Assembly: GCA_964016885.1 (NCBI GenBank) | Contig: OZ024750.1 | Location: 22,754,001 to 22,818,000, forward strand | Length of the DNA: 64,000 bases | Direction: 5' to 3' | Source: Eledone cirrhosa | Lineage: Eukaryota | Part shown: piece by piece, positions 1-64,000 of the stretch | Layout: every line of letters begins with the position of its first letter | How positions within the stretch are numbered: the first letter of the stretch is position 1 | Made by a program: the position numbers and the translations under genes | Notes under the pieces: model-generated | Told to the model about the DNA's origin: nothing | Database searches by the model: none | The model's input: only the letters and a program-made list of their open reading frames with translations

Positions 1-560
1 CTCCAGTTGTGTCAAAGACAACTTCCCTAGTGTTGGTGCCTTGATAAAACACACCCAGTGCACTCTATAAAGTGGTTGGTGTTAGGAAGTGTATTCAGTC
101 ATAGAAACCTTGCCAAACAAAGGATTTGGGGGACCCTTTAGTTATGCCAGAAACACAATGACCTCTCTAGCTAGAGAGGTCATTGTGTGTGGCTAGTGCC
201 ATGATAAAATGCACCCAGTATACTTTTTAAAATGTAGGAACGTATGTGAGATGGGGTCACTGGTCAGTCTGTGAGGACAGAAGCTCTGAGAGTGCTAAGT
301 TGGTCTGTGATGACCCATCCAACCTATGTTAGCATGGAAAAATGACTGTTAAATATTGATAATTTAGATGCCCTTCCCCATACCATATGGTCATACTAAA
401 TAACATGAAGTACTCATTAAATGGAATCTTAATCTCTCTTTTTAGCAATTTGTAACCAAAGTAAATTAGCTGTAAGATAAGTAGATTGTTCTGAAAGCAT
501 GGGACTAACTATGGCATTGCAGGATCTCTGAAACAGGTGAAATCAATGATGTTCATATTC

Positions 561-910
561 CTATTGATAATGAAAATTATTGTATACAGTGCTCAGGTGA
601 ATGTCAGGTACATAGAATATTGTACAAATGTCAGGAACAGTGTATGAGTCATGATATACACACAGAAACGTGTGTGGAGGAGGAAAATTAGATGTAGTAT
701 TGGCGAATTTTGGGAAGCATGGAAGTTTTGAAGGATGCAGTGTACCGACGGCTAATAACTGATGCTGGTAGTTTGTTCCATGCTTCAGCAATTCTGAGTG
801 TGAAAAAATGTTTCCTTCAGATGAAACATCTACAAGGAGGGAATTCCAGAGGGCTGACATTCTAGGAAAGAAGGACTGGGTGGATAGGTTAGTGCAATGC
901 CTTGTGTGGA
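561..910 (-). mobile_element. CR1/L2-like LINE 3' fragment
   Basis: Translation contains FFPRMSALWNSL, a LINE ORF2 tail-like motif. The nucleotide sequence matches the copy at about 62600-62870. Confidence 0.6.
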
Positions 911-939
911 ATGGACAGAATATGAGTGATGAATAAATA

Positions 940-1280
940 AAAAATGGTTGTGAGTTCAATACTCGGACCGGGTGATGTGTTGTTTCCTTGAGCAAGACAC
1001 TTTATTTCACATTGCTCCAGTTTACTCAGCTGTAGAAATGAGATGATAGGACTGGGGTCCCTTTCATTCCACTGCAAAGTGATTGTGGAGGTGCCATGGA
1101 TAAAAAGCACTCAGCACTCACTGTAAATGAGGTTGGTGTTAGGAAGGGCATCCAGCTGTAGAAATCAAGCCAGAATCAGTCCACTATGAGCAAGATAAGG
1201 TCAGCCAACAGGACAACCCGTCTAACCCATGCTAGCGTGAAAGAATGGACGTAAAACGGTGATGATGATGATGATGATGA
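940..1280 (+). mobile_element. tRNA-derived SINE with (GAT)n tail
   Basis: B-box GAGTTCAA; body CCTTGAGCAAGACACTTTATTTCACATTGCTCCAG, near-identical to 35398-35700; ends GGACGTAAAACGGT(GAT)n. Confidence 0.75.
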
Positions 1281-1579
1281 CTCCATGGAAATATGAAACC
1301 AACAAACTCCAAGTAGCTGAGGTTACTGTAGTCATGATAGAAAATCAGAGACAGGAGACAGCATAACTGTGGGCCATAGATTACAGCATGTTGGTAGGTG
1401 ACTTATCAATCAATTGTGTGGCTTTTCCTATGAAGCCTATGTATGTGTATTGGCAGGAAGATCCTAGATATTGGAGCAGTGCTCCCTGTGGGTCTCACTT
1501 GAGTTATGTAGAGTTTTAGTAGTTATTGTGGTCTGAAGTATTTTCTGTGTCATGTGTATTTTTATTTTCTTTGGTACAG

Positions 1580-3116
1580 ATATCTAGTCTTTCTAATATG
1601 TCTGATCCACTACCAAACCCAGATAAGTTGGTTGATAATGTTGACACTACTTCTTACATGACAACAGCTGATAACCCACTTTTGGACACTTCTCTGCATA
1701 TTAAAGTACAAGGTAAACCATTTCCTGTCACTAACATTATATTAACTCTTGGATTTGGCAGTATCAGTAGAGCATCAGGCACCATGCTTTGCAGCATAGA
1801 GTTATGGCCCTTTACATTCCGGGTTCAAATCCCACCGAGGTTAACTTTGCCTTTCAGCCTTACAGGACTGATAAAAAATAAAGCACCAGTAATACACTGG
1901 GGTAATTGCTGGCCTTGTGCCAAAAGTAGAAACAATTATATTAACTCTTAACAACCTGTAATGATTTAGCAGAAAATATCTAAAAATAGGTTTGTTAATT
2001 CAAATGTTTATAGTACTGTTACTAGTAAATAGATAATTGGGAAATTTGTAGTATTAAAATAAATACTTTAATTTTTAATGTGATGCAGTCATAGTGTAGT
2101 TTTGTGCTTTTAAAGAATGTCTTGCTAATGTGGTTTCATGTGGTACAGAACCTTAAGAGTTAATTTTATGGCTACATGTATATTGCTAGGAATCTGTATA
2201 TTTTATCTAATTTTATTACTATATCCCTCCAAATTCTTGATTGTATTCAAAATTATTTGAAAATGATAAACTGTCTTTCATTAGAAATATGGTAACAGAA
2301 GGGTTGTGCTCCAAATATCAGATAAATAATGAGATAGTTATATTACTAAATTCCTCCTAATTCTTGATTATTTGAAAACGATTGGTAGTGTCTTTCATTA
2401 GAAATACAATAACAAAAGAGTTACTCATCATATTTATTATCCAAATGCATATATTTTTATATCTTTCAAGAGTTTCTGGCTGGTCTGAGAAGCTTTGAAG
2501 AGCAAATTGATAATGCACAACCTGAACATGTTGGAGCTGTGAATAAGGTTAAACAGCTCTTACCAGAACAAGATATTTCTAAACCAGAGCCACCTCCTTA
2601 CACACCCCTTCCACAAGGTAAGGAATGCCTGAAAGCATGACACCTTGTCAGATTAATGGTATTGATTGAGAATTTCTTTTTGGTTTACATCATTGTAGTT
2701 AGAACACGTTACAAACAGGCCCACATTAGATTCATCGTGGGAGAGGAGAAAATGAAAGCCAAGGAGGATCCAGAAGATAGAGCTAAATGAAGAAGTTTGT
2801 CATAAGTTCTGCAAGACTAACCCTTGCTTTAGCAAAGAAAATAGCCTTAATATGCTAACGAAAAGAAAGAGACCCTAATTATTCTGATGAAAGATGTATT
2901 AGAGGCACAGCCAAATAGTCCAAACAATTTCTGTTTATTTATTCATGTAAATTTTTACTGGTTTCAATCATTAGACTGCAGCCATGTTAGCACAATGTCT
3001 TGAAGGGATTTAATCAACCTTATTGACACTAGTGCTTATGTCTGCTACTTATTTTATTAATCTGTTTTTGTCAAAATGCAAAGTTATAGGATATAAACAG
3101 TAAACGTAAACAGAGG

Positions 3117-3204
<88 letters not shown>

Positions 3205-6200
3205 TATATACACACAAAAATATGTGTATATGATGGGCTTCTGCACAGTTTCCATCTACCAAATTTTATTCACAAGACATTGGTCAAAACACACAGCCAT
3301 GTTTTTCTGGCTTAGTCAGTGTAGGAAGGGAATGACCCTCACTGTTTTTTCAAGGACTCCTTGATTGGAGTGGGGGAAAAGAAGACAAAACCATGATACA
3401 CACGTTATCCTCGAAACAGTGACCTGGTTGTAATACTTGCATCAATGTGAACTCAGGTGATGGTGTTAAACTGTGTTATTGACTAAGTCATATAAAAAGA
3501 CAGAGTTCATCCAATGGCATTCTGCACAGTTTCGGTCTGCCAATTTTCATTCAGAAGGTTTAGTTCGACCCAAAGCTATGATAGAAGACACTTGCCCAAG
3601 GTGCTGCAGAGTGGGAATAAACTCCAAACTATGTGATTGCAAAGTAAACTTCTAAACCCACACAGTCATGCCTGCTCATATGATTGTTGTTTTGATTTCA
3701 TTTTTCCATACTATCCTGAGTGAGATGGTTCTTGAAAATTTGCATGTAAATTGTTGAGAGGAAATATTTATCATAACTAATTGCTTCTTTTATATTACAG
3801 AATTAGGACAGCCTGTCCCTCAAAATAGATCTGATGATGTAAGTACTCTATTAATTTGGTAACTTAGTTACTTATCAAAGAGTTAATTTTACTTATATCA
3901 TCGACTTAATCATTTACTAGTTAAATTATTAAACTCTTAATATCCTGTAATGATTGAGGAGAAAATATTCCAAAATTAGTTTGGTAATTCAAGTGTTTTT
4001 AGTATCTTTAGGTTAATGACTTCAATTTTTGATATAAAGTACTCATACTTTTGTACTTTTCAAACATGTCTTGCTAATGTAGTTACATGTGGTACAAGAC
4101 TAATAAAAGTATAAATAAATCATCCGTCAGTTTTACCAAGGATATTCCAGTTGTTTGTTCACCTGAACCACTTACTTGAATTATGTTGTAAGTGGTTGAG
4201 TATTTCACAGACACATATTAGGTAGAATGAGCATTACTCAGCGTGTGGCTATGCTGGCTGTTTGAATTAGAGGTACAGTCCATTCAACAGGATTCCACTG
4301 CCTATTGGATTAACTGTAACTATAATTCAGATGGCAAGAAGATGAGAGATGAGTACATGAGCTGAGGAGCAGCAGCCATTGTAGTAGTGGCACAAAAAAA
4401 AGAGAGGAAACATGTCTGTGAGCCAGACATTGGAGTATGTTGGGTGGGAGTGGGGATGACTTCATATCAATCGATCTTAGGATTTGACCTTAAGATGTCT
4501 CTAGAGTATGTAGCAACAGCATCATTTGAGTATGTTAGTGAGTGGCTTCAGACCAGTCAATTAAGTGGCTTTATTTGGATGTAGTCTAAGATGTCTGTGT
4601 ATCTGTAGCAGAATCACTGACCCAGGTGTTTGAGCAGTACTCTATTGTTGATCTTTCTTAAGTTATGTAGAGAATTAGTAATTGTTGGGGGTCTGAAGTA
4701 TTTTATGGCTCTGAAGAATAAGACCAGTCTTTGTGATATGGTTTAAGATGTCATTGGGAACAACCTCAGCATTGTCCTAGATATGTGAGCAGTACCCTAT
4801 TGTGGGTCTTAATGTGAGCTGTGTAGAGGGTTAGTAGTTGTTTAGGTCTAAAGTATTTTCTGATCCTGAAGAGTAAGATCAATCTTTGTTATTTGTCTTT
4901 CTGTTTTATTTGGTACAGAAGTGTAGTTTCTCTGATATGTCTGATCTAACGTCAGACCCACATCTGATGATTGGTGACAGTAGCCTTGGTTCTTACAAAT
5001 CTACTGCTGATAAAACATTTTTGGATACTTCTCTTCAAAATGAAATGCAAGGTAAACCCTTCTTAAAATATTTTCCAACTATATGTGTTCAAAACTGCAT
5101 TATTTAAAACTGTGTAAGATGTGGGCCTGCTGTACTTTTTACATCATTCTGATATGTCTTTTATTCTTTCTTTGCAGTCATTAGACTGTAGCCATACTGG
5201 AGCACTGACTTGATTTAGTCAATCATATAACCCCAAGAACTAATTTCTCAAGTCTCTTACTTATTTCATCAACTGCCTTTTTGTCAGTCATTATATGAAT
5301 ATCTAAATGTATATTTTCTTCATGTCTTTCAAGAATTTTTGAATGGCCTAACACACTTTGAGAGGCAAATTGAGTATTCGAAGGCTGTATCTAGCCAGGT
5401 CCTGACTCATTCTAAACAACCCTCATCAAAGACAGATACTGAGAAACACCTTTCACAAGACAATAAAGAGAAAAAAGAGAACGTGTTAACACTTCAAGAG
5501 ACCAAACCTAAATGTAGCAAGGCTAAAAGTCATGTTAAACCAGCATCTCCACAGCTAGATACTTACAAATCATTGCCACCTCCTTACACATCCATTTCAC
5601 AAGGTAAGGAAGCAACACTTGAAACTATTACACTTTGACTGGTTAATGGTCTTGTTTGATAATTGCTTACTTTTTTTAACCCTTTAGCATTTAAACCGGC
5701 TGTATCCGGCCAGAATTCTCTGACCTATTTCTGTTCAAACTGGCCATAACCGGCTGCTCATACTGACGTTATGGTATTGTTCTCAAAATACATAACATCA
5801 AAATCTTGTAGATTCAATATTATGTGAGATATTTTCACAGTAAAGGCTTTTCCTCACATAATTATAATAGTAAATATAGAGTAATGTGTATGCTAAAGGG
5901 TTAATTTCTTTTTGGTTTCCAACATTTTTATAACATTACAAAGAGACCTCCAATTATTCTGAAGATGGGGTTGTTAGAGTCACAGTAAATGAAGCAGACA
6001 ACTCCTATTTTATGTTACAATTGATGAATGACAATACTGAGTGTATCCAGTTTAGAATAAGCACACTGTATTTCTGTTTTGTAACAGCTGACTAAAAGGG
6101 TTGGTGCATCCAGCTGTAAAACATTGCCCCCAAAAAGGATCCTATATCATGGGACCTGCAAGGCTAATCCTTAAATAGCCTTAAAACGTTTGTTGTTGTA

Positions 6201-9200
6201 ATTGATGAATGATTGTATCATTGGTTAAAGATTTTCAATAAGCCAATCATTGGTTCATTGCATTCCTGATGTCAAGAGTGATTGGTGATAGTTGCAGCAT
6301 CAGTAGTGGTGATGATGATGCCTCTTTTACATTACAGAACCTCGACAAGATGGATTAAGTCAGTTTCCATTTCCTCCTCAGAATACAGCTGTAGTAAGTA
6401 CTCTATTAATTTAATAACTTCTCTATTTAATACATTTACTATGAGTGTGTTTTGAAGGAATCAGTTGTCAATCCATATAATCATTTCAAGCAAGAGGGTG
6501 TTGTAGTTTACTTGAATCATTGTGTAAAGTGTAGAAAATTGTGTTTTATTAGAAGGCTACAGCAATGCAAATAGGGCATTAAATGTTAAAAATAATAATA
6601 ACATTATAAACACCTCCAAGGTAACATTCCAACATCTTTGTTATCATTATATTTAATCTTTAGCATGCTAGAAATTTTTATGCATTACTTTCCTTGATAA
6701 TGCATTATGTTTTAACCCTTTAGCATTCACATTACTCTATATATACTATTATATTTTCATGGTAAACGCTTTACCTCGCATAATTATCTCACATATCGAA
6801 TCTATGAGATTTTGAAAGTATTTATTTTGAAAACAATCAGTTTGAGTGACCAATTACAGCCAGTTTCAACAGAAAAGGGTAGAGAATTCTGGCCAGTTTT
6901 GGGCGGTTTGAACATTAACGGGTTACGGCGACTTCATGCACCCTGAGCTTCAATAAGATTGATATTTAACGTCCCATTTGCATTGTTGCAACCTTGTAAT
7001 AAGACACATTATCATGTCAGACATTATTATTATGTGAAGGCTGGGGAGAAATGAGGCGATCATCCTCTGTCGGTTGTGTAATGTTAGTGTGCATGAATGA
7101 TAAAGCACAGATTATTTGAAAACTGTATGTTACGAATTAGAAGAATGTGTGTCAGAGAGATCACCCTGGTTCAGACACATAATGTGTATGGATGATGATC
7201 ATTGTGTGATGATGTGCCAAGACTTCCAAGTAGATAGAAGATGTTGTAGAGATAGGGCAAGGAAAACTTGGACAGTAGTGGTGATGAGCAAATTCCAGGA
7301 TGCTAAACCTCACAAAAGAGATGACAAAGGATGCATGACACTATGCTGGAGAGGACTTATCTAATTCATACAAACATGGAAAAACAGACATAAAATTTAT
7401 TATGCTAATGCCTAATGAAACATATAAACAGCTTTGTATTGTTTCAGATAGTTTGGTATCAAAAGAGTTAAAACATCAACTATATGTCTTTTGAAAAAGG
7501 TAAGAAACCACTCTGAATCAATTGTCAATCAGTATTGAGACAGGTGTAGCAGCTGGGCAATGGTATAGATGGTGTATCTATTTTGGTGCTTCTCTCTTCC
7601 ACCAGATTCTGCTCATGTTGACTTGGCCTTTTATCCATTCCAGATCAATACAAATAATTGGTTTTAGTACCAACAATTACAAGACAATTCCACATTATAC
7701 TCTTAATACAAAATTAAAATATCCTCAATTGTGGTTATGGTACAAAAGGCAGAAAAAGGAGACAGCATGTCTGGTGGGGTCAGAGGTTAAAGTATATTTG
7801 TAAAGTATATTAAGTTAATCTGTCATGTGAAGACATGTGGCCTGGTGATTAGAGTGTGGAACTCAGAATGATAAGGATGATTCCTTGAACAGGTTGCATG
7901 TGTTCTTGAACATGATACTTCAGTCTACATTGCTTTTCATGATAGGACTGAGGTTCCCTATCATTAAAACACTTTTATGAGGAACAACCTAAACCTGCAT
8001 AATTGTGAGCTGTAACAACATAAATATCTGTGTGTATGATAGGACTCTGGAACATTATTCCACTGTAGGTCTCACCAGAGATTTATAAAGAACTAGTAGT
8101 TATTGGAGGCTGAAGTGTTTTCTGGTCCTGAAGAAGACAACTAGTCTTTATGATGCAGTCTTTGCCATGTTATGTATATTTTATTTTCTTCAATAAAGAT
8201 GCTTCATCCTCCACGGGTTTATGATATAAAACCAGAATCAAGACAGCTGTTGGATATTAGCACAGGCTCATACAGGAATCTTCCAACAACTCAACCTTTC
8301 GTCATTGAGGATTATCCTGAACCAGTATACAATTTTTCTGAAACTAACAGAAAAAGTAAGCCATTCTCTATCATTTAGTAAATCCCTTGAAATGCACTTA
8401 CTAATTAATTGTAATAGAGTGTATTTCATTAAAAAGGTTAAATTTCTAATTTCATTTTTCAATCGTCATTTTATCTCTAAATGTATATTTTTTTAATGTC
8501 TTTCCAGATTTAATAATAGGTCTGAGTGATGTTGAACAACATGTAAAGGATTTAGAGTTGCAAAATAGCAATTATGTTAAACAGCTGTTACCAGTGCCAA
8601 ACTCATATATACCTGATACTCACACATCCCTTTCACAGGACAAAACAGGTAAGGAAGCAACAATTAAAAGTATTAAACTTCAGCGGGCTAGGAAAAGGGC
8701 TCCATTTGGTCATGACTGATCATGGGTTTTGTACCTATGGCTGGCTGACCAAGAGGAAGGGATCACTTATGACTGTTTTTCAGGGACTCAAAGACTGGTG
8801 TGGGAATAAGAGGACAAAACCACGATTCATATTTTATCCTCAAGCCAGTGACAAGATCCAAATACTTGCATCAATGGACTCTTGTGAAAGGGAAATGATT
8901 GTCAAGTGATGGTGTTAAACTAGGCAACAGATTAAGTTAACCATCTATTAAAAAGACATACTGACCATCTGATGGCCTTCCGCACAGTTTCCATCGACTG
9001 TATTTCCCTCTAAAGGCTTGAATCATCTCGAAACTATAGTAGAATATGCTGCAAAATGAAATTGAACCTAGAACCATATACCTAGAAAGCAAACTTCTTA
9101 ATCGTACAGTCATGTCTGCAACTATGATTGACGTTTTAATTCTATTTTCCTTGCTACCATGAATGAAATTGATCTTATTTGTGAATTGTTGAGAACAAAT

Positions 9201-12200
9201 ACTTTTTAATAACTGATTACCTCTTTATATTACAGGACCACAGCAACCACCTGCCTTTCAAAATGTACCTGGAGTAAGTACTCTGTTAATTTAGTAACTT
9301 ACTTACTTAAAATATCTACTGACACTCTAAGTCAATTCTCAATCATTAGGTTGACTTTGCTTTTCATCCTTACGGGGTCAATAAAATAAAGTACCAGTAA
9401 TGCACTGGGTAATTGCTGGCCTTGTGCCTAAAGTAGAAACAATTATTTATTGATCTTATGTAGTACAGACAGGTGAGGCAAAGATGCTTAACTCTATCTA
9501 TTTTGGTGCTTCTCTCTTCCATCACAACATCCATGTATAAGGGATTATATCAGATCTGTTTATGTTGAATATACCGTACCATTAGCCTTTCTATGCTGCT
9601 AACTACCCCTCCTTTCCTGGTCACATATTATTGACATGCAACACTCCCTCTTACTATCACCCTTCTTTATTGCTATCCATCACATATTTTCTCTTGTAGG
9701 TTTCACCTGAAATTTGTAACGGGTTAATAGTTATTGTGTTGGGGGAGGGGGGGGGGGTATTTTCTGCTCTGGAAGAGGAAGGCCAGTCTTTGTTATGTTA
9801 TATGTATTTCTGTTTTCTTTGGTTCAGATGTCTGGTTTTTCTGGCATTTCTGCAGTAAAGTCAGGAGCATTTGATATGTTGGATATTAGCATTGGTTCTT
9901 ACCAGAACCTTCCATCAAAGAAACCTTTAATCAATGATGAACATCTACAGACTTCTCAGGTACCAGTGTACAGTTTTCCTGAACCTAACACACAAGGTAA
10001 ACCATTCTCTATCATTGTATTACATTCATCCTTTCATTACCATATTTCTAATGAAACACACTACTTATGATTTTCAAATAATTTTGAAAATAATCAAGAA
10101 TTTGAGTAATTTAGCAATATAACTAACTTTCTCATTATTACATTAGTTTTTGGAATATAATTTAACAAAGGTTCTTACATAAAATTATGATAGTGTTTTA
10201 GATAAATATACACATTTTAACCCATATTTCTGCCAATGTTTTGCAAATCCTTTTGAAAATAATCAAGAATTTGAGTAATTTAGCAATATAACTAACTTTC
10301 TCATTATTACATTAGTTTTTGGAATATAATTTAACAAAGGTTCTTACATAAAATTATGATAGTGTTTTAGATAAATATACACATTTTAACCCATATTTCT
10401 GCCAATGTTTTGCAAATCCTTTTGAAAATAATCAAGAATTTGGAAGGATTCAGTAATATAACTGTTCCCATTGCAATATAACCCAACAAAGCTCTTACAT
10501 AAAATTATAATAGAAAGCTTTTAGATAAATGTAAACACTTTGAAATAAACAACTTCGTATTATAGAACCAGGGGTGTTTTCAGATGGTTTGATATCAAAA
10601 GAGTTAATATTGTGTCTATATTTACTTTGACAAACATCTGTATATTTTATCTGATTCAATACTAAAGGTGGAACAAGCCCATTACTCTTTAGTAATGATG
10701 AAGCAGAAGAATAATTAAATTGGTTAATCTCTGCTTTAACCGATTCATTATTTTATCAGTAGAGTGTTGTACAACATGTTTTATAGCTTAGAGGTATGGC
10801 CCTTTACGTTCTGAGTTCAAATTCCGCTAAGGTTAACTTTGCCTTTTATCCTTACGTGGTCGATAAAATAAAGTACCAGTCACACACTGGGGTCGATTTA
10901 ATCGACTTGCCTCTCCCCCAAATTTGCTGGTCTTGTGCCTATATAAGAAACCATTATATATCTAATAAAAGGGAAGTGGATTGACAGTATCAGTAGAATG
11001 TCAGACATTCTTTGTGCATAGAGTTACGTCTCTTAACATTCTGAGTTCAAATCCCATCCAAAACTGGAGTCGATTTAATTGACTTTCCCCTGCCCCAAAA
11101 CTCTTGTTATTGTGTCTAAATTAGAAATCTTTATCATATTTCTAAGCAAAATCCAGTTGATGGTGGTGGCAGTAGTTATTTGTATGCATATATATTTTCT
11201 TTCCAGCTTTAATGCTAGGTCTGAAAAGTATTGAGCAACGACTTGAAACTTTAGAGACTGAATGTAACCAGGCTCAACAGCTTTCACAAGACAATACAGG
11301 CAAATATGAATTCCTTAAAGGCATGACACTTCAGCAGGCTAATGGTATGTAATGGTAATTGATTTTGGAAGGGAAAGGTACAACATTTTTATAACATTAC
11401 TTTGTAAAGCAAGACAATATATGTAGTGTAGAAAAAAACAATACAATCTTGCCGAGAACCTAACAACTTCTCTAGTGCATGTGCCATGATAAAATGCATC
11501 CAGTACACTCTGTAAAGTGGTAATGCAGGTATCACAAAAAAATGCACCATGTACTATCTGCAAAATGGTAGTGCTGTGACCACAAAAAATGCACCCAATA
11601 CATTCTGTAAATGGATAGTGTTGGTGTCATGATGAAAACACCTGGTAAAGTGGTTGGTATTAGGAAGGGCATCCAACTGTAAAAACCATTTCAAAAATGA
11701 AATGCCATAGTTCCCTGCCCAGTCTAGTCTCAGATCGTGTCCAACCCATGCTAGTATGGAAAGCAAATGTAAAATTATGATGATGTTAGTGATACAGTAT
11801 AGACATCCTGTCTTCCCCACTTACAACGTAGCAAATATTACTATTTGAAAGTAATGAGATATTATGCCTCCTTAAACTAACTAGTTCATATCCATCATGT
11901 TCCTGTTTTGACTCAACTTTCAAATTCTTTTGTGATGTTTAACCCTTTAGCATTAACATTACTCTATATTTACTCTTGTATTTTCACATAATATCGAATC
12001 TATGAGATTTTGATATTATTTATTTTGAGAACAATACCTTAACATCTGTATGAGTGGCCAGTTTCAGCCAGTTTAAACAGAAAGAGATGAGAGAATTCTG
12101 GCCGGATATGGCTGGCTTAAAAGCTAAAGGGTTTTAATTATTCTACAATGATATCAAGTTTTCAGAGTGTTAGATAGAATGTTGTGCAGTATTAATTCTG

Positions 12201-15200
12201 GCTTTCTGAGTTCAAATCTTGCTAAGACTAACTTTGCCTTTCATCCTTTTGGAGTTGATAGAACCAGTCCATTCTTCCCTTTACCTTATAACTATGGTAA
12301 TTTAACTTCAGTTGTTTACACAGAAGAATTAACACAGTAAATTCATAGCTCATCTCATTCTATTCATGTAGAGTTAATTTCCTCCCTAAGTGCAACCGAA
12401 AGAAGGCATGCACTATTGCAGCAGAAAATAAAGGAACTGAAGCAAATGGCTCGGAATGCTGAGAGAAACCGGGTGAACCTACAGAAGGGATTAGAAAACC
12501 AAAGACTTGGTGCAGTTGATTATACTCCATCATCAGAACCACGGGTCTCTCTCAACCAGTTTACAGGGATTGAACGGAGAATATTACAACACTCTGTCAT
12601 TGAAAATATAGCTAAAGTAAGTTCTCTGGTTTGATCCATTCCAGATCAATACATTTGAATAAACAAAGCCATTTTTTAGATGTTTTCTGCTAAATCATCA
12701 CAAGATCTTAAGAGATAAACAACTGCACCTTATTCATTTCCCCATGTTCATAAAATAAGTATCAGATTTTAATGTTATTCTGTTTTATGAAGTTTGAAAT
12801 TTTCTATTTCTATAGGATCGAATTCTGGTGTTAGAGCAGTCATTGAAAATTGAGAAGAAACAAAAAGATATACTGGAAATGCGTGTTTTAGAGGTAAGAG
12901 AAGGAACTTTTTATTTAATGTATATTTGGTTTATATACTTATTATAAACCAAATATACATTAAATAAAAAGTTTGTGATGTGTATAAAGCTTGTTATGGA
13001 ACTCACAAACCTAACCCCCACTTTAGCAAGGAAAATAGCTAAAGATAGCTAGAGTATGATGGGAAAAACAATGTTTGGGGGGGGGGGGGGGGGTTATTTG
13101 TGTGTTGATTTGTTGGTAATATGTGAAGGTGCATGAATTGATGGTTAGGGTGTTTGGCTCATAATCACAAGGTCATGAGTTTGATTCCCAGCAGTGCATT
13201 ATATCCTTGAGCAAGGTACTTTATCTCATATTGCTCCAAACCACTCAGCTGAAAAAAGTTGAGCTGTACCTGTAATTCAAAGAGCCAGCCTTGTTATACA
13301 TTGTGTCACACTGAATCTCTATAAGAAGTACATTAAGAGAACACGTGTCTATAGAATGCCCAGCCACTTGCTCATTGATTTCAAGAGCAAGCCATTCCAT
13401 TAATCAAATAACTGGAATACTCATTGTCAGAACCAATGGAGGTAAAACAACAATAATTAATGACATTTTATGAAGCTGTTTAACATTTTGTTAAAGACAA
13501 TAATTAACTTTCTTATTAATTATCTGATGTTTAGAACATAACAAACAGTTCTGTATTGGTGAACCAAGGGTGGTTTCATGTAGTTTGATATCAAAAGGGT
13601 TAATTTTCAAATTTCAAATGATCTGTTTAACTTTTATAGTTATTTTTTACAATTTTCTTTTTTCAGTTATCAACCCAATTTAATCATATAGATACAAATG
13701 TACAAAATGTTTTTGCTTCCTTGAAATCAGAAAAGGCTTTCCTTCTGCCCTCTGTAGGTGAGATAACAAGCTCACCTCTAAACAACTGTCATAACCTCGA
13801 TGACCTGTTTGTTCACCTCCAGAAAGAATTTGCTCAAATGACATGGTAGGAACCAACATTTCTTCTGAAACCTTGTTATGTTTGAGATTTGTCAACTTTT
13901 AAAATATTTTATTACATACGAATTTTTAAGGAAATATATAAATTCATATATAAATTCATGTTTGTATGAGCATGTGTGAGAAAGAGAAAGAGATTGCATG
14001 ATTGGTTGAAATTTAAATTCTTCAAAAATTAAAGTTTCTAGTGCATTAAAAGTGAACACATATAAATATATGATAATTGCTGTTTAACAGTGCAAAATAA
14101 GTTTTGGAACATTATACTTTTTAAATATTAGGTTAAATTTTTGTTTAATAAAATCTTTTAACCCTTGTTTTAAAGTATTCATTTTTATCTAAAAACCTTA
14201 GTAATGAAATAATTAATAATAATCCCTAAAAATTCTCAATTGCAATATAATGTATTTCATTAGAAATACTGTCATGAAAGGGTTCAAATTGAATCTTTCA
14301 AAAATCTTTGAGAACAGGAAACACCAGTATTTAACGGAGCAGCTTAATAGAACTACTGATAGAAAATTACAAGAGGATGTTGAAATTGAACTTGACAACC
14401 TAGTGACTCAGATGGAAATTAAAGCAATGCAAATGATTAAGATTCGCAAAGCTCTTGAAAAGGTAAGAAAACTTATTGCTAATGTCTCTGTTTCTGTCTC
14501 TGTAACTCCCTCCTCCTCCTTCTCCACCACCACCACCACCTTCACCGTATCACTGTTTATTCAATTTTATCTATTTGTCTTCCTTATGTCAACTTACCAC
14601 ATGTAAATCCACTGTCTACCCTGAGTCCACTTATCATCATCATCACCATTTTATGTCCGCTTTCCCATGTTTGCATTGGTTGGACAACGAGAATGATGAT
14701 TATGTTGGCAGGAGTTTTCTGGCTGTATGCCCTTCTCATTACCAACAACTTTGCAGTGTAAACTGAGTATTTTATTATGCCATTGGTTTACAGGGGTGCA
14801 TGTACCCTGTACAGTTTTATTTATTACTCCAGTTCTCTGAGTTCAAATCCCACCAAGATCAACTTAAACTTTCATCCATTTGGGATCAATAAAGTACATT
14901 CAGGAAGGTTGATTGGTGGAATTGTTAAAACATGTTAGTGTACACATATGTGTGTCATGCCTTAGTGGTTAGGGTTAGGGTGTTCTGCTCATGGTCGTAA
15001 GAGAGTGAGTTCATTTCATTAACTGGGCGACATGTTTTTCTGAGCAAGATGCTTTATTTGACGTTGCTCCAAGACACTAAGCTGGCAAAAATTGGATGTA
15101 CCTATAATTCAAGGGGCCAACCTTGTCATACTGAATCTCTTTGAGAACGATGTTAAGTGTGCATAAGTCTATGGAATGCTCAGCCACTTACATGCATGTT

Positions 15201-15379
15201 AATTTCATTAGCTGGCAGTTGCATTGTTTGAATCAACTGGAACACTTGTCGGAAATGACAGAGATCCCAACTACACACACACGTGTATACTTTGTAAAAT
15301 ATTGTTTACACTCTAGCTGATAAAATAACAGCTTTAAACTGTTGTAGACTTGCTTCATGGCAAAGCATACTTTGAATCT

Positions 15380-15450
<71 letters not shown>

Positions 15451-16264
15451 TGCACTCATACTATATCAAATTTATTTGCAAGATTGATTTTTAAGCAAAA
15501 TGGCAGAATATACAATTGATAAGAGGATTCATCTTATTTACTGTGTGTAGAAATACATTGAACTCAAAATATTATCAGCAAAACCCATTATTTTCCTTGA
15601 GTATTTACTGAGCAACAGTCACTGGCTCTACCAACAGTTTTTATGGATTGTGGATGGCAAACAGCTTAAAACAGTTGATATTTTCACCTACAAAACACGG
15701 TCTCACGACCATTCCCGCATCAAATGGAACAAAACCGTCTAACCCATGCTAGCGTGGAAGATGGACGTTAAATGATGATGATGATATATATATGTTATCA
15801 TTATCATCATCACTATTTAACATCTATTTTCTATCCCTACATGAGTTTAACAGGTTGTCATGTACTGAGGCTAAACTGCTCAGATGACATTTTGCTTGTA
15901 TGCTCCATTTTTGGTTTGGTTTTTACAGCTGGATGCCTTTTCTAATGCTAACCACTTAACATGTACTGGGAGCATTTTATTGTGACTCTGGCTTTACCAC
16001 CTTACTGGGTGCTTTTTGTTGTGCCACTAAAAAACAATTCATTTACATGTACTCAATTCTATTATATATTTCTCTATTTCTTTGCAGTTAAAGAAGGAAT
16101 CAAAATTTGAAAAAAGGAAAAAACTAGAAACTGGTCAATCAATATGTAAAAGCAAACCTATCTTCATAGGGGACAATTTGAGGAGTTTAAAAAAAGCTGA
16201 GAGGAATGTGTCTATGAGAAGATTGCTTGCTACTTTGCGTCAAGAGGATTTGAGATGGGTGTAA
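1580..16264 (+). CDS. CEP57: Centrosomal protein 57-like (CEP57/CEP57L1 family), 16 coding exons, about 745 aa, N-terminus internally repeated; 5' end not resolved
   Basis: Phase-consistent AG/GT exons: 1580-1712, 2471-2617, 3801-3838, 4919-5051, 5334-5603, 6338-6393, 8199-8355, 8508-8648, 9236-9273, 9828-9996, 11207-11344, 12372-12616, 12816-12893, 13667-13845, 14318-14462, 16088-16264 (stop). The translation resembles CEP57 landmarks as recalled. Coiled coil: FPEPNTQALMLGLKSIEQRLETLE, ELISSLSATERRHALLQQKIKELKQM. Microtubule-binding domain: LDDLFVHLQKEFAQMTWKHQYL...LQEDVEIELDNLVTQMEIKAMQMIKIRK. C-terminus: LRQEDLRWV. Confidence 0.85.
1945..2159. mobile_element. TTAA-flanked MITE, family C (piggyBac-like ends)
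   Basis: TTAA-CTCTTAA...TTAAGAG-TTAA. Related copies near 3930-4100 and 26098-26240. Confidence 0.55.
3122..3197. repeat. (TA)n microsatellite
   Basis: Pure TA run. Similar runs at 15384-15447 and 41763-41827. Confidence 0.97.
5680..5900. mobile_element. TTAA-flanked MITE, family B (piggyBac-like)
   Basis: TTAA-CCCTTTAGCAT...ATGCTAAAGGG-TTAA. Further copies at about 6716-6922, 11943-12131, 51588-51786, 56696-56891, 59963-60154. Confidence 0.75.
7110..7390 (+). mobile_element. RTE-clade LINE 3' fragment (degenerate)
   Basis: WFRHIMCMDDD...RARKTW, a decayed form of the RTE ORF C-terminal motif. Confidence 0.65.
10082..10442. repeat. 169-bp tandem duplication within a family A MITE
   Basis: The unit starting TTTTGAAAATAATCAAGAATTTG recurs at 10082, 10251 and (partial) 10420. 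Confidence 0.85.
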
Positions 16265-16926
16265 TCATTGGTATCGGTATTTTCAAAGTACTTATTTGAT
16301 AGTTAAAAACTACGAGGAAATGACTGACTGCATAGTTTCAGAATGTTGGTATTTCTGAACAGGAATATTAGAATGGCTGGAGTAATAAGCTTGCAACAAG
16401 CCGCGTCCTTAATAACTCTGTTTTGATTTGTTGTCATAGCAAAATTACTTTATATAACGAGTACCCAGTGCCACTGAAGAAGGTTTAAACATCACACAAA
16501 TCTCATTTACTCTCTGTTGTAACTTAGAGAACTTTTTGCCTGGACCAAAGAAGCCGGCTGCTGTTTCTTTTGTTTTCTGTTTATATTTTTGTTCTTTAGA
16601 TATTTCTGATATCTAAAGATTCTTGTACAGTTTCTCAAGTAATAGTAAATATAATCACAGCTAACAAGTACAGTTTCCAGAGTTGTAGTAAATATATTCA
16701 CAAGCAACAGGTAAAGTTTCAAGAATCATCATCATTTAATGTCTGCTTTTCTATGTTAGCATAGGTTGAATGTGTCATCACAAACCAAGTAAACACTCAA
16801 TTGGAGCCACTGTCCTAACAGATGTGTCAGGGGCCACATCTTGCTCACCTATATTCCTACATTTTACTAAATGTAGTGGGTACATTTTATCATGGCAGCA
16901 GCCTTGACACAACTGAAGTTTCCAGA

Positions 16927-17112
16927 GTTACAGTAACCTTTGGGAGCCATTAGTTTCTATAGTTACAGTGACCTTTGGGAGCCATTAGTTTCTATAGTTA
17001 CAGTAACCTTTGGGAGCCATTAGTTTCTATAGTTACAGTAACCTTTGGGAGTCATTAGTTTCTATAGTTACAGTAACCTTTGGGAGTCATTAGTTTCTAT
17101 AGTTACAGTAAT
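16927..17112. repeat. 35-bp minisatellite, about 5.3 copies (degenerate copies to about 17240)
   Basis: Unit GTTACAGTAACCTTTGGGAGCCATTAGTTTCTATA at 16927, 16962, 16997, 17032, 17067. Confidence 0.93.
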
Positions 17113-17859
17113 CATTTGTAACTGGCACAGTTTCTGAAGATACACTAACCATAGATAACTGATATAGAACCTTTGGTAACCTGTACAGTTTCCATAGTTA
17201 CAGTAATCATTGGTAATATAGTTTCCAGAGTTTCAGTAAGGATGTCTAACCCATGCCAGCATGGAAAAATGAATATTAAACAATGATGATAATGATGATG
17301 GTGGTATAACTGTTAACTTATTCAGTGAAGTATGATTTAGTATTAATTGAAATTAACAGAAATTTAAATCTAATACTACAAGATATGTTGTATTCACAAT
17401 ACTGCGATGTCTTATTTCTTTATTCATCACCATTGTCATCACTAGCACCATCACCTCCACACCCATCATCAACTCTGCTATTATCACCACCACCATCGTC
17501 ACCACAACCTCCACCTCCATCATCACTGACAGAACCATCATCATCGCTACCATGATCATCCATTTTACATCTGTTATTCCATGCTAACATGTGTTTTACG
17601 AAATTTTTAAGGCAAAATTCTACATCTGGAACATTTTGATTGACCAGGGCTGATTTGGAAATGTTTTGATTTATGAGTATATAAAATTGCAGATATGAAA
17701 ATGAATGAAAAGAAAAAGTATTTGTTTTTTCATGAGAAAAGTTTTCTTGACCATTTTTTTTATTTTTCGTATTATTCGTACCTCACGACAAATGTCGGAA
17801 GAGTAAGATTTAGGGTTAGTATGTTTGATGTTAGATTCGTCAATAAAATTATGAAAAAT

Positions 17860-17868
17860 CTCCTTTCC
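17860..17868 (+). promoter_or_regulatory. Candidate TCT/5'TOP initiator upstream of the dioxygenase gene
   Basis: CTCCTTTCC in a locally CpG-enriched stretch, followed by short AG/GT-bounded non-coding segments (18179-18212, 18896-18976). Confidence 0.3.
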
Positions 17869-19262
17869 ACCGAACGCGAGAGAGGTGTACATCTATTTCC
17901 CCCGCCTTTTTCTACAAAGCTGATCGTTTCTATTTGGTTTAGAAGTCAGATTCGATGATAACACTCAATTTTTTTTATTAGTAGTAATAACACTCAATTT
18001 TTTATTATTATTAGTAAAGAAAGCTCCGAGGGTACCCGCATTCCACCTCTGTTTTCCGAGTGAAAAAGTCCTTTGCGGCATGTTCGGAGTTCAGATTAGT
18101 TTAAAGCACATACAAAAAAAAATAGGAAAAATAATTATTTCCCCATTTTCTTACTATGTTGTATAACATTTTTTGCAGAGGAATTAGATATAATTGAGTA
18201 ACACACCAGAAGGTAACTTGTTTGTTTTTGTTCTGTTTAACGTAATGCTACTGAACCTAGAATGTAGGGTTAACGGTATTACAACAGCTAAACACAACAG
18301 AGTGAATTTGTTACCCGTTTTAACACCAAACACCTGTTTATTAGGTGCCTTTGTGCTACTATGTAACAAACATTCGGGCCAAGGATTAAAAAATCAAATA
18401 GCGATGATAAATAATTGTTTCTACTTTAGACACAAGGCCATCAATTTGAAGGGGGGGGGGGGACACGATTGATTCGACCACAGTGCGTTACTGGTACTTT
18501 TATGTTATCGACCCCGTAAGATTGAAAGGCAAGGCTAAATAATGACTGAAGCATCTCAACATAATTGAAGAAGTTTTGGGAAATAAAGAATGGCCATAGA
18601 GAAGAGATGGTGAGATAAGAAAGAACGACATGGGAAATATTGAGAGATGATGAAAGGAAATTAAAGAAACATCAATATGTTTTAACTATATATATAAACA
18701 CGATTTACAAAAACAAATTAATCAAAGAAATAAAATCATGTACACTCGATTACACACGACAGCGGAGAATGCTGGTGTTTCTCTCTAAATATGTTTGAGG
18801 CAAGCCTCAAACTTATCGTATTGTCGCGATGGAATAGCCTAGCATCCCTTCGTGTCTTCAACAATGTTGAAAAAGAAAAACGTCGTTGTTTGCAGCCCAG
18901 CCACCCTGAATGTCTCGAATGTCACAGAGGGGAAAAAAATAGCTTACCTATAATACATATTTCAGAATTTTATTCGGTAAGTAAGAGATATACGAGAGAA
19001 AAGAAGACAGCTAAAAATGTTGACGAAAATAAATATTGACAAGTATAACAATGTATATGTGAGTCGAATGAAGAAAGAGAGAGAGAGAGAGAGAGAAATA
19101 TGAAGGTAAATACGATGCGACAATAAATCAAGGCTATAAAAAGAAGCATACGAAGAAAGGAAAAATATAAAGAGAGTGTGTGAAAGAAGTAGAGAGTGTG
19201 ACTGTAACTACGAAGGAAGCTCTGTCCTCGATTCTCACAAGAACTATTGAGATATCCTTATT

Positions 19263-21762
19263 ATGTCGGGTTACTCAGATAACAATGTACAACCAGTCAT
19301 TTTTCTCTCGCATGGTGGTGGACCTTCATTCTTCATGGACGTCAAGAAATATCCAGGTATGCGTGGGATGGACCGGGACTCTGATGCTGCAGAATTCCTA
19401 CGACAGCTATCAAGAACTCACTTGAAGAAACAACCGAAGGCAATCCTGGTCATTAGTGCCCACTGGGAAGAAAATATCCCATGCGTCATGGAGGATCAAA
19501 AGCATTCCTTGTACTTCGACTACTACGGATTTCCCAAGAGCATGTATGAACTGAAATGGCCCGCGGTAGGAGCTCCAGCTGTCGCTGCTCGTGTCTCCGA
19601 ATTATTCAAAACACACAGTATACAGAGCAAGCAAGTACGTGATCGAGGTTTAGATCATGGGACGTTTGTGCCCCTCATCTTGGTTTGGCCAGAGGCCGAT
19701 ATACCAAGTAAGTAAACATCAGGTCTATATTGCGTTTATAGCCTATTTTGTCCGTCTGTCAAAAACATTGTAAAATTTTCATTTAGAATTCATCTAACAG
19801 ATGTTGGGGGGGGGGGTTCTAAAATGCTTTCGTTCATACCAGAAATGAACGTTTTCTATTTATCTGGCCGTCTGTTTATCTTTCTATCTACTTGTCTCTC
19901 TAATCCATCTGTCTCTCTTTATTTATCTCTCTACTTACCTCTATCCACCTGCCTCTGTTTATCACTATCTACTTGTCTCTATTTAGCTCTATATCTATCT
20001 CTATGAAAGATGGGTGAAAGTGGCGAGAATGGCCCGTGTGAATGGGCCTTCACTCTACATCAGACTATAGGTGAGGAAGATGAAAGACCAAGGGAGCACC
20101 CCTTCTCTGTGCTCCTGAGGAGAAGGGTTGCACACTTTTTTCGGGGGTGTGTGCGACCCCCCAAGGCGCCTCCTCTCTATTGAGGATTTTGTTAAAAATT
20201 TTATTTTTTGTTATATCTTATTTTATTTTTATATTTTGTTATTGCCTCCTCCTTATTGAGGACGCCTTTTTGTGTAAACTCCCCCCTTTGTACTTGTCCC
20301 ACTTTTGATGCCCTAGTGGCAAATAAAAGAAACATATCTATCTCTGAATCCACCAACAGAGCTATGTTATGGTATGGTGAAGAAAGCGAATATTACTTAT
20401 TCCGTCCTCAAACCACTCCTTATCTTAAAACATGGAGTACATATAACGCGACTGTGAAGTGTCTTTAATCAAAAGTCTGCTCGATTATAGCTAAGCAACA
20501 TCAACAATAACAGATCAATGAACGACGTAGCTCAATATAAACAAAGACAAATATTATCATTCTTTACTGGATTTAACCATCGCTACATCTAAGGGTTTCA
20601 ATCGATCGTATTGATCCCAGTTCTAATTTCAGTCTGGTATATATTTAATCGATCTCTATATATCGGATTTCCACGTAACTTTTTTTTTACACTAAGGACG
20701 TAACCTGAGCACAAATTAGCAAATGCTGGTTCTGTGGATTGACGGTCATCATTTTTTAAGTATGGAAGGATATCAGAGATGTAATCAAATTCGTGAATAT
20801 TTTTATGGAGAGTATTGACAGACACAGCCGGGTTGGAAGTGGTATCAAGACTGGTGAATTTAGGATCAGTGGGCTGGAATTTACAGACGACAAGCACTTG
20901 ATAAGTTTCCTGCCCAGTGTTGTAAAGGCTGAGACACTCATCATCTCAAGGAATCATGCGCAGTGCACTTTACATGTGAATGAAGTTCAATATCTTGGGG
21001 CTGTGTTCACAAGTGATGGGAGGCAGGAGGCTGAATTAAATGCAAGAATTGCAGGAGCTAGTGCAGTAAATAGGAATATTTTAAAACTGGCAGTTTTAAA
21101 ATAGGAATATTTTAAAACTGGCAGTTTTATCACAAAACCAACGGAGGTTTCAAGCAAGTTGGTATCAAAAGAATGAAATTATGTTTCGAACACCAGACAT
21201 AATTATATTACTAAATTCTTGATTAATTTCAAAATTGTTTGTAAATCATAGGGAATGTCTTTTATTAGAAATATAGTGACAAGCGGGTTAATTATGAGAT
21301 ATATTAAGATTGGATTCTATGTTATACTCTTTTTTCTAATTTATTTCAGTACTTCAAGTATCATTAAAGAACAATTTGAATATCACCAAGCACCAAGAAA
21401 TTGGTGAGGCATTATCAGATCTACGTAAAGAAGGAATACTTATCGTTGGATCTGGTTTTATGACTCACTCTGATGAGAAAGCAAAATCTACTGATGATGT
21501 GTTTGAATGGGCAACTGAATTCAAGGCATGGGAACGTGATGTATTCTGCAACCCTGAATTATCCACAACAGAAAGAAAAAAACGAATACTCGAATGTGAA
21601 TCTTTTCAGTTTTTCCACAGAGCTCATCCTCGTATTGAGCACTTTCTACCATTGGTCGTTGCTTCTGCAGCAGCTGGTTATGTCAGTGGAGAGGCAATCT
21701 TTTCTCAGTTTGTATCACCTAGTTTATTGTTGGAACATATATTGTTCAAATCTGACCCTTAA
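19263..21762 (+). CDS. Extradiol ring-cleavage dioxygenase, LigB / 4,5-DOPA dioxygenase (DODA/YgiD)-like, 285 aa, 2 coding exons
   Basis: Exon 19263-19707 (donor GTAAGT, phase 1) joins exon 21350-21762 (acceptor TTTCAG) in frame. Family motifs: FLSHGGGP, ILVISAHWE, YFDYYGFP, RGLDHGTFVPL, WPEADIP-ILQVSL, IGEALSDLRKEGILIVGSG-x3-H, HPRIEHFLPL. Confidence 0.93.
20003..20333 (+). mobile_element. 5'-truncated L1/Tx1-like LINE end with 12-bp target-site duplication, in the dioxygenase intron
   Basis: ATATCTATCTCT at 19991-20002 and 20334-20345. The insert encodes ERWVKVARMARVNGPSLYIRL* and ends AATAAAAGAAAC. Confidence 0.6.
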
Positions 21763-24700
21763 TGAAATATATTCTCAGGTAGTTAAGGAATACACTTCAG
21801 TTATGTAGTTTCGAGTTCAGTCCTACTGCATGGCACATTGGGCAAGTTTCTTCTATAATAACCTTGGGTTGACCAATGTCTCAGACAGGAATCGTGTGGA
21901 AGAACTTTGTGTATATATGTATACATATGTGTGTACTTGTCTGTGTTTATATATATATCCTGTAACCTACTTTCTAGGTCATTTTGGTACCACAATAAAA
22001 AGCACCTAGTCCACACTGTTAATGTGTTTGGGGTTAAGAAGGGCATCCAGCCAGAAACAGTTCTGTATGAGCAAGGCATGGCCATCTGATCTGACTTGTC
22101 TCACAACAGGACAACTCATTTAACCCACGCTAGCGTAGAAAAATGAATGTTAAACGGTGATGATGATGATGATTGGCTTCTACAGTTTCCATCTACAAAT
22201 TTGACACACAAGGCATTAGTCAATCTCAGGCTGTAAAAGACACTTTCCCCAAGGTACCACATAATTGGAGCAAACCTAAAAAACACATGATTTCAAAGCA
22301 AACTCCATAAGCATATAACCATATCTGTGTCTATGATATATATTGTAAATTAAAAAATATTCACATGTACACGAATTCCAATGAAAATAATTTTTATTCT
22401 ATTAAAAAATACATTCATATATATATGTATATATACATACAATGTTTCAAGGAGGTTTATTTATATCTATTACAAAAATACTACATCATAAAAAAGGAAT
22501 ATGCTTCAATATTTACATCTTTTCTTTTCTTTTTATTTTCAAGCTAATAATTAAAGAAGGATATAAATGTACTCAGATGGTAATCTTCTTCTGAAATAGA
22601 ACTTTTTACAAACTAACTGTAGCCACAATATATCTTTATGATAAAGGTAACTATGGTCCATGAGGCCCTTAATTCCTGATAGAATTGTCGGGGCACCGTT
22701 GTGGCATTTAAACCTGGTGGAGCCCATCTCTCTCCAGGTCTGAACACAGCCGATTTCCAAGGAGAGAGAATAAGAAAGACGAAGTGAGAAAGAGATAGAA
22801 AAGAAGAATCAACTCTAGTACTTGATTTTATCAACCTCAAAAGGTGAAGGGCAAAGCTGACCTTGGTTGGATTTGAACTGAGAGCCAATGATTCTGCCAA
22901 TTTGCCACTTTCAGAGGGAAATATTGGTGCCACAATAGTTAGAGGTTTATTCTATTGATAGTCAACCAGATTAACGTCATAAAGACACATCTATACTAAT
23001 GTGATTTTTAACCTTTTTCTGATCATATTTCTAATGAAATACAGTTTTTCCTTTTAATTAATTTAGAAAATAAATTTTTTTTAAGGATTTAGCATATTAC
23101 TTGGTTATCAAATGTGTATTAAATTTTTAAAAAAGAAATTCTTTTTAACTATCTCTAGTAATTTTATTCCTCAATCTTTGGTAAATATAAAGAAAACAAA
23201 GGAACAGATCAAGAAACTGTTTCCATTCGTCATTCCATTGCTGATAGTATCTGCTGGTTGCATCTCCTGACAGCTGGAGGTGAGATGTTAACTCAGAATG
23301 CACAGAACCAGAAAGCAGAAACCACAAAGCATCCCATCTGACTAACAATTCTTCCAATCCATTGACCTGGACTGGTATTTTATTTATCAACCCCGAAAGG
23401 ATGAAAGGCAAAGTTGGTCTCAGCAGAGTCAGTGAAGTGGAACAAATACTGAGGCATTTAATCCAACACTAACGACTTCACCAATATGACTAATAAATGT
23501 AATATAACTATAAATTTAATGGACCTCTAATTAGTTTATGCTGAAGAAGTATAACTAAACTGAAACATCAGGTGTATGTGAATATTAGATGACTATATAT
23601 TACAGTGGAAACATAATTAAATTTAATATGTAAGTGAAAATAATATGGTGTCATTCATTAATGAAAGAATACATTTTTAGCAAGACCTCTCTCTTGCAAG
23701 AAAAACTGAACAACCAATAAGAAAAAAGTTTACAATGCTCATTTTCTTGAGTTATTGGTATATCAGGCTTGTGTTCAGATCATAACAGAAATGTTCCTGT
23801 GAAGAATGATGGGAAGTTTAATTCAAATATGAACATTTTAAAATAGGTGGTTTTATATCATAGAATCAGAAGCTGTTGGTATCAAAAGAGCTAGGCAAAT
23901 TCATAAGAAAATATTTATATATATTGATATATTTTTCAAACAGTTCTCTTTTGGTAAAATATAAAGATATCTAAAAATTACTTCTCACATGATGTAATTT
24001 GTATTTTGGTCATTCCTTTATTAACACAACTCCTCCGATCATCCCATGACTAAGCACTACCAAATATTGTTTTCTAATTTAGGCACAAGGCCAGCAAATT
24101 TGGGTGAAGGGCAAAGCTTATTAAATTATTGTCAGCACTTGACTGGTACTTTATTTTATCGATCCTGGAAGAATGAAAGGCAAAGTTCATCTTTTGTGGA
24201 ATTTGAACTCAGAATGTAAAGAGCCAAAATAAATACTGTGATAGCATTTTATCTGATGCTCTACCAATTCTGCCAATCCATCACTACCAAATATAAAATC
24301 TGCTTAGAGACACATCAGGCAGGAACTTATCCCAGTTGAGCTACTCAAAGTAGTAGAATTCTCCTAGGATAGGTCACCAGTCCATCACAAGATTAACCCC
24401 ACAGCTGCTGCTACTGGTATTGTGCTTGGCACAAGGACCCAATGTGCTATCTGGTCCAAGGATTGAACCCGCAGCATTACGATCATGATATTAACACCCT
24501 TCACATAATATACTCTATGTTTATATTATACTCTTTTATTAATTTCCAGGTGATCTTATGAGGGGAAACTATTTAGCTAAACCTACAAGAATACATTGGA
24601 TAAGATAGTCCTAGCCAATGCAATCATGGAAAAAAAAAAAAGAAATCACCGCTCACACTTATGTATGTCTACCTGGCCTCCTATGAGGGGTGCATCTCAT

Positions 24701-26999
24701 TGAAAGTTTGTGTTTTAATGAATAGCAACATGAAATGAAACATTTTGCTCAAGAACATAATGTGCTGTTCGGTTTAGGTATTGAATCTACAACCTTGATT
24801 AAGAGTCCAGCACCCTAATCATGAGGCCACACACTTTCACTAAATACTAGAAAAAATAGGATATGGTGGTCAAGGCAGGAATAGCTTTGATCATAGAATA
24901 TTTTCTAAACATTTTTGTCATTTTACAATCATGGTTGGTTATTAAATGAAACGAATATGGTTTCATTAATGAGACAAAATTTACAGCAAGACAATTCCGT
25001 TACAAAAAAAAACCTAAAACAACCAAAAAGAAAAGGGTTTACAATTCTCTATGGTTATTGATATATCAAGCTCACAAGGAGATGACAAAGAAAGGAAACA
25101 CATGGAAAGACGTTATAATGAAGAGGACGCATCTACCCCAAGGGTGCTTAACCTGGGTGCCATATTAACCATTTGGTGTTCCATGATAGGAAAAAGAAAA
25201 TATGATTTTTTTCGTAATGCTATTTTAATACTTATTGCCAGCATTGTTGCAATATGTTTTTAAGTTCCATCGTTTTTCTTTGTAACTGGAAGTTCCAGGA
25301 GTTAGAAAGAATTAAAAATGCCAGCCTAACCTAGCAATCATGGAAAAAATAAATAGAAAACGAATGTAAAAACAATGATATTTCGATATGTATCAGATAA
25401 GTACCTATAAAATTGGATATTTCTCGTGACCCCAAATAATTAGCTTGTGATGTGAATGTAAGCAAGCCAATTAATGGTCCTTCATTAGTCTCCCAGGCCT
25501 AGGGTTGTAGTCACTATGCCAGAATAGGAGAATTACTTCTGTTTTCATGCAAAAATCTAGGGCTTCTGCATGTCTTATGCAACCATGATCTGCCTCTGGA
25601 AAGTTCCTCCTCCCTCAGGCCTGGGCCATGGCGAGGATTTTGTGTTTGTGTGTGGAAGACCAGCAATTGTCCATGCATGCATGTCTCCCCTCTCCATGCT
25701 GCCGATGTTTTCCAAGGGGAAGGCAAGGGCTGATATATCTTGGCAGCAGTATCGTCATAGGCAAACTCCGAATGCAAAAGGCTGAAAGAGATACTGTGAG
25801 ATATCTCATCTGAAGCTCTATCAATTCTGCCAATCCACCGCCCTGGGCTGGTACTTTATTTGACCCTGAAAGGATGAAAGGCAAAGTTGACCTCAACGGG
25901 ATTTGAACTTAGAGCGCAGAGAGCTAAAAGAGATACCATGAGGCATTAAATCCAACTCTATTTACCATGTAATACAATAACAAAAACAACCAACAACACT
26001 TTTTTGGCTCTATTCACTTATCTAACTGATTCTCTGGTAAAATAGATTATATTACTAGATTCAGTCATTAAACTGCAGCCATGCTGAGGGACTGTCTTTA
26101 ACTCTTAACATCCTATAATAATTTAGTTGAGAATATCTAAAATCTGGTTTGTTAATTTAAAGGTTTGCAGTAACTATACTAGTGGACAGATTGTTGTGAA
26201 AATTTACAATGGTTTCATATAGTACAGATTGTTAAGAGTTTATGGGTTTAGTCAATTTTATTGATATCAGAACTTTGTATGGTACTTATTCTTTTATCAG
26301 CCTAAGAAAGATGAAATACAAAGTTGACTTGGACGGGATAAAACTCATAACGTAAAGAGTGAACTAACTAACAAACGTTATTATGGGCTCCTTTTTGTGG
26401 CAATGTTTTATGGCTGGATGCCCTTCCTAGTGCCAATCTTTTAAGTAGCTTCTTTCAATAACATGTCTTGGGCATTTAAACCTGGTGGAGCCCATCCCTC
26501 CCCAGGTCTAAACACAGTCAATTTCTTCTAGAGAAAGAGAGTGTGAGAAAGCGAAAGTGAGGAAGAGATATAGAGGAAGAATCAACCCCAGTACTGGACT
26601 GGTACTTTATTTTATCAACCTTAAAAGGTGAAAGGCAAAGTTGACCTTGGTTGGATTTGAACTCAGAACTCAGATTTGAACCTAAAATAGGTAACTTTAA
26701 CTCTAATCCAATGTTGGCAACAAAGATAGCATATCAACCTGATTTGCAATTAAGTAATATACATATTTCTGATTAAAAAAAGTTATTTCATCTGTAATGA
26801 AATTGAATGAGTCCACAAGTGATAGCATGCCTTCACATATATATAAAACGTTGATAAAGAAATAGATTATTAAAATAATTAAATTTTTCTTGTATTTGAG
26901 GAATGCAATTTTGTAAGATTTTTCTTTTCTTTTTTTAGAAATTTGCTTTATGGATTCAGTCGTACCATCTGAGAATATCGCTATGGAATAAACTATTAA

Positions 27000-27264
27000 C
27001 CCTTTTATGACCATATTTTTAATGAAAGACACTGCCTATGGTTTTCAAATCATTTATAAAGTAATCAAGAATTTGGTGGGATTTAATAATGTAACTAACT
27101 TCCTTGTTAATTATCTGGTCTTTGAGGCATATTTTAACAAAGGTACTTACATAAAATTATAAAATTATGATGGAAGATTTTTTAGATAAATATAATCATC
27201 TGAGAACAAACAGTTTTGTACCATAAAACCAGGAGCAGTTTCAGGAAGTTTGGTATCAAAAGGG
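27000..27264. mobile_element. TTAA-flanked MITE, family A (most abundant MITE in the window)
   Basis: TTAA-CCCTTTT...TTTGGTATCAAAAGGG-TTAG, with body ATTTTGAAAATAATCAAGAATTT. Many whole or partial copies, e.g. about 31975-32327, 33220-33460, 39144-39440, 51195-51394, 56400-56648, 57700-58330. Confidence 0.7.
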
Positions 27265-27338
27265 TTAGATTCCAGTCAAACATTATTTAAATGAGGAGGA
27301 ACATAGGGACACCCAAAGAAACATTTTAGCCATTTTCT

Positions 27339-30300
27339 TCATGAATTAACAGATATTTGAAATGGTAAGAAGAAAGACTGATCAGTGGCATTAATTATGG
27401 TAGTTGATGGGTTTCCAATAGTGTTTGTGAAAGTAGTGACATTATTAGTTATTATAGGCACTGGACTGTAAATAGACTCAACACAAGGACTAACAAATTG
27501 TGTGTCAATTAAGTCAGGCATTAGGTGTTCTAGAGCAGATTCTGAGTGTTTTACACTATAGTATTTTTTGTACGGCTTAGTTCTTACTTTGAGAAATTCT
27601 TCTTTTGATAAAACATGAATCCCTGCAGCAGTAAGTAATTTGCCATGTCTAGTTTTCAAATGTCTTTTGTATGTGTTACGTGTTTTGAATTTTTGCAGAC
27701 AGTCGCTGCATTCAAATGGAGTCTCCCCAGTGTGTCGTCGCAAATGTTCCTAGACAAAAGAAAAGAAGAGAAGGAGAATTAATATTTTGCTAAAGCTATA
27801 ATATACTTTGAAAAAGGGAAGAATAGAAGATGATTGTCACATCAAATCAAGGAAACAAAATTTCCATTGGTTTTTCCCTTGCTAATATTATCTGCTGTTT
27901 GTACCTCCTCACAGAAGGAAGTGGGATTTGGGCTCAAAATTCACAGAGCCAGATCAAATACTACAAAGCAGCCCATTTGGCTCTAAAACAATTTTGCCAA
28001 TCAACTACCTCTGGACTGGTATTTTATCAATCCTAAAAGGATAAAAGGCAGAGATGACCCCAGCAAGATTTGGATTCAGAGCACAGAGAGCTGGAACAGA
28101 TACTGATGCATTTAACCTAATGCACAAATGACTGCTAATTTGCTAAGTTATAATACTAAAGTCATTAATATAAGTCAAACACAAAATTGTCCTCAGCGAT
28201 ATTTGAACTTAGAGTACAGTGAGCTTGAACAAATACCAAGGAATTGAACCCATGCCTGAACAACTTTGCCAGTTTGACATCCATAAATGACAACTAAAAG
28301 GAAAAGGAAAAGTCACAAGTTTACCTTAAAATGGCTTGGATGTCTAAATTTTCTACCACAATCTTTGCAAGTGAAGCGGCTCTGGTTGTTGTGAATTAAC
28401 ATATGATAGTTGAGACTGTGTTGTCTTGTAAATGTTGTATTGCACAGAAGGCACACAAATGGTTTAATTCCTAATTAAAATTGAGAAAATTAATATAATT
28501 AACAGAAATACATATTTCTATTTTGATGCATAAATTTATAGAATTTTATTGTTTCATTACATTAAACATTTCAATTATGTCTTTAATTTTGTTCCATTGT
28601 TATGGTTGCTTAAAGCACCCCCCACCCACCCACATACACACACAAACACACAAAAAAAAAACTCAGATGCCATGTCAAATAGAATAATGTTATAGATTAG
28701 TAAGGAGTCATAATATATATGATATATATAAACTCCATGATCATCAGCTGTCAAAATAGACATTGTCAGTTTTGAATTCTACTGACAGTACTGCTAGTCA
28801 ACTCGAGGTCACAGTGTTCGACAAGGCAGTCAAACACCATCTTAGTGTGCTTTGTGAAACACATTGACCTAGAATGAACCAGCAGTACCATTAGTAGGGG
28901 CTGAAACTGTATCTACATTTCAATGACTGATGATCGATGATCATGGAGTACCTGCTGCTAATTTTGCAATATTATCCATGACACATGCAGCTTCCCCATT
29001 CTTCTGTTGTTAATTTGCACCATATTACCAAAACCATTCTCCTCCTTTGAATGAAACAGTTCTAGTCCTGTAGAAGCCATTTTCATATTAAATAGTGTAT
29101 ATACTCTACTATGTATTGAGTACCTTACTTACTGTCGTTACTCCTGATTGAACCTGGGATACACACACACACAGAGATATATGAGCCGTTACTGACCACG
29201 TCAGTACTTAATCAGAGGTACTGTCCCCCTAAACCAGCCAGGAGTCATGTTTTGCTAATATACATTCCAGTTTTGACACAATTTTTACAGCTGGATGTCC
29301 TTCCTAATGCCAACTGCTTTACAGTATGTACTGGGTGCATTTTATCATGGTACTGGCATCTGGGATATTGTCATATCCTCGACACAACTGAAAAGTTTTC
29401 TCAACCCTTTTTTGGCTACATGGTTACTGGTGATGGTGCAGATTGCAAAATACTAACAGGAAAATACTAACAAGGAAACAAATTTATGAAAGCAAAACAC
29501 CCAGTTGAAGAAAAGCTTAGAGTGAAAAATTACAACTAAGCATTGTTGTGATTATAAGAATGAAAAAAATGACAATTTTTAAGATACTTACCAGCATGAC
29601 TACGATAGTGATACATTAGAGTTGCTGCAGCTGTAAAGGTTTTGTCATCACAGATTTGACAAACAAGAGCTAGTTTGTCATCTTTCCTACGACTTTTCAG
29701 TTCTCTAATGCAGCGTAGTGCTGTTCTCTACAACATACAGGAGATATAATAATGGTTTCTGATTTAGGCAGAAGGTGAACAATTTTAGGGGAGGAGAAAG
29801 TCAATTAAACTGACCCCAGTGCATTACTGGTACTTTATTTTATCGACCTCTGTAAGGATGAAAGGCAAAACTATCGAATTCATACAGGAGATATAATAAT
29901 AATAATTTCTTAATTGGCCACAGGGGCCCAAAGTGTTATGAGCATTACAAAGATGAAAAAAAAAACACTAAGTGGAGTTTACATTGAGTAAAAGGAAGGG
30001 GACATCAACAAAGAGAAAACAGTAGATATAACAATAAGAGTAATTGTAATAATGATAACAATACTAAACAATAACAAATGTCAACTAGGCAAAGTTCCCC
30101 AATAGGAAGGGGCTGCATTGTAGGTCCTCTAGAAGTCTGCTTAAACTGTCCTAGTTAACACTGAGGCACTCCCAGGCCATAATTGCTCATACCTTCAACT
30201 AATCCACTATAGAAAGTAAGCATTGATAATATTAATACTTACCCTTTCTAATTCAGCAGCTGTATTCTTTTCAATATTTTTTTTCTTCTTTTTAGTACAA

Positions 30301-33300
30301 GGAGTGAGATCCTCTTCTATTTCTCCTTCACTAAATGATTCATTTTCTTCTGGTACCTGAAGTTTTCCTTTTCTGGCTATAGCTGATTTTGGCATTGGAG
30401 GATATGGTTCTGGAATGATACGGATATATAAGAATGATCATACCAGTGGAGCATATAGATATGAACACACACACACTTATATATATATATGTATATATGT
30501 GTATTTTGTATGTATGGTGCGATGATAAAATTTACCCCATCTGTAAAATAGTTAGTCTTAGGAATGAAATTCAGCTGTAGAAACCATGCTAAACATAAGG
30601 TTGTGAAAGCTCTTCAGTTGTGTCAAACCTCCATAGCGCTGGTGCCACAATAAAATGCACCCAGTACACTCTTAAAGTGGTTGCTAATAAAAACCCATGC
30701 CAAAACCAGAATGTATCTTAGAAAGTCTGGGAGAATAATATTTTTGATTAAGAACTGACTTTGTTTGAAATGACCCATCCAACCTATGCCAACATGTTAA
30801 AGAACAGATGTTAAATGCTAATAATGATTATGATGCATACAATTTTTTGGTAGGTCTGGAGGACCATGGCTTTCATCCCCACCCCAAGACCAGAGAGATT
30901 GGTGTTGTTGGTGTTCCACTTTTGCAAGTGAACTTCTGTAGGAAAGATTTGAGTAGGGAGGGATTTCCAGTGGATTAGCATTTTGGACTGAAAGGATTGG
31001 GCATAGTAGTTAGAGTGAGGTGTTAGACACAATATGGGTGATGAGAAGAGAGACAAATTAATCAAGAGTGCCTGTATAGAAATGGCACGAGGCCAACCAA
31101 CTCTGAGGAGCAAAGACCAATGTAGTAGCAGTAAAAAAGGCAGAAAATGGGCCAGAAGCTGAAGTGTCTGAGTGACTTTATGCCAATTAGTCATGAATTA
31201 CATAATACACAAAACAATATAACAATTATAAAATCACTAATTATTGAGTACAGCTTCATAGGCTTAAAATATTATATAAGTCAAGTATTATTGATTTCAT
31301 TTTATACTTAAAATATAACAAAATTAGAAAATTTGTGGGAATCCTAAATGCAGAAAAATAACTAACAACAGTCGATTACTAGAGATAGTAACTGAGAAAA
31401 TCAAGTAAATTACCCAAAGAAAAAAAGAGGCCAGAAGCACCTGCAATAAATCGAACCCTATATCTCTCAAATACCATGCAATACCTTTACACTAAGGGTT
31501 GACTGGCACTTTTTCCTGTCTATTTTAGGATGTCATGCTATACTATACAGCTAGGGGCTAGAGCATAACGCAAAGTAAACAAACTTTATGAATTATCAAA
31601 GCCCTAGGAGTTTTAAATTTGAAAATGTAAGAATCATAAATGCAGAAAAATAACTGCAACAACAGATAGTGACTGAAAAAATTGGGCGAATTACCTCTGG
31701 AGATGGAAAAATGTGGCTAGAGAGACCTCAAAAAAATCAAATAGTCTAAATGATGACTGACACTTTTTTTCAGTCTTTAGGGGTAATTTGCCCAATTTTC
31801 TCAGTTACTATCTGAAGCAATCAACTGTTGTTAGTTATTTTTCTGCATTTAGGATTCTCACATTTTCAAATTTCAAACTCCCAGCACTTCAATAATTCAT
31901 AAGGTTTGACAAGAACATTACATTTTTTAAAATCTAATTAAATTTGTCAATTCAGCTAATAACAATACAAAGTTTAACTCTTTTGTTACCATATTTCTAA
32001 TGAAATAATTTTGAAAATAATCAATAATTTAGAAGGATTTAGTAATATAACTTTAAGCGTATTCAGCTGGTGTTTGGAACCTAACATAGTCTCTTAAATA
32101 TAATTATGATGGAAGGTAAATATAAACATTTTAAACAGTTTTGTATTATAGAACCAAGGGTAGTTTCGGGTAGTATAAAAGCATAAAACTGCTATTTTGG
32201 AAGATAACTTAAAGGTTCTTACATAAAATTATGATTGAAGGTTTTCAGATAAATATAAACACTTTAAAATAGTTTTGTATCAAAAACATAGAGTCAGTTT
32301 CAGGTGATTTGGTATCAAAAGGGTTAAACCTTCCCAATTAAACACTTAGTGTTGTATATGTATAAAATTACTGGTAAAGAAAAAAGATTTTTAAAATGCT
32401 GTTCTTACTTTGTCCACAATGACCTGAAGAGTCACCATCTTCAGCCAAGACATCTTCATTCCACAATGGATCATCTACAATCTCTTCAAATGCCACCAAA
32501 GGTGTATCATCATTACAACAATTTAACTCCATTATTGGTAATAATGGTATGCTGTCTTCAACATTTGCTGAGTCATGGCTGTCAATCTTTTCTCTATCTG
32601 TATATACATAACAAGTTTCCACAAGACAATTCTTACCAAATATAGTCGTATAACAGTGGTCATGATGTGGTTGGGTGCTCTGTAATAAATCTGGAATAAA
32701 TTCTTCATTTTTTTCAATCTTTATTACAGTATCCTTTGGCAGGGATTTCTTTTCACTATCTTTGGAAGGTTTATCTTGCTTCATGTTTACAAGCGCTAAT
32801 TTGTCTTCATTTATTGACACATCAGATTTAGAAGAAATAAGTTTGTTCTTACATTTAGATTTTTTCAGTTTTGATTCTTTGTTAAAATTACGCTGTGCCA
32901 TAATTTTTGGGGGAGAATTAACATTTTTTACAGTCTCACTTGATAGTCTTGTTTCTCTATCAGATAAATTATTTCTAGTTGACCTCAGTGTTCGGTTGAT
33001 ATCAACAATATTTCTCTTCTGTGTTGGCACTTTGTTTTCTCGATTGATTTCTTTGGTTGTCCTTAGATTCGTGAATGCTTTATTAATGGCCTTGCTGCAA
33101 TTAATGTTACTTCCATTCAAATGACTGCAACTTACGTAAGTTGATCTCTTCTTCTTAACTTTTCCTTCTGTTAATTAAAAGGAAACTCTATTAATCCTCA
33201 TATATAAAAATATATACATTTAACTCTTTTGTTACTATATTTCTAATAAAACCAATGTCTATGATTTTCAAATATTTTGAAAATAATGAAGAATTTGGAA

Positions 33301-35734
33301 CAATTTAGTAACGTAACTAATTTTCTCATTAAGTTCGTGTTTGAAACATAAAGGTTCTTGCATAAAATTATAATGGACGGTTTTTTGATTAATACAAACA
33401 CTTTTAAATAATTAGTTTTCTATTAGAAAATAAGGGCAGTTTAGTATCAAAAGTGTTTAAATAATTTTAAGAAAAAAAAGAAAAGAAACAATAATTTTTA
33501 TGTCTCCTCTCTCTACACAAATTACATGAACCAATAACTAAAGTTTATATCGAGAAATATAAATGCAATGGCCACTACAGTGAGAGGACCTAATTCACAT
33601 GACAACAGTCATGTTATGTTGTATTCACAGACATTGGTCTAGAAACAATACAAACAGACCAAGTATATATAACTCACTAACCTATTTGGAACACACACAC
33701 ACAAAAAGGAAAAGGATAATTATGGAAATTTTTAAAGAATAAGGAATAAAAAAATTTGTTTCATAATAAGTGCAGGCAATGCTGTGTGGTTTTGCAACCT
33801 CATAGTTTTGGTTTCAATCCCACTGAATGGCACCTTGGGTTGCCCAATGTCTTCTGAGAGAAATTTGATAAACAGAAAGTGTGCAAAATCTTATATATAT
33901 ATATACATCCAAATAATGACGTATTATATTCGTTTTTTCCCGTTCTTTGCCAGGAACGTTTCCACGAACCAAAGTATCGACTTCCTGTCTTCCTCCGGTT
34001 GCAACGTTTTTTGAAATATTCACTTCTGCGTTCACAGATCGACTTTGTTAGTTTCAGAAGATCCCGTTAAGGGTGAAAGCAGCGATTCTTTGCTTAAACT
34101 TTAATCTGTTATTTTAATAAATATATATATATATATATATATCATCATGATCATCACCGTTTAACGTCCATTTTTGCATGCTAGCATGAGTTAGACGAGT
34201 TGTCCTGTTGTGAGAAATGCAACATCAGGTGACCATGTCTTGCTCTTACAGAACTGATTTTGGCTTGGTTTCTACAGCTGCATGCCCTTCCTAACAGCAA
34301 CCACATTTGCAGTGAGTACTGGGTGTTTTTTGTCATGACACCCATATGACCACTTTACAGTGTGGGCTGGGCGCTTTTTGTCGTGTCGCCATCACGACCA
34401 CTTTACAGAGGCTTCACTAGTTGTATGCTTTAGCCTGTCCTCATGGGAGGTGTATGGAAGACTAGGGTAGGTTGGAGCATACTATATGTATGCCTGTGCA
34501 CATGGGAAGACAGGTCTTCTGTATTACTGCATATTGCCAGAGATCTCTGTCCTGTATCATCATTTTTGAGAGGTGCAATTGAGCAAAGTCAGCTTTTATC
34601 ACCTCATCCCAAGTCTTCCTGAGTCTCCCCACTCCATGGCTTCCATCAACTTTGAGGGCTCTGCATCTTTTTATGTAGCTGTCATCCTTCATATGCATCA
34701 CATGTTCATACCAATGCAATCTTTTCTCTTGCACACTGCATCTGATTCCTCTTATGCCTAGTTTCTCTCTCAGTTCGTTTATGCTTTGCGGTTCACGTAT
34801 GTTACTATTACAAATCCATCGGAGCATGCAAGCTTCATTTCTTTCCAATCTTTGCAAGTCTTCTGCACACAGTGCCTAGGTTGATTTTAAGACCCTTTGT
34901 TTCTAGGCCATGCTTCCAGATTTAAAATTTCTTCTCTAGTTCCACCATATACTCAGCCATGAGTTTAAAATCATCCGAGTACAGGAGATCCCATGGGCAA
35001 CTAGTCTTAAATTCCTCTCTTATAGCCTGCAGTACAATAATAAACAGGAGAGGGCTAAGAACAGAACCCTGGTGAATGCTAACCTGCATGCTAAATTCCT
35101 CGCTATAGTCATTGTTAATCCTAAATTTGCTAACTGCTCCCCTATACATGGCTTCTATAGCCTTCACAAGCCACTCATCTACTCATAGTTTTCTAAGAAC
35201 CCACCATATTATGGCATGGGGGCACTCTATCAAAAAATTTCTCCAGAACAATAGATGCCAGGTATAGTGGCTTACTTTTAGCGAGGTACTTCTCCTGTAG
35301 CTGCCTCACCATACCTGGTACAAATCTGAACTGCATCTCATCTAGATTACTAGATTACCAGTCCCTAATCAGTTGTGCTATAATATATATATATATATTA
35401 GTGGTTAGAGCATTGGCCTTTCAATTGAAAGGTTGTGAGTTCAATTCTCAGACCGGGCAATGTGTTGTTTCCTTGAGCAAGACACTTTATTTCACATTGC
35501 TCCAGTTTACTCAGCTGTAGAAATGAGATGATAGGGACTGGGGTCCATATCATTCCACTGCAAAAAAAGCACCCAGCACTCACAGTAAATGAGGTTGGTG
35601 TTAGGAAGGGCATCCAGCTGTAGAAATCAAGCCAGAATCAGTTCCTGTCCCACCCTTGCAAGCAGGGAAAAAGTGGACATAAAATGAATGAATGAATGAA
35701 ATATATATATATATATGTGAAAATACACAGATGT

Positions 35735-35778
<44 letters not shown>

Positions 35779-38700
35779 TATGTGTGTGTGTACATCTGTG
35801 TATTTTCACAATGTCCCCACTTGGCTAATCAGTGACATTTGTTTACGTTTTACAGTTCAAAATGTGAGATCAGTGGAATAATGTACCATATTTAAAAACT
35901 AGTAAGGGTTGGTACATCAGGCTATAAAATATTACCTCAAAAGTCTTGTCCAACCCACACCAGCATAGTAATCATTAAAAAAAGTAATCATTAAACAATG
36001 ATCATGATGAAAATGAGTGTATCATCATCATCATTTTACGTCCGCTTTTCCCTGCTTGCAAGGGTTGGACAGATGTATATATATATTAATTAATTAAGAA
36101 GTAAATTATAATCTTACCTGATAATTTTCTTTTTCGAACATGAACTGGTTCAGCAGTAAATATAAACCGATACTTCCTTTCTGGATCTAGATGTTTAAAA
36201 TGAAATAAATAGTAATCTTTATATAGCAATTGAAACCCTTTTTTTTCTAAACCACCTACTCTATGATAAAAAAAAACTTCTGATTATCTTATGTAAGAAC
36301 CTTTTGTTAATATCTGTTCCAACACCAACTTAATAATGAAAAAGTAAGTTGATTTACTAAATCCCTCCAAATTCTTGAGTATTTCCAAAATTAATTAAAA
36401 CAATCTCTTCACTGTGACCATGACCCTTTTCAGGGACTCTGGAATTACTTGGTGGGAGGAAGGCATCGTCAAAGACCTAGCCGCCCAAATGCTTGTAAGA
36501 GAGTGGATCTACTAAAGAACTGTGTGGTGGTGTTACACTGACTGGATTAAGTCTAACACCCATAAACAGTGTATTTTAATAGAAATGTGCCCATGAAAGA
36601 GTTAAGGCATCTTCCTTTATCCAACCTAAATTACAGAAAATTCTATTACCTCATTTCTAGAAATCAAAAGGGATTTACTGACACAAAATCTAATCAAATG
36701 ATGAAATGAATTAAACTCAAATCTAACATACCATTTGCTTCGTAAACTAGCTGGTCAATATGATCAAATAAATGTTGTTTCATGTACGATTTAGCTTTTG
36801 TTTCATTTCCAAAACTTGTAAATTTTTCTTGGCACTTTTCTGGCATTAAATAACACTGGTAGGTAAAATTGCGAGTCATCTCATTACATGTGATTTCAGA
36901 GAAGAGGTTAAGCAAGGTTTTATCTGAGAGTGTTTGGATTTGCTCAAGGTTTAAAATATCAAGGCACTGTATGCTGCGTTTTGATATCTGAAGAACAAGA
37001 AATAAAATATATCTTTAAACAATTATTAAAACAAAATAACTCTATAATAAAAGCTAATAAATATAGGAGTATTAATTTTGACAAAAACTAATATATTTCT
37101 TTATGTTTAAAAGTAACCTATACTTAAATAAATGGATGTAGTCAAGAAATTCACTTCACAATCAAAGCTTCAGATTTATTCTCACTGTGAGACACCTTGG
37201 GCGAACAAGCTAATGTTATGTACACTCTAGATATTGACTCTTTCATTTTCAACTTGGCAGGATTGAACTCAAAGCAGAAAGAGCTGGAACAAATACCACA
37301 TGGCATTCTGTCCAACAATTTACCATCACCACTATTTTATAACTTTCAATCTCGCTAAAGGGTTAACTGAATGAGCACCCTATATTGGTGGGTAGAGTGT
37401 AGAAATATATTTTCTAAATATAAAAGTGGCAGTGACTTTGAAGTCTGTTTGTTTACTTCATACAAACACACACACATATATATGTATATAGTTATTTATT
37501 TAGCTTTTGACAGAGTACATCAATCTGTCATCTGGTAGTCCTTAAGGAAAATAATTTTTTTAAACTGGCTATGTACAGAGGAGCTGTTAATAAGGTGAGA
37601 GTTTATACATAAATATATATGCATATATATTAGGAATAAGAGGATCAGATGCTGTTTACTTGAGAGAAGACTACGTTGGTATGGTCACGTGATGCACATG
37701 AAAGACGACAGCTGTATAAAAAAGTGCAGGGCGATCAAAATTGATGGCAGTTACGGAGTAGGTAGACCCAGAAAAACCTGGGACAATTTGATAAATTCTG
37801 ACCTTACACACTTGCACCTCACTAAGACAATGTCACTGGACCGAGATCTTTGGTGCCACACAGTAATACAGAAGACCCGCCTTGCCTATGTACAAAGCGA
37901 AACCTACAGTCAGTAGGCACCTCTTAACCAAATATACACCCCAACCTACTACCCTTACTCCATCCTCCCACTCCCACCAACACCACCCTTTCTCTGTAAA
38001 GTTATGTTGATACCACAACATCTAGTCCAAACTAATGAGGTCGTGTAGGTGTCACGACAAAAAAACACACAGTCCACGCTGTAAGTGGCCGTATAGATAA
38101 CACGGTAAAAAGCTCCCAGTCCTCCACACTGTAAATGTGGTTGGTGTAAGGAAAGGAATCCAGCCATAGAAAACCTGCCAGATAATCCTATACGAGCGAG
38201 ACACGGTCACCCGACTAATCTTGCCTCAAATGGGATAATTCTCGTCTAACCCATGCTAATGTGGAAGATAGACGTTAAACGATGATGATGATCCTCACAA
38301 CAGAAATGACTAAAGATTGTGAAGAAGACCCGAACTAAATGCGTATATATATATATATATACAGATATATAATGAAAATGGCTTCTATGCAGTTTCCATC
38401 TACCAAATTTCATTCACAAGACACTGGTCAATCCAAGATTATAGAAGACACTTACCCAAGATGTAATGCAGTGAAATTGAATCCTAAACCCTATGGTGGC
38501 AAAGCAAACTTCGTAATCACACAGCCATACAAAATTAAAATCAAACATCAATTTCACAAGTCTGAACACCTGTTAAGGCTATGGAACATGTCCTTTCTCT
38601 TTACTAAAATCATTAAAAGTAAATAAATAAATAGAAGGAGACTTTTTTTAGAAGAAAATTAAATACCTTTTTCGATGTGACTTTAGATTGTAATTTTTCA

Positions 38701-40237
38701 TCATCTCGTAACTTATCAGCAGCAACTTGAGCTAAAACATCCAAAGACATGTATGAAATGAATCCAGGTAGGGATCCATTTGTCTTCCCTTCAAACTGCT
38801 CTGTATTTTCATCAAAGACCTTCTTTTGTTTACTCTGTTCAAGAGATTCTGCAATGAATACATATATCAGAAATGAATTGAAATGTTCCAGTTTACATCT
38901 CTAAGTTTAGCTGGCTTCTTATGAGATTGTAACTCGTATAAAGTTTCTTTGGTTTATTAATGAGAGTGACCCTAGTTCTATTATGAAATTCAACTTGAAA
39001 TGAAGCATTTTGTTCAAGAACGCAACCTACCACCCAGTCCAGGAATCAAACAGACAATTATATAATCACGAGTCCAACACTAAGCACTGGGCCACATGCC
39101 CTTATATGATTATATTTATAAAACAATCCTTATGCATGCTATTTTAACCCTTTTGATAACAAACTGCCTCCTTTGTGTCTATGATAGTAAGCTATTTATT
39201 TAAAAAGGTTTATATTTAGGCAGTGTTTTTATTTGAAATATGATAACGAAAAGGTATTTATCTAAAAACTTCCCATCATAATTTTGTTTAAGACCCTTTA
39301 AGTAATGATGAGCTTGATAAAGAGAAAGTCAGTTGTATTACTAAATTCTTATAAACTCTTGATTACTTTCAAAATGATTTGTAAATCATTGGCAATTTTT
39401 TTTCTTCTTTTTTTTAGAAATTTGGTAATAAAAGGGTTAATCAGTCATCTTTGGCTATGTGCCTGATGACATAACATGTATTTTACAAATTAATCATTAC
39501 CGATAAAAAAGAAATACTAACTGAAGCAGAAGGTAACAAGATCACTTGCTAAAAATAGTACCCAGATTTTCCTCCAACCACATCTCACTTTCTTAAAATA
39601 TGGCAGGGCACATTGGACAACGTAGTCCTAAATACATTATCATTATTTAGTGTCCACTTTCAGTGTTGGCATGGGTCGGACTAGTTATTTTCAGAAACAG
39701 TTCTCATTCAGAGTTACTGCTCTCCTAGACAGGTTCGGAGAGTCTACATCTTGCTTACATGTTCCTATTTTTGGCATGGTTTCTACAGGTGGATGTCCTT
39801 CTGAACACCAATCATTTTACAGAGTGTACTGGGTGCATTTTATAGTGGTACCACCACTAAAGTTGTCGTACCCCTGACATTGTCTGTTTGATTGTCAACC
39901 ACTTTACAGAGTGTACTGGGTGCATTTTTTCATAGCACCAAAACCATTGTTTAGTTGGGGTCAGTCTTTTACAATGTACCATGTATTTTCTATGCTTAAT
40001 AGACAAGTTGCATGCTAGTTTCTTTGTTGCAAAAAAGGAACAAAATAGACAAGAGTACTTATAGTGTGTATCATCAACATTGTTTTACATACTCGCATGG
40101 GTTATAAGTATATATCCGTGTGATATTGACGTGTACTCAATACTGAACTAGAGTTTAAACATTATTGTGGCTATGTGATGAGTTTTGTTACTCCGGAGTT
40201 TCGTATGTGTACTCACAGGATCATCTGACAAGACTGG

Positions 40238-40269
<32 letters not shown>

Positions 40270-41322
40270 TACCAGTCTTGTCTGATGATCCTGTGAGTAA
40301 ACATTGGAAACTCCAGAGTAACATAACTCCTCACACACACATATATATATATATATGACCAAAGATTAATATGGTTCATTGATTACTCAATGAATATAGT
40401 TTTACAATAGATTAAAAGCACTCTACAGTGAAGTTTTCTGGAGTTATTAATATTATTCAAAATATTAATAAATGAAGACGTTCACATAATCAAAATATAT
40501 GTTTTATTATATATATTTCGGAGGTACTGTGCTGTTTTTTCAGTACGTCCTCGTCAGATAAAATACATGAATTGATGTATGACATACCTCAACTGTCTTG
40601 ATGGTTCAATTCCAGTATCGGCAGTACTGGAATTGAACCACCAAGACCGTTGAGTATGTCATACACCAATTCATGTATTTTATCTGACGAGGACGTACTG
40701 AAAAAAACAGCACAGTACCTCCGAAATATATATAATAAAACATATATTTTGATTATGTGAACGTCTTCATTTATTAATATTTTGAATAATATATATATAT
40801 ATTGAAAATCGGAAAGTCGCAAACGCAGAAAAAATAAGAAAATCAGGCAAAATACCCCTAGAGATGGAAAAAGCTGTCAGCTGCCGATACATACATACAG
40901 ATATATATACATACAAAAATAGAGATTACTAGAATTAATATTTTAAATCATCCAGAGTTGCATAATTCGAACTTTAACCGGAAGTTAATTTCTGCTAAGA
41001 CTTGATAGAATAGGGCTTCACTTTGGCCGACGCTATTATATACGTATGATTAAGTTTGGGGAACAATTTGGATTGAAAATTGAATATTGATCATAGACAA
41101 AATAATTAACTAAATGGCAGAAATATTAAGAATGTGGATGTTTACTGAACGATGAGTTACTAATTTGTCAATTTCGACAGACATCAAACACAAACAAAGG
41201 CTAAGTGTAGAATAGCGTCGTTATTAATGAAATCTATTAAGTCAAGTCACAACCGAACAAACGTCCAGAAAACGTCGCGTTATGTATAAAAAAAACGAAA
41301 ATAAGTATTTAATTCTATTCGT

Positions 41323-41355
<33 letters not shown>

Positions 41356-41494
41356 TAATGATAAGTTAACTTGGAAAGTTCCACCGATGTTATTGATTAC
41401 AAACATCTATATATGTGCGTGTGTGGAGGAGTCTTTAATGCAATACGTGTTTAAAGTTTATTACACAAACCCATAAAATAGCCATGTGTGTGTT

Positions 41495-41525
<31 letters not shown>

Positions 41526-42708
41526 GTGTGCTTGTTACATGGGTTTATGTCATAAACACAGAAAACATGCATTGTATATATGCCAGTTTTCTAAAAAAAA
41601 AAATGTTTCTACACTCTACCTACCAGTATTAAATCATTTAATATTTGAACGTTTTAATTCTTCTCTATCTTAAACGCATATTCTAATTTTATATATATAT
41701 ATATAAATTTGTGCTAGAATCCTAAATTTAGTGTGTTTATTACGCAAACCCATAAAATAAGGTATATATATATATATTATATATATATATATATATTATA
41801 TATATATATATATATTATATATATATAGGATAGTATATTTACAACATTGCTGCGGATATTCTATGCAACACAGTATCTGAAAGCGTCTGTTATATTGGAC
41901 GACGCTATTATAAACATATGCCCCGAACGTATGTTTACGAGTTTAAAATATTTAAGAGTTAAAATAGTAAACAACTTTAATAGTATCATTTAAAAATATG
42001 TCTGTAGAGAACAGTTTTAATATCTGAAATGATACTAAAATTATTGAAAGATAAGAAAACTGAACTACACGTGGCTGTTGTTTGTGCCACAAAAATATAG
42101 TATTTGGCAGTGGAAAACTTAGATAAACATCTTTTTTAAAATCCCATAGCATTCATATTTCATTATTTTATTCTAGAATAACTGACCATATGTGTCAGTT
42201 GATAGGGACAAACAACGGAGTGGAGATGACAAATCATGTAGCTGGAAGTAAAAAAAAAAACGTCGTGAAAGTCTGCTCGTGTGTGAACAACGACCAAACA
42301 ACATGTTGACGACGCCATCTTAGATCGTCTGTCATGCCGGAGAGAAGACTTTCTGCCGCCTTTTACTGACGATCAAACTTTTATGCTTACAAGTATATAA
42401 AAGTGATTTCTACAAATTAGAAAGCTTCCACAATTATAAACAGTTATATATTTAAGTGAAACAGTGCAGGTTGTGTGATGTAGTCACTACAGTAAGGTTT
42501 TGTAATAGTTGTTTGTGCGTGTGTGTATCGCTAGCAGCCGACATCTCCACTGTCCCATGTCATCGAGACAAGATCCAGCATACAAACAATTACAACTCAT
42601 TTTAATCTCACAATAAAACAGAAAAGAAATTTTTACATCTTTACCTTTAACTTTAGCGACAATTTTAGACTTTTTCGATGCGTTTTCCCTACGTTTTGCT
42701 GTCGCCAT
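27339..42708 (-). CDS. C2H2 zinc-finger transcription factor, about 729 aa, 9 coding exons (four C-terminal fingers plus one atypical N-terminal finger)
   Basis: Minus-strand exons with consistent phases: 42708-42645 (first exon less certain), 38848-38667, 36987-36732, 36186-36118, 33167-32409, 30409-30243, 29727-29592, 28470-28325, 27749-27339. Fingers: CQICDDKTFTAAATLMYHYRSH, CLLCNTTFTRQHSLNYHMLIH, CKDCGRKFRHPSHFKEHLRRH, CSDCLQKFKTRNTYKRHLKTRH. Linkers AGIKPF and TGETPF. Confidence 0.88.
31580..31908. mobile_element. Fold-back MITE with long terminal inverted repeats
   Basis: CAAACTTTATGAATTAT...ATAATTCATAAGGTTTG with imperfect arms over 100 bp. Partial direct copy at 31320-31520. Confidence 0.6.
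34462..35310 (-). mobile_element. RTE-clade LINE fragment (reverse transcriptase and C-terminus, disrupted)
   Basis: IHQGSVLSPLLFIIV...LLYSDD (RT motifs) and RLHWYEHVMHMKDD...GRLRKTW. Confidence 0.9.
35398..35700 (+). mobile_element. tRNA-derived SINE
   Basis: A-box-like TAGTGGTTAGAGC, B-box GAGTTCAATTC, body shared with 940-1280, (TGAA)n tail. Confidence 0.75.
37630..37916 (+). mobile_element. RTE-clade LINE 3' fragment
   Basis: RRLRWYGHVMHMKDDSCIKKC...GRPRKTW. Confidence 0.85.
40278..40324 (+). ncRNA. Degenerate type I hammerhead motif (inverted partner at about 40184-40231 on -)
   Basis: TTGT CTGATGA...GAAAC TCCAGA GTA ACA. The partner reads TTGT CAGATGA...GAAAC TCCGGA GTA ACAA, with a palindromic stem III and GUA triplet. 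Stem II is damaged in both. Confidence 0.45.
40502..40563 (-). ncRNA. Type I hammerhead ribozyme motif (inverted copy, sense to the zinc-finger pre-mRNA)
   Basis: Reverse complement reads TTTTAT CTGACGA GGACGTACTG AAAAAACAGCA CAGTACCTCC GAAA TATATATA ATAAAA. All core nucleotides are intact. Confidence 0.75.
40678..40740 (+). ncRNA. Type I (minimal) hammerhead ribozyme motif
   Basis: Stem I TTTTAT/ATAAAA; core CTGACGA (40684-40690); stem II GGAcGTACTG...CAGTACcTCC; GAAA (40723-40726); palindromic short stem III ATATATAT; cleavage triplet AUA at 40732-40734. Confidence 0.75.
42313..42321 (-). promoter_or_regulatory. YY1-type motif AAGATGGCG in the CpG-enriched 5' region of the zinc-finger gene
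   Basis: CGCCATCTT on +. ETS-like CCGGAAGT sites lie nearby (40978, 43501, 43764). Confidence 0.4.
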
Positions 42709-43024
42709 CTCCGCATACATATACGTATAACGTTGGCAAAAGTGAAAGCTTTTGTGTCAAGCTTTAGCAGAACAAAGCTTCCGGTTGAAGTGAAAGCGTT
42801 CCTTTTATTAAATAAGTGATTTTGCATGCATAGATTTATTAAATTATACGTTATAATGGCTAAAATTAAAATTAATGTTCTATTATTTTCATTAATAAAC
42901 AAAGCAATGACGACATTCTTTTTATTATTTTTTTGTATGACTGAAGCTATTAAAAAAACAATTACAACTCAACTTAAATTTCATTTCAAATAAAAACTGA
43001 AAAAAAAACTTTTATATCTTTTAC

Positions 43025-43088
43025 CTTTAACTCTGGCGACAATTTTAGACTTTTTCGACATTTTTTCTCTACGTTTTGCTGTCGCCAT
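43025..43088 (-). CDS. Duplicate (alternative) first coding exon of the zinc-finger gene, MATAKRREKMSKKSKIVARVK
   Basis: 64-nt copy of exon 42708-42645 with intact ATG, open frame and a GT donor in the same phase. The adjacent intron sequence is also duplicated. Confidence 0.5.
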
Positions 43089-44782
43089 ATTCGCTTCTTC
43101 TTTCTATTGTCTTTCTCTCTTACGACTCCTTCTCTCACAATTCTTTACCTTTCTATCTAACCATCTCTTTTTCCTCGCTCATCTCTCTTCCCTCTCTCAC
43201 AACTCTTTACCTCTGTCTTGTCATCGCTTTTTTCCTCCCTTATCAATCACTCTGTCTTTCTCTTTCTATGTTGTCACTGCTTTATTCGCTTCACTTCTAT
43301 TTATTTCTCAGTCTACCATGTTCTTTCTATTATCTTTGTTTATAAATAAAGAAGTCTATCTTTATGTTTATAATATATATCTCCACTAAAGCAATCTTTC
43401 TAGAAACCTATTATTCTTTATTATGACTTTCTAGTTATCGTATTGATTGTGACTTTCTAGTCCTTATATCTATTGGTAATACTTCGTTTTAAAATCATAC
43501 AACTTCCGGCAATTTCCGTGACTGAAAAAAATTGCCATTAAAAAAATTATAAATATAATCGTAATCTCTGCAAAATATACATTAATAAAGTTATGAAGAA
43601 ACTAAGACAGATTGGGGCACTTTACTGTAGTTATGTCGCCTTATGTTTCTTCATAACTTTCCTAATAATGCATATTTTTTTAGATACATTTTCGAAGGTG
43701 AACATTACGATTATGTTTATGAAATTATATATATAAAAAAAAAAATTCCATTCACGAAAATTACCGGAAGTTGTCTGTGATTCTAAAACGAAAAAATTCC
43801 CGTATCTTTTTTTTATCTGTCTACACATATTAGTTTGTCTACATTAACCCATCACTCCATCCGTCTTTCTCTCTAGCTCCAGCTTAGAATTGACTGATGG
43901 CAGACACATTCTCCTTCCTCGTTTATGTTTTCTATTTACCCCTCCCCTTCTCTATCTTTTTTTTTACATTCCTCCTTCCTCCCGCTCCTTCTCTCTTTCT
44001 AAATTTGCACATCTCTACATTTGTACACGCGCGCGCATACACATAGACACATGCACGTGCACATACGCTCGATTTTAAACGAACTTTATCCAAACTAATT
44101 GTTTTTCTGTGTCGCAGTTCATTCTTTTTAAAGCTAATTTAATATATACACCAGCAATTAAAATTATATCTCCAATTTACACTCACCATTCAAATATACT
44201 CTGATGTTTGAACATGAATATTCATTATTTATTTAATTTGACGCATAGAGTTACGGTATTTGCCATTCTGAGTTCAAATCCCGCCGAGGTTAACTTTGCC
44301 TTTCATCCTTACGGGGTCGATAAAATAAAGTACCAGTAATGCACTGGGTAATTGCTGGCCTTGTGCCAAGAGTAGAAACAATTATTTATTCAATTAATTT
44401 TTACTTATACCTTGCTCATTATCTCCTCGGATTCCGGAGTTAGCTCTAATCATGCTTACATACCTACTACGAAATTATCTTACTTTGTACTGCTTATGGC
44501 GGTTCAGACGTATGGCTTTGTGGTTAGCATGTTGGGCACATAACCCTAAGGTTATGAGTTCGGTTTCCAATCTGGGTGGCACATTTTTTTTTTTTCGTTT
44601 TAGTATAATTTTTAATGATTTATTTATTTATACGCTAATCATAGATGTAGAAATGACATTACGTTCTTGTAGAACATATATAGCCATTCTTCTGAGAAAT
44701 TTTACATTTAGTCGATTATAAACACAAATCGGAACTAATGACAAACAGAATTCTACAATAAAAACATTATTGAAAAGAATTC

Positions 44783-44945
44783 ATCGGGCGCCATGCTTTC
44801 CAGCATAGTTACGTCCCTTTACGATCTGAGTTCAAATCCCGCCGAGGTTGACTTTGCCTTTCATCCTTACGGGGTCGATAAAATAAAGTACCAGTAATGC
44901 ACTGGGTAATTGCTGGCCTTGTGCCTAAAGTAGAAACAATTATTG
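44783..44945 (+). mobile_element. SINE (second family) with core GCCTTTCATCCTTACGGGGTCGATAAAATAAAGTACCAG
   Basis: B-box GAGTTCAAATCCC; 3' end AGTAGAAACAATTATT. Near-identical copies at about 1760-1940, 44240-44386, 58075-58246, 58425-58608. Confidence 0.75.
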
Positions 44946-45689
44946 AAAAGAATTCAATTTTCATGAAAATAATCGTAATCACACGTGCGTGCGTGTCTTT
45001 TATGTCAACTGGACGATATCAAATGTACAGTGCTCAGGTGCACTACATCTTTATTATAACAAGGTAATATAACATACGCATATACACATAACACAATTCT
45101 GTGTAATATTTCCGCTTGTCGAAATCTTATGGCATCGTGTCGCGCCGTTTAAACGGATTCGAATAATGGCCAAAGGGAAAGAATTCAAGCAGACACAAGC
45201 TGTATGTTACAATATTTACTTCCCTTTGATTATTAAATGATTTTATTGTAACGAAATAAACGATGTACCATACGTGAAATTACATAATAGAAAAGTTCAC
45301 ATTTTCTCAAACAAATATGCTGATAATATATCTAATTTTAAATTATGCAAATGCAAATGCCATAGCTATCGAAATTCAACACATGAAATAAAATATAAAG
45401 ACAACTGTATCGATTGGTCACACACCATAAAGAGTACAGGAGCCTCCCTCTAATACTTTTTTAGGCAAGCAAGCCAACACGCTCGGCATTCCCGCAGGTG
45501 ATAGCGAGGAACAACGCACTGGACAACTAAGCACCCTCACGGGCATCACCTGATACCTCGGTAAGGCAAGCCGCCAAACGTCTCGAACGTCACAGACTAG
45601 AAAAAAGATTGTTGATAATTTCCGATATTTTAGAATTTTATTCCGTTCAGCTACAGAATTAGTGACCCTCATATTCACTGCGGCATCCA

Positions 45690-46040
45690 GGATTGTGGTG
45701 TCCCAAATGAGACATCTACCTCATACCCAGGGATAAAGGGTAAGACCATCTGGTCTCTTCGCATCAATTCTGGACAATTCAGCCGGCTCTAGAATTGAGT
45801 GAATATTTAGCCGAGCCAGAGACCGCTTAATAATTACGTTTATCTCGGCATGGGGAGCGAAACAACCAGTATTCAGGCAGCACGACAAAGCCGTGGAGTT
45901 GAGGAGCTTACCTAAGCGACATTTCAGTCCCTCACAATCATCGGCTTCCACTTCAGGTGCTATGGAGATGCGGAGTTGATCCAGATTGAGTAAGCCACCA
46001 ATGTTAGCTACGGGCAGAGCATCAACCTAAACTCCCAAAA
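45690..46040 (-). mobile_element. Non-LTR retrotransposon fragment with restriction-like endonuclease (CRE/R2-like group)
   Basis: HAEINVIIKRSL...ILEPAELSRIDAKRPDGLTLYPW followed by LIWDTT, the PD-(D/E)xK RLE signature. Confidence 0.7.
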
Positions 46041-47909
46041 TTTTGCTCTCGCAGAAAGTAGGCGTCATCTTGAGAATTGATCAGATTGATCAAAGAGGGT
46101 TGAAGGTGTCTCTCGAACACAGATTGTCCCAAACTCTCTGCTTCAGTCTATCCTCTCCTGTATTACGAACTGACAAACCTAGCTCTCTTTACTGTAGTAG
46201 AGCTTCATCTATCTCGCTGTTAGTCCATGTAAAATTGATCTGATTTAACAAACTTTTTCCAGTGATTCCTTCTTCACTGTTGTTAATATTATCTCATTGG
46301 ATCCTCTGCTTATATAGATATGATACTTGTTGCTAATCTCCTCGGTGATTATTCAGTGCCATACTGACTCGAATAGTTATGTAGTGTTGTGAAGATTTTT
46401 TTTTATTTTTGGAGGTTTTGGTCATTTTATCGATATCTTTTTTGACAAACCTTTAATATTAGTGACATAAACACAGACACTGACAAAAAAACAACAACAA
46501 CAAAAAACGGGCGTACACCATCCCCACGCACACACATATACGATGGATTTCTGCCAACAAATTCACTTAGGGCAATGCTGTAAGCGTGCTGGTCTGCCTC
46601 AAATATTAGAGGGAAACACAGGCGCCCCCTGTAGTGGGTAACCGATTGACACACTTAGTGTTGGATTAATATTTTCTTTAGGTTTTGATTTTATATTTTT
46701 ATGTAAAATATATATATTTATTTAAGTATTGTATATAATCTTTCAGTTCATTAAAAGAAATTAATTTATTCATTTTCTACTCACAAAGCCCCAACACGGT
46801 CGCAGCCAAATGATTGAAACCAGTAGAAAAATAACTATTCGAGTCAGCATGGTCCTGGTCCGAGGAGATTAGCAACGAGTATCATATCTGTATAAACAGA
46901 GGGACCATAGAAGTGTAAAAAAATGGGACAATATTAACAGTTAAGAAGGAATCACTTGAAAAAGTTTGTTAAATCAGATCAAATTCACACGGACTAGTTC
47001 TAACAGGGAGATGGATGAAGCTCTACTACAGTAAAGGGACATAGGTTTGTCAGTTCCTGATACAGAAGAAGATACCTGAGGCAGAGAGTTTGGGACAATC
47101 TGTGTTCAAGAGTCGCCTTCAAAACGAGAGTTTAGTAGAATAGATTTGCTCAAAGACGACGTGGTTGCGAAGCGAACTCATTAAAAATACAGCCATGCCT
47201 ACGTTTATTTATTTATACATTTTATTTAATAACCCATGTTAAATATATACTCCCAAAATTACCCGTCAATAGGATACGTCTCACTCGCAAATTTAATGAA
47301 TAAATATATAATATAAATCAAGGGAGGTAATTATATATAAAAATAAAAATCAGAAATAAAAGAAAAGAGAGATAATCAACTTAGTAACTAACAAATAAGT
47401 TATGTAAAGTTGTCACTATTTATTTCACACCTTGGCAACACGTTTGCGTTACATAAAAATGTCTACGTATTTATATTGAAATGAAAAACAAATGAAATGT
47501 CTACGCCACCGTATCATAATATCCCTATATTATTGACACAGAATTCTGTTTTTATGTAGAAATAATCATCGTATCTCAATCGTAAGTATTTTATTCACAT
47601 TGGCTTTAAATCTCCTTGGAAACATGTTTCCGATCATGGAACTTTCATATCCATATAATACATATTTTCAGTCACCTGACACACTTGCTTCATAACACTT
47701 TTGTGTGTCTTTTACACTCTTTCTTACAACAATTTTCTCTCTTCTAGTGAAAACCCCCGAAACTAGAGTAGCAACAGAGTAATTTCAGTAATATAGTATA
47801 TATATATACATATATATATATGTAAAAAAATCCGTAGGTGTGAAATAAGGAAAAAGGAAAACTGCTCAATCTGGAAAAAAAGCTGATATATTATCTATAA
47901 TCATACATA

Positions 47910-47967
47910 AAGCGGTACCTAAAGTTTCAAGGCCCAATCAAAAGTGTGACCTAATCTTCAGACGCTT
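47910..47967 (-). ncRNA. Type I hammerhead ribozyme-like motif
   Basis: Minus strand: AAGCGt CTGAAGA ttAGGTC...GGCCTt GAAAC TTTAG GTA cCGCTT. Core present, GUA triplet, mismatches next to the junction. Confidence 0.45.
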
Positions 47968-49023
47968 AAACTCGTATAAATTATATATATATATATGTGC
48001 GTGTGTGTGTGTGTTTGAGAACGAAATGAGACGTATTATCTGTGGACTGTTCTTTCACAGGCTTTCCGATTCAAAAGCTATTTAAGATCTCATGCCAGGA
48101 AGGAACAGACATAAAGTGCAAGAAGTGGTCAAGCTTTGTATGGAACAAACGACCTTTATATATATATATATACACACACATAGGTGCTTCTCCGAAATAG
48201 TCCCCTCGTGATAAATTAATATAAATAAAATTATACGAACTAATTTATTCCATGTTGCATTCAGGTTTGATATAAATCAATCACTTTCCTGTAATTAATC
48301 GACTCCGTGTTAAAAGAGAGAGAGAGGGGGGGGGGGGGGGGTCTTGGACTTTACAGTCCGAAATAGAAAAGTTTCAAAACAATTAGTTAATAATTTACAG
48401 TAGAATAACATAACAAATATGTTTTAAGTATATACATAAATAACATTACAAATGTTTAAATAACATTATACCAGTAATGCACTCTGTAATTGGTGGCCTT
48501 GTGCCTAAAGTAGAAACAATTATTTAAGCACTTGTAATGTTATTTATGTATATATTTAAAACATATTTGTTATGTTATTCTTCTGTAAATTTATTTATAT
48601 GCTTTGTATATATGTGTTTATATTTTCACTCCCATTTGTAACGTTATTTAATATATAACTATTGTTTATATTTTCATTCTAATACATATTAATTAATATT
48701 ACATTAGTTAATCCGATTCGATTTGTGCGCGAGGTGCAAGTGAATGCAACAATATTCAATAAGATTTAATACAATTTATGATGAGTATTATTGGTTAGGG
48801 TTAGAGAACACCATATTGATATTGTTTATAATTATTATTGATATTTTATATCATTAATTTATTTCATGTTTCTATAAAAATATCATTTTTAGTTTTAATC
48901 TTTATTTTATGTTTATTTTGTTCTTATTAACATCATGTTTCATTGTTAGTAAATTTGTTAAAGATGGTAGTGTGATCTGTGAGTAATTTTCCTTCTGTAA
49001 TTCTGTTTAATTTCTCTGAAAAG

Positions 49024-52000
49024 ATGATGGACCTGATTGAGGAATCACCTCACCAACCTAAAAAGGACTCATTTCAACTAGAGTTAGCAGCTAAGATGGA
49101 AGAAAGACGGGTTCGGGGTTTGGGGTCAGGATTTTCTCCCCGTGATTCCAATAACAGTTGTTGCAGCAACGATGAAGGTAAATCATAATTATCAGTGTTG
49201 TCATCGTTATCATCATCATCAACATTATCATCGTCATCATCATTAACATTAACATCATCATCTTCATGAATATCAACATCATCACCACAATCATTTCAGC
49301 ATCACCAACATCATTATTTTACATTGGTTTTTCCATACTGGCATGGTTTGGGCAGGTCATTATTTGTAGCTTCTCTCCTCCTAAACAGTTCAGAGGACCC
49401 CACCTTTTTTACATACATTTCTGTTTTGGCATAGTTTCTATAGCTAGGTGCTCTTAGTAATGCAGAGTGTATTGGGTAATGCAGGGTGTTATTGTGGCAT
49501 CAGCACCAGAGAGATTGTTATGTACTTGATGTGACTAAAGAGTCCAGTCAACACTATGTTGTTATCTTTCAGACATTATGCACTTTACAGAGTGTACTGG
49601 GTGCATTTCATTGTGGCACCACATCTGAAAGGTTGCCTCATACTAAGGCAAACTTGATCAAGAATGAAACTAGAAAGAAGTGGCAGCTAAGGTGGACAGA
49701 TATGTATAATTCTAAGTTGGGTCAAGTGTTAAACTGGACAACAGACTTGACTCCACTAAAAATACCAACAGCCCAGGTGGTGGTGTTAAACTGGACAATA
49801 GAGTGGACTTCATTAAAAATACCCACGGCCCAGGTAGTGGTGTTAAACTGGACAACAGAGTGGACTTCATTAAAACAACCAACAGCCCAGGTGGTGGTGT
49901 TAAACTGGACAACAGAGTGGACCACTAAAAATACCCACAGCCCAGGTGGTGGTGTTAAACTGGACAACAGAGTGGACTTCATTAAAACAACCTATGGCCC
50001 AGGTGGTGGTGTTAAACTGGAGAACAGAGTGGACTTCACTAAAACTACCCAAAGCTCAGGTGTTGGTGTTAAACTGGACAACAGAGTGGACTTCATTAAA
50101 ACAACCTATGACCCAGGTGGTGGTGTTAAACTGGAGAACAGAGTGGACTTCACTAAAACTACCCAAAGCTCAGGTGGTGGTGTTAAACTGGACAACAGAG
50201 TGGACTTCATTAAAACAACCTATGGCCCAGGTGGTGGTGTTAAACTGGAGAACAGAGTGGACTTCACTAAAACTACCCAAAGCTCAGGTGGTGGTGTTAA
50301 ACTGGGTGACAGTTTAAGTCTACTTATGCAAATTTTCTTTCTTTATAGTTTAAATTTTCTTTTCATGTTTGTTGCCAAATTCATTTTGTCTATTATCTGC
50401 CTTTTTTAAATGTGAAATGGGATGGGGTGTGCAAACTGCATCTTGGGAATGATATGAAGATGGGACGTGTGAAAACATTTTGTTACCTAGGAGACATTTT
50501 GAATGGAGAAGTGGGACCAGACTCTAGAGTGAGATGTGTGTAGAAGTTCCGAGAACTGAGTGGCATGGTAATGTGGAGGGAAATGTTGCTGAAATTGAAA
50601 GGAAAGTTGTATGTTGCATGTATGAGAAGAGCTATGATTTATAGGAATGAGAAATGGAGGAAGAAATAAAAGCCAGAGGAGGTGGATACTGACAATAGAG
50701 CAAATTCTAAATGCATGCCCTGCTGCCCTGCAATGCTACTCCATGCTTTAGCAGAGAAAACAGCCTTATAATGCTTCTATTGTGTTGTGCCTTCTTTTCA
50801 TTGTCCATTTCTTTATATTTTCAGATAATTTACCTATGGGCATGAGTAAACTTTCTAAGCATAAAACATTCAATTTGAATGATACATTGAGGTTTGATAG
50901 TACAAAATATATGTTTGATAAGCAGACACTGGATACAGATTTTTTGAATAAATCAAATCAGTATAGAAGCACGTTGCAGCCAAATGACGTCTCTGGGAAG
51001 AACTCCAAAATGAAACATTCTCAGTTGAGAGAGGCTAATATTGATGAGTTTTTAAATAGCTCAACAGATTCTTTACAGATGAAAAAAGATCTACAATACT
51101 CATCATCAAATATTCTAGAGATGTTACCAGAACATTCTTTATCCAGGTATTGAATACTTTAATAGTTTGCTTTTTTAATATTTTGAAAGTATTTTAACCT
51201 TTTCCTTATCATATTTCTAATGAAAGACACTAACTATAATTTTCAAATAATTTTGAAAATTATCAAGAATTTAAAAGGATTTAGTAATGTAACTAACTTT
51301 CTTGTTATTTGTTTGATGTTTGGAATAAAATTATGATGGAAGGTTTTTAGATATAAACATGTTAAAAGAAGCAGTTTAGTTATCAAAGGGTTAATCAAGA
51401 ATTACATTTAAGAGAGAGACATTGCTGGAATTCCAGACTTACGGCTTGTGATTATTGAATTCATACAGTTTGATAAACAAGTCATTGTACTCAGTAGCTC
51501 AGTCTAACAAGAAAATGAATACATATACCACTTCAGGACGAAGCATGTTGTCCTTGAGTGAGCTCCTTGTTAACACTTCAGCTTTAACCCTTTAGCATTT
51601 ACATTACTCTATATATACTATTATATTTTCATGGTAAAGGCTTTATCTCACATAATCTTGAATCTATGAGACTTTGATATTGTTTATTTTGAGAACAATA
51701 CCTTAAAATCAGTATGAGCAGCCAGTTTGAACAGTAATAGGTAAGAGAATTCTGGTTTAAATATGGCTGGTTTAAATGCTAAAGGGTTAATAACATAACT
51801 ATTAGAATTTGCACACCTTGTCAATCCATTTGATCATGGATGTAGGGTGATGACATAACACATCATCACCACAACCACAGTATTATGTCTGTTTTGCATG
51901 CTTGTATGGGTTGGACAGATTATCATGTTCTGAAACTAGACCAGTCAGATGACCATGTCCTGCTCATGTGTTTTATTTTGGCATGATTTCTATGGGTGGA

Positions 52001-55000
52001 TGTCCTTCCTAATGCCAACTATTTTATAGAGTGTATTAGGTACTGTTTATCATGGCATTAGTGTTACCACCTTACAGGGTGGATTGAGTGTTTTTTTTTA
52101 TCATGGCACCAGTACTATCCTTTGCAAAGTGAACTGAGTGGATTTTATCATTTCACTAACACTGCCATCTTTCAAGGTGGACTGGGTGTTTTTTTATTAT
52201 GGCTGGCACTAGCACTTTACAGGATGGGCTAGATACATGGCAGAATTGGTAGAGCACATGATAAAATATCTCTGGCATTTAATTACAGTCCTTTACATTC
52301 TGAGTTCAAATTAATCTGTGGTCAACTTTGCTTGCCATACTTCAAATCAAGTACTGAGATCAAATATATCCGCTTCCTTTAAATTTGAGATCTTGGGCCT
52401 ATATTATTAAATCAATATAAAGTGTTTTGAATTTACTTTACAGGAAATCTAAAGAACTGACATCAAGTGAAGAGCACTCTTTGTTAACTGGTAAGTTTAC
52501 TTTACAAAGAATCTTCATCATCACCATAATCATCATCGTCATCATTACCATCATCACCACCATTGTCATGATCATCATGAACATTGTCATCATCATCATT
52601 AATATTTTGATGGTTTTTTTATGGATGGATACCAATTCCAATGCCAACCACTTTATAGCATGTACTTGGTGCATTCTATCATGGTACCAGTACTAATATA
52701 TATGAACTTGCTGTTGAAACAGCAAGAGCTCAGCCGTTGGAGTCCGACTCTTTATAATATAACCATACTCTACTACCTCAGGTATCAAGCACTCTGAATT
52801 GATCATGATTTATATATATATATATATACAATAATTTAATTATTATATATATATATTTAATTACATAATAAACACAGTATAATTATTCCATTACCAAAGG
52901 TTTCAGGAAACTAGACGATCCTAACAGAAACGTCCAGTATATATATATATTAAAATAACAGATTAAAGTTTAAGCAAAGAATCGCTGCTTTCACCCTTAA
53001 CGGGATCTTCAGAAGCGATTCTTTGCTTAAACTTTAATCTCTTATTTTAATAAATATTTGCTCTATGGTTTTATATATTTTGATATATATATATTATCCT
53101 TATCGAACCCTCTTCGGATTTTAGTCTTCACATTTATTATTATTACTATATATATATTTATATATAGGTTTATTCAATAATTTCAGTAACTTTGTCAGTT
53201 ACTGGAAGTGGTGCCAATATAAGAACTCAATGCTAAGGCAGAGTGTATAAATTAAGTATAACAAGACAAAGTTTCACAAGAATTTTTGTTTTTAGCTTAA
53301 CTAAAATCTGATGAGCAGATTGGTGCTGGTGTTGCGTCTATAACACAGATACGGATCTTAAACCAATCATCTGTGAAACATATATAACCAATAAAAACAC
53401 TAATGTGAAACATCATCTTGTTATACTTTATCATCATCACTGTTTTACGTCTATTTTTTCACACTACCATGGGTTAGACAAGTTGTCCTGTTGTGGGCAG
53501 TGCTAGGTCAGGTGACCTTGTCTTGCTCATACAGGACTGATTTGGGCTTGATTTCTACAGCTGGATGTCCTACCTACCTCATTTACAGTGAGTACTGGGT
53601 GCTTTTTATCGTGATATATAAATATATATATATACATATGTATCATCATCATCATTTTACGTCCGCTTTTCCATGCTTGCAAAGGGTGGGATGGGTCCTA
53701 TTCAACACAGCATCTTTCCACTTGCCACTATTCTTCGTCATCTCCTCTGTGAGCTTCAGCGATCTGAGGTCTGCTCGCACCACCTCCACCCATGTTTTTC
53801 GTGGTCTTCCTCTACTGTGTCTTCCTTCTACCGGGATTTCTTGGCACTTCTTTACCCATCGGTCATCCTCCATACACATCATATGTCCATACCATCGCAG
53901 TCTTCTCTCCTGCACATCACAACTCATCTATGCTTGGTCATTCACGCACATTGTCATTGCACATCCAACGGAGCATGCTTGCTTCATTTCTCCCCAGCCG
54001 TCGCATATCCTCTGCAGTTGCTGCCCATATCTCACTACCATGCAGCATCGCGCATCTCACACAGGCATCATATAACCTGCCTTTCGTACGCAGGGAGAAA
54101 CCCTTCTTTGTCAACAGAGGAAGCAGCTCCATAAACTTCTTCCAACCCGTCCTTATTCTAGATACTATAGCTATTAACCACTTCTATAGAACCCACCTCC
54201 ATTTGAAAAATGTGTCTATCACTGCAACTTCTACTGTCAAATTTCTCTGTACATATGTATGTATGAGTGTGTGTATGTGTATAGATCATGCTGCTCTATG
54301 ATGGCTCAATGGGAGAATTGAAACTAAAAATCCAAGACCTCAGAGCTCTTGCATACTGCCAATAACATTGGAAACTACATATCTAATATTTTGCGGAGAA
54401 CAATATAATCAGGCTAAAAACAGGGAGCCAGAATAAGCATCATACTTACATTATGGTACCATTTCATGGCAGCAAAAATTATCAACATTTTACATAGGTA
54501 AATGGTGAATCAAAGAACTATTTCATTAGGCCTCTTGTAATTCCAGAAAAAAAACCCAGAAATAACAAATATCTCTGTACATATGTATGTATATTTAATA
54601 TAAAAATGGCTTCTACAGGACGAGTAGAAGCCATTTCTGTATTAAATGTTTAGACTCTGCTATGTATTGAGTACCTTATTGTTGTTATCCCCGGTTGAAC
54701 CTGGGTGTTAAATGATGATGTTGATTATATATATATAATCATCGTCATCATTTCACATCCAAGCTTTGATAGGTATCATAATCATTATTTAACATTTCGT
54801 TTCTCTGCTAGCAAGGATTCTTGTGTAACTTATGTAATAAATGGGTTATATCTTTCTTGTAGAATCATTGCAGAGCTATTCTGAAGCAGATCCTCCACCA
54901 AGACACAGATTTCTAAAAAGTACTAAAAACATGCAAGAAACAAAAAGTGATAAAGGGGAGGATATAGCTGCAACTTGTCCAAAGTGAGTTCTGAAAATAT

Positions 55001-58000
55001 TTTCAAATCATTATCATCATTGTTTTACATCTAAACAAGTGATCACATTCTGGTGTGGACTGGATGCATTTTTTCATGGCACCAGCACTATCACTTTGCA
55101 GAGTGTGTTGAGTGCATTTTATTTTGGCACCAGCACTACCACTTTACAGTGTGGACTGGGTACATTTTATTGTGTCACCAATGCTATCACTTTACAGTGT
55201 GGGCTGGGTACATTGTATTGTGGCACCAGCACTACCACTTTATAGATTGTGTTGGGTGCATTGTATTGTGGCACCAGCGCTACCACTTTACAGTGTGGGC
55301 TGGGTAAATTGTATTATGGCACCAGCACTACCACTTTACAGGGTGGGCTGGATACATTTTATTGTGGCACCAATGCTACCACTTTACAGTATGGGCTGGG
55401 TACATTGTATTGTGGCACCAGCACTACCACTTTACAGTGAATATCAAGAATTAAGTAAAAGATTTGTGAGGATTCACCATCTTCACTTTTTCTTTCATCA
55501 TCACCGTTTTACGTCCGTTCTTCCACGCTAGCATGGGTTAGACGGGTTGTCCTGTTGTGGGCAGTGTCTGGTCGGCTGACCATGCCTTGCTCATACAGGA
55601 ACTGATCTGGCTTGATTTCTACAGCTGGATGCCCTTCCTAACACCAACCTCATTTACAGTGAGTGCTGGGTGCTTTTTCGTGGCGCCTACACGTCCACTT
55701 TACAGTGTGGGCTGGGTGCTTTTTTGCCGTGGCACCTCCACGACCACCTTGCGGTGGGGGGGGGGGGGGGGCATATTGTTTATATGCTTCAGCATGTACC
55801 CATGGGAGGTTGGGTACCCTGTATTACTGCATGACGCCAGAAGTCACGGTCGTGTGTCATTGACTTTGAGAGGTGTAGTTGGGTAAGGTCGGCTTTTATC
55901 ACCTCATCCCAAGTCATCTTGGGTCTCCCCACTCCGCGGTTTCCATCAACTTCTAGTGCTCTGCACCTTTTTATGCAGCTGTCATCCTTCATACGCATCA
56001 CATGTCCATACCAGCGTAACCGCCTCTCCTGCACGCACCATTTGATTCCTCTTATGCTCAGTCTCTCTCTCAATTCCTTTATGCTTTGTCGTTCACGTAT
56101 ATTACTGTTACACATCCATCGGAGCATGCAGGCTTCGTTTCTCTCTAATCTACGTAAGTCTTCCACCTTCAGCGCCCAGGTCTCACTACCATGCAACATC
56201 GCTGTTCGGATACACGCATCATACAGTCTGCCTTTCATTCTGAGGGAGAAGCCTTTTGCAGCTAGCAGTGGTAGTAGTTCCCTAAACTTCTTCCATCCCG
56301 TTCTCGATACCATTATTCAACATTGCTAAAAAACCTATATTTTGCACATTTAGATTTACAAAATGTATGACAAACAGCTAATATCAACACTTTCATTTAC
56401 AAATTTCTAATATAAGACACTGCCTATGATTTTTTTATAATTTTTAAAATAATCAAGAATTTGAAAGGATTTAATTAATATAACTGTCATTTTCATTATT
56501 AAGTTAGTGTTTGGAACATAGTTTAACAGTGGTTATTATATATAATTATGATGGAAGATTTTTAGATAAATATAAACACTTTAAAAGTAGTAGTTTTGTC
56601 TTGTGGGACCAGGTGCAATTTCAGGTAGTTTCGTACCGAAAAGGTTAATAACATAGGAACAAATATAATGATTAAAATTTGCCTTGTAAGTTTAACCCTT
56701 TAGTATTTACATTACTCAATATTTACTATTGTATTTTCACGGTAAACACTTTATTTCACATAATATTGAATCTACAAGATTTTGATATTATTTATTTTGA
56801 AAACAATACCCTAACATAAATATAAGCAGCCGGTTATGGCTGGTTTGAACAGAAAGGTGAGAGAATTATGGCCGGTTTAAATGCTAAAGTGTTAAACGGT
56901 TTGTTTGTTTTTTTTCCTCTACAGACCCACACCAAGAGCTCATAAAACAGATTCTATTTCTTCTTCGGCCAACAAGAATTGTAATTCAAATAGTAGTTTA
57001 TCTGATATTCTTGGAGACAATGGCTTTTCTAAAGGTACATTGCCTGAAACAAACAACCATGAATCGAAATATAATTCATTACAAAGATTTGAAGACATCA
57101 ACGAGGGCAACACTAACGGTAGCTTACAAGAAGTGCCTGAGAATACTTCTAGGACAAAAGACTCAGCCTCTGTATGTCAACAAGAAAAAGTTGAAGCAGG
57201 TATAGAAGATAAACAGTCAAAGAATAACCTTTCTAACTATGATGACAACAACAGTGATGATGATGATGATGATATCCTTTCATATTTACTCAAAAGAAAA
57301 AACAGTAAAAACGAAGAAAAAGAAATAGTTAAGAAGACTACTGATTCTACTGAAAATAGAGAGGTGACATTGGAATATAATGAAGACCCGGATTTGGACT
57401 CAAAGAACGAGAACCTCGATAATGACAGCAATTCAGATGAGATATCTGAAATTTCGAGAAACACCATTACATTGTTAGATGGGGGCAATAATAATATTGA
57501 GAAACCAATAGTAAAGCCTCGTAAGCCGAAACAACAAACTTTTATAACAGTTAATCAAAATGACCAACATGACCAACAGGAAGAACTTATACAGTTATCT
57601 GATGGACTCAGAGAAAATATGGAAAATAAAAGGTCAATTTCTAATGAAGTACGACCTCAGTCTTGGCAGAGCCAACAGTAAATATATATATTTTTACATT
57701 TAACCTTTCCATTACCATATTTTTAATAAAAGACACTGTATGACTCTCAAATAATGTTTTTTAAATAATCAAGAATTTGGAGGGATCTAGCAGTGTAATT
57801 AACTGTCTCATTATTAAGCTGATGTTTGGAACATAACACTTCTGTTACCATATTTCTATTGAAAGACACTATGATTTTCAAATAATTTTTTAAATAATAA
57901 CAATTTTAGGGGTATTTAGTAATATAACTCATTATTAAGCTGGTGTTCAAAACAACTTAACCCTTTCATTATCATATTTTTAATGAAAGACACTATGATT

Positions 58001-61000
58001 TTCAAATAATTTTTTTAAATAATCATGAAAGTGTAGGAATTTAGTAATATAACTAATTTTATTATTAAGCTGGTAGAGGGTCGGACGCCATGCTTTGACG
58101 CATAGAGTTACGGCCCTTGCCATTCTGAGTTCAAATCCTGCCGAGGTTAACTTTGCCTTTCATCCTTACGGGATCGATAAAATAAAATACCAGTAATACA
58201 CTGAGTAATTGCTGGCCTTGTGCCAAAAGTAGAAACAATTATTATTAAACTGGTGTTTGGAACATAACGTACCGCTTCTGTTACCATTTATCCAATGAAA
58301 GGACACATTATTTTCGAATAATTTTGAAAATAACAGTGCTGTTGATGTGAGCCATAGGCAAAACTAATCAAAAGTAGGTCATTACAAAAATAAGGTGCTA
58401 ACCCCAGATTTATTATTTTTTGTAAGGCTGGTGGATTGGCAGAGTCGGACGCATTGCTTTGCAGCAAAGAGTTACGGCCCTTTATGGTCTGAGTTCAAAT
58501 CCTGCCGAGGTTAACTTTGCCTTTCATCCTTACGGGGGTCGATGAAATAAAGTACCAGTAATACACTGGGATAATTCCTGACCTTGTGCCAAAAGTAGAA
58601 ACAATTATTTTTTGTAAATATATATTGTTTTTCAATCTAATTATTTTCAGTTTGGTTTCCAATGTTAAAACTAAACCAAAACCCAAACAAAAAGAAACCA
58701 GAATGGCTGATATTCCACCAGAGCTGCTGAATATAGATCTACTCCGGGAAGAAACATTTAAGATATGGCGACAAGAGAAGGATAAAAAGATCAAGGAACT
58801 ACAAAAAGAAAAAGAAAAAGAGAAAGAGAAAAAAATATGGGTAAAAATAGTTTTTAACCCTTTTGTGATCATATTTGCAATGTAATACATTTTATTTCAG
58901 TTAATTCATGAAGAATTTTGAATGTGGTGAAACTGTTTTGCACTCATTTGTCTTGGCATCACTGATCTGTGGTGTTACAGGAAGAGAATGGTGGCAATCT
59001 GGAATGAAAAAAGTGTTTCCAATGATAAACAAACTCTCAGAGTATTCAAGATCTTTAAACCTAGGAATCTTTCCAGTGTTTTGTGGTGAGTTATGTCAGC
59101 GCTAGAAACACTTTCATCATCATCATCATCATCATCATCATTTAACATCTATTTTTCCTGCTTGCATTGATTAGATGGGTTGTCACGTTCTGATGCCAGA
59201 CAGGTCAGGTGACCACGTCTTGCTCTTGTGCTCCGTTTTTGGTTTGGTTTTCTTCAGCTGGATGTTCTTCCTAGTGTCAACCACTTTACATATTTGGTTA
59301 ATGTTTTAATAACACAGGAACAAAAAGAAAGACTGCATGTGGCTACAATTACTTTTAATGCCTGGAAACAACAGAAAGATCCACTTATAAAGAAGAAGTT
59401 GAAAGTGGAGAAGAATAAGGAAGAAGAAAAAAAGATAAAAGAAGATAAAGAGAAAATAGAGAAAATTGAAGGAGCCAAAACAGTAAGATTTTCAAATTCA
59501 TTCTGTAGATTTATTGGTTTATTTTTATTCCTGCCCAGAAAATTTTACCCTTTCATTACTATACAAGCATGGGCAGGGTGTTTGTAGAAGACCAGCTGTT
59601 GATAAGGGGTCAAGGATTCTATGAAGTAAACGATGGTCAAAGATGTTTGTGGATCCCTGAGTTAGACATAGATGGTGTGGTGGGAGAGAAAAAGGTATAT
59701 TGCTGTCATTCCGTTGTCCATATTTGAGATATCCTTGTACTAATTAATTAATTACTTAGCCTTTTTCCTTTTAAACAAGAGTATATATAGGTACACTAGT
59801 CCAGGAACTGAACTCATGACCAACAGATAGATTAGTGCACTTAACACTAGTTATGTGTATTGGTAAGTCAAATGACGATTTTGCTCAAGGAATTTTGTAT
59901 GGCCACAGTTCTGTTCTATATATGTGAGCAGTACATTAATTATAGATCCACTTTTGTCTTAACCCTTTAGCATTTACATTATTCTATATATATACTATTG
60001 TATGTTTGTGGTAAAGACATTATCTCACATAATATTGAGATTTTGATGTTATTTATTTTGAGAACAATATCTTATCATTGGTATGGGAGTCTAGTTAGGG
60101 CTGGTTTGAACAGAAAGAAGTGAGAGAATTCTGGCTGGTTTAAATGCTAAAGGGTTAAAGATGATCAGTGGTTGCAGCATAGCTGAATGGTTAAGAAGTT
60201 TGCTTTACAATCACAGGGTCTTGGGTTCAATCCTACTGTGGTGTAATTTGGATAAGTGTTGTTTATCATAGCTTCAGTTTATTCCAAGCATTGTGAGTGA
60301 AACTAGATACAGGGGAAACTGTCTAGAAGCCTGTCAAATAGACTGTACCAGTAATTCAAAGGTCTAACCTTGTTACACTGTTTTGTGCTGAATCTCCCTA
60401 AAAATTACATTACCATATTTCTAATAATTTTGAAAATATTCAAGAATTTGAAGAGATTTAGTAATGTAACTAGCTTTAAAATTACTAATCTGGTGATTGG
60501 AGCATAGTTTAACAAAAGTTCTTACATAAAATTGTAATAGAAGGTTTTTAGATAAATATAAGCAGACTTGTATCATAAAATCAGGGGTAGTTTGATATCA
60601 AAAGCATTAAGGATGCACGTGTCTGTGGAATGTTCAGACACTTGCACATCAATTTCATGAGCAGGCTGTTCTGTTGATCAAACAATTGGAGCACTCATCT
60701 TTCTTATTACAGTGTTTTGAAATTTGGAAGAAAAATAAGGACGAAATATTGAGTGAGAACCAGAAAAAGATTAAGAAAAAAGAACTTCTGAAGACTCAAA
60801 AACTGAATAAAGAAAAATTAGATAAAGAGCAAAATAATATGACTGCCTTTATGACATGGTATATTGTTTACTTGCATCTCTTTCTCTTTCTTGCTATTGA
60901 AATAGGAGATCTGTCAAAAAAAGTATCTGAGCTTAGGCTGAAGAAAATTGCATTCTTTGTAGGGTTTAATTGTTAATCTCTTCGTCCTTTGTGCATCCAC

Positions 61001-63906
61001 ATACTTAGTCTAGTGATTCTTCCACTGTTTGAAGTACATCTGGTATGTTTCTTCCAAAATGGTTCTCGGCTCCGTCATCGCACTCTGCATAATGTCCTCT
61101 TGGCTCTCAAAGACGACAGGAGCCATGTCTGAAGAGTAAGGAGTCTATTGAATAAACAAAATACTTTTCTTTGTCAAAAACCTTGGATCAGCTGCGACGA
61201 AGGAGATGGAGCATTGTCATGATGTGGCTGCTAGTTTTGCAAAGCCTGCAGATACAGTCTCTTGTACTGAACTTTATCATGAAGACATTGTAGGACTTCC
61301 TGATAGTATTCCTTTATAACTCTTTGTCCTTCTGGTGCATATTCAGGATGCATAACAGCTCAGTAGTCAAAGATAAGTCAGCATCACTTTCATTTTGCTC
61401 TTGGGGATCCAGCCAGATCAGTTGGAGATGGTTGCTTCTGACAAGGCCGGCTGGAAGGAGTGTTTGAGGACTCTTCCCTCACAACCCTCTCATGAATAAG
61501 TGGGAAAAGAAGGGTTGGGAGTCTCAATATGTAAACTAAACAGCTAATACTGGTTTTTAAAAAAAGTTCAAGGGAGATAACCTAGAACTATTATCGATAC
61601 CCCCCCCCCCCCATTATTTGGGACCCGTGAGTACCAACTTTACACGCATGTTTAAATTGACTGAATGAATAGATAATATATATTGATTCTTATTATAGGA
61701 AAAAAGTAAAGGAAAATATACTGCATGAGGAGAAGTTGGGCCAAAAACAGAAGATGGAAATGACAATCAAAGAAAAAGAAGCTATCAAATCACAGAAAGA
61801 AACATTAAGTTATGAAAGTTATAAACATTGGTTAACACGGAAGGTAACACTTTTTCAGTCACACCGTAGTTCTTTCCTTTGCAGGTATGTCTAATACCGT
61901 TCCTGGCTACATACTGTGAATATATTTAACGCACACCATCATGTTCTGGTTCAGATCCCACCTTTCATCTTACTGGTTCAATAAAATAAAACAAGCATTA
62001 GGACCAATTGATCGATTTTCCACCTCTCCAAATGTTAGCCTTGTGCTTAAATTAGAAATTATTATTATGTAAAGGTGTTTGACTTAATGGTTATGTTATT
62101 GGGTTCACGATCTTGTGAGTTTGATTCCTGAACTAGGCGGTACATAGGGCCCTGGAACAAGACAATTTATTTTAAGTTGCTACAGTCCACTCTGTTGGAA
62201 AAAATGAGTTGTAACAACAATGGTTGGTTTGTGATACTTCACAACCCATTCTTCTACTCCAGAATGCAATGTGTGGACTTGATAAAATATCTAGTACTCC
62301 CTGCTTCTGGTTGTGACATATACTATGCCTTCCCACAGAATCAACTTTGTCACTTCCTCTCCTGGATCTCGTGTACAAGTTTCTGAGAAACAGTCAATAT
62401 TCTTTGATCTTACTTATTCAGGGGAGGTTTCTGTACAGGCATTCATTTGTCATGTGGTGCTGCCCTCGACACATAGCAACAATCAAGACTCTTTTCTGGT
62501 CGTTTCCTGAATGAGTCAACAGTGGGTAGGAACAGTTTCTGTGAACTAACAAACTGTAGCCACCCCATGTGAAATATGACATATAACAAGTATTTTAATA
62601 ATAATGAAATTATTGTGTAAAGTGCTCAGGTGCACTACAACTCGTCAAAGATGCATGTATAGTTCATAGAATAATACACAAATGTCAGGGAAGTGAATAG
62701 TGTATGAGTCATGATATACATGTGTGTATGGAAGAGGAACATTAGGTGTAGTATTGGCGAATCTCGGGAAGCATGGAGGCCTTAAAGGATGCAGTGTCTC
62801 GACAGTTAACAACCGATGTAGGTAGTTTGCTTCAGCAACTCTAAGCGTGAAAAAATGTTTCCAAAAGTCATGGTAACTGTACTGTTTCCTGATTTTGTGG
62901 GCATGCCCACGTGTGTTAGACACATGGAAATCAAAAAGGTACTCAGGGTTGTTGGCAAGATGGTTAACAATTTTGTGGGTGTTTACCAAGTCAGTTGCCA
63001 AACATCGGGGCTTCAATGTATCCATGCCCAGGGAAGCAAGGTGCTCAGAGTATGGTAGATGCCTGATGGAGGGTATTCGCTTGGTTGCACGTTTCTAAAC
63101 AGTTTCCAGGCAGTCAATGTTCTGAGCAAGATAGAATTTGCATCACCAGTGTGGCTGCACAATAGCCACGTACAGCCTTACATAGATAGCAAGACCTTTG
63201 TCAGCCACTCTCCAGCTGAGTGATGCTAAGACACCCTCGGCCCTCTTGACAATTTTAGAGATGTGCTTTGTCCAACGCAAATCGCTGCTGACCGTAATGC
63301 CCAGATCACGTTCACAAGAAAACTTCTTGATATTAGTGCTGTGGACGCTGGGTTTTTACTCCGAAAATGCATGGTGGTGCACTTGTCCACAGCTAGCTTG
63401 AGATCCATTGTTGCATTGTGTCCAGGTCAGACTGCAAGCAAGATCTAGTGTTCAGGATCTGTCCTTTATATCTCAAGGTACAGTTTGATGTCATCTGTGT
63501 ACTTTAGCAAGGAAAATGGCCTTATGCTACAGTACTAAAGTAGAGGTTAGCATTGTGTACCCCATGACAAACTTCATTTCTTCCCCTTCCACTACATTCA
63601 TTTCTAACACTCCTTTTACCCAGTCAGTTTTATCTTTCTTCAATACAACTTAGTTATCTTATTCTATTTCTCAACAAATGACCCAGCTATCTCATGCCAT
63701 TTTATTTTCACAACGTTCATTATTATTACTATTCCTCTCCTAATTATTTTCATCCTTTCTCAACCATCTCATAATATTCTATTTTGTTTAAATATCAGGA
63801 AGAAACTGAGAAAGAAGCGACATTAAGAAAACGACAGAACTCAAATTACTTTGAACCAAAATCAGTTTGGAGACCTCCCAGTAGAACAGTAAAACCAACT
63901 CAGTAA
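49024..63906 (+). CDS. MAP9: Microtubule-associated protein 9 (MAP9/ASAP)-like, about 716 aa, 10 coding exons
   Basis: Phase-consistent exons: 49024-49177, 50825-51146, 52444-52490, 54863-54983, 56925-57677, 58651-58840, 59318-59482, 60713-60858, 61699-61843, 63799-63906. N-terminal SFQLEL motif. K/E-rich helical C-terminus with periodic F/Y-x-x-W (TFKIW, TFNAW, CFEIW, AFMTW, SYKHW), ending WRPPSRTV, like the MAP9 WSPPSRTV as recalled. Confidence 0.85.
49725..50305. repeat. 57-bp minisatellite, about 10 copies, in a MAP9 intron
   Basis: GTTAAACTGG recurs every 57 bp from 49728 to 50296 (one 55-bp unit). Confidence 0.95.
53641..54165 (-). mobile_element. RTE-clade LINE 3' fragment with (GAT)n tail
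   Basis: TKGRLYDACVRCAMLHGSEIW...RRLRWYGHMMCM...GRPRKTW. Confidence 0.88.
55060..55438. repeat. 48-bp minisatellite, about 8 copies, derived from a SINE internal segment
   Basis: Unit TGGCACCAGCACTACCACTTTACAGTGTGGGCTGGGTACATTGTATTG with 48-bp period. Confidence 0.88.
55789..56313 (-). mobile_element. RTE-clade LINE 3' fragment (open frame)
   Basis: GWKKFRELLPLL...KGRLYDACIRTAMLHGSETW...RRLRWYGHVMRMKDD...GRPKMTW. Confidence 0.92.
60990..61405 (-). mobile_element. Decayed mariner transposase fragment
   Basis: Across frameshifts the minus strand gives KMKVMLT, EYAPEGQ, KEYYQEVL, HHDNAP and PYSSDMAP (mariner HDNA and YSPDLAP motifs). Confidence 0.7.
62580..63540 (-). mobile_element. CR1/L2-like LINE fragment (end of RT to 3' UTR)
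   Basis: TDDIKLY, VDKCTTMHF, DLRWTKHI, LETV-KRATKRIP, NTRGHAHKI, KHFFTLRV across frames. Confidence 0.8.
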
Positions 63907-64000
63907 TACAAAATATATTTAAGGTTTGAATATAACGTATTTTTGCATTTAGTTGCAGTGGCAATATATTTATTAGCCCCCTATGTGGGTGTCAGCAGAC

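What the first reader, a model, noticed from the sequence alone, without database searches (positions are those of the whole stretch)
1580..11344. CEP57 N-terminus built from a fourfold tandem duplication of a three-exon module
Seen: exons recur as A-B-C, A-B-C, A-B-C, A-B with identical phases (0-1, 1-1, 1-0). A1 and A2 are both 133 nt; C1 and C3 are both 38 nt. Flanking introns are homologous (TTATGTAGAG..TAGTAGTT..TCTGAAGTATTTT before A, TATATTACAG before C, GTAAGTACTCT after C). Each B exon starts with a diverged copy of the first CEP57 coiled-coil helix: FLAGLRSFEEQI, FLNGLTHFERQI, LIIGLSDVEQHV, LMLGLKSIEQRL. Known: vertebrate CEP57 has one copy of this segment. Inference: three extra modules add about 370 aa, have stayed open despite strong divergence, and are phase-symmetric, so whole modules could be skipped.
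Basis: partly seen in the sequence, partly recalled or inferred. Interest (0 to 1): 0.7.

Follow-up and report, generated by a model that had tools for sequence, protein, structure and literature searches.

The report
Octopod CEP57 repeats its partner dock
In this octopus-type genome the centrosome gene CEP57 carries five tandem copies, at least three of them spliced in, of the exon pair whose human counterpart grips the partner protein Cep63 (three copies in Octopus, one in humans), so each protein likely offers several docking helices instead of one, although binding is untested.

Summary
The A-B exon pair occurs five times, not four: a further A-B-C module lies just upstream of the window. 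All 20 predicted coding exons join into one open 849-residue CEP57 frame, 467 residues of it from four extra modules. One spliced 3,090-nt contig holds B2, A4 and three core exons, with gaps exactly matching the exons between them, so modules are spliced to the core. The repeat is older than this species: Octopus proteins carry three copies and the Argonauta model two. Every copy keeps hydrophobic residues at the four positions matching the human Cep63-binding core, and dN/dS is moderately below 1. The following dimer coil has decayed in most extra copies. Module skipping has no support. The genome also holds two diverged CEP63-like genes. Best reading: extra, probably weaker, Cep63 docks on flexible linkers; a tolerated spacer is nearly as likely. 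Squid, nautilus and bivalves could not be checked.

The parts
1..1579 (+). Intron between C0 and A1. The gene begins upstream of the window, in G000:C10: likely first coding exon 22748431-22748448 (ATG plus 5 codons, phase 0), A0 22751618-22751750 (133 nt), B0 22752661-22752786 (126 nt, helix start FLAGLRSFEELI), C0 22753774-22753802 (29 nt)
1580..1712 (+). Exon A1, 133 nt
2471..2617 (+). Exon B1, 147 nt, helix copy then Pro-rich linker
3801..3838 (+). Exon C1, 38 nt
4919..5051 (+). Exon A2, 133 nt
   Evidence: the 4-base overhang before B2 in the contig fits an exon ending CAAG
5334..5603 (+). Exon B2, 270 nt, helix copy plus about 41-residue insertion
   Evidence: listed as a piece of spliced contig record 9, 0 differences
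6338..6393 (+). Exon C2, 56 nt
   Evidence: part of the exact 392-nt gap between B2 and A4 in record 9
8199..8355 (+). Exon A3, 157 nt (long type, AAG acceptor)
   Evidence: part of the 392-nt gap
8508..8648 (+). Exon B3, 141 nt
   Evidence: part of the 392-nt gap
9236..9273 (+). Exon C3, 38 nt
   Evidence: part of the 392-nt gap
9828..9996 (+). Exon A4, 169 nt (long type)
   Evidence: listed as a piece of record 9
11207..11344 (+). Exon B4, 138 nt, terminal copy continuous with the Cep57 centrosome-localisation coiled coil
   Evidence: exact 138-nt gap in record 9; the equivalent residue in Octopus is Pfam Cep57_CLD position 1
12372..12616 (+). Core exon, Cep57_CLD middle
   Evidence: Pfam PF14073 E 0.0034, under the cut-off alone; 47% to O. 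bimaculoides CEP57; piece of record 9
12816..12893 (+). Core exon, 78 nt
   Evidence: exact 78-nt gap in record 9
13667..13845 (+). Core exon, start of microtubule-binding domain
   Evidence: piece of record 9; match to P0002 393-425
14318..14462 (+). Core exon, Cep57_MT_bd
   Evidence: Pfam PF06657 E 0.00037, under the cut-off alone; exact 145-nt gap in record 9
16088..16955 (+). Last exon: coding to stop at 16262-16264, then 3' UTR to at least 16955
   Evidence: piece of record 9; 60% to the O. bimaculoides C-terminus

Best explanation
This is the single detected CEP57 gene of an octopod, whose N-terminus was lengthened by tandem duplication of a whole exon-plus-intron module, and each extra copy likely works as an additional, weaker docking helix for Cep63 (possibly also for the pericentrin PACT domain) on a flexible linker. 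Shown: five A-B copies and four C exons in one open frame; modules 2-4 spliced to the core in one transcript contig; 3 copies in Octopus and at least 2 in Argonauta; hydrophobic residues kept at four helix positions in all 16 copies compared. Inferred: B corresponds to human exon 3 (residues 68-128) and those positions to I69, L73, L76 and I80. The A-B pair alone shifts frame (0 to 1), so the small C exon (1 to 0), which has no counterpart at the terminal copy, was needed for the repeat to be readable. The dimeric core coil would hold the upstream helices in pairs, each pair able to form a 2:2 bundle with a Cep63 N-terminus, so valency at the centriole wall would rise with copy number. Untested: any binding.
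For: Open frame and phases. Spliced contig of run X4, record 9: pieces B2, A4 and three core exons; gaps of 392, 138, 78 and 145 nt equal the exons between them; the 606 nt left at the 5' end equal A2+C1+B1+A1+C0+B0. Only this locus matched O. bimaculoides CEP57 in the genome, 6 matches among 32 candidates scored. Pfam Cep57_CLD begins at the first residue of the terminal B and finds 3, 2 and 2 stretches at E<=10 in P0008, P0012, P0013. Core positions read FLFI, FLFI, FLFI, LLVV, LLIL in this gene's copies and FLFL, LLFM, LLYV/LLFV in relatives; human core residues and exon 3 from PMC13720213. dN/dS 0.57 (bootstrap 0.36-0.94) over modules 0-2, and 0.21-0.23 over the 13 helix codons in those three pairs; neutral mutation left the 467 codons stop-free in 15 of 2000 runs at 0.10 and 0 of 2000 at 0.15 changes per site. 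In Octopus an extra (penultimate) copy is the best conserved: 100% over 34 residues between two species against 71% for the terminal copy, and it is predicted as a 40-residue helix (block pLDDT 54-79). The short-type module is shared with Octopus (100/99 support). Two CEP63-like genes and a PACT exon exist in the genome.
Against: The second half of the human segment (E86-L108, the homodimer part) has decayed in copies 0-3, with 1-4 prolines in residues 13-40. dN/dS intervals reach 0.94, pairs are not independent, and one pair (1 vs 2) gives 0.85 overall and 1.27 in exon A; pooled helix value over all five copies is 0.45 (0.16-0.94). No single B exon matched Cep57_CLD at E<=1, and B4 alone, the five-B profile and the four-protein octopod profile matched no solved Cep57 N-terminal chain at E<=10, so the residue mapping rests on position and pattern. 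Any amphipathic helix shows i, i+4, i+7, i+11 hydrophobicity. RNA support is one contig from one run of unrecorded library type in the same study as the DNA runs; B0, C0, A1, B1, C1 and A2 are inferred from length only, and A0 and the first exon have no RNA support. The AlphaFold model is of the Octopus protein, from 4 sequences, mean pLDDT 47.
Confidence: 0.45

Rival explanations
1. Tolerated spacer: only one copy per species docks partners; the other copies are translated, so the frame is kept, but serve as a mostly disordered extension whose helix remnants are decaying.
For: Modules are S/L/P/Q/D/E-rich, mostly low-confidence coil in the Octopus model, only 22-55% identical to each other, with large insertions and loss of the dimer half. 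Copy number varies 2-5 among octopods. Purifying signal is moderate and the intervals approach 1. The whole gene evolves fast: 45-60% identity to O. bimaculoides exon by exon.
Against: The helix is the slowest part of modules 0-2 (dN/dS 0.21-0.23 against 0.47-1.27 in exon A). The short-type copy has kept its helix start in both lineages. All 16 copies keep four hydrophobic core positions.
Confidence: 0.38
2. Splicing dial: phase-symmetric A-B-C blocks are skipped by tissue or stage, tuning length or valency.
For: Each A-B-C block is a multiple of three (318, 459, 336 nt). Intron flanks are conserved as much as or more than the exons. O. bimaculoides model X3 starts at module 2. The contig's 5' end falls exactly at the B0 boundary if all exons are included, which would fit a branch there (inference).
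Against: The one contig includes module 3 whole. None of 12 Octopus models lacks an internal module; 10 have all three helices and 2 differ only at the N-terminus. Contigs drop rare forms and the joint table was swamped by repeats, so absence is not shown.
Confidence: 0.12
3. Dead duplicated exons, or a false duplication in the assembly, upstream of a normal one-copy CEP57.
For: A3 has a weak AAG acceptor; each A exon has an early Met codon; the best DNA run may be the source of the assembly and is not independent.
Against: Exon copies differ by 25-55%, far beyond alleles; spliced contig with exact exon sums; no stop in 467 codons; all 14 module exon lengths keep phase; independent Octopus and Argonauta proteins carry the repeat.
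Confidence: 0.03

Closest known systems
Octopus and Argonauta CEP57/CEP57L1-like database proteins (O. bimaculoides XP_014778168.1, O. sinensis XP_036356561.1, O. vulgaris CAI9716914.1, A. hians GAB1598605.1)
   Same: Orthologous gene; same repeated A-B unit; short-type copy first, long-type copies after.
   Different: Three copies (two in the Argonauta model, which may be cut at the 5' end) against five here; the short-type copy is triplicated here; their names do not mention a repeat. In Octopus the best-kept helix is the penultimate copy; here the terminal copy scores best against the long-type profile.
Human CEP57 exon 3 / PINC motif (residues 68-103; Cep63- and pericentrin-binding; PMC13720213 sections read, PMC6389942 passages read)
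   Same: B starts at Pfam Cep57_CLD position 1, as human exon 3 starts at residue 68; same hydrophobic spacing as I69, L73, L76, I80; same domain order downstream.
   Different: One copy in human (as these papers describe it, and recalled); here five, most without the homodimer half; no direct sequence match of a single B exon to a human chain.
Tandem exon duplication that multiplies a docking segment in a scaffold protein (general class; scan notes on shark CENP-C and CENP-T are unchecked analogues)
   Same: Whole exon-plus-intron block copied, frame kept, binding segment repeated.
   Different: Here the ancestral pair is not phase-symmetric and needs a third exon of unknown origin; copy number varies between genera.

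Membership tests
CEP57/CEP57L1 family | Cep57_CLD (PF14073) N-terminal coiled coil | tested here: met
   Window exon alone E 0.0034, under the cut-off; its best protein hit P0002 (E 3e-10) passes at 54.3 bits against 28
CEP57/CEP57L1 family | Cep57_MT_bd (PF06657) C-terminal microtubule-binding domain | tested here: met
   Window exon E 0.00037, under the cut-off alone; P0002 passes and matches human Cep57 chains 4l0r and 8ibh at E 3e-9
CEP57/CEP57L1 family | Single orthologous locus rather than a stray paralogue | tested here: met
   All 6 matches of P0002 in the genome fall in this gene; the search scores only the best 32 candidates
CEP57/CEP57L1 family | One PINC/Cep63-binding helix per chain (the human architecture; a trait of the variant, not of family membership) | tested here: not met
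   Five copies here, 3 in Octopus, 2 in the Argonauta model
Cep63-binding helix (human Cep57 63-120) | Hydrophobic core at positions 69, 73, 76, 80 | tested here: met
   16 of 16 copies hydrophobic at all four positions, mapping inferred from exon start and Pfam position 1
Cep63-binding helix (human Cep57 63-120) | Homodimer half, residues 86-108 | tested here: inconclusive
   Kept in Octopus copy 2 and Argonauta copy 1; proline-interrupted in copies 0-3 of this gene; partial in copy 4
Cep63-binding helix (human Cep57 63-120) | Forms a 2:2 bundle with Cep63, or binds the PACT domain | not testable with these tools
   Needs biochemistry
CEP63 family (two genes on contig C23) | CEP63 N-terminal domain PF17045 | tested here: inconclusive
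   Single exons: best Pfam hit CEP63, E 0.0006 and 0.0011, 19-20 bits against cut-off 33; best PDB hit human Cep63 9i7q_B, E 0.003; full gene models not built

The most novel reading that the evidence does not exclude
Octopods have turned CEP57 into a multivalent centriole scaffold with two to five partner docks whose number changes between lineages, and the diverged docks are divided between two duplicated CEP63 proteins, a second, independent version of the vertebrate Cep63/Deup1 split (recalled) with the specificity built into repeats of one CEP57 chain.
Probability: 0.18. Interest if true: 0.78.

Novelty: new variant of a known kind. Interest (0 to 1): 0.52.

Why it matters
[quoted passage not shown] Cep57 assembly depends on multivalent contacts (PMC11194501). 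A lineage that naturally carries two to five copies of this exon offers a ready series for asking how docking valency and linker length set the size and stoichiometry of the inner pericentriolar layer. It also shows how a frame-shifting exon pair can become repeatable by gaining a small phase-restoring exon. If the extra copies are only spacer, it remains a modest annotation point about a fast-evolving centrosome gene.

Tried and rejected
Protein search with the core exon among longer proteins: none of 93 candidates scored. Searches with the Octopus core and with a four-sequence profile returned only three octopod clusters each, so no squid, nautilus or bivalve CEP57 was obtained; this is a sensitivity limit, not absence. 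Pfam Cep57 searches of the genome were too insensitive to find even this gene; the 17 PF14073 hits on contig C2 were not examined and are not counted as paralogues. No RNA holder listed; X4 is read as RNA only because record 9 is spliced. Complex prediction of B1 (36 aa, two copies) with a CEP63-like exon (two copies): no answer, score 0.01, no evidence either way. Origin of exon C: no alignment clearly above shuffles to the intron after B4, to the first exon region or to the intron before A0; best case C3, 3 of 100 shuffles as high. Atlas look-up of the core exon alone was uninformative; the whole Argonauta protein gave CEP57 clusters. P0003, P0004 and P0011 were dropped as unrelated hits. 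The order of long-type copies could not be resolved; the tree leaves them open. An oyster paper mentioning Cep57 (PMC3348941, two passages) did not bear on structure.

Full report
Observation. A blastn of these exons against 80 kb of upstream DNA plus the window found one more A, B and C copy 2.4-0.2 kb before the window and none further up. A candidate first coding exon lies about 3.2 kb before A0. All 20 exons join into 849 codons without an internal stop; four extra modules supply 467 residues. The five A-B copies are 22-55% identical as protein. A profile made only from eight long-type modules of relatives scores each of the five modules above all 300 of its shuffles.

Identity of the gene. 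Two core exons give Cep57_CLD and Cep57_MT_bd as best Pfam hits, each below the cut-off alone. The core exon's best hit among 1.84 billion representatives is O. bimaculoides CEP57L1-like (E 3e-10; the other 2 of 3 hits were unrelated). That protein passes both Pfam cut-offs, matches solved human Cep57 C-terminal chains, and matches only this locus in the genome. The organism is therefore taken to be an octopod, from homology alone.

Transcript. Laying 2 of the 4 listed runs showed one 3,090-nt contig of run X4 (depth 15) in pieces on B2, A4 and three core exons. The distances between pieces equal the exons between them: 145, 78, 138 and 392 nt; 392 is reached only by C2+A3+B3+C3 among the 16 subsets. 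The 606 nt left at the 5' end equal A2+C1+B1+A1+C0+B0 exactly, but other sums with a partial exon are possible, so modules 0-1 are inferred. The piece table is cut and the joint table is dominated by repeats; rare skipped forms could not be seen. This is one sample, of unrecorded library type, from the study that also holds the DNA runs.

Relatives. Seven O. bimaculoides, two O. sinensis, three O. vulgaris models and one Argonauta model were read. One model per species was scanned: three helix starts in each Octopus species and two in Argonauta; Pfam finds 3, 2 and 2 Cep57_CLD stretches at E<=10 in P0008, P0012 and P0013. Of the 12 Octopus models, read by eye, 10 hold all three helices, 2 start later, none lacks an internal module. 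A tree of all 16 copies splits short-type (copies 0-2 here, Octopus copy 1) from long-type (copies 3-4 here, Octopus 2-3, Argonauta 1-2) with 100/99 support; the rest is largely unresolved. So at least the short/long split predates the split from Octopus, and the short type was likely triplicated in this lineage. The Argonauta model begins where O. bimaculoides model X3 begins, so two is a minimum. No decapod, nautilus or bivalve sequence was retrieved.

What is repeated. In the relatives Cep57_CLD position 1 is the first residue of the terminal B segment. Human exon 3 encodes residues 68-128 and carries the Cep63-binding core I69, L73, L76, I80; residues 86-108 form the homodimer (PMC13720213: abstract, four results sections and first part of the discussion read). 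Residues 68-103 are also needed for centriole localisation and pericentrin binding (PMC6389942, passages). Cep57 assembles through multivalent contacts (PMC11194501, passages). Counting from the exon start, 16 of 16 copies have hydrophobic residues at the four core positions. The mapping is inferred: single B exons do not match Cep57_CLD or a solved Cep57 N-terminus directly. The dimer half is proline-interrupted in copies 0-3 and best kept in Octopus copy 2 and Argonauta copy 1. An AlphaFold model of the O. bimaculoides protein (4 sequences, mean pLDDT 47) shows three N-terminal helices separated by low-confidence coil; the first two have usable confidence, the terminal one does not. Supplementary figures of these papers (heptad assignments, PINC alignment) were not seen and may bear on the mapping.

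Selection. dN/dS over 65 ungapped codons of modules 0-2 is 0.57 (bootstrap 0.36-0.94); the three pairs give 0.46, 0.44 and 0.85. Over the 13 helix codons these pairs give 0.21-0.23; pooled over all ten pairs 0.45 (0.16-0.94, 923 of 1000 resamples computable). Random mutation left the frame stop-free in 145, 15 and 0 of 2000 runs at 0.05, 0.10 and 0.15 changes per site, while pairwise dS is 0.5-0.7. At least eight length changes all keep phase (my count; about 1 in 6,500 if random). Between O. bimaculoides and O. sinensis the penultimate helix region is 100% identical over 34 residues, the terminal one 71%, the rest of the coil 93%. The modules are thus under selection as coding sequence; selection on docking is suggested, not shown.

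Phase. A (0-1) plus B (1-1) would shift the frame if repeated. C (1-0) restores it and has no counterpart at the terminal copy; no source for it was found. It is likely a recruited exon.

Partners. The genome has a PACT exon and two CEP63-like N-terminal exons 17.5 kb apart in opposite orientation, 58% identical. Two further colinear coding matches suggest two diverged genes (output cut, read in part). Each exon's best Pfam hit is CEP63, below cut-off; the one searched against solved structures has human Cep63 as best hit, aligned over L25-I32. This is a lead, not a gene model.

Literature. Searches for CEP57 with octopus or cephalopod returned one unrelated paper each; broader searches (listings only) showed nothing on this repeat. 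The library lacks most subscription papers. The scan had no note at this place or on look-alike sequence.

Verdict. Real, spliced, variable-number repeat of the functionally central exon of CEP57 in octopods: a new variant of a known gene. Multivalent docking 0.45, tolerated spacer 0.38, splicing dial 0.12, dead or false 0.03. Interest 0.52.

Noticed in passing
G000:C23:7490449-7490631 (-) and 7508133-7508306 (+); L026, L027: Two CEP63-like N-terminal exons, head to head, 58% identical, with two more colinear coding matches downstream: a likely CEP63 gene pair in an invertebrate.
   Followed up: partly
P0008 residues 159-192 and 290-323 (O. bimaculoides): In Octopus the best-conserved docking helix is the penultimate copy, not the one continuous with the core coil.
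   Followed up: partly
window 8199-8648 and 9828-11344: Module 3 resembles the terminal Octopus copy (45-48%) more than the penultimate (35%), while module 4 is equally like both (45-51%); a mosaic, gene conversion or lineage-specific re-duplication is unexplained.
   Followed up: partly
window 13667-14462: These two exons (324 nt together, frame-neutral) hold the microtubule-binding domain; 7 of 12 Octopus models lack that domain by early ending or skipping.
   Followed up: no
window 1486-1579, 4645-4918, 8063-8198, 9695-9827: Intron sequence before A1-A4 is 70-76% alike, more than the A exons themselves (46-68%), and is doubled before A2; possible splicing element, though gapped short alignments inflate identity.
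   Followed up: partly
window 19266-21762: Two-exon LigB-type ring-opening dioxygenase gene just downstream (Pfam PF02900, E 1e-17 for exon 1).
   Followed up: partly
window 10067-10404: Recent 169-nt tandem duplication (98% identical) inside the A4-B4 intron.
   Followed up: no
window 12512: The spliced contig reads A where the window has G, absent from the DNA run; the runs are from different samples, so likely an allele.
   Followed up: no
G000:C2:13590076-13621412: Cluster of 17 weak Cep57_CLD profile hits in tandemly repeated long open frames; probably a coiled-coil-like or simple repeat, not examined.
   Followed up: no
window 27342-38900 (-) and 50752-60973 (+): Exon-like frames of a zinc-finger gene on the minus strand and of a charged, Lys/Glu-rich gene on the plus strand.
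   Followed up: no

What the first reader, a model, noticed from the sequence alone, without database searches (positions are those of the whole stretch)
19263..21762. Intact DODA/LigB-type ring-cleaving dioxygenase in an animal, with the usual HNL motif replaced by HSDE
Seen: a complete 285-aa spliced gene flanked by animal genes, so not bacterial contamination. All family histidines are present (SHG, SAHW, DHG, GSGFMTH, EHFLP). After the catalytic His it reads H-S-D-E-K. Known: this family is typical of bacteria, fungi and plants. Most members have H-N-L here, while betalain-producing 4,5-DOPA dioxygenases have H-P-(S/A)-(N/D)-x-T-P. Cephalopod ink and skin are rich in DOPA and dopamine. Inference: a possible catechol or DOPA ring-cleavage route (betalamic-acid or muscaflavin-like pigment, or detoxification) in a cephalopod, perhaps convergent and possibly of ancient horizontal origin.
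Basis: partly seen in the sequence, partly recalled or inferred. Interest (0 to 1): 0.75.

Follow-up and report, generated by a model that had tools for sequence, protein, structure and literature searches.

The report
Mollusc-wide DODA-type ring-cleaving dioxygenase
This is an intact two-exon octopod gene of an old DODA/LigB enzyme group shared by cephalopods, snails and bivalves, likely an iron enzyme that opens catechol rings; the flagged HSDE stretch is a variable loop, not a pigment signature.

Summary
The gene is real: exons 19263-19707 and 21350-21762, a GT-AG intron, 285 aa, and all five iron/catalytic histidines of beet DODA. It is not a cephalopod novelty. Named relatives came from 26 mollusc species (5 cephalopods, 8 gastropods, 13 bivalves). 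They form one clade, and the intron position is shared with bivalves, a second octopod copy and an unnamed, intron-bearing sister group.

HSDE is not a motif. Three Octopus orthologues (79-80% identical) read HSSE, and none of 38 mollusc-clade sequences has HSDE, HNL or the betalain-type H-P. What is conserved is an acidic residue plus His on the last strand (E277/H278: 38 and 37 of 38; His in 4 of 423 others), beside a residue that lines the substrate pocket in beet DODA.

Trees place the clade among protist-like sequences, but a bacterial sister is not rejected (p=0.27), so horizontal origin is open. Animal DODA/LigB genes are already known in tardigrades and moths.

Best reading: a cytosolic Fe(II) extradiol dioxygenase for general catechol breakdown, substrate untested. 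A betalain-like pigment route is possible but unsupported.

The parts
19135..19141 (+). TATA-like box (TATAAAA), 128 nt before the ATG; function untested
19263..19707 (+). Exon 1 coding part (148 codons + 1 nt); carries H17 (19311-13) and H67 (19461-63), predicted Fe ligands, and H132 (19656-58), predicted catalytic
   Evidence: roles mapped from beet DODA H15, H53, H119
19708..21349 (+). Phase-1 GT-AG intron, 1642 nt, same position as in the second octopod copy, bivalves and the sister group
19991..20333 (.). High-copy repeat inside the intron; absent from contigs of runs X1-X3, with 12 letters fitting both sides of the joint (like a target-site duplication)
21350..21762 (+). Exon 2 coding part to the TAA stop; carries H188 (21466-68, predicted catalytic), H241 (21625-27) and H246 (21640-42, predicted Fe ligand)
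   Evidence: beet DODA H175, H229
21466..21477 (+).
21733..21738 (+). E277-H278 on the last beta-strand: the conserved mollusc-clade signature
21994..21999 (+). AATAAA, candidate polyadenylation signal; untested

Best explanation
The locus is an intact copy of an old, mollusc-wide DODA/LigB gene that likely encodes a cytosolic Fe(II) extradiol dioxygenase, predicted to open the ring of catechols (dietary phenolics or DOPA/dopamine-derived compounds) for breakdown rather than to make pigment. Shown: gene structure, family, fold of a 79%-identical orthologue, conserved histidines, mollusc-wide clade with a shared intron, variable HSDE loop. Inferred from beet DODA: H17, H67 and H246 hold Fe(II); H132 and H188 bind and deprotonate the catechol; O2 attack gives a seco-product that may cyclise on its own. 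Inferred: the mollusc-specific E277-H278 reshapes the pocket and, rather than HSDE, sets substrate preference. The natural substrate is untested.
For: Five histidines match beet DODA H15/H53/H229 (Fe) and H119/H175 (essential by mutagenesis) and are invariant in all mollusc-clade rows that reach them. The model of the O. vulgaris orthologue (pLDDT 89) matches 8IN2 at TM 0.83 and at Z 34.3, rmsd 1.7 over 258 residues. Named relatives in 26 mollusc species. Mollusc clade SH-aLRT 97-98; the branch between molluscs and sister group is 100/100. Against the second genomic copy, synonymous sites are saturated while dN is 0.33 and 0.26. Beet DODA pocket residues T17, D254 and Y260 map to G, V270 and L276 here (offsets). 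The family is functionally diverse and often only weakly active on DOPA. No signal peptide is apparent at the N-terminus (by eye).
Against: No enzyme assay and no tissue expression data. Retention in all three large mollusc classes and a fixed E/D-H pair point to one specific endogenous substrate rather than general detoxification. The position of H278 in the pocket is inferred from strand alternation, not measured. Fungal and bacterial family members without the beet pocket residues still cleave DOPA in vitro, so their absence does not exclude DOPA as substrate.
Confidence: 0.58

Rival explanations
1. The mollusc clade is a re-tooled subfamily with one dedicated endogenous substrate that is not a simple catechol (for example an o-aminophenol such as 3-hydroxyanthranilate or 3-hydroxykynurenine, or a modified DOPA). 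The new E277-H278 pair would bind the substrate or add a metal ligand.
For: Acidic residue at 277 in 38 of 38 and His at 278 in 37 of 38 mollusc-clade rows, against His in 4 of 423 others. The Asn after the catalytic His is kept in only 4 of 38 against 365 of 423. Sister-group loci L036 and L052 also pair His at 278 with loss of that Asn. Aminophenol dioxygenases share the fold (Z about 22-23).
Against: Outside the clade, 0 of 56 rows without the Asn have His278 and all 4 His278 rows keep the Asn, so general coupling is not seen. The three-His metal site is unchanged. Sequence identity to aminophenol dioxygenases is only 13-16%.
Confidence: 0.25
2. One reading: a DOPA or dopamine 4,5- or 2,3-cleavage route to betalamic-acid- or muscaflavin-type pigments in cephalopod skin or ink, with HSDE converging on the plant motif.
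For: The closest solved structures are betalain DODAs. [quoted passage not shown] A tardigrade DODA1 is reported to make betalains. Octopods carry two copies.
Against: D190 is private to this species: three Octopus orthologues have S. H-P occurs in 0 of 38. Introducing D-D did not confer full DOD activity in Parakeelya, and active beet DODA 8IN2 has H-P-S-N-G. The gene is just as conserved in clams, oysters and snails. Neolecta has an active, expressed DODA but no betalains. The search listing for betalain plus cephalopod showed no title reporting such pigments.
Confidence: 0.12
3. Bacterial contamination or a decayed pseudogene.
For: Bacterial relatives reach 42-43% identity.
Against: Spliceosomal intron at a conserved position, megabase contig, animal neighbours, 79-80% identical Octopus orthologues, open frame, saturated dS with low dN.
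Confidence: 0.01

Closest known systems
Annotated mollusc '4,5-DOPA dioxygenase extradiol-like' proteins (O. sinensis XP_029658119.1, O. vulgaris CAI9716913.1, Haliotis, Pomacea, Pecten, Crassostrea)
   Same: Direct orthologues: 79-80% identical in Octopus, about 50% in snails and bivalves; same intron, same E/D-H signature.
   Different: Only the loop letters (HSDE against HSSE). The names are automatic annotations; no functional study turned up in my searches.
Plant 4,5-DOPA extradiol dioxygenases (beet 8IN2 and 29KY, Mirabilis 9J2L)
   Same: Fold (Z 33-34), three-His iron site, two catalytic His.
   Different: No H-P-x-x-x-T-P loop; T17, D254 and Y260 are not kept; HGGGP N-terminal loop; E-H on the last strand; 30-35% identity.
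E. coli YgiD (2PW6), Arabidopsis LigB and Neolecta NiDODA (class I, H-N-L type)
   Same: Same family and metal site; these cleave DOPA weakly or at both the 2,3 and 4,5 bonds.
   Different: The mollusc clade has lost the Asn after the catalytic His and gained E/D-H.
Other animal DODA/LigB genes: tardigrade DODA1 (Li et al. 2024, seen only as cited in PMC13263728 and PMC13389832) and lepidopteran LigB (PMC5704228, table row)
   Same: LigB/DODA-family genes in animals, reported as horizontally acquired.
   Different: Neither appeared among the named rows, so they are probably separate acquisitions (inferred; they were not in my trees). The mollusc gene is far older and spans three classes.

Membership tests
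DODA-type class III extradiol dioxygenase (LigB, PF02900) | Profile match to LigB/DODA | tested here: met
   Exon 1 alone passes the Pfam cut-off (64.2 against 26.3 bits); exon 2 scores 23.5; both hit PRK10628, though single exons stay under its whole-protein cut-off
DODA-type class III extradiol dioxygenase (LigB, PF02900) | LigB alpha/beta fold | tested here: met
   Model of the 79%-identical orthologue P0001: TM 0.83 and Z 34.3 (rmsd 1.7, 258 aligned) to 8IN2
DODA-type class III extradiol dioxygenase (LigB, PF02900) | Three-His metal site plus two catalytic His | tested here: met
   H17, H67, H246, H132 and H188 present and invariant in the clade (residues defined)
DODA-type class III extradiol dioxygenase (LigB, PF02900) | Fe(II)-dependent extradiol ring cleavage of a catechol | not testable with these tools
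   Needs an enzyme assay
Betalain-forming plant DODA (class II) | H-P-(S/A)-(N/D)-x-T-P loop after the catalytic His | tested here: not met
   Window reads HSDEKAK; H-P in 0 of 38 mollusc-clade rows
Betalain-forming plant DODA (class II) | [quoted passage not shown] | tested here: inconclusive
   D190-E191 present in the window gene, one place earlier than in plants, but S-E in three Octopus orthologues
Betalain-forming plant DODA (class II) | Pocket residues T17, D254, Y260 of beet DODA | tested here: not met
   Map to G, V270 and L276 by alignment offsets, assuming no indel in the last hairpin
Betalain-forming plant DODA (class II) | High L-DOPA 4,5-cleavage activity and betalains in the organism | not testable with these tools
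   Needs assay and LC-MS
Class I LigB (H-N-L type) | H-N-L after the catalytic His | tested here: not met
   0 of 38 mollusc-clade rows and not the window gene (motif as described)
Horizontally acquired gene | Nested inside a non-animal donor clade with alternatives rejected | tested here: inconclusive
   Falls among protist-like rows with weak, shifting support; an animal-plus-bacteria clade is not rejected (p-AU 0.27); no plant, fungal, tardigrade or insect rows in the trees

The most novel reading that the evidence does not exclude
Molluscs have carried, since before the split of bivalves, gastropods and cephalopods, a horizontally acquired ring-cleaving dioxygenase with a rebuilt pocket (E/D-His on the last strand). 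It opens DOPA or dopamine to betalamic-acid- or muscaflavin-type products, giving an overlooked pigment or antioxidant pathway in shells, skin and ink, and octopods keep two diverged copies.
Probability: 0.12. Interest if true: 0.8.

Novelty: new member of a known kind. Interest (0 to 1): 0.36.

Why it matters
As a single gene it is ordinary: an orthologue of proteins already annotated in many molluscs. The useful result is the clade. A catechol ring-cleaving enzyme that most annotated animals seem to lack has been kept across three mollusc classes, with a fixed E/D-His signature and a patchy animal distribution. My ten literature searches found no study of it. Molluscs handle much DOPA and dopamine (ink, byssus, periostracum; recalled knowledge), so finding its substrate would show whether they have a catechol-degrading or pigment route that is not on the map. 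The test is cheap.

Tried and rejected
Expression of the window gene: no RNA holder listed. The four runs laid covered intron sequence and showed no exon-exon joint, and most of exon 2 had no cover; neither is evidence for or against expression.

HSDE as a conserved or convergent motif: rejected.

Contamination or pseudogene: rejected.

General coupling between loss of the loop Asn and gain of His278: not seen outside the mollusc clade and two sister loci.

Bacterial gene neighbourhoods as a clue to substrate: in 80 genome loci no true neighbour family occurred in more than 8; a 46-locus cluster is the opposite-strand shadow of the gene itself.

Naming the sister group: cluster look-ups gave no organism names, a profile search gave no named member, and the protein atlas returned only general LigB clusters.

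The careful 77-row tree did not finish; the quick trees are quoted. Timing of the octopod duplication is unresolved: the second copy groups with cuttlefish at SH-aLRT 94-95 under the mixture model, but the two octopod copies group together at 75/71 under LG+G4.

Exon 1 of the second copy was not found in 20 kb upstream of its exon 2 on C18.

Earlier scan findings: none.

Literature searches found no paper on a mollusc DODA. The scallop paper's 'betalain biosynthesis' enrichment is attributed to a tyrosinase-like gene, with no mention of a dioxygenase. The data files of the metazoan HGT compendium could not be read and may list this gene. Most subscription journals are not searched.

Full report
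Observation. The finding is in the sequence as described. An ATG at 19263, preceded in frame by a stop, opens a 445-nt exon that ends at A|GTAAGT; a pyrimidine-rich acceptor at 21349 opens a 413-nt exon that ends in TAA at 21762. The spliced frame is 285 aa with no internal stop. Both exons hit Pfam LigB and NCBIfam PRK10628, and the only solved structures matched by sequence are three plant DODAs and E. coli YgiD. The window lies at 22.75-22.82 Mb of contig C10 in a 3.0-Gb genome. Of 16 neighbouring frames scanned, two gave weak Cep57 hits upstream and one gave C2H2 zinc-finger hits downstream, all under curated cut-offs. With the spliceosomal intron this excludes contamination.

Catalytic core. 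In beet DODA (PMC11926856, parts 2-4 of 6 read) H15, H53 and H229 bind iron, H119 and H175 are essential, and T17, D254 and Y260 line the DOPA pocket. The window protein has the five histidines as H17, H67, H246, H132 and H188. A model of the O. vulgaris orthologue P0001 (79% identical; the spliced window protein itself was not folded) has pLDDT 89 and matches 8IN2 at TM 0.83 and Z 34.3, rmsd 1.7 over 258 residues. By alignment offsets, assuming no indel in the last hairpin, T17, D254 and Y260 correspond to G, V270 and L276, so the beet DOPA-binding set is not kept.

Distribution. Searches with exon 1 and with a mollusc profile returned named relatives in 5 cephalopods, 8 gastropods and 13 bivalves including Solemya. 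Only the best 120 rows of about 8000 candidates are listed per search. The molluscs form one clade (SH-aLRT 98, 97 and 98), in which cephalopods and most bivalves group by class, and gastropods with weaker support; Solemya is unresolved. Unspliced read-through fragments from the octopus, cuttlefish, oyster and mussel-like clusters break off right after the same proline, and the second octopod copy has its donor at the same base, so the intron is inferred to predate the split of bivalves and cephalopods. Full-length cuttlefish-cluster proteins on contigs of 1.2-1.5 kb imply spliced transcripts in a relative (inferred). This genome holds a second copy, 60-66% identical, with exon 1 on C903 and exon 2 on C18; both pieces group with Argonauta and O. 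bimaculoides second copies. That they are one gene split by the assembly is inferred. Between the copies synonymous sites are saturated and dN is 0.33 and 0.26.

The HSDE loop. I aligned the window protein with 38 mollusc-clade proteins (27 named; 11 unnamed, assigned by tree, cluster or, for P0166, similarity), 7 sister-group proteins, 371 other hits of 230-400 aa and 45 bacterial frames recovered from 80 genome loci. Shorter fragments and redundant cluster members were left out. HSDE occurs in 0 of 461. O. vulgaris, O. sinensis and O. bimaculoides orthologues read HSSE, the second copy HSFE or HTFE, and snails and bivalves HGG, HKG, HAG, HRM, HGK, HNG and others. H-N-L is 0 of 38 and H-P is 0 of 38. 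Position 189 has 2.7 bits of entropy, in the 90th percentile of the protein. The loss of H-N-L is thus a clade-wide relaxation, and the Asp is private to this species. The D-E pair does recall the D-D/E of confirmed plant DODs (PMC4493658, passages and section 19), but there the swap alone did not give full activity, and active 8IN2 lacks it.

What is conserved instead. Position 277 is acidic in 38 of 38 and position 278 is His in 37 of 38 mollusc-clade rows, against His in 4 of 423 others. Both lie on the last strand, 275-281, next to the place of beet Y260; by strand alternation H278 would face the same side as that pocket residue (inferred, coordinates not available). Two sister-group loci also have His there and lack the loop Asn, but across the other 423 rows the two features are not coupled.

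Origin. The sister of the molluscs is an unnamed group (SH-aLRT 97-98 for the pair) whose genomic copies L026, L036 and L052 have a GT donor at the same base, with GT-AG introns of 413 and 631 nt in L036 and L052. It is a eukaryote, probably another animal lineage (inferred); no tool named it. Beyond that, the clade sits among protist and unnamed rows (Pyxidicula, Mallomonas, Chromulina, Phytophthora) with weak, shifting support, while the bacteria form a separate branch. A tree joining the animal clade to the bacteria is 15 log units worse but not rejected (p-AU 0.27; 53 rows, LG+G4). Plants, fungi, YgiD, tardigrades and insects were not in the trees. No named annelid, arthropod, chordate or cnidarian appeared in the listed rows, which suggests a patchy animal distribution, but the lists are capped. 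I put an old transfer and vertical descent with many losses at roughly even odds.

What is known. Animal DODA/LigB genes have precedent: tardigrade DODA1, linked to betalains (passages of PMC13263728 and PMC13389832; the primary paper was not read), and a lepidopteran LigB of unknown function (one table row of PMC5704228). In vitro DOPA cleavage is widespread and need not mean pigment: Neolecta expresses an active DODA but has no betalains (PMC13263728, abstract and first part of the Discussion), and low ancestral activity is treated as promiscuity in plants (PMC12138177, passages). Ten searches found no study of the mollusc gene (listings seen, plus passages of PMC4332496 and PMC13342648). 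The HGT compendium's data files could not be read and may bear on novelty.

Verdict. A real, intact member of the DODA/LigB family and an orthologue of annotated mollusc proteins; not a class II betalain DODA by the tested features. Most likely it is a cytosolic Fe(II) catechol ring-cleaving enzyme of general catabolism (0.58), then a re-tooled enzyme with one dedicated substrate (0.25), then a pigment route (0.12). The flagged motif is noise; the mollusc-wide clade with its E/D-His signature is the lead worth an assay. Interest 0.36.

Noticed in passing
G000:C903:44570-45013 (L002) and G000:C18:32091507-32091911 (L004): Second, apparently intact copy of the gene, 60-66% identical, closer to the cuttlefish protein; its two exons lie on different contigs, probably an assembly break. 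It reads SAHWSE in place of SAHWEE, as do the Argonauta and O. vulgaris second copies.
   Followed up: partly
L026, L036, L052; proteins P0072, P0170, P0172, P0173, P0175, P0277, P0388, P0422, P0423, P0456: Unnamed eukaryotic sister group with the same intron position; it has no named member in the collections searched and is the key to dating the gene in animals.
   Followed up: partly
window 19991-20333: High-copy repeat in the intron, absent from contigs of runs X1-X3 (one sample), with 12 letters fitting both sides: looks like a polymorphic SINE insertion. A similar repeat lies in the intron of the second copy (L002, about 2440-2810; seen by eye).
   Followed up: partly
window 20760-21101 (+): 114-codon frame in the intron that resembles a LINE reverse-transcriptase fragment (recalled resemblance; no Pfam hit; high repeat depth).
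   Followed up: no
protein search rows: No named heterobranch snail, limpet, nautilus or chiton among listed rows although weaker bacterial hits are listed: possible losses within molluscs. Scallops show two copies (Argopecten, Ylistrum, Mizuhopecten) with D-H in place of E-H.
   Followed up: no
window about 12341-14603 (+) and 27342-27749 (-): Neighbours: a Cep57-like gene upstream and a C2H2 zinc-finger gene downstream on the opposite strand (weak Pfam hits).
   Followed up: partly
window 49480-50406 (+): Long open frames built of a tandem repeat in two frames; probably a minisatellite, not a gene.
   Followed up: no
P0424: Phytophthora palmivora protein that appears to hold two partial DODA units in tandem; may be a gene-model fusion.
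   Followed up: no
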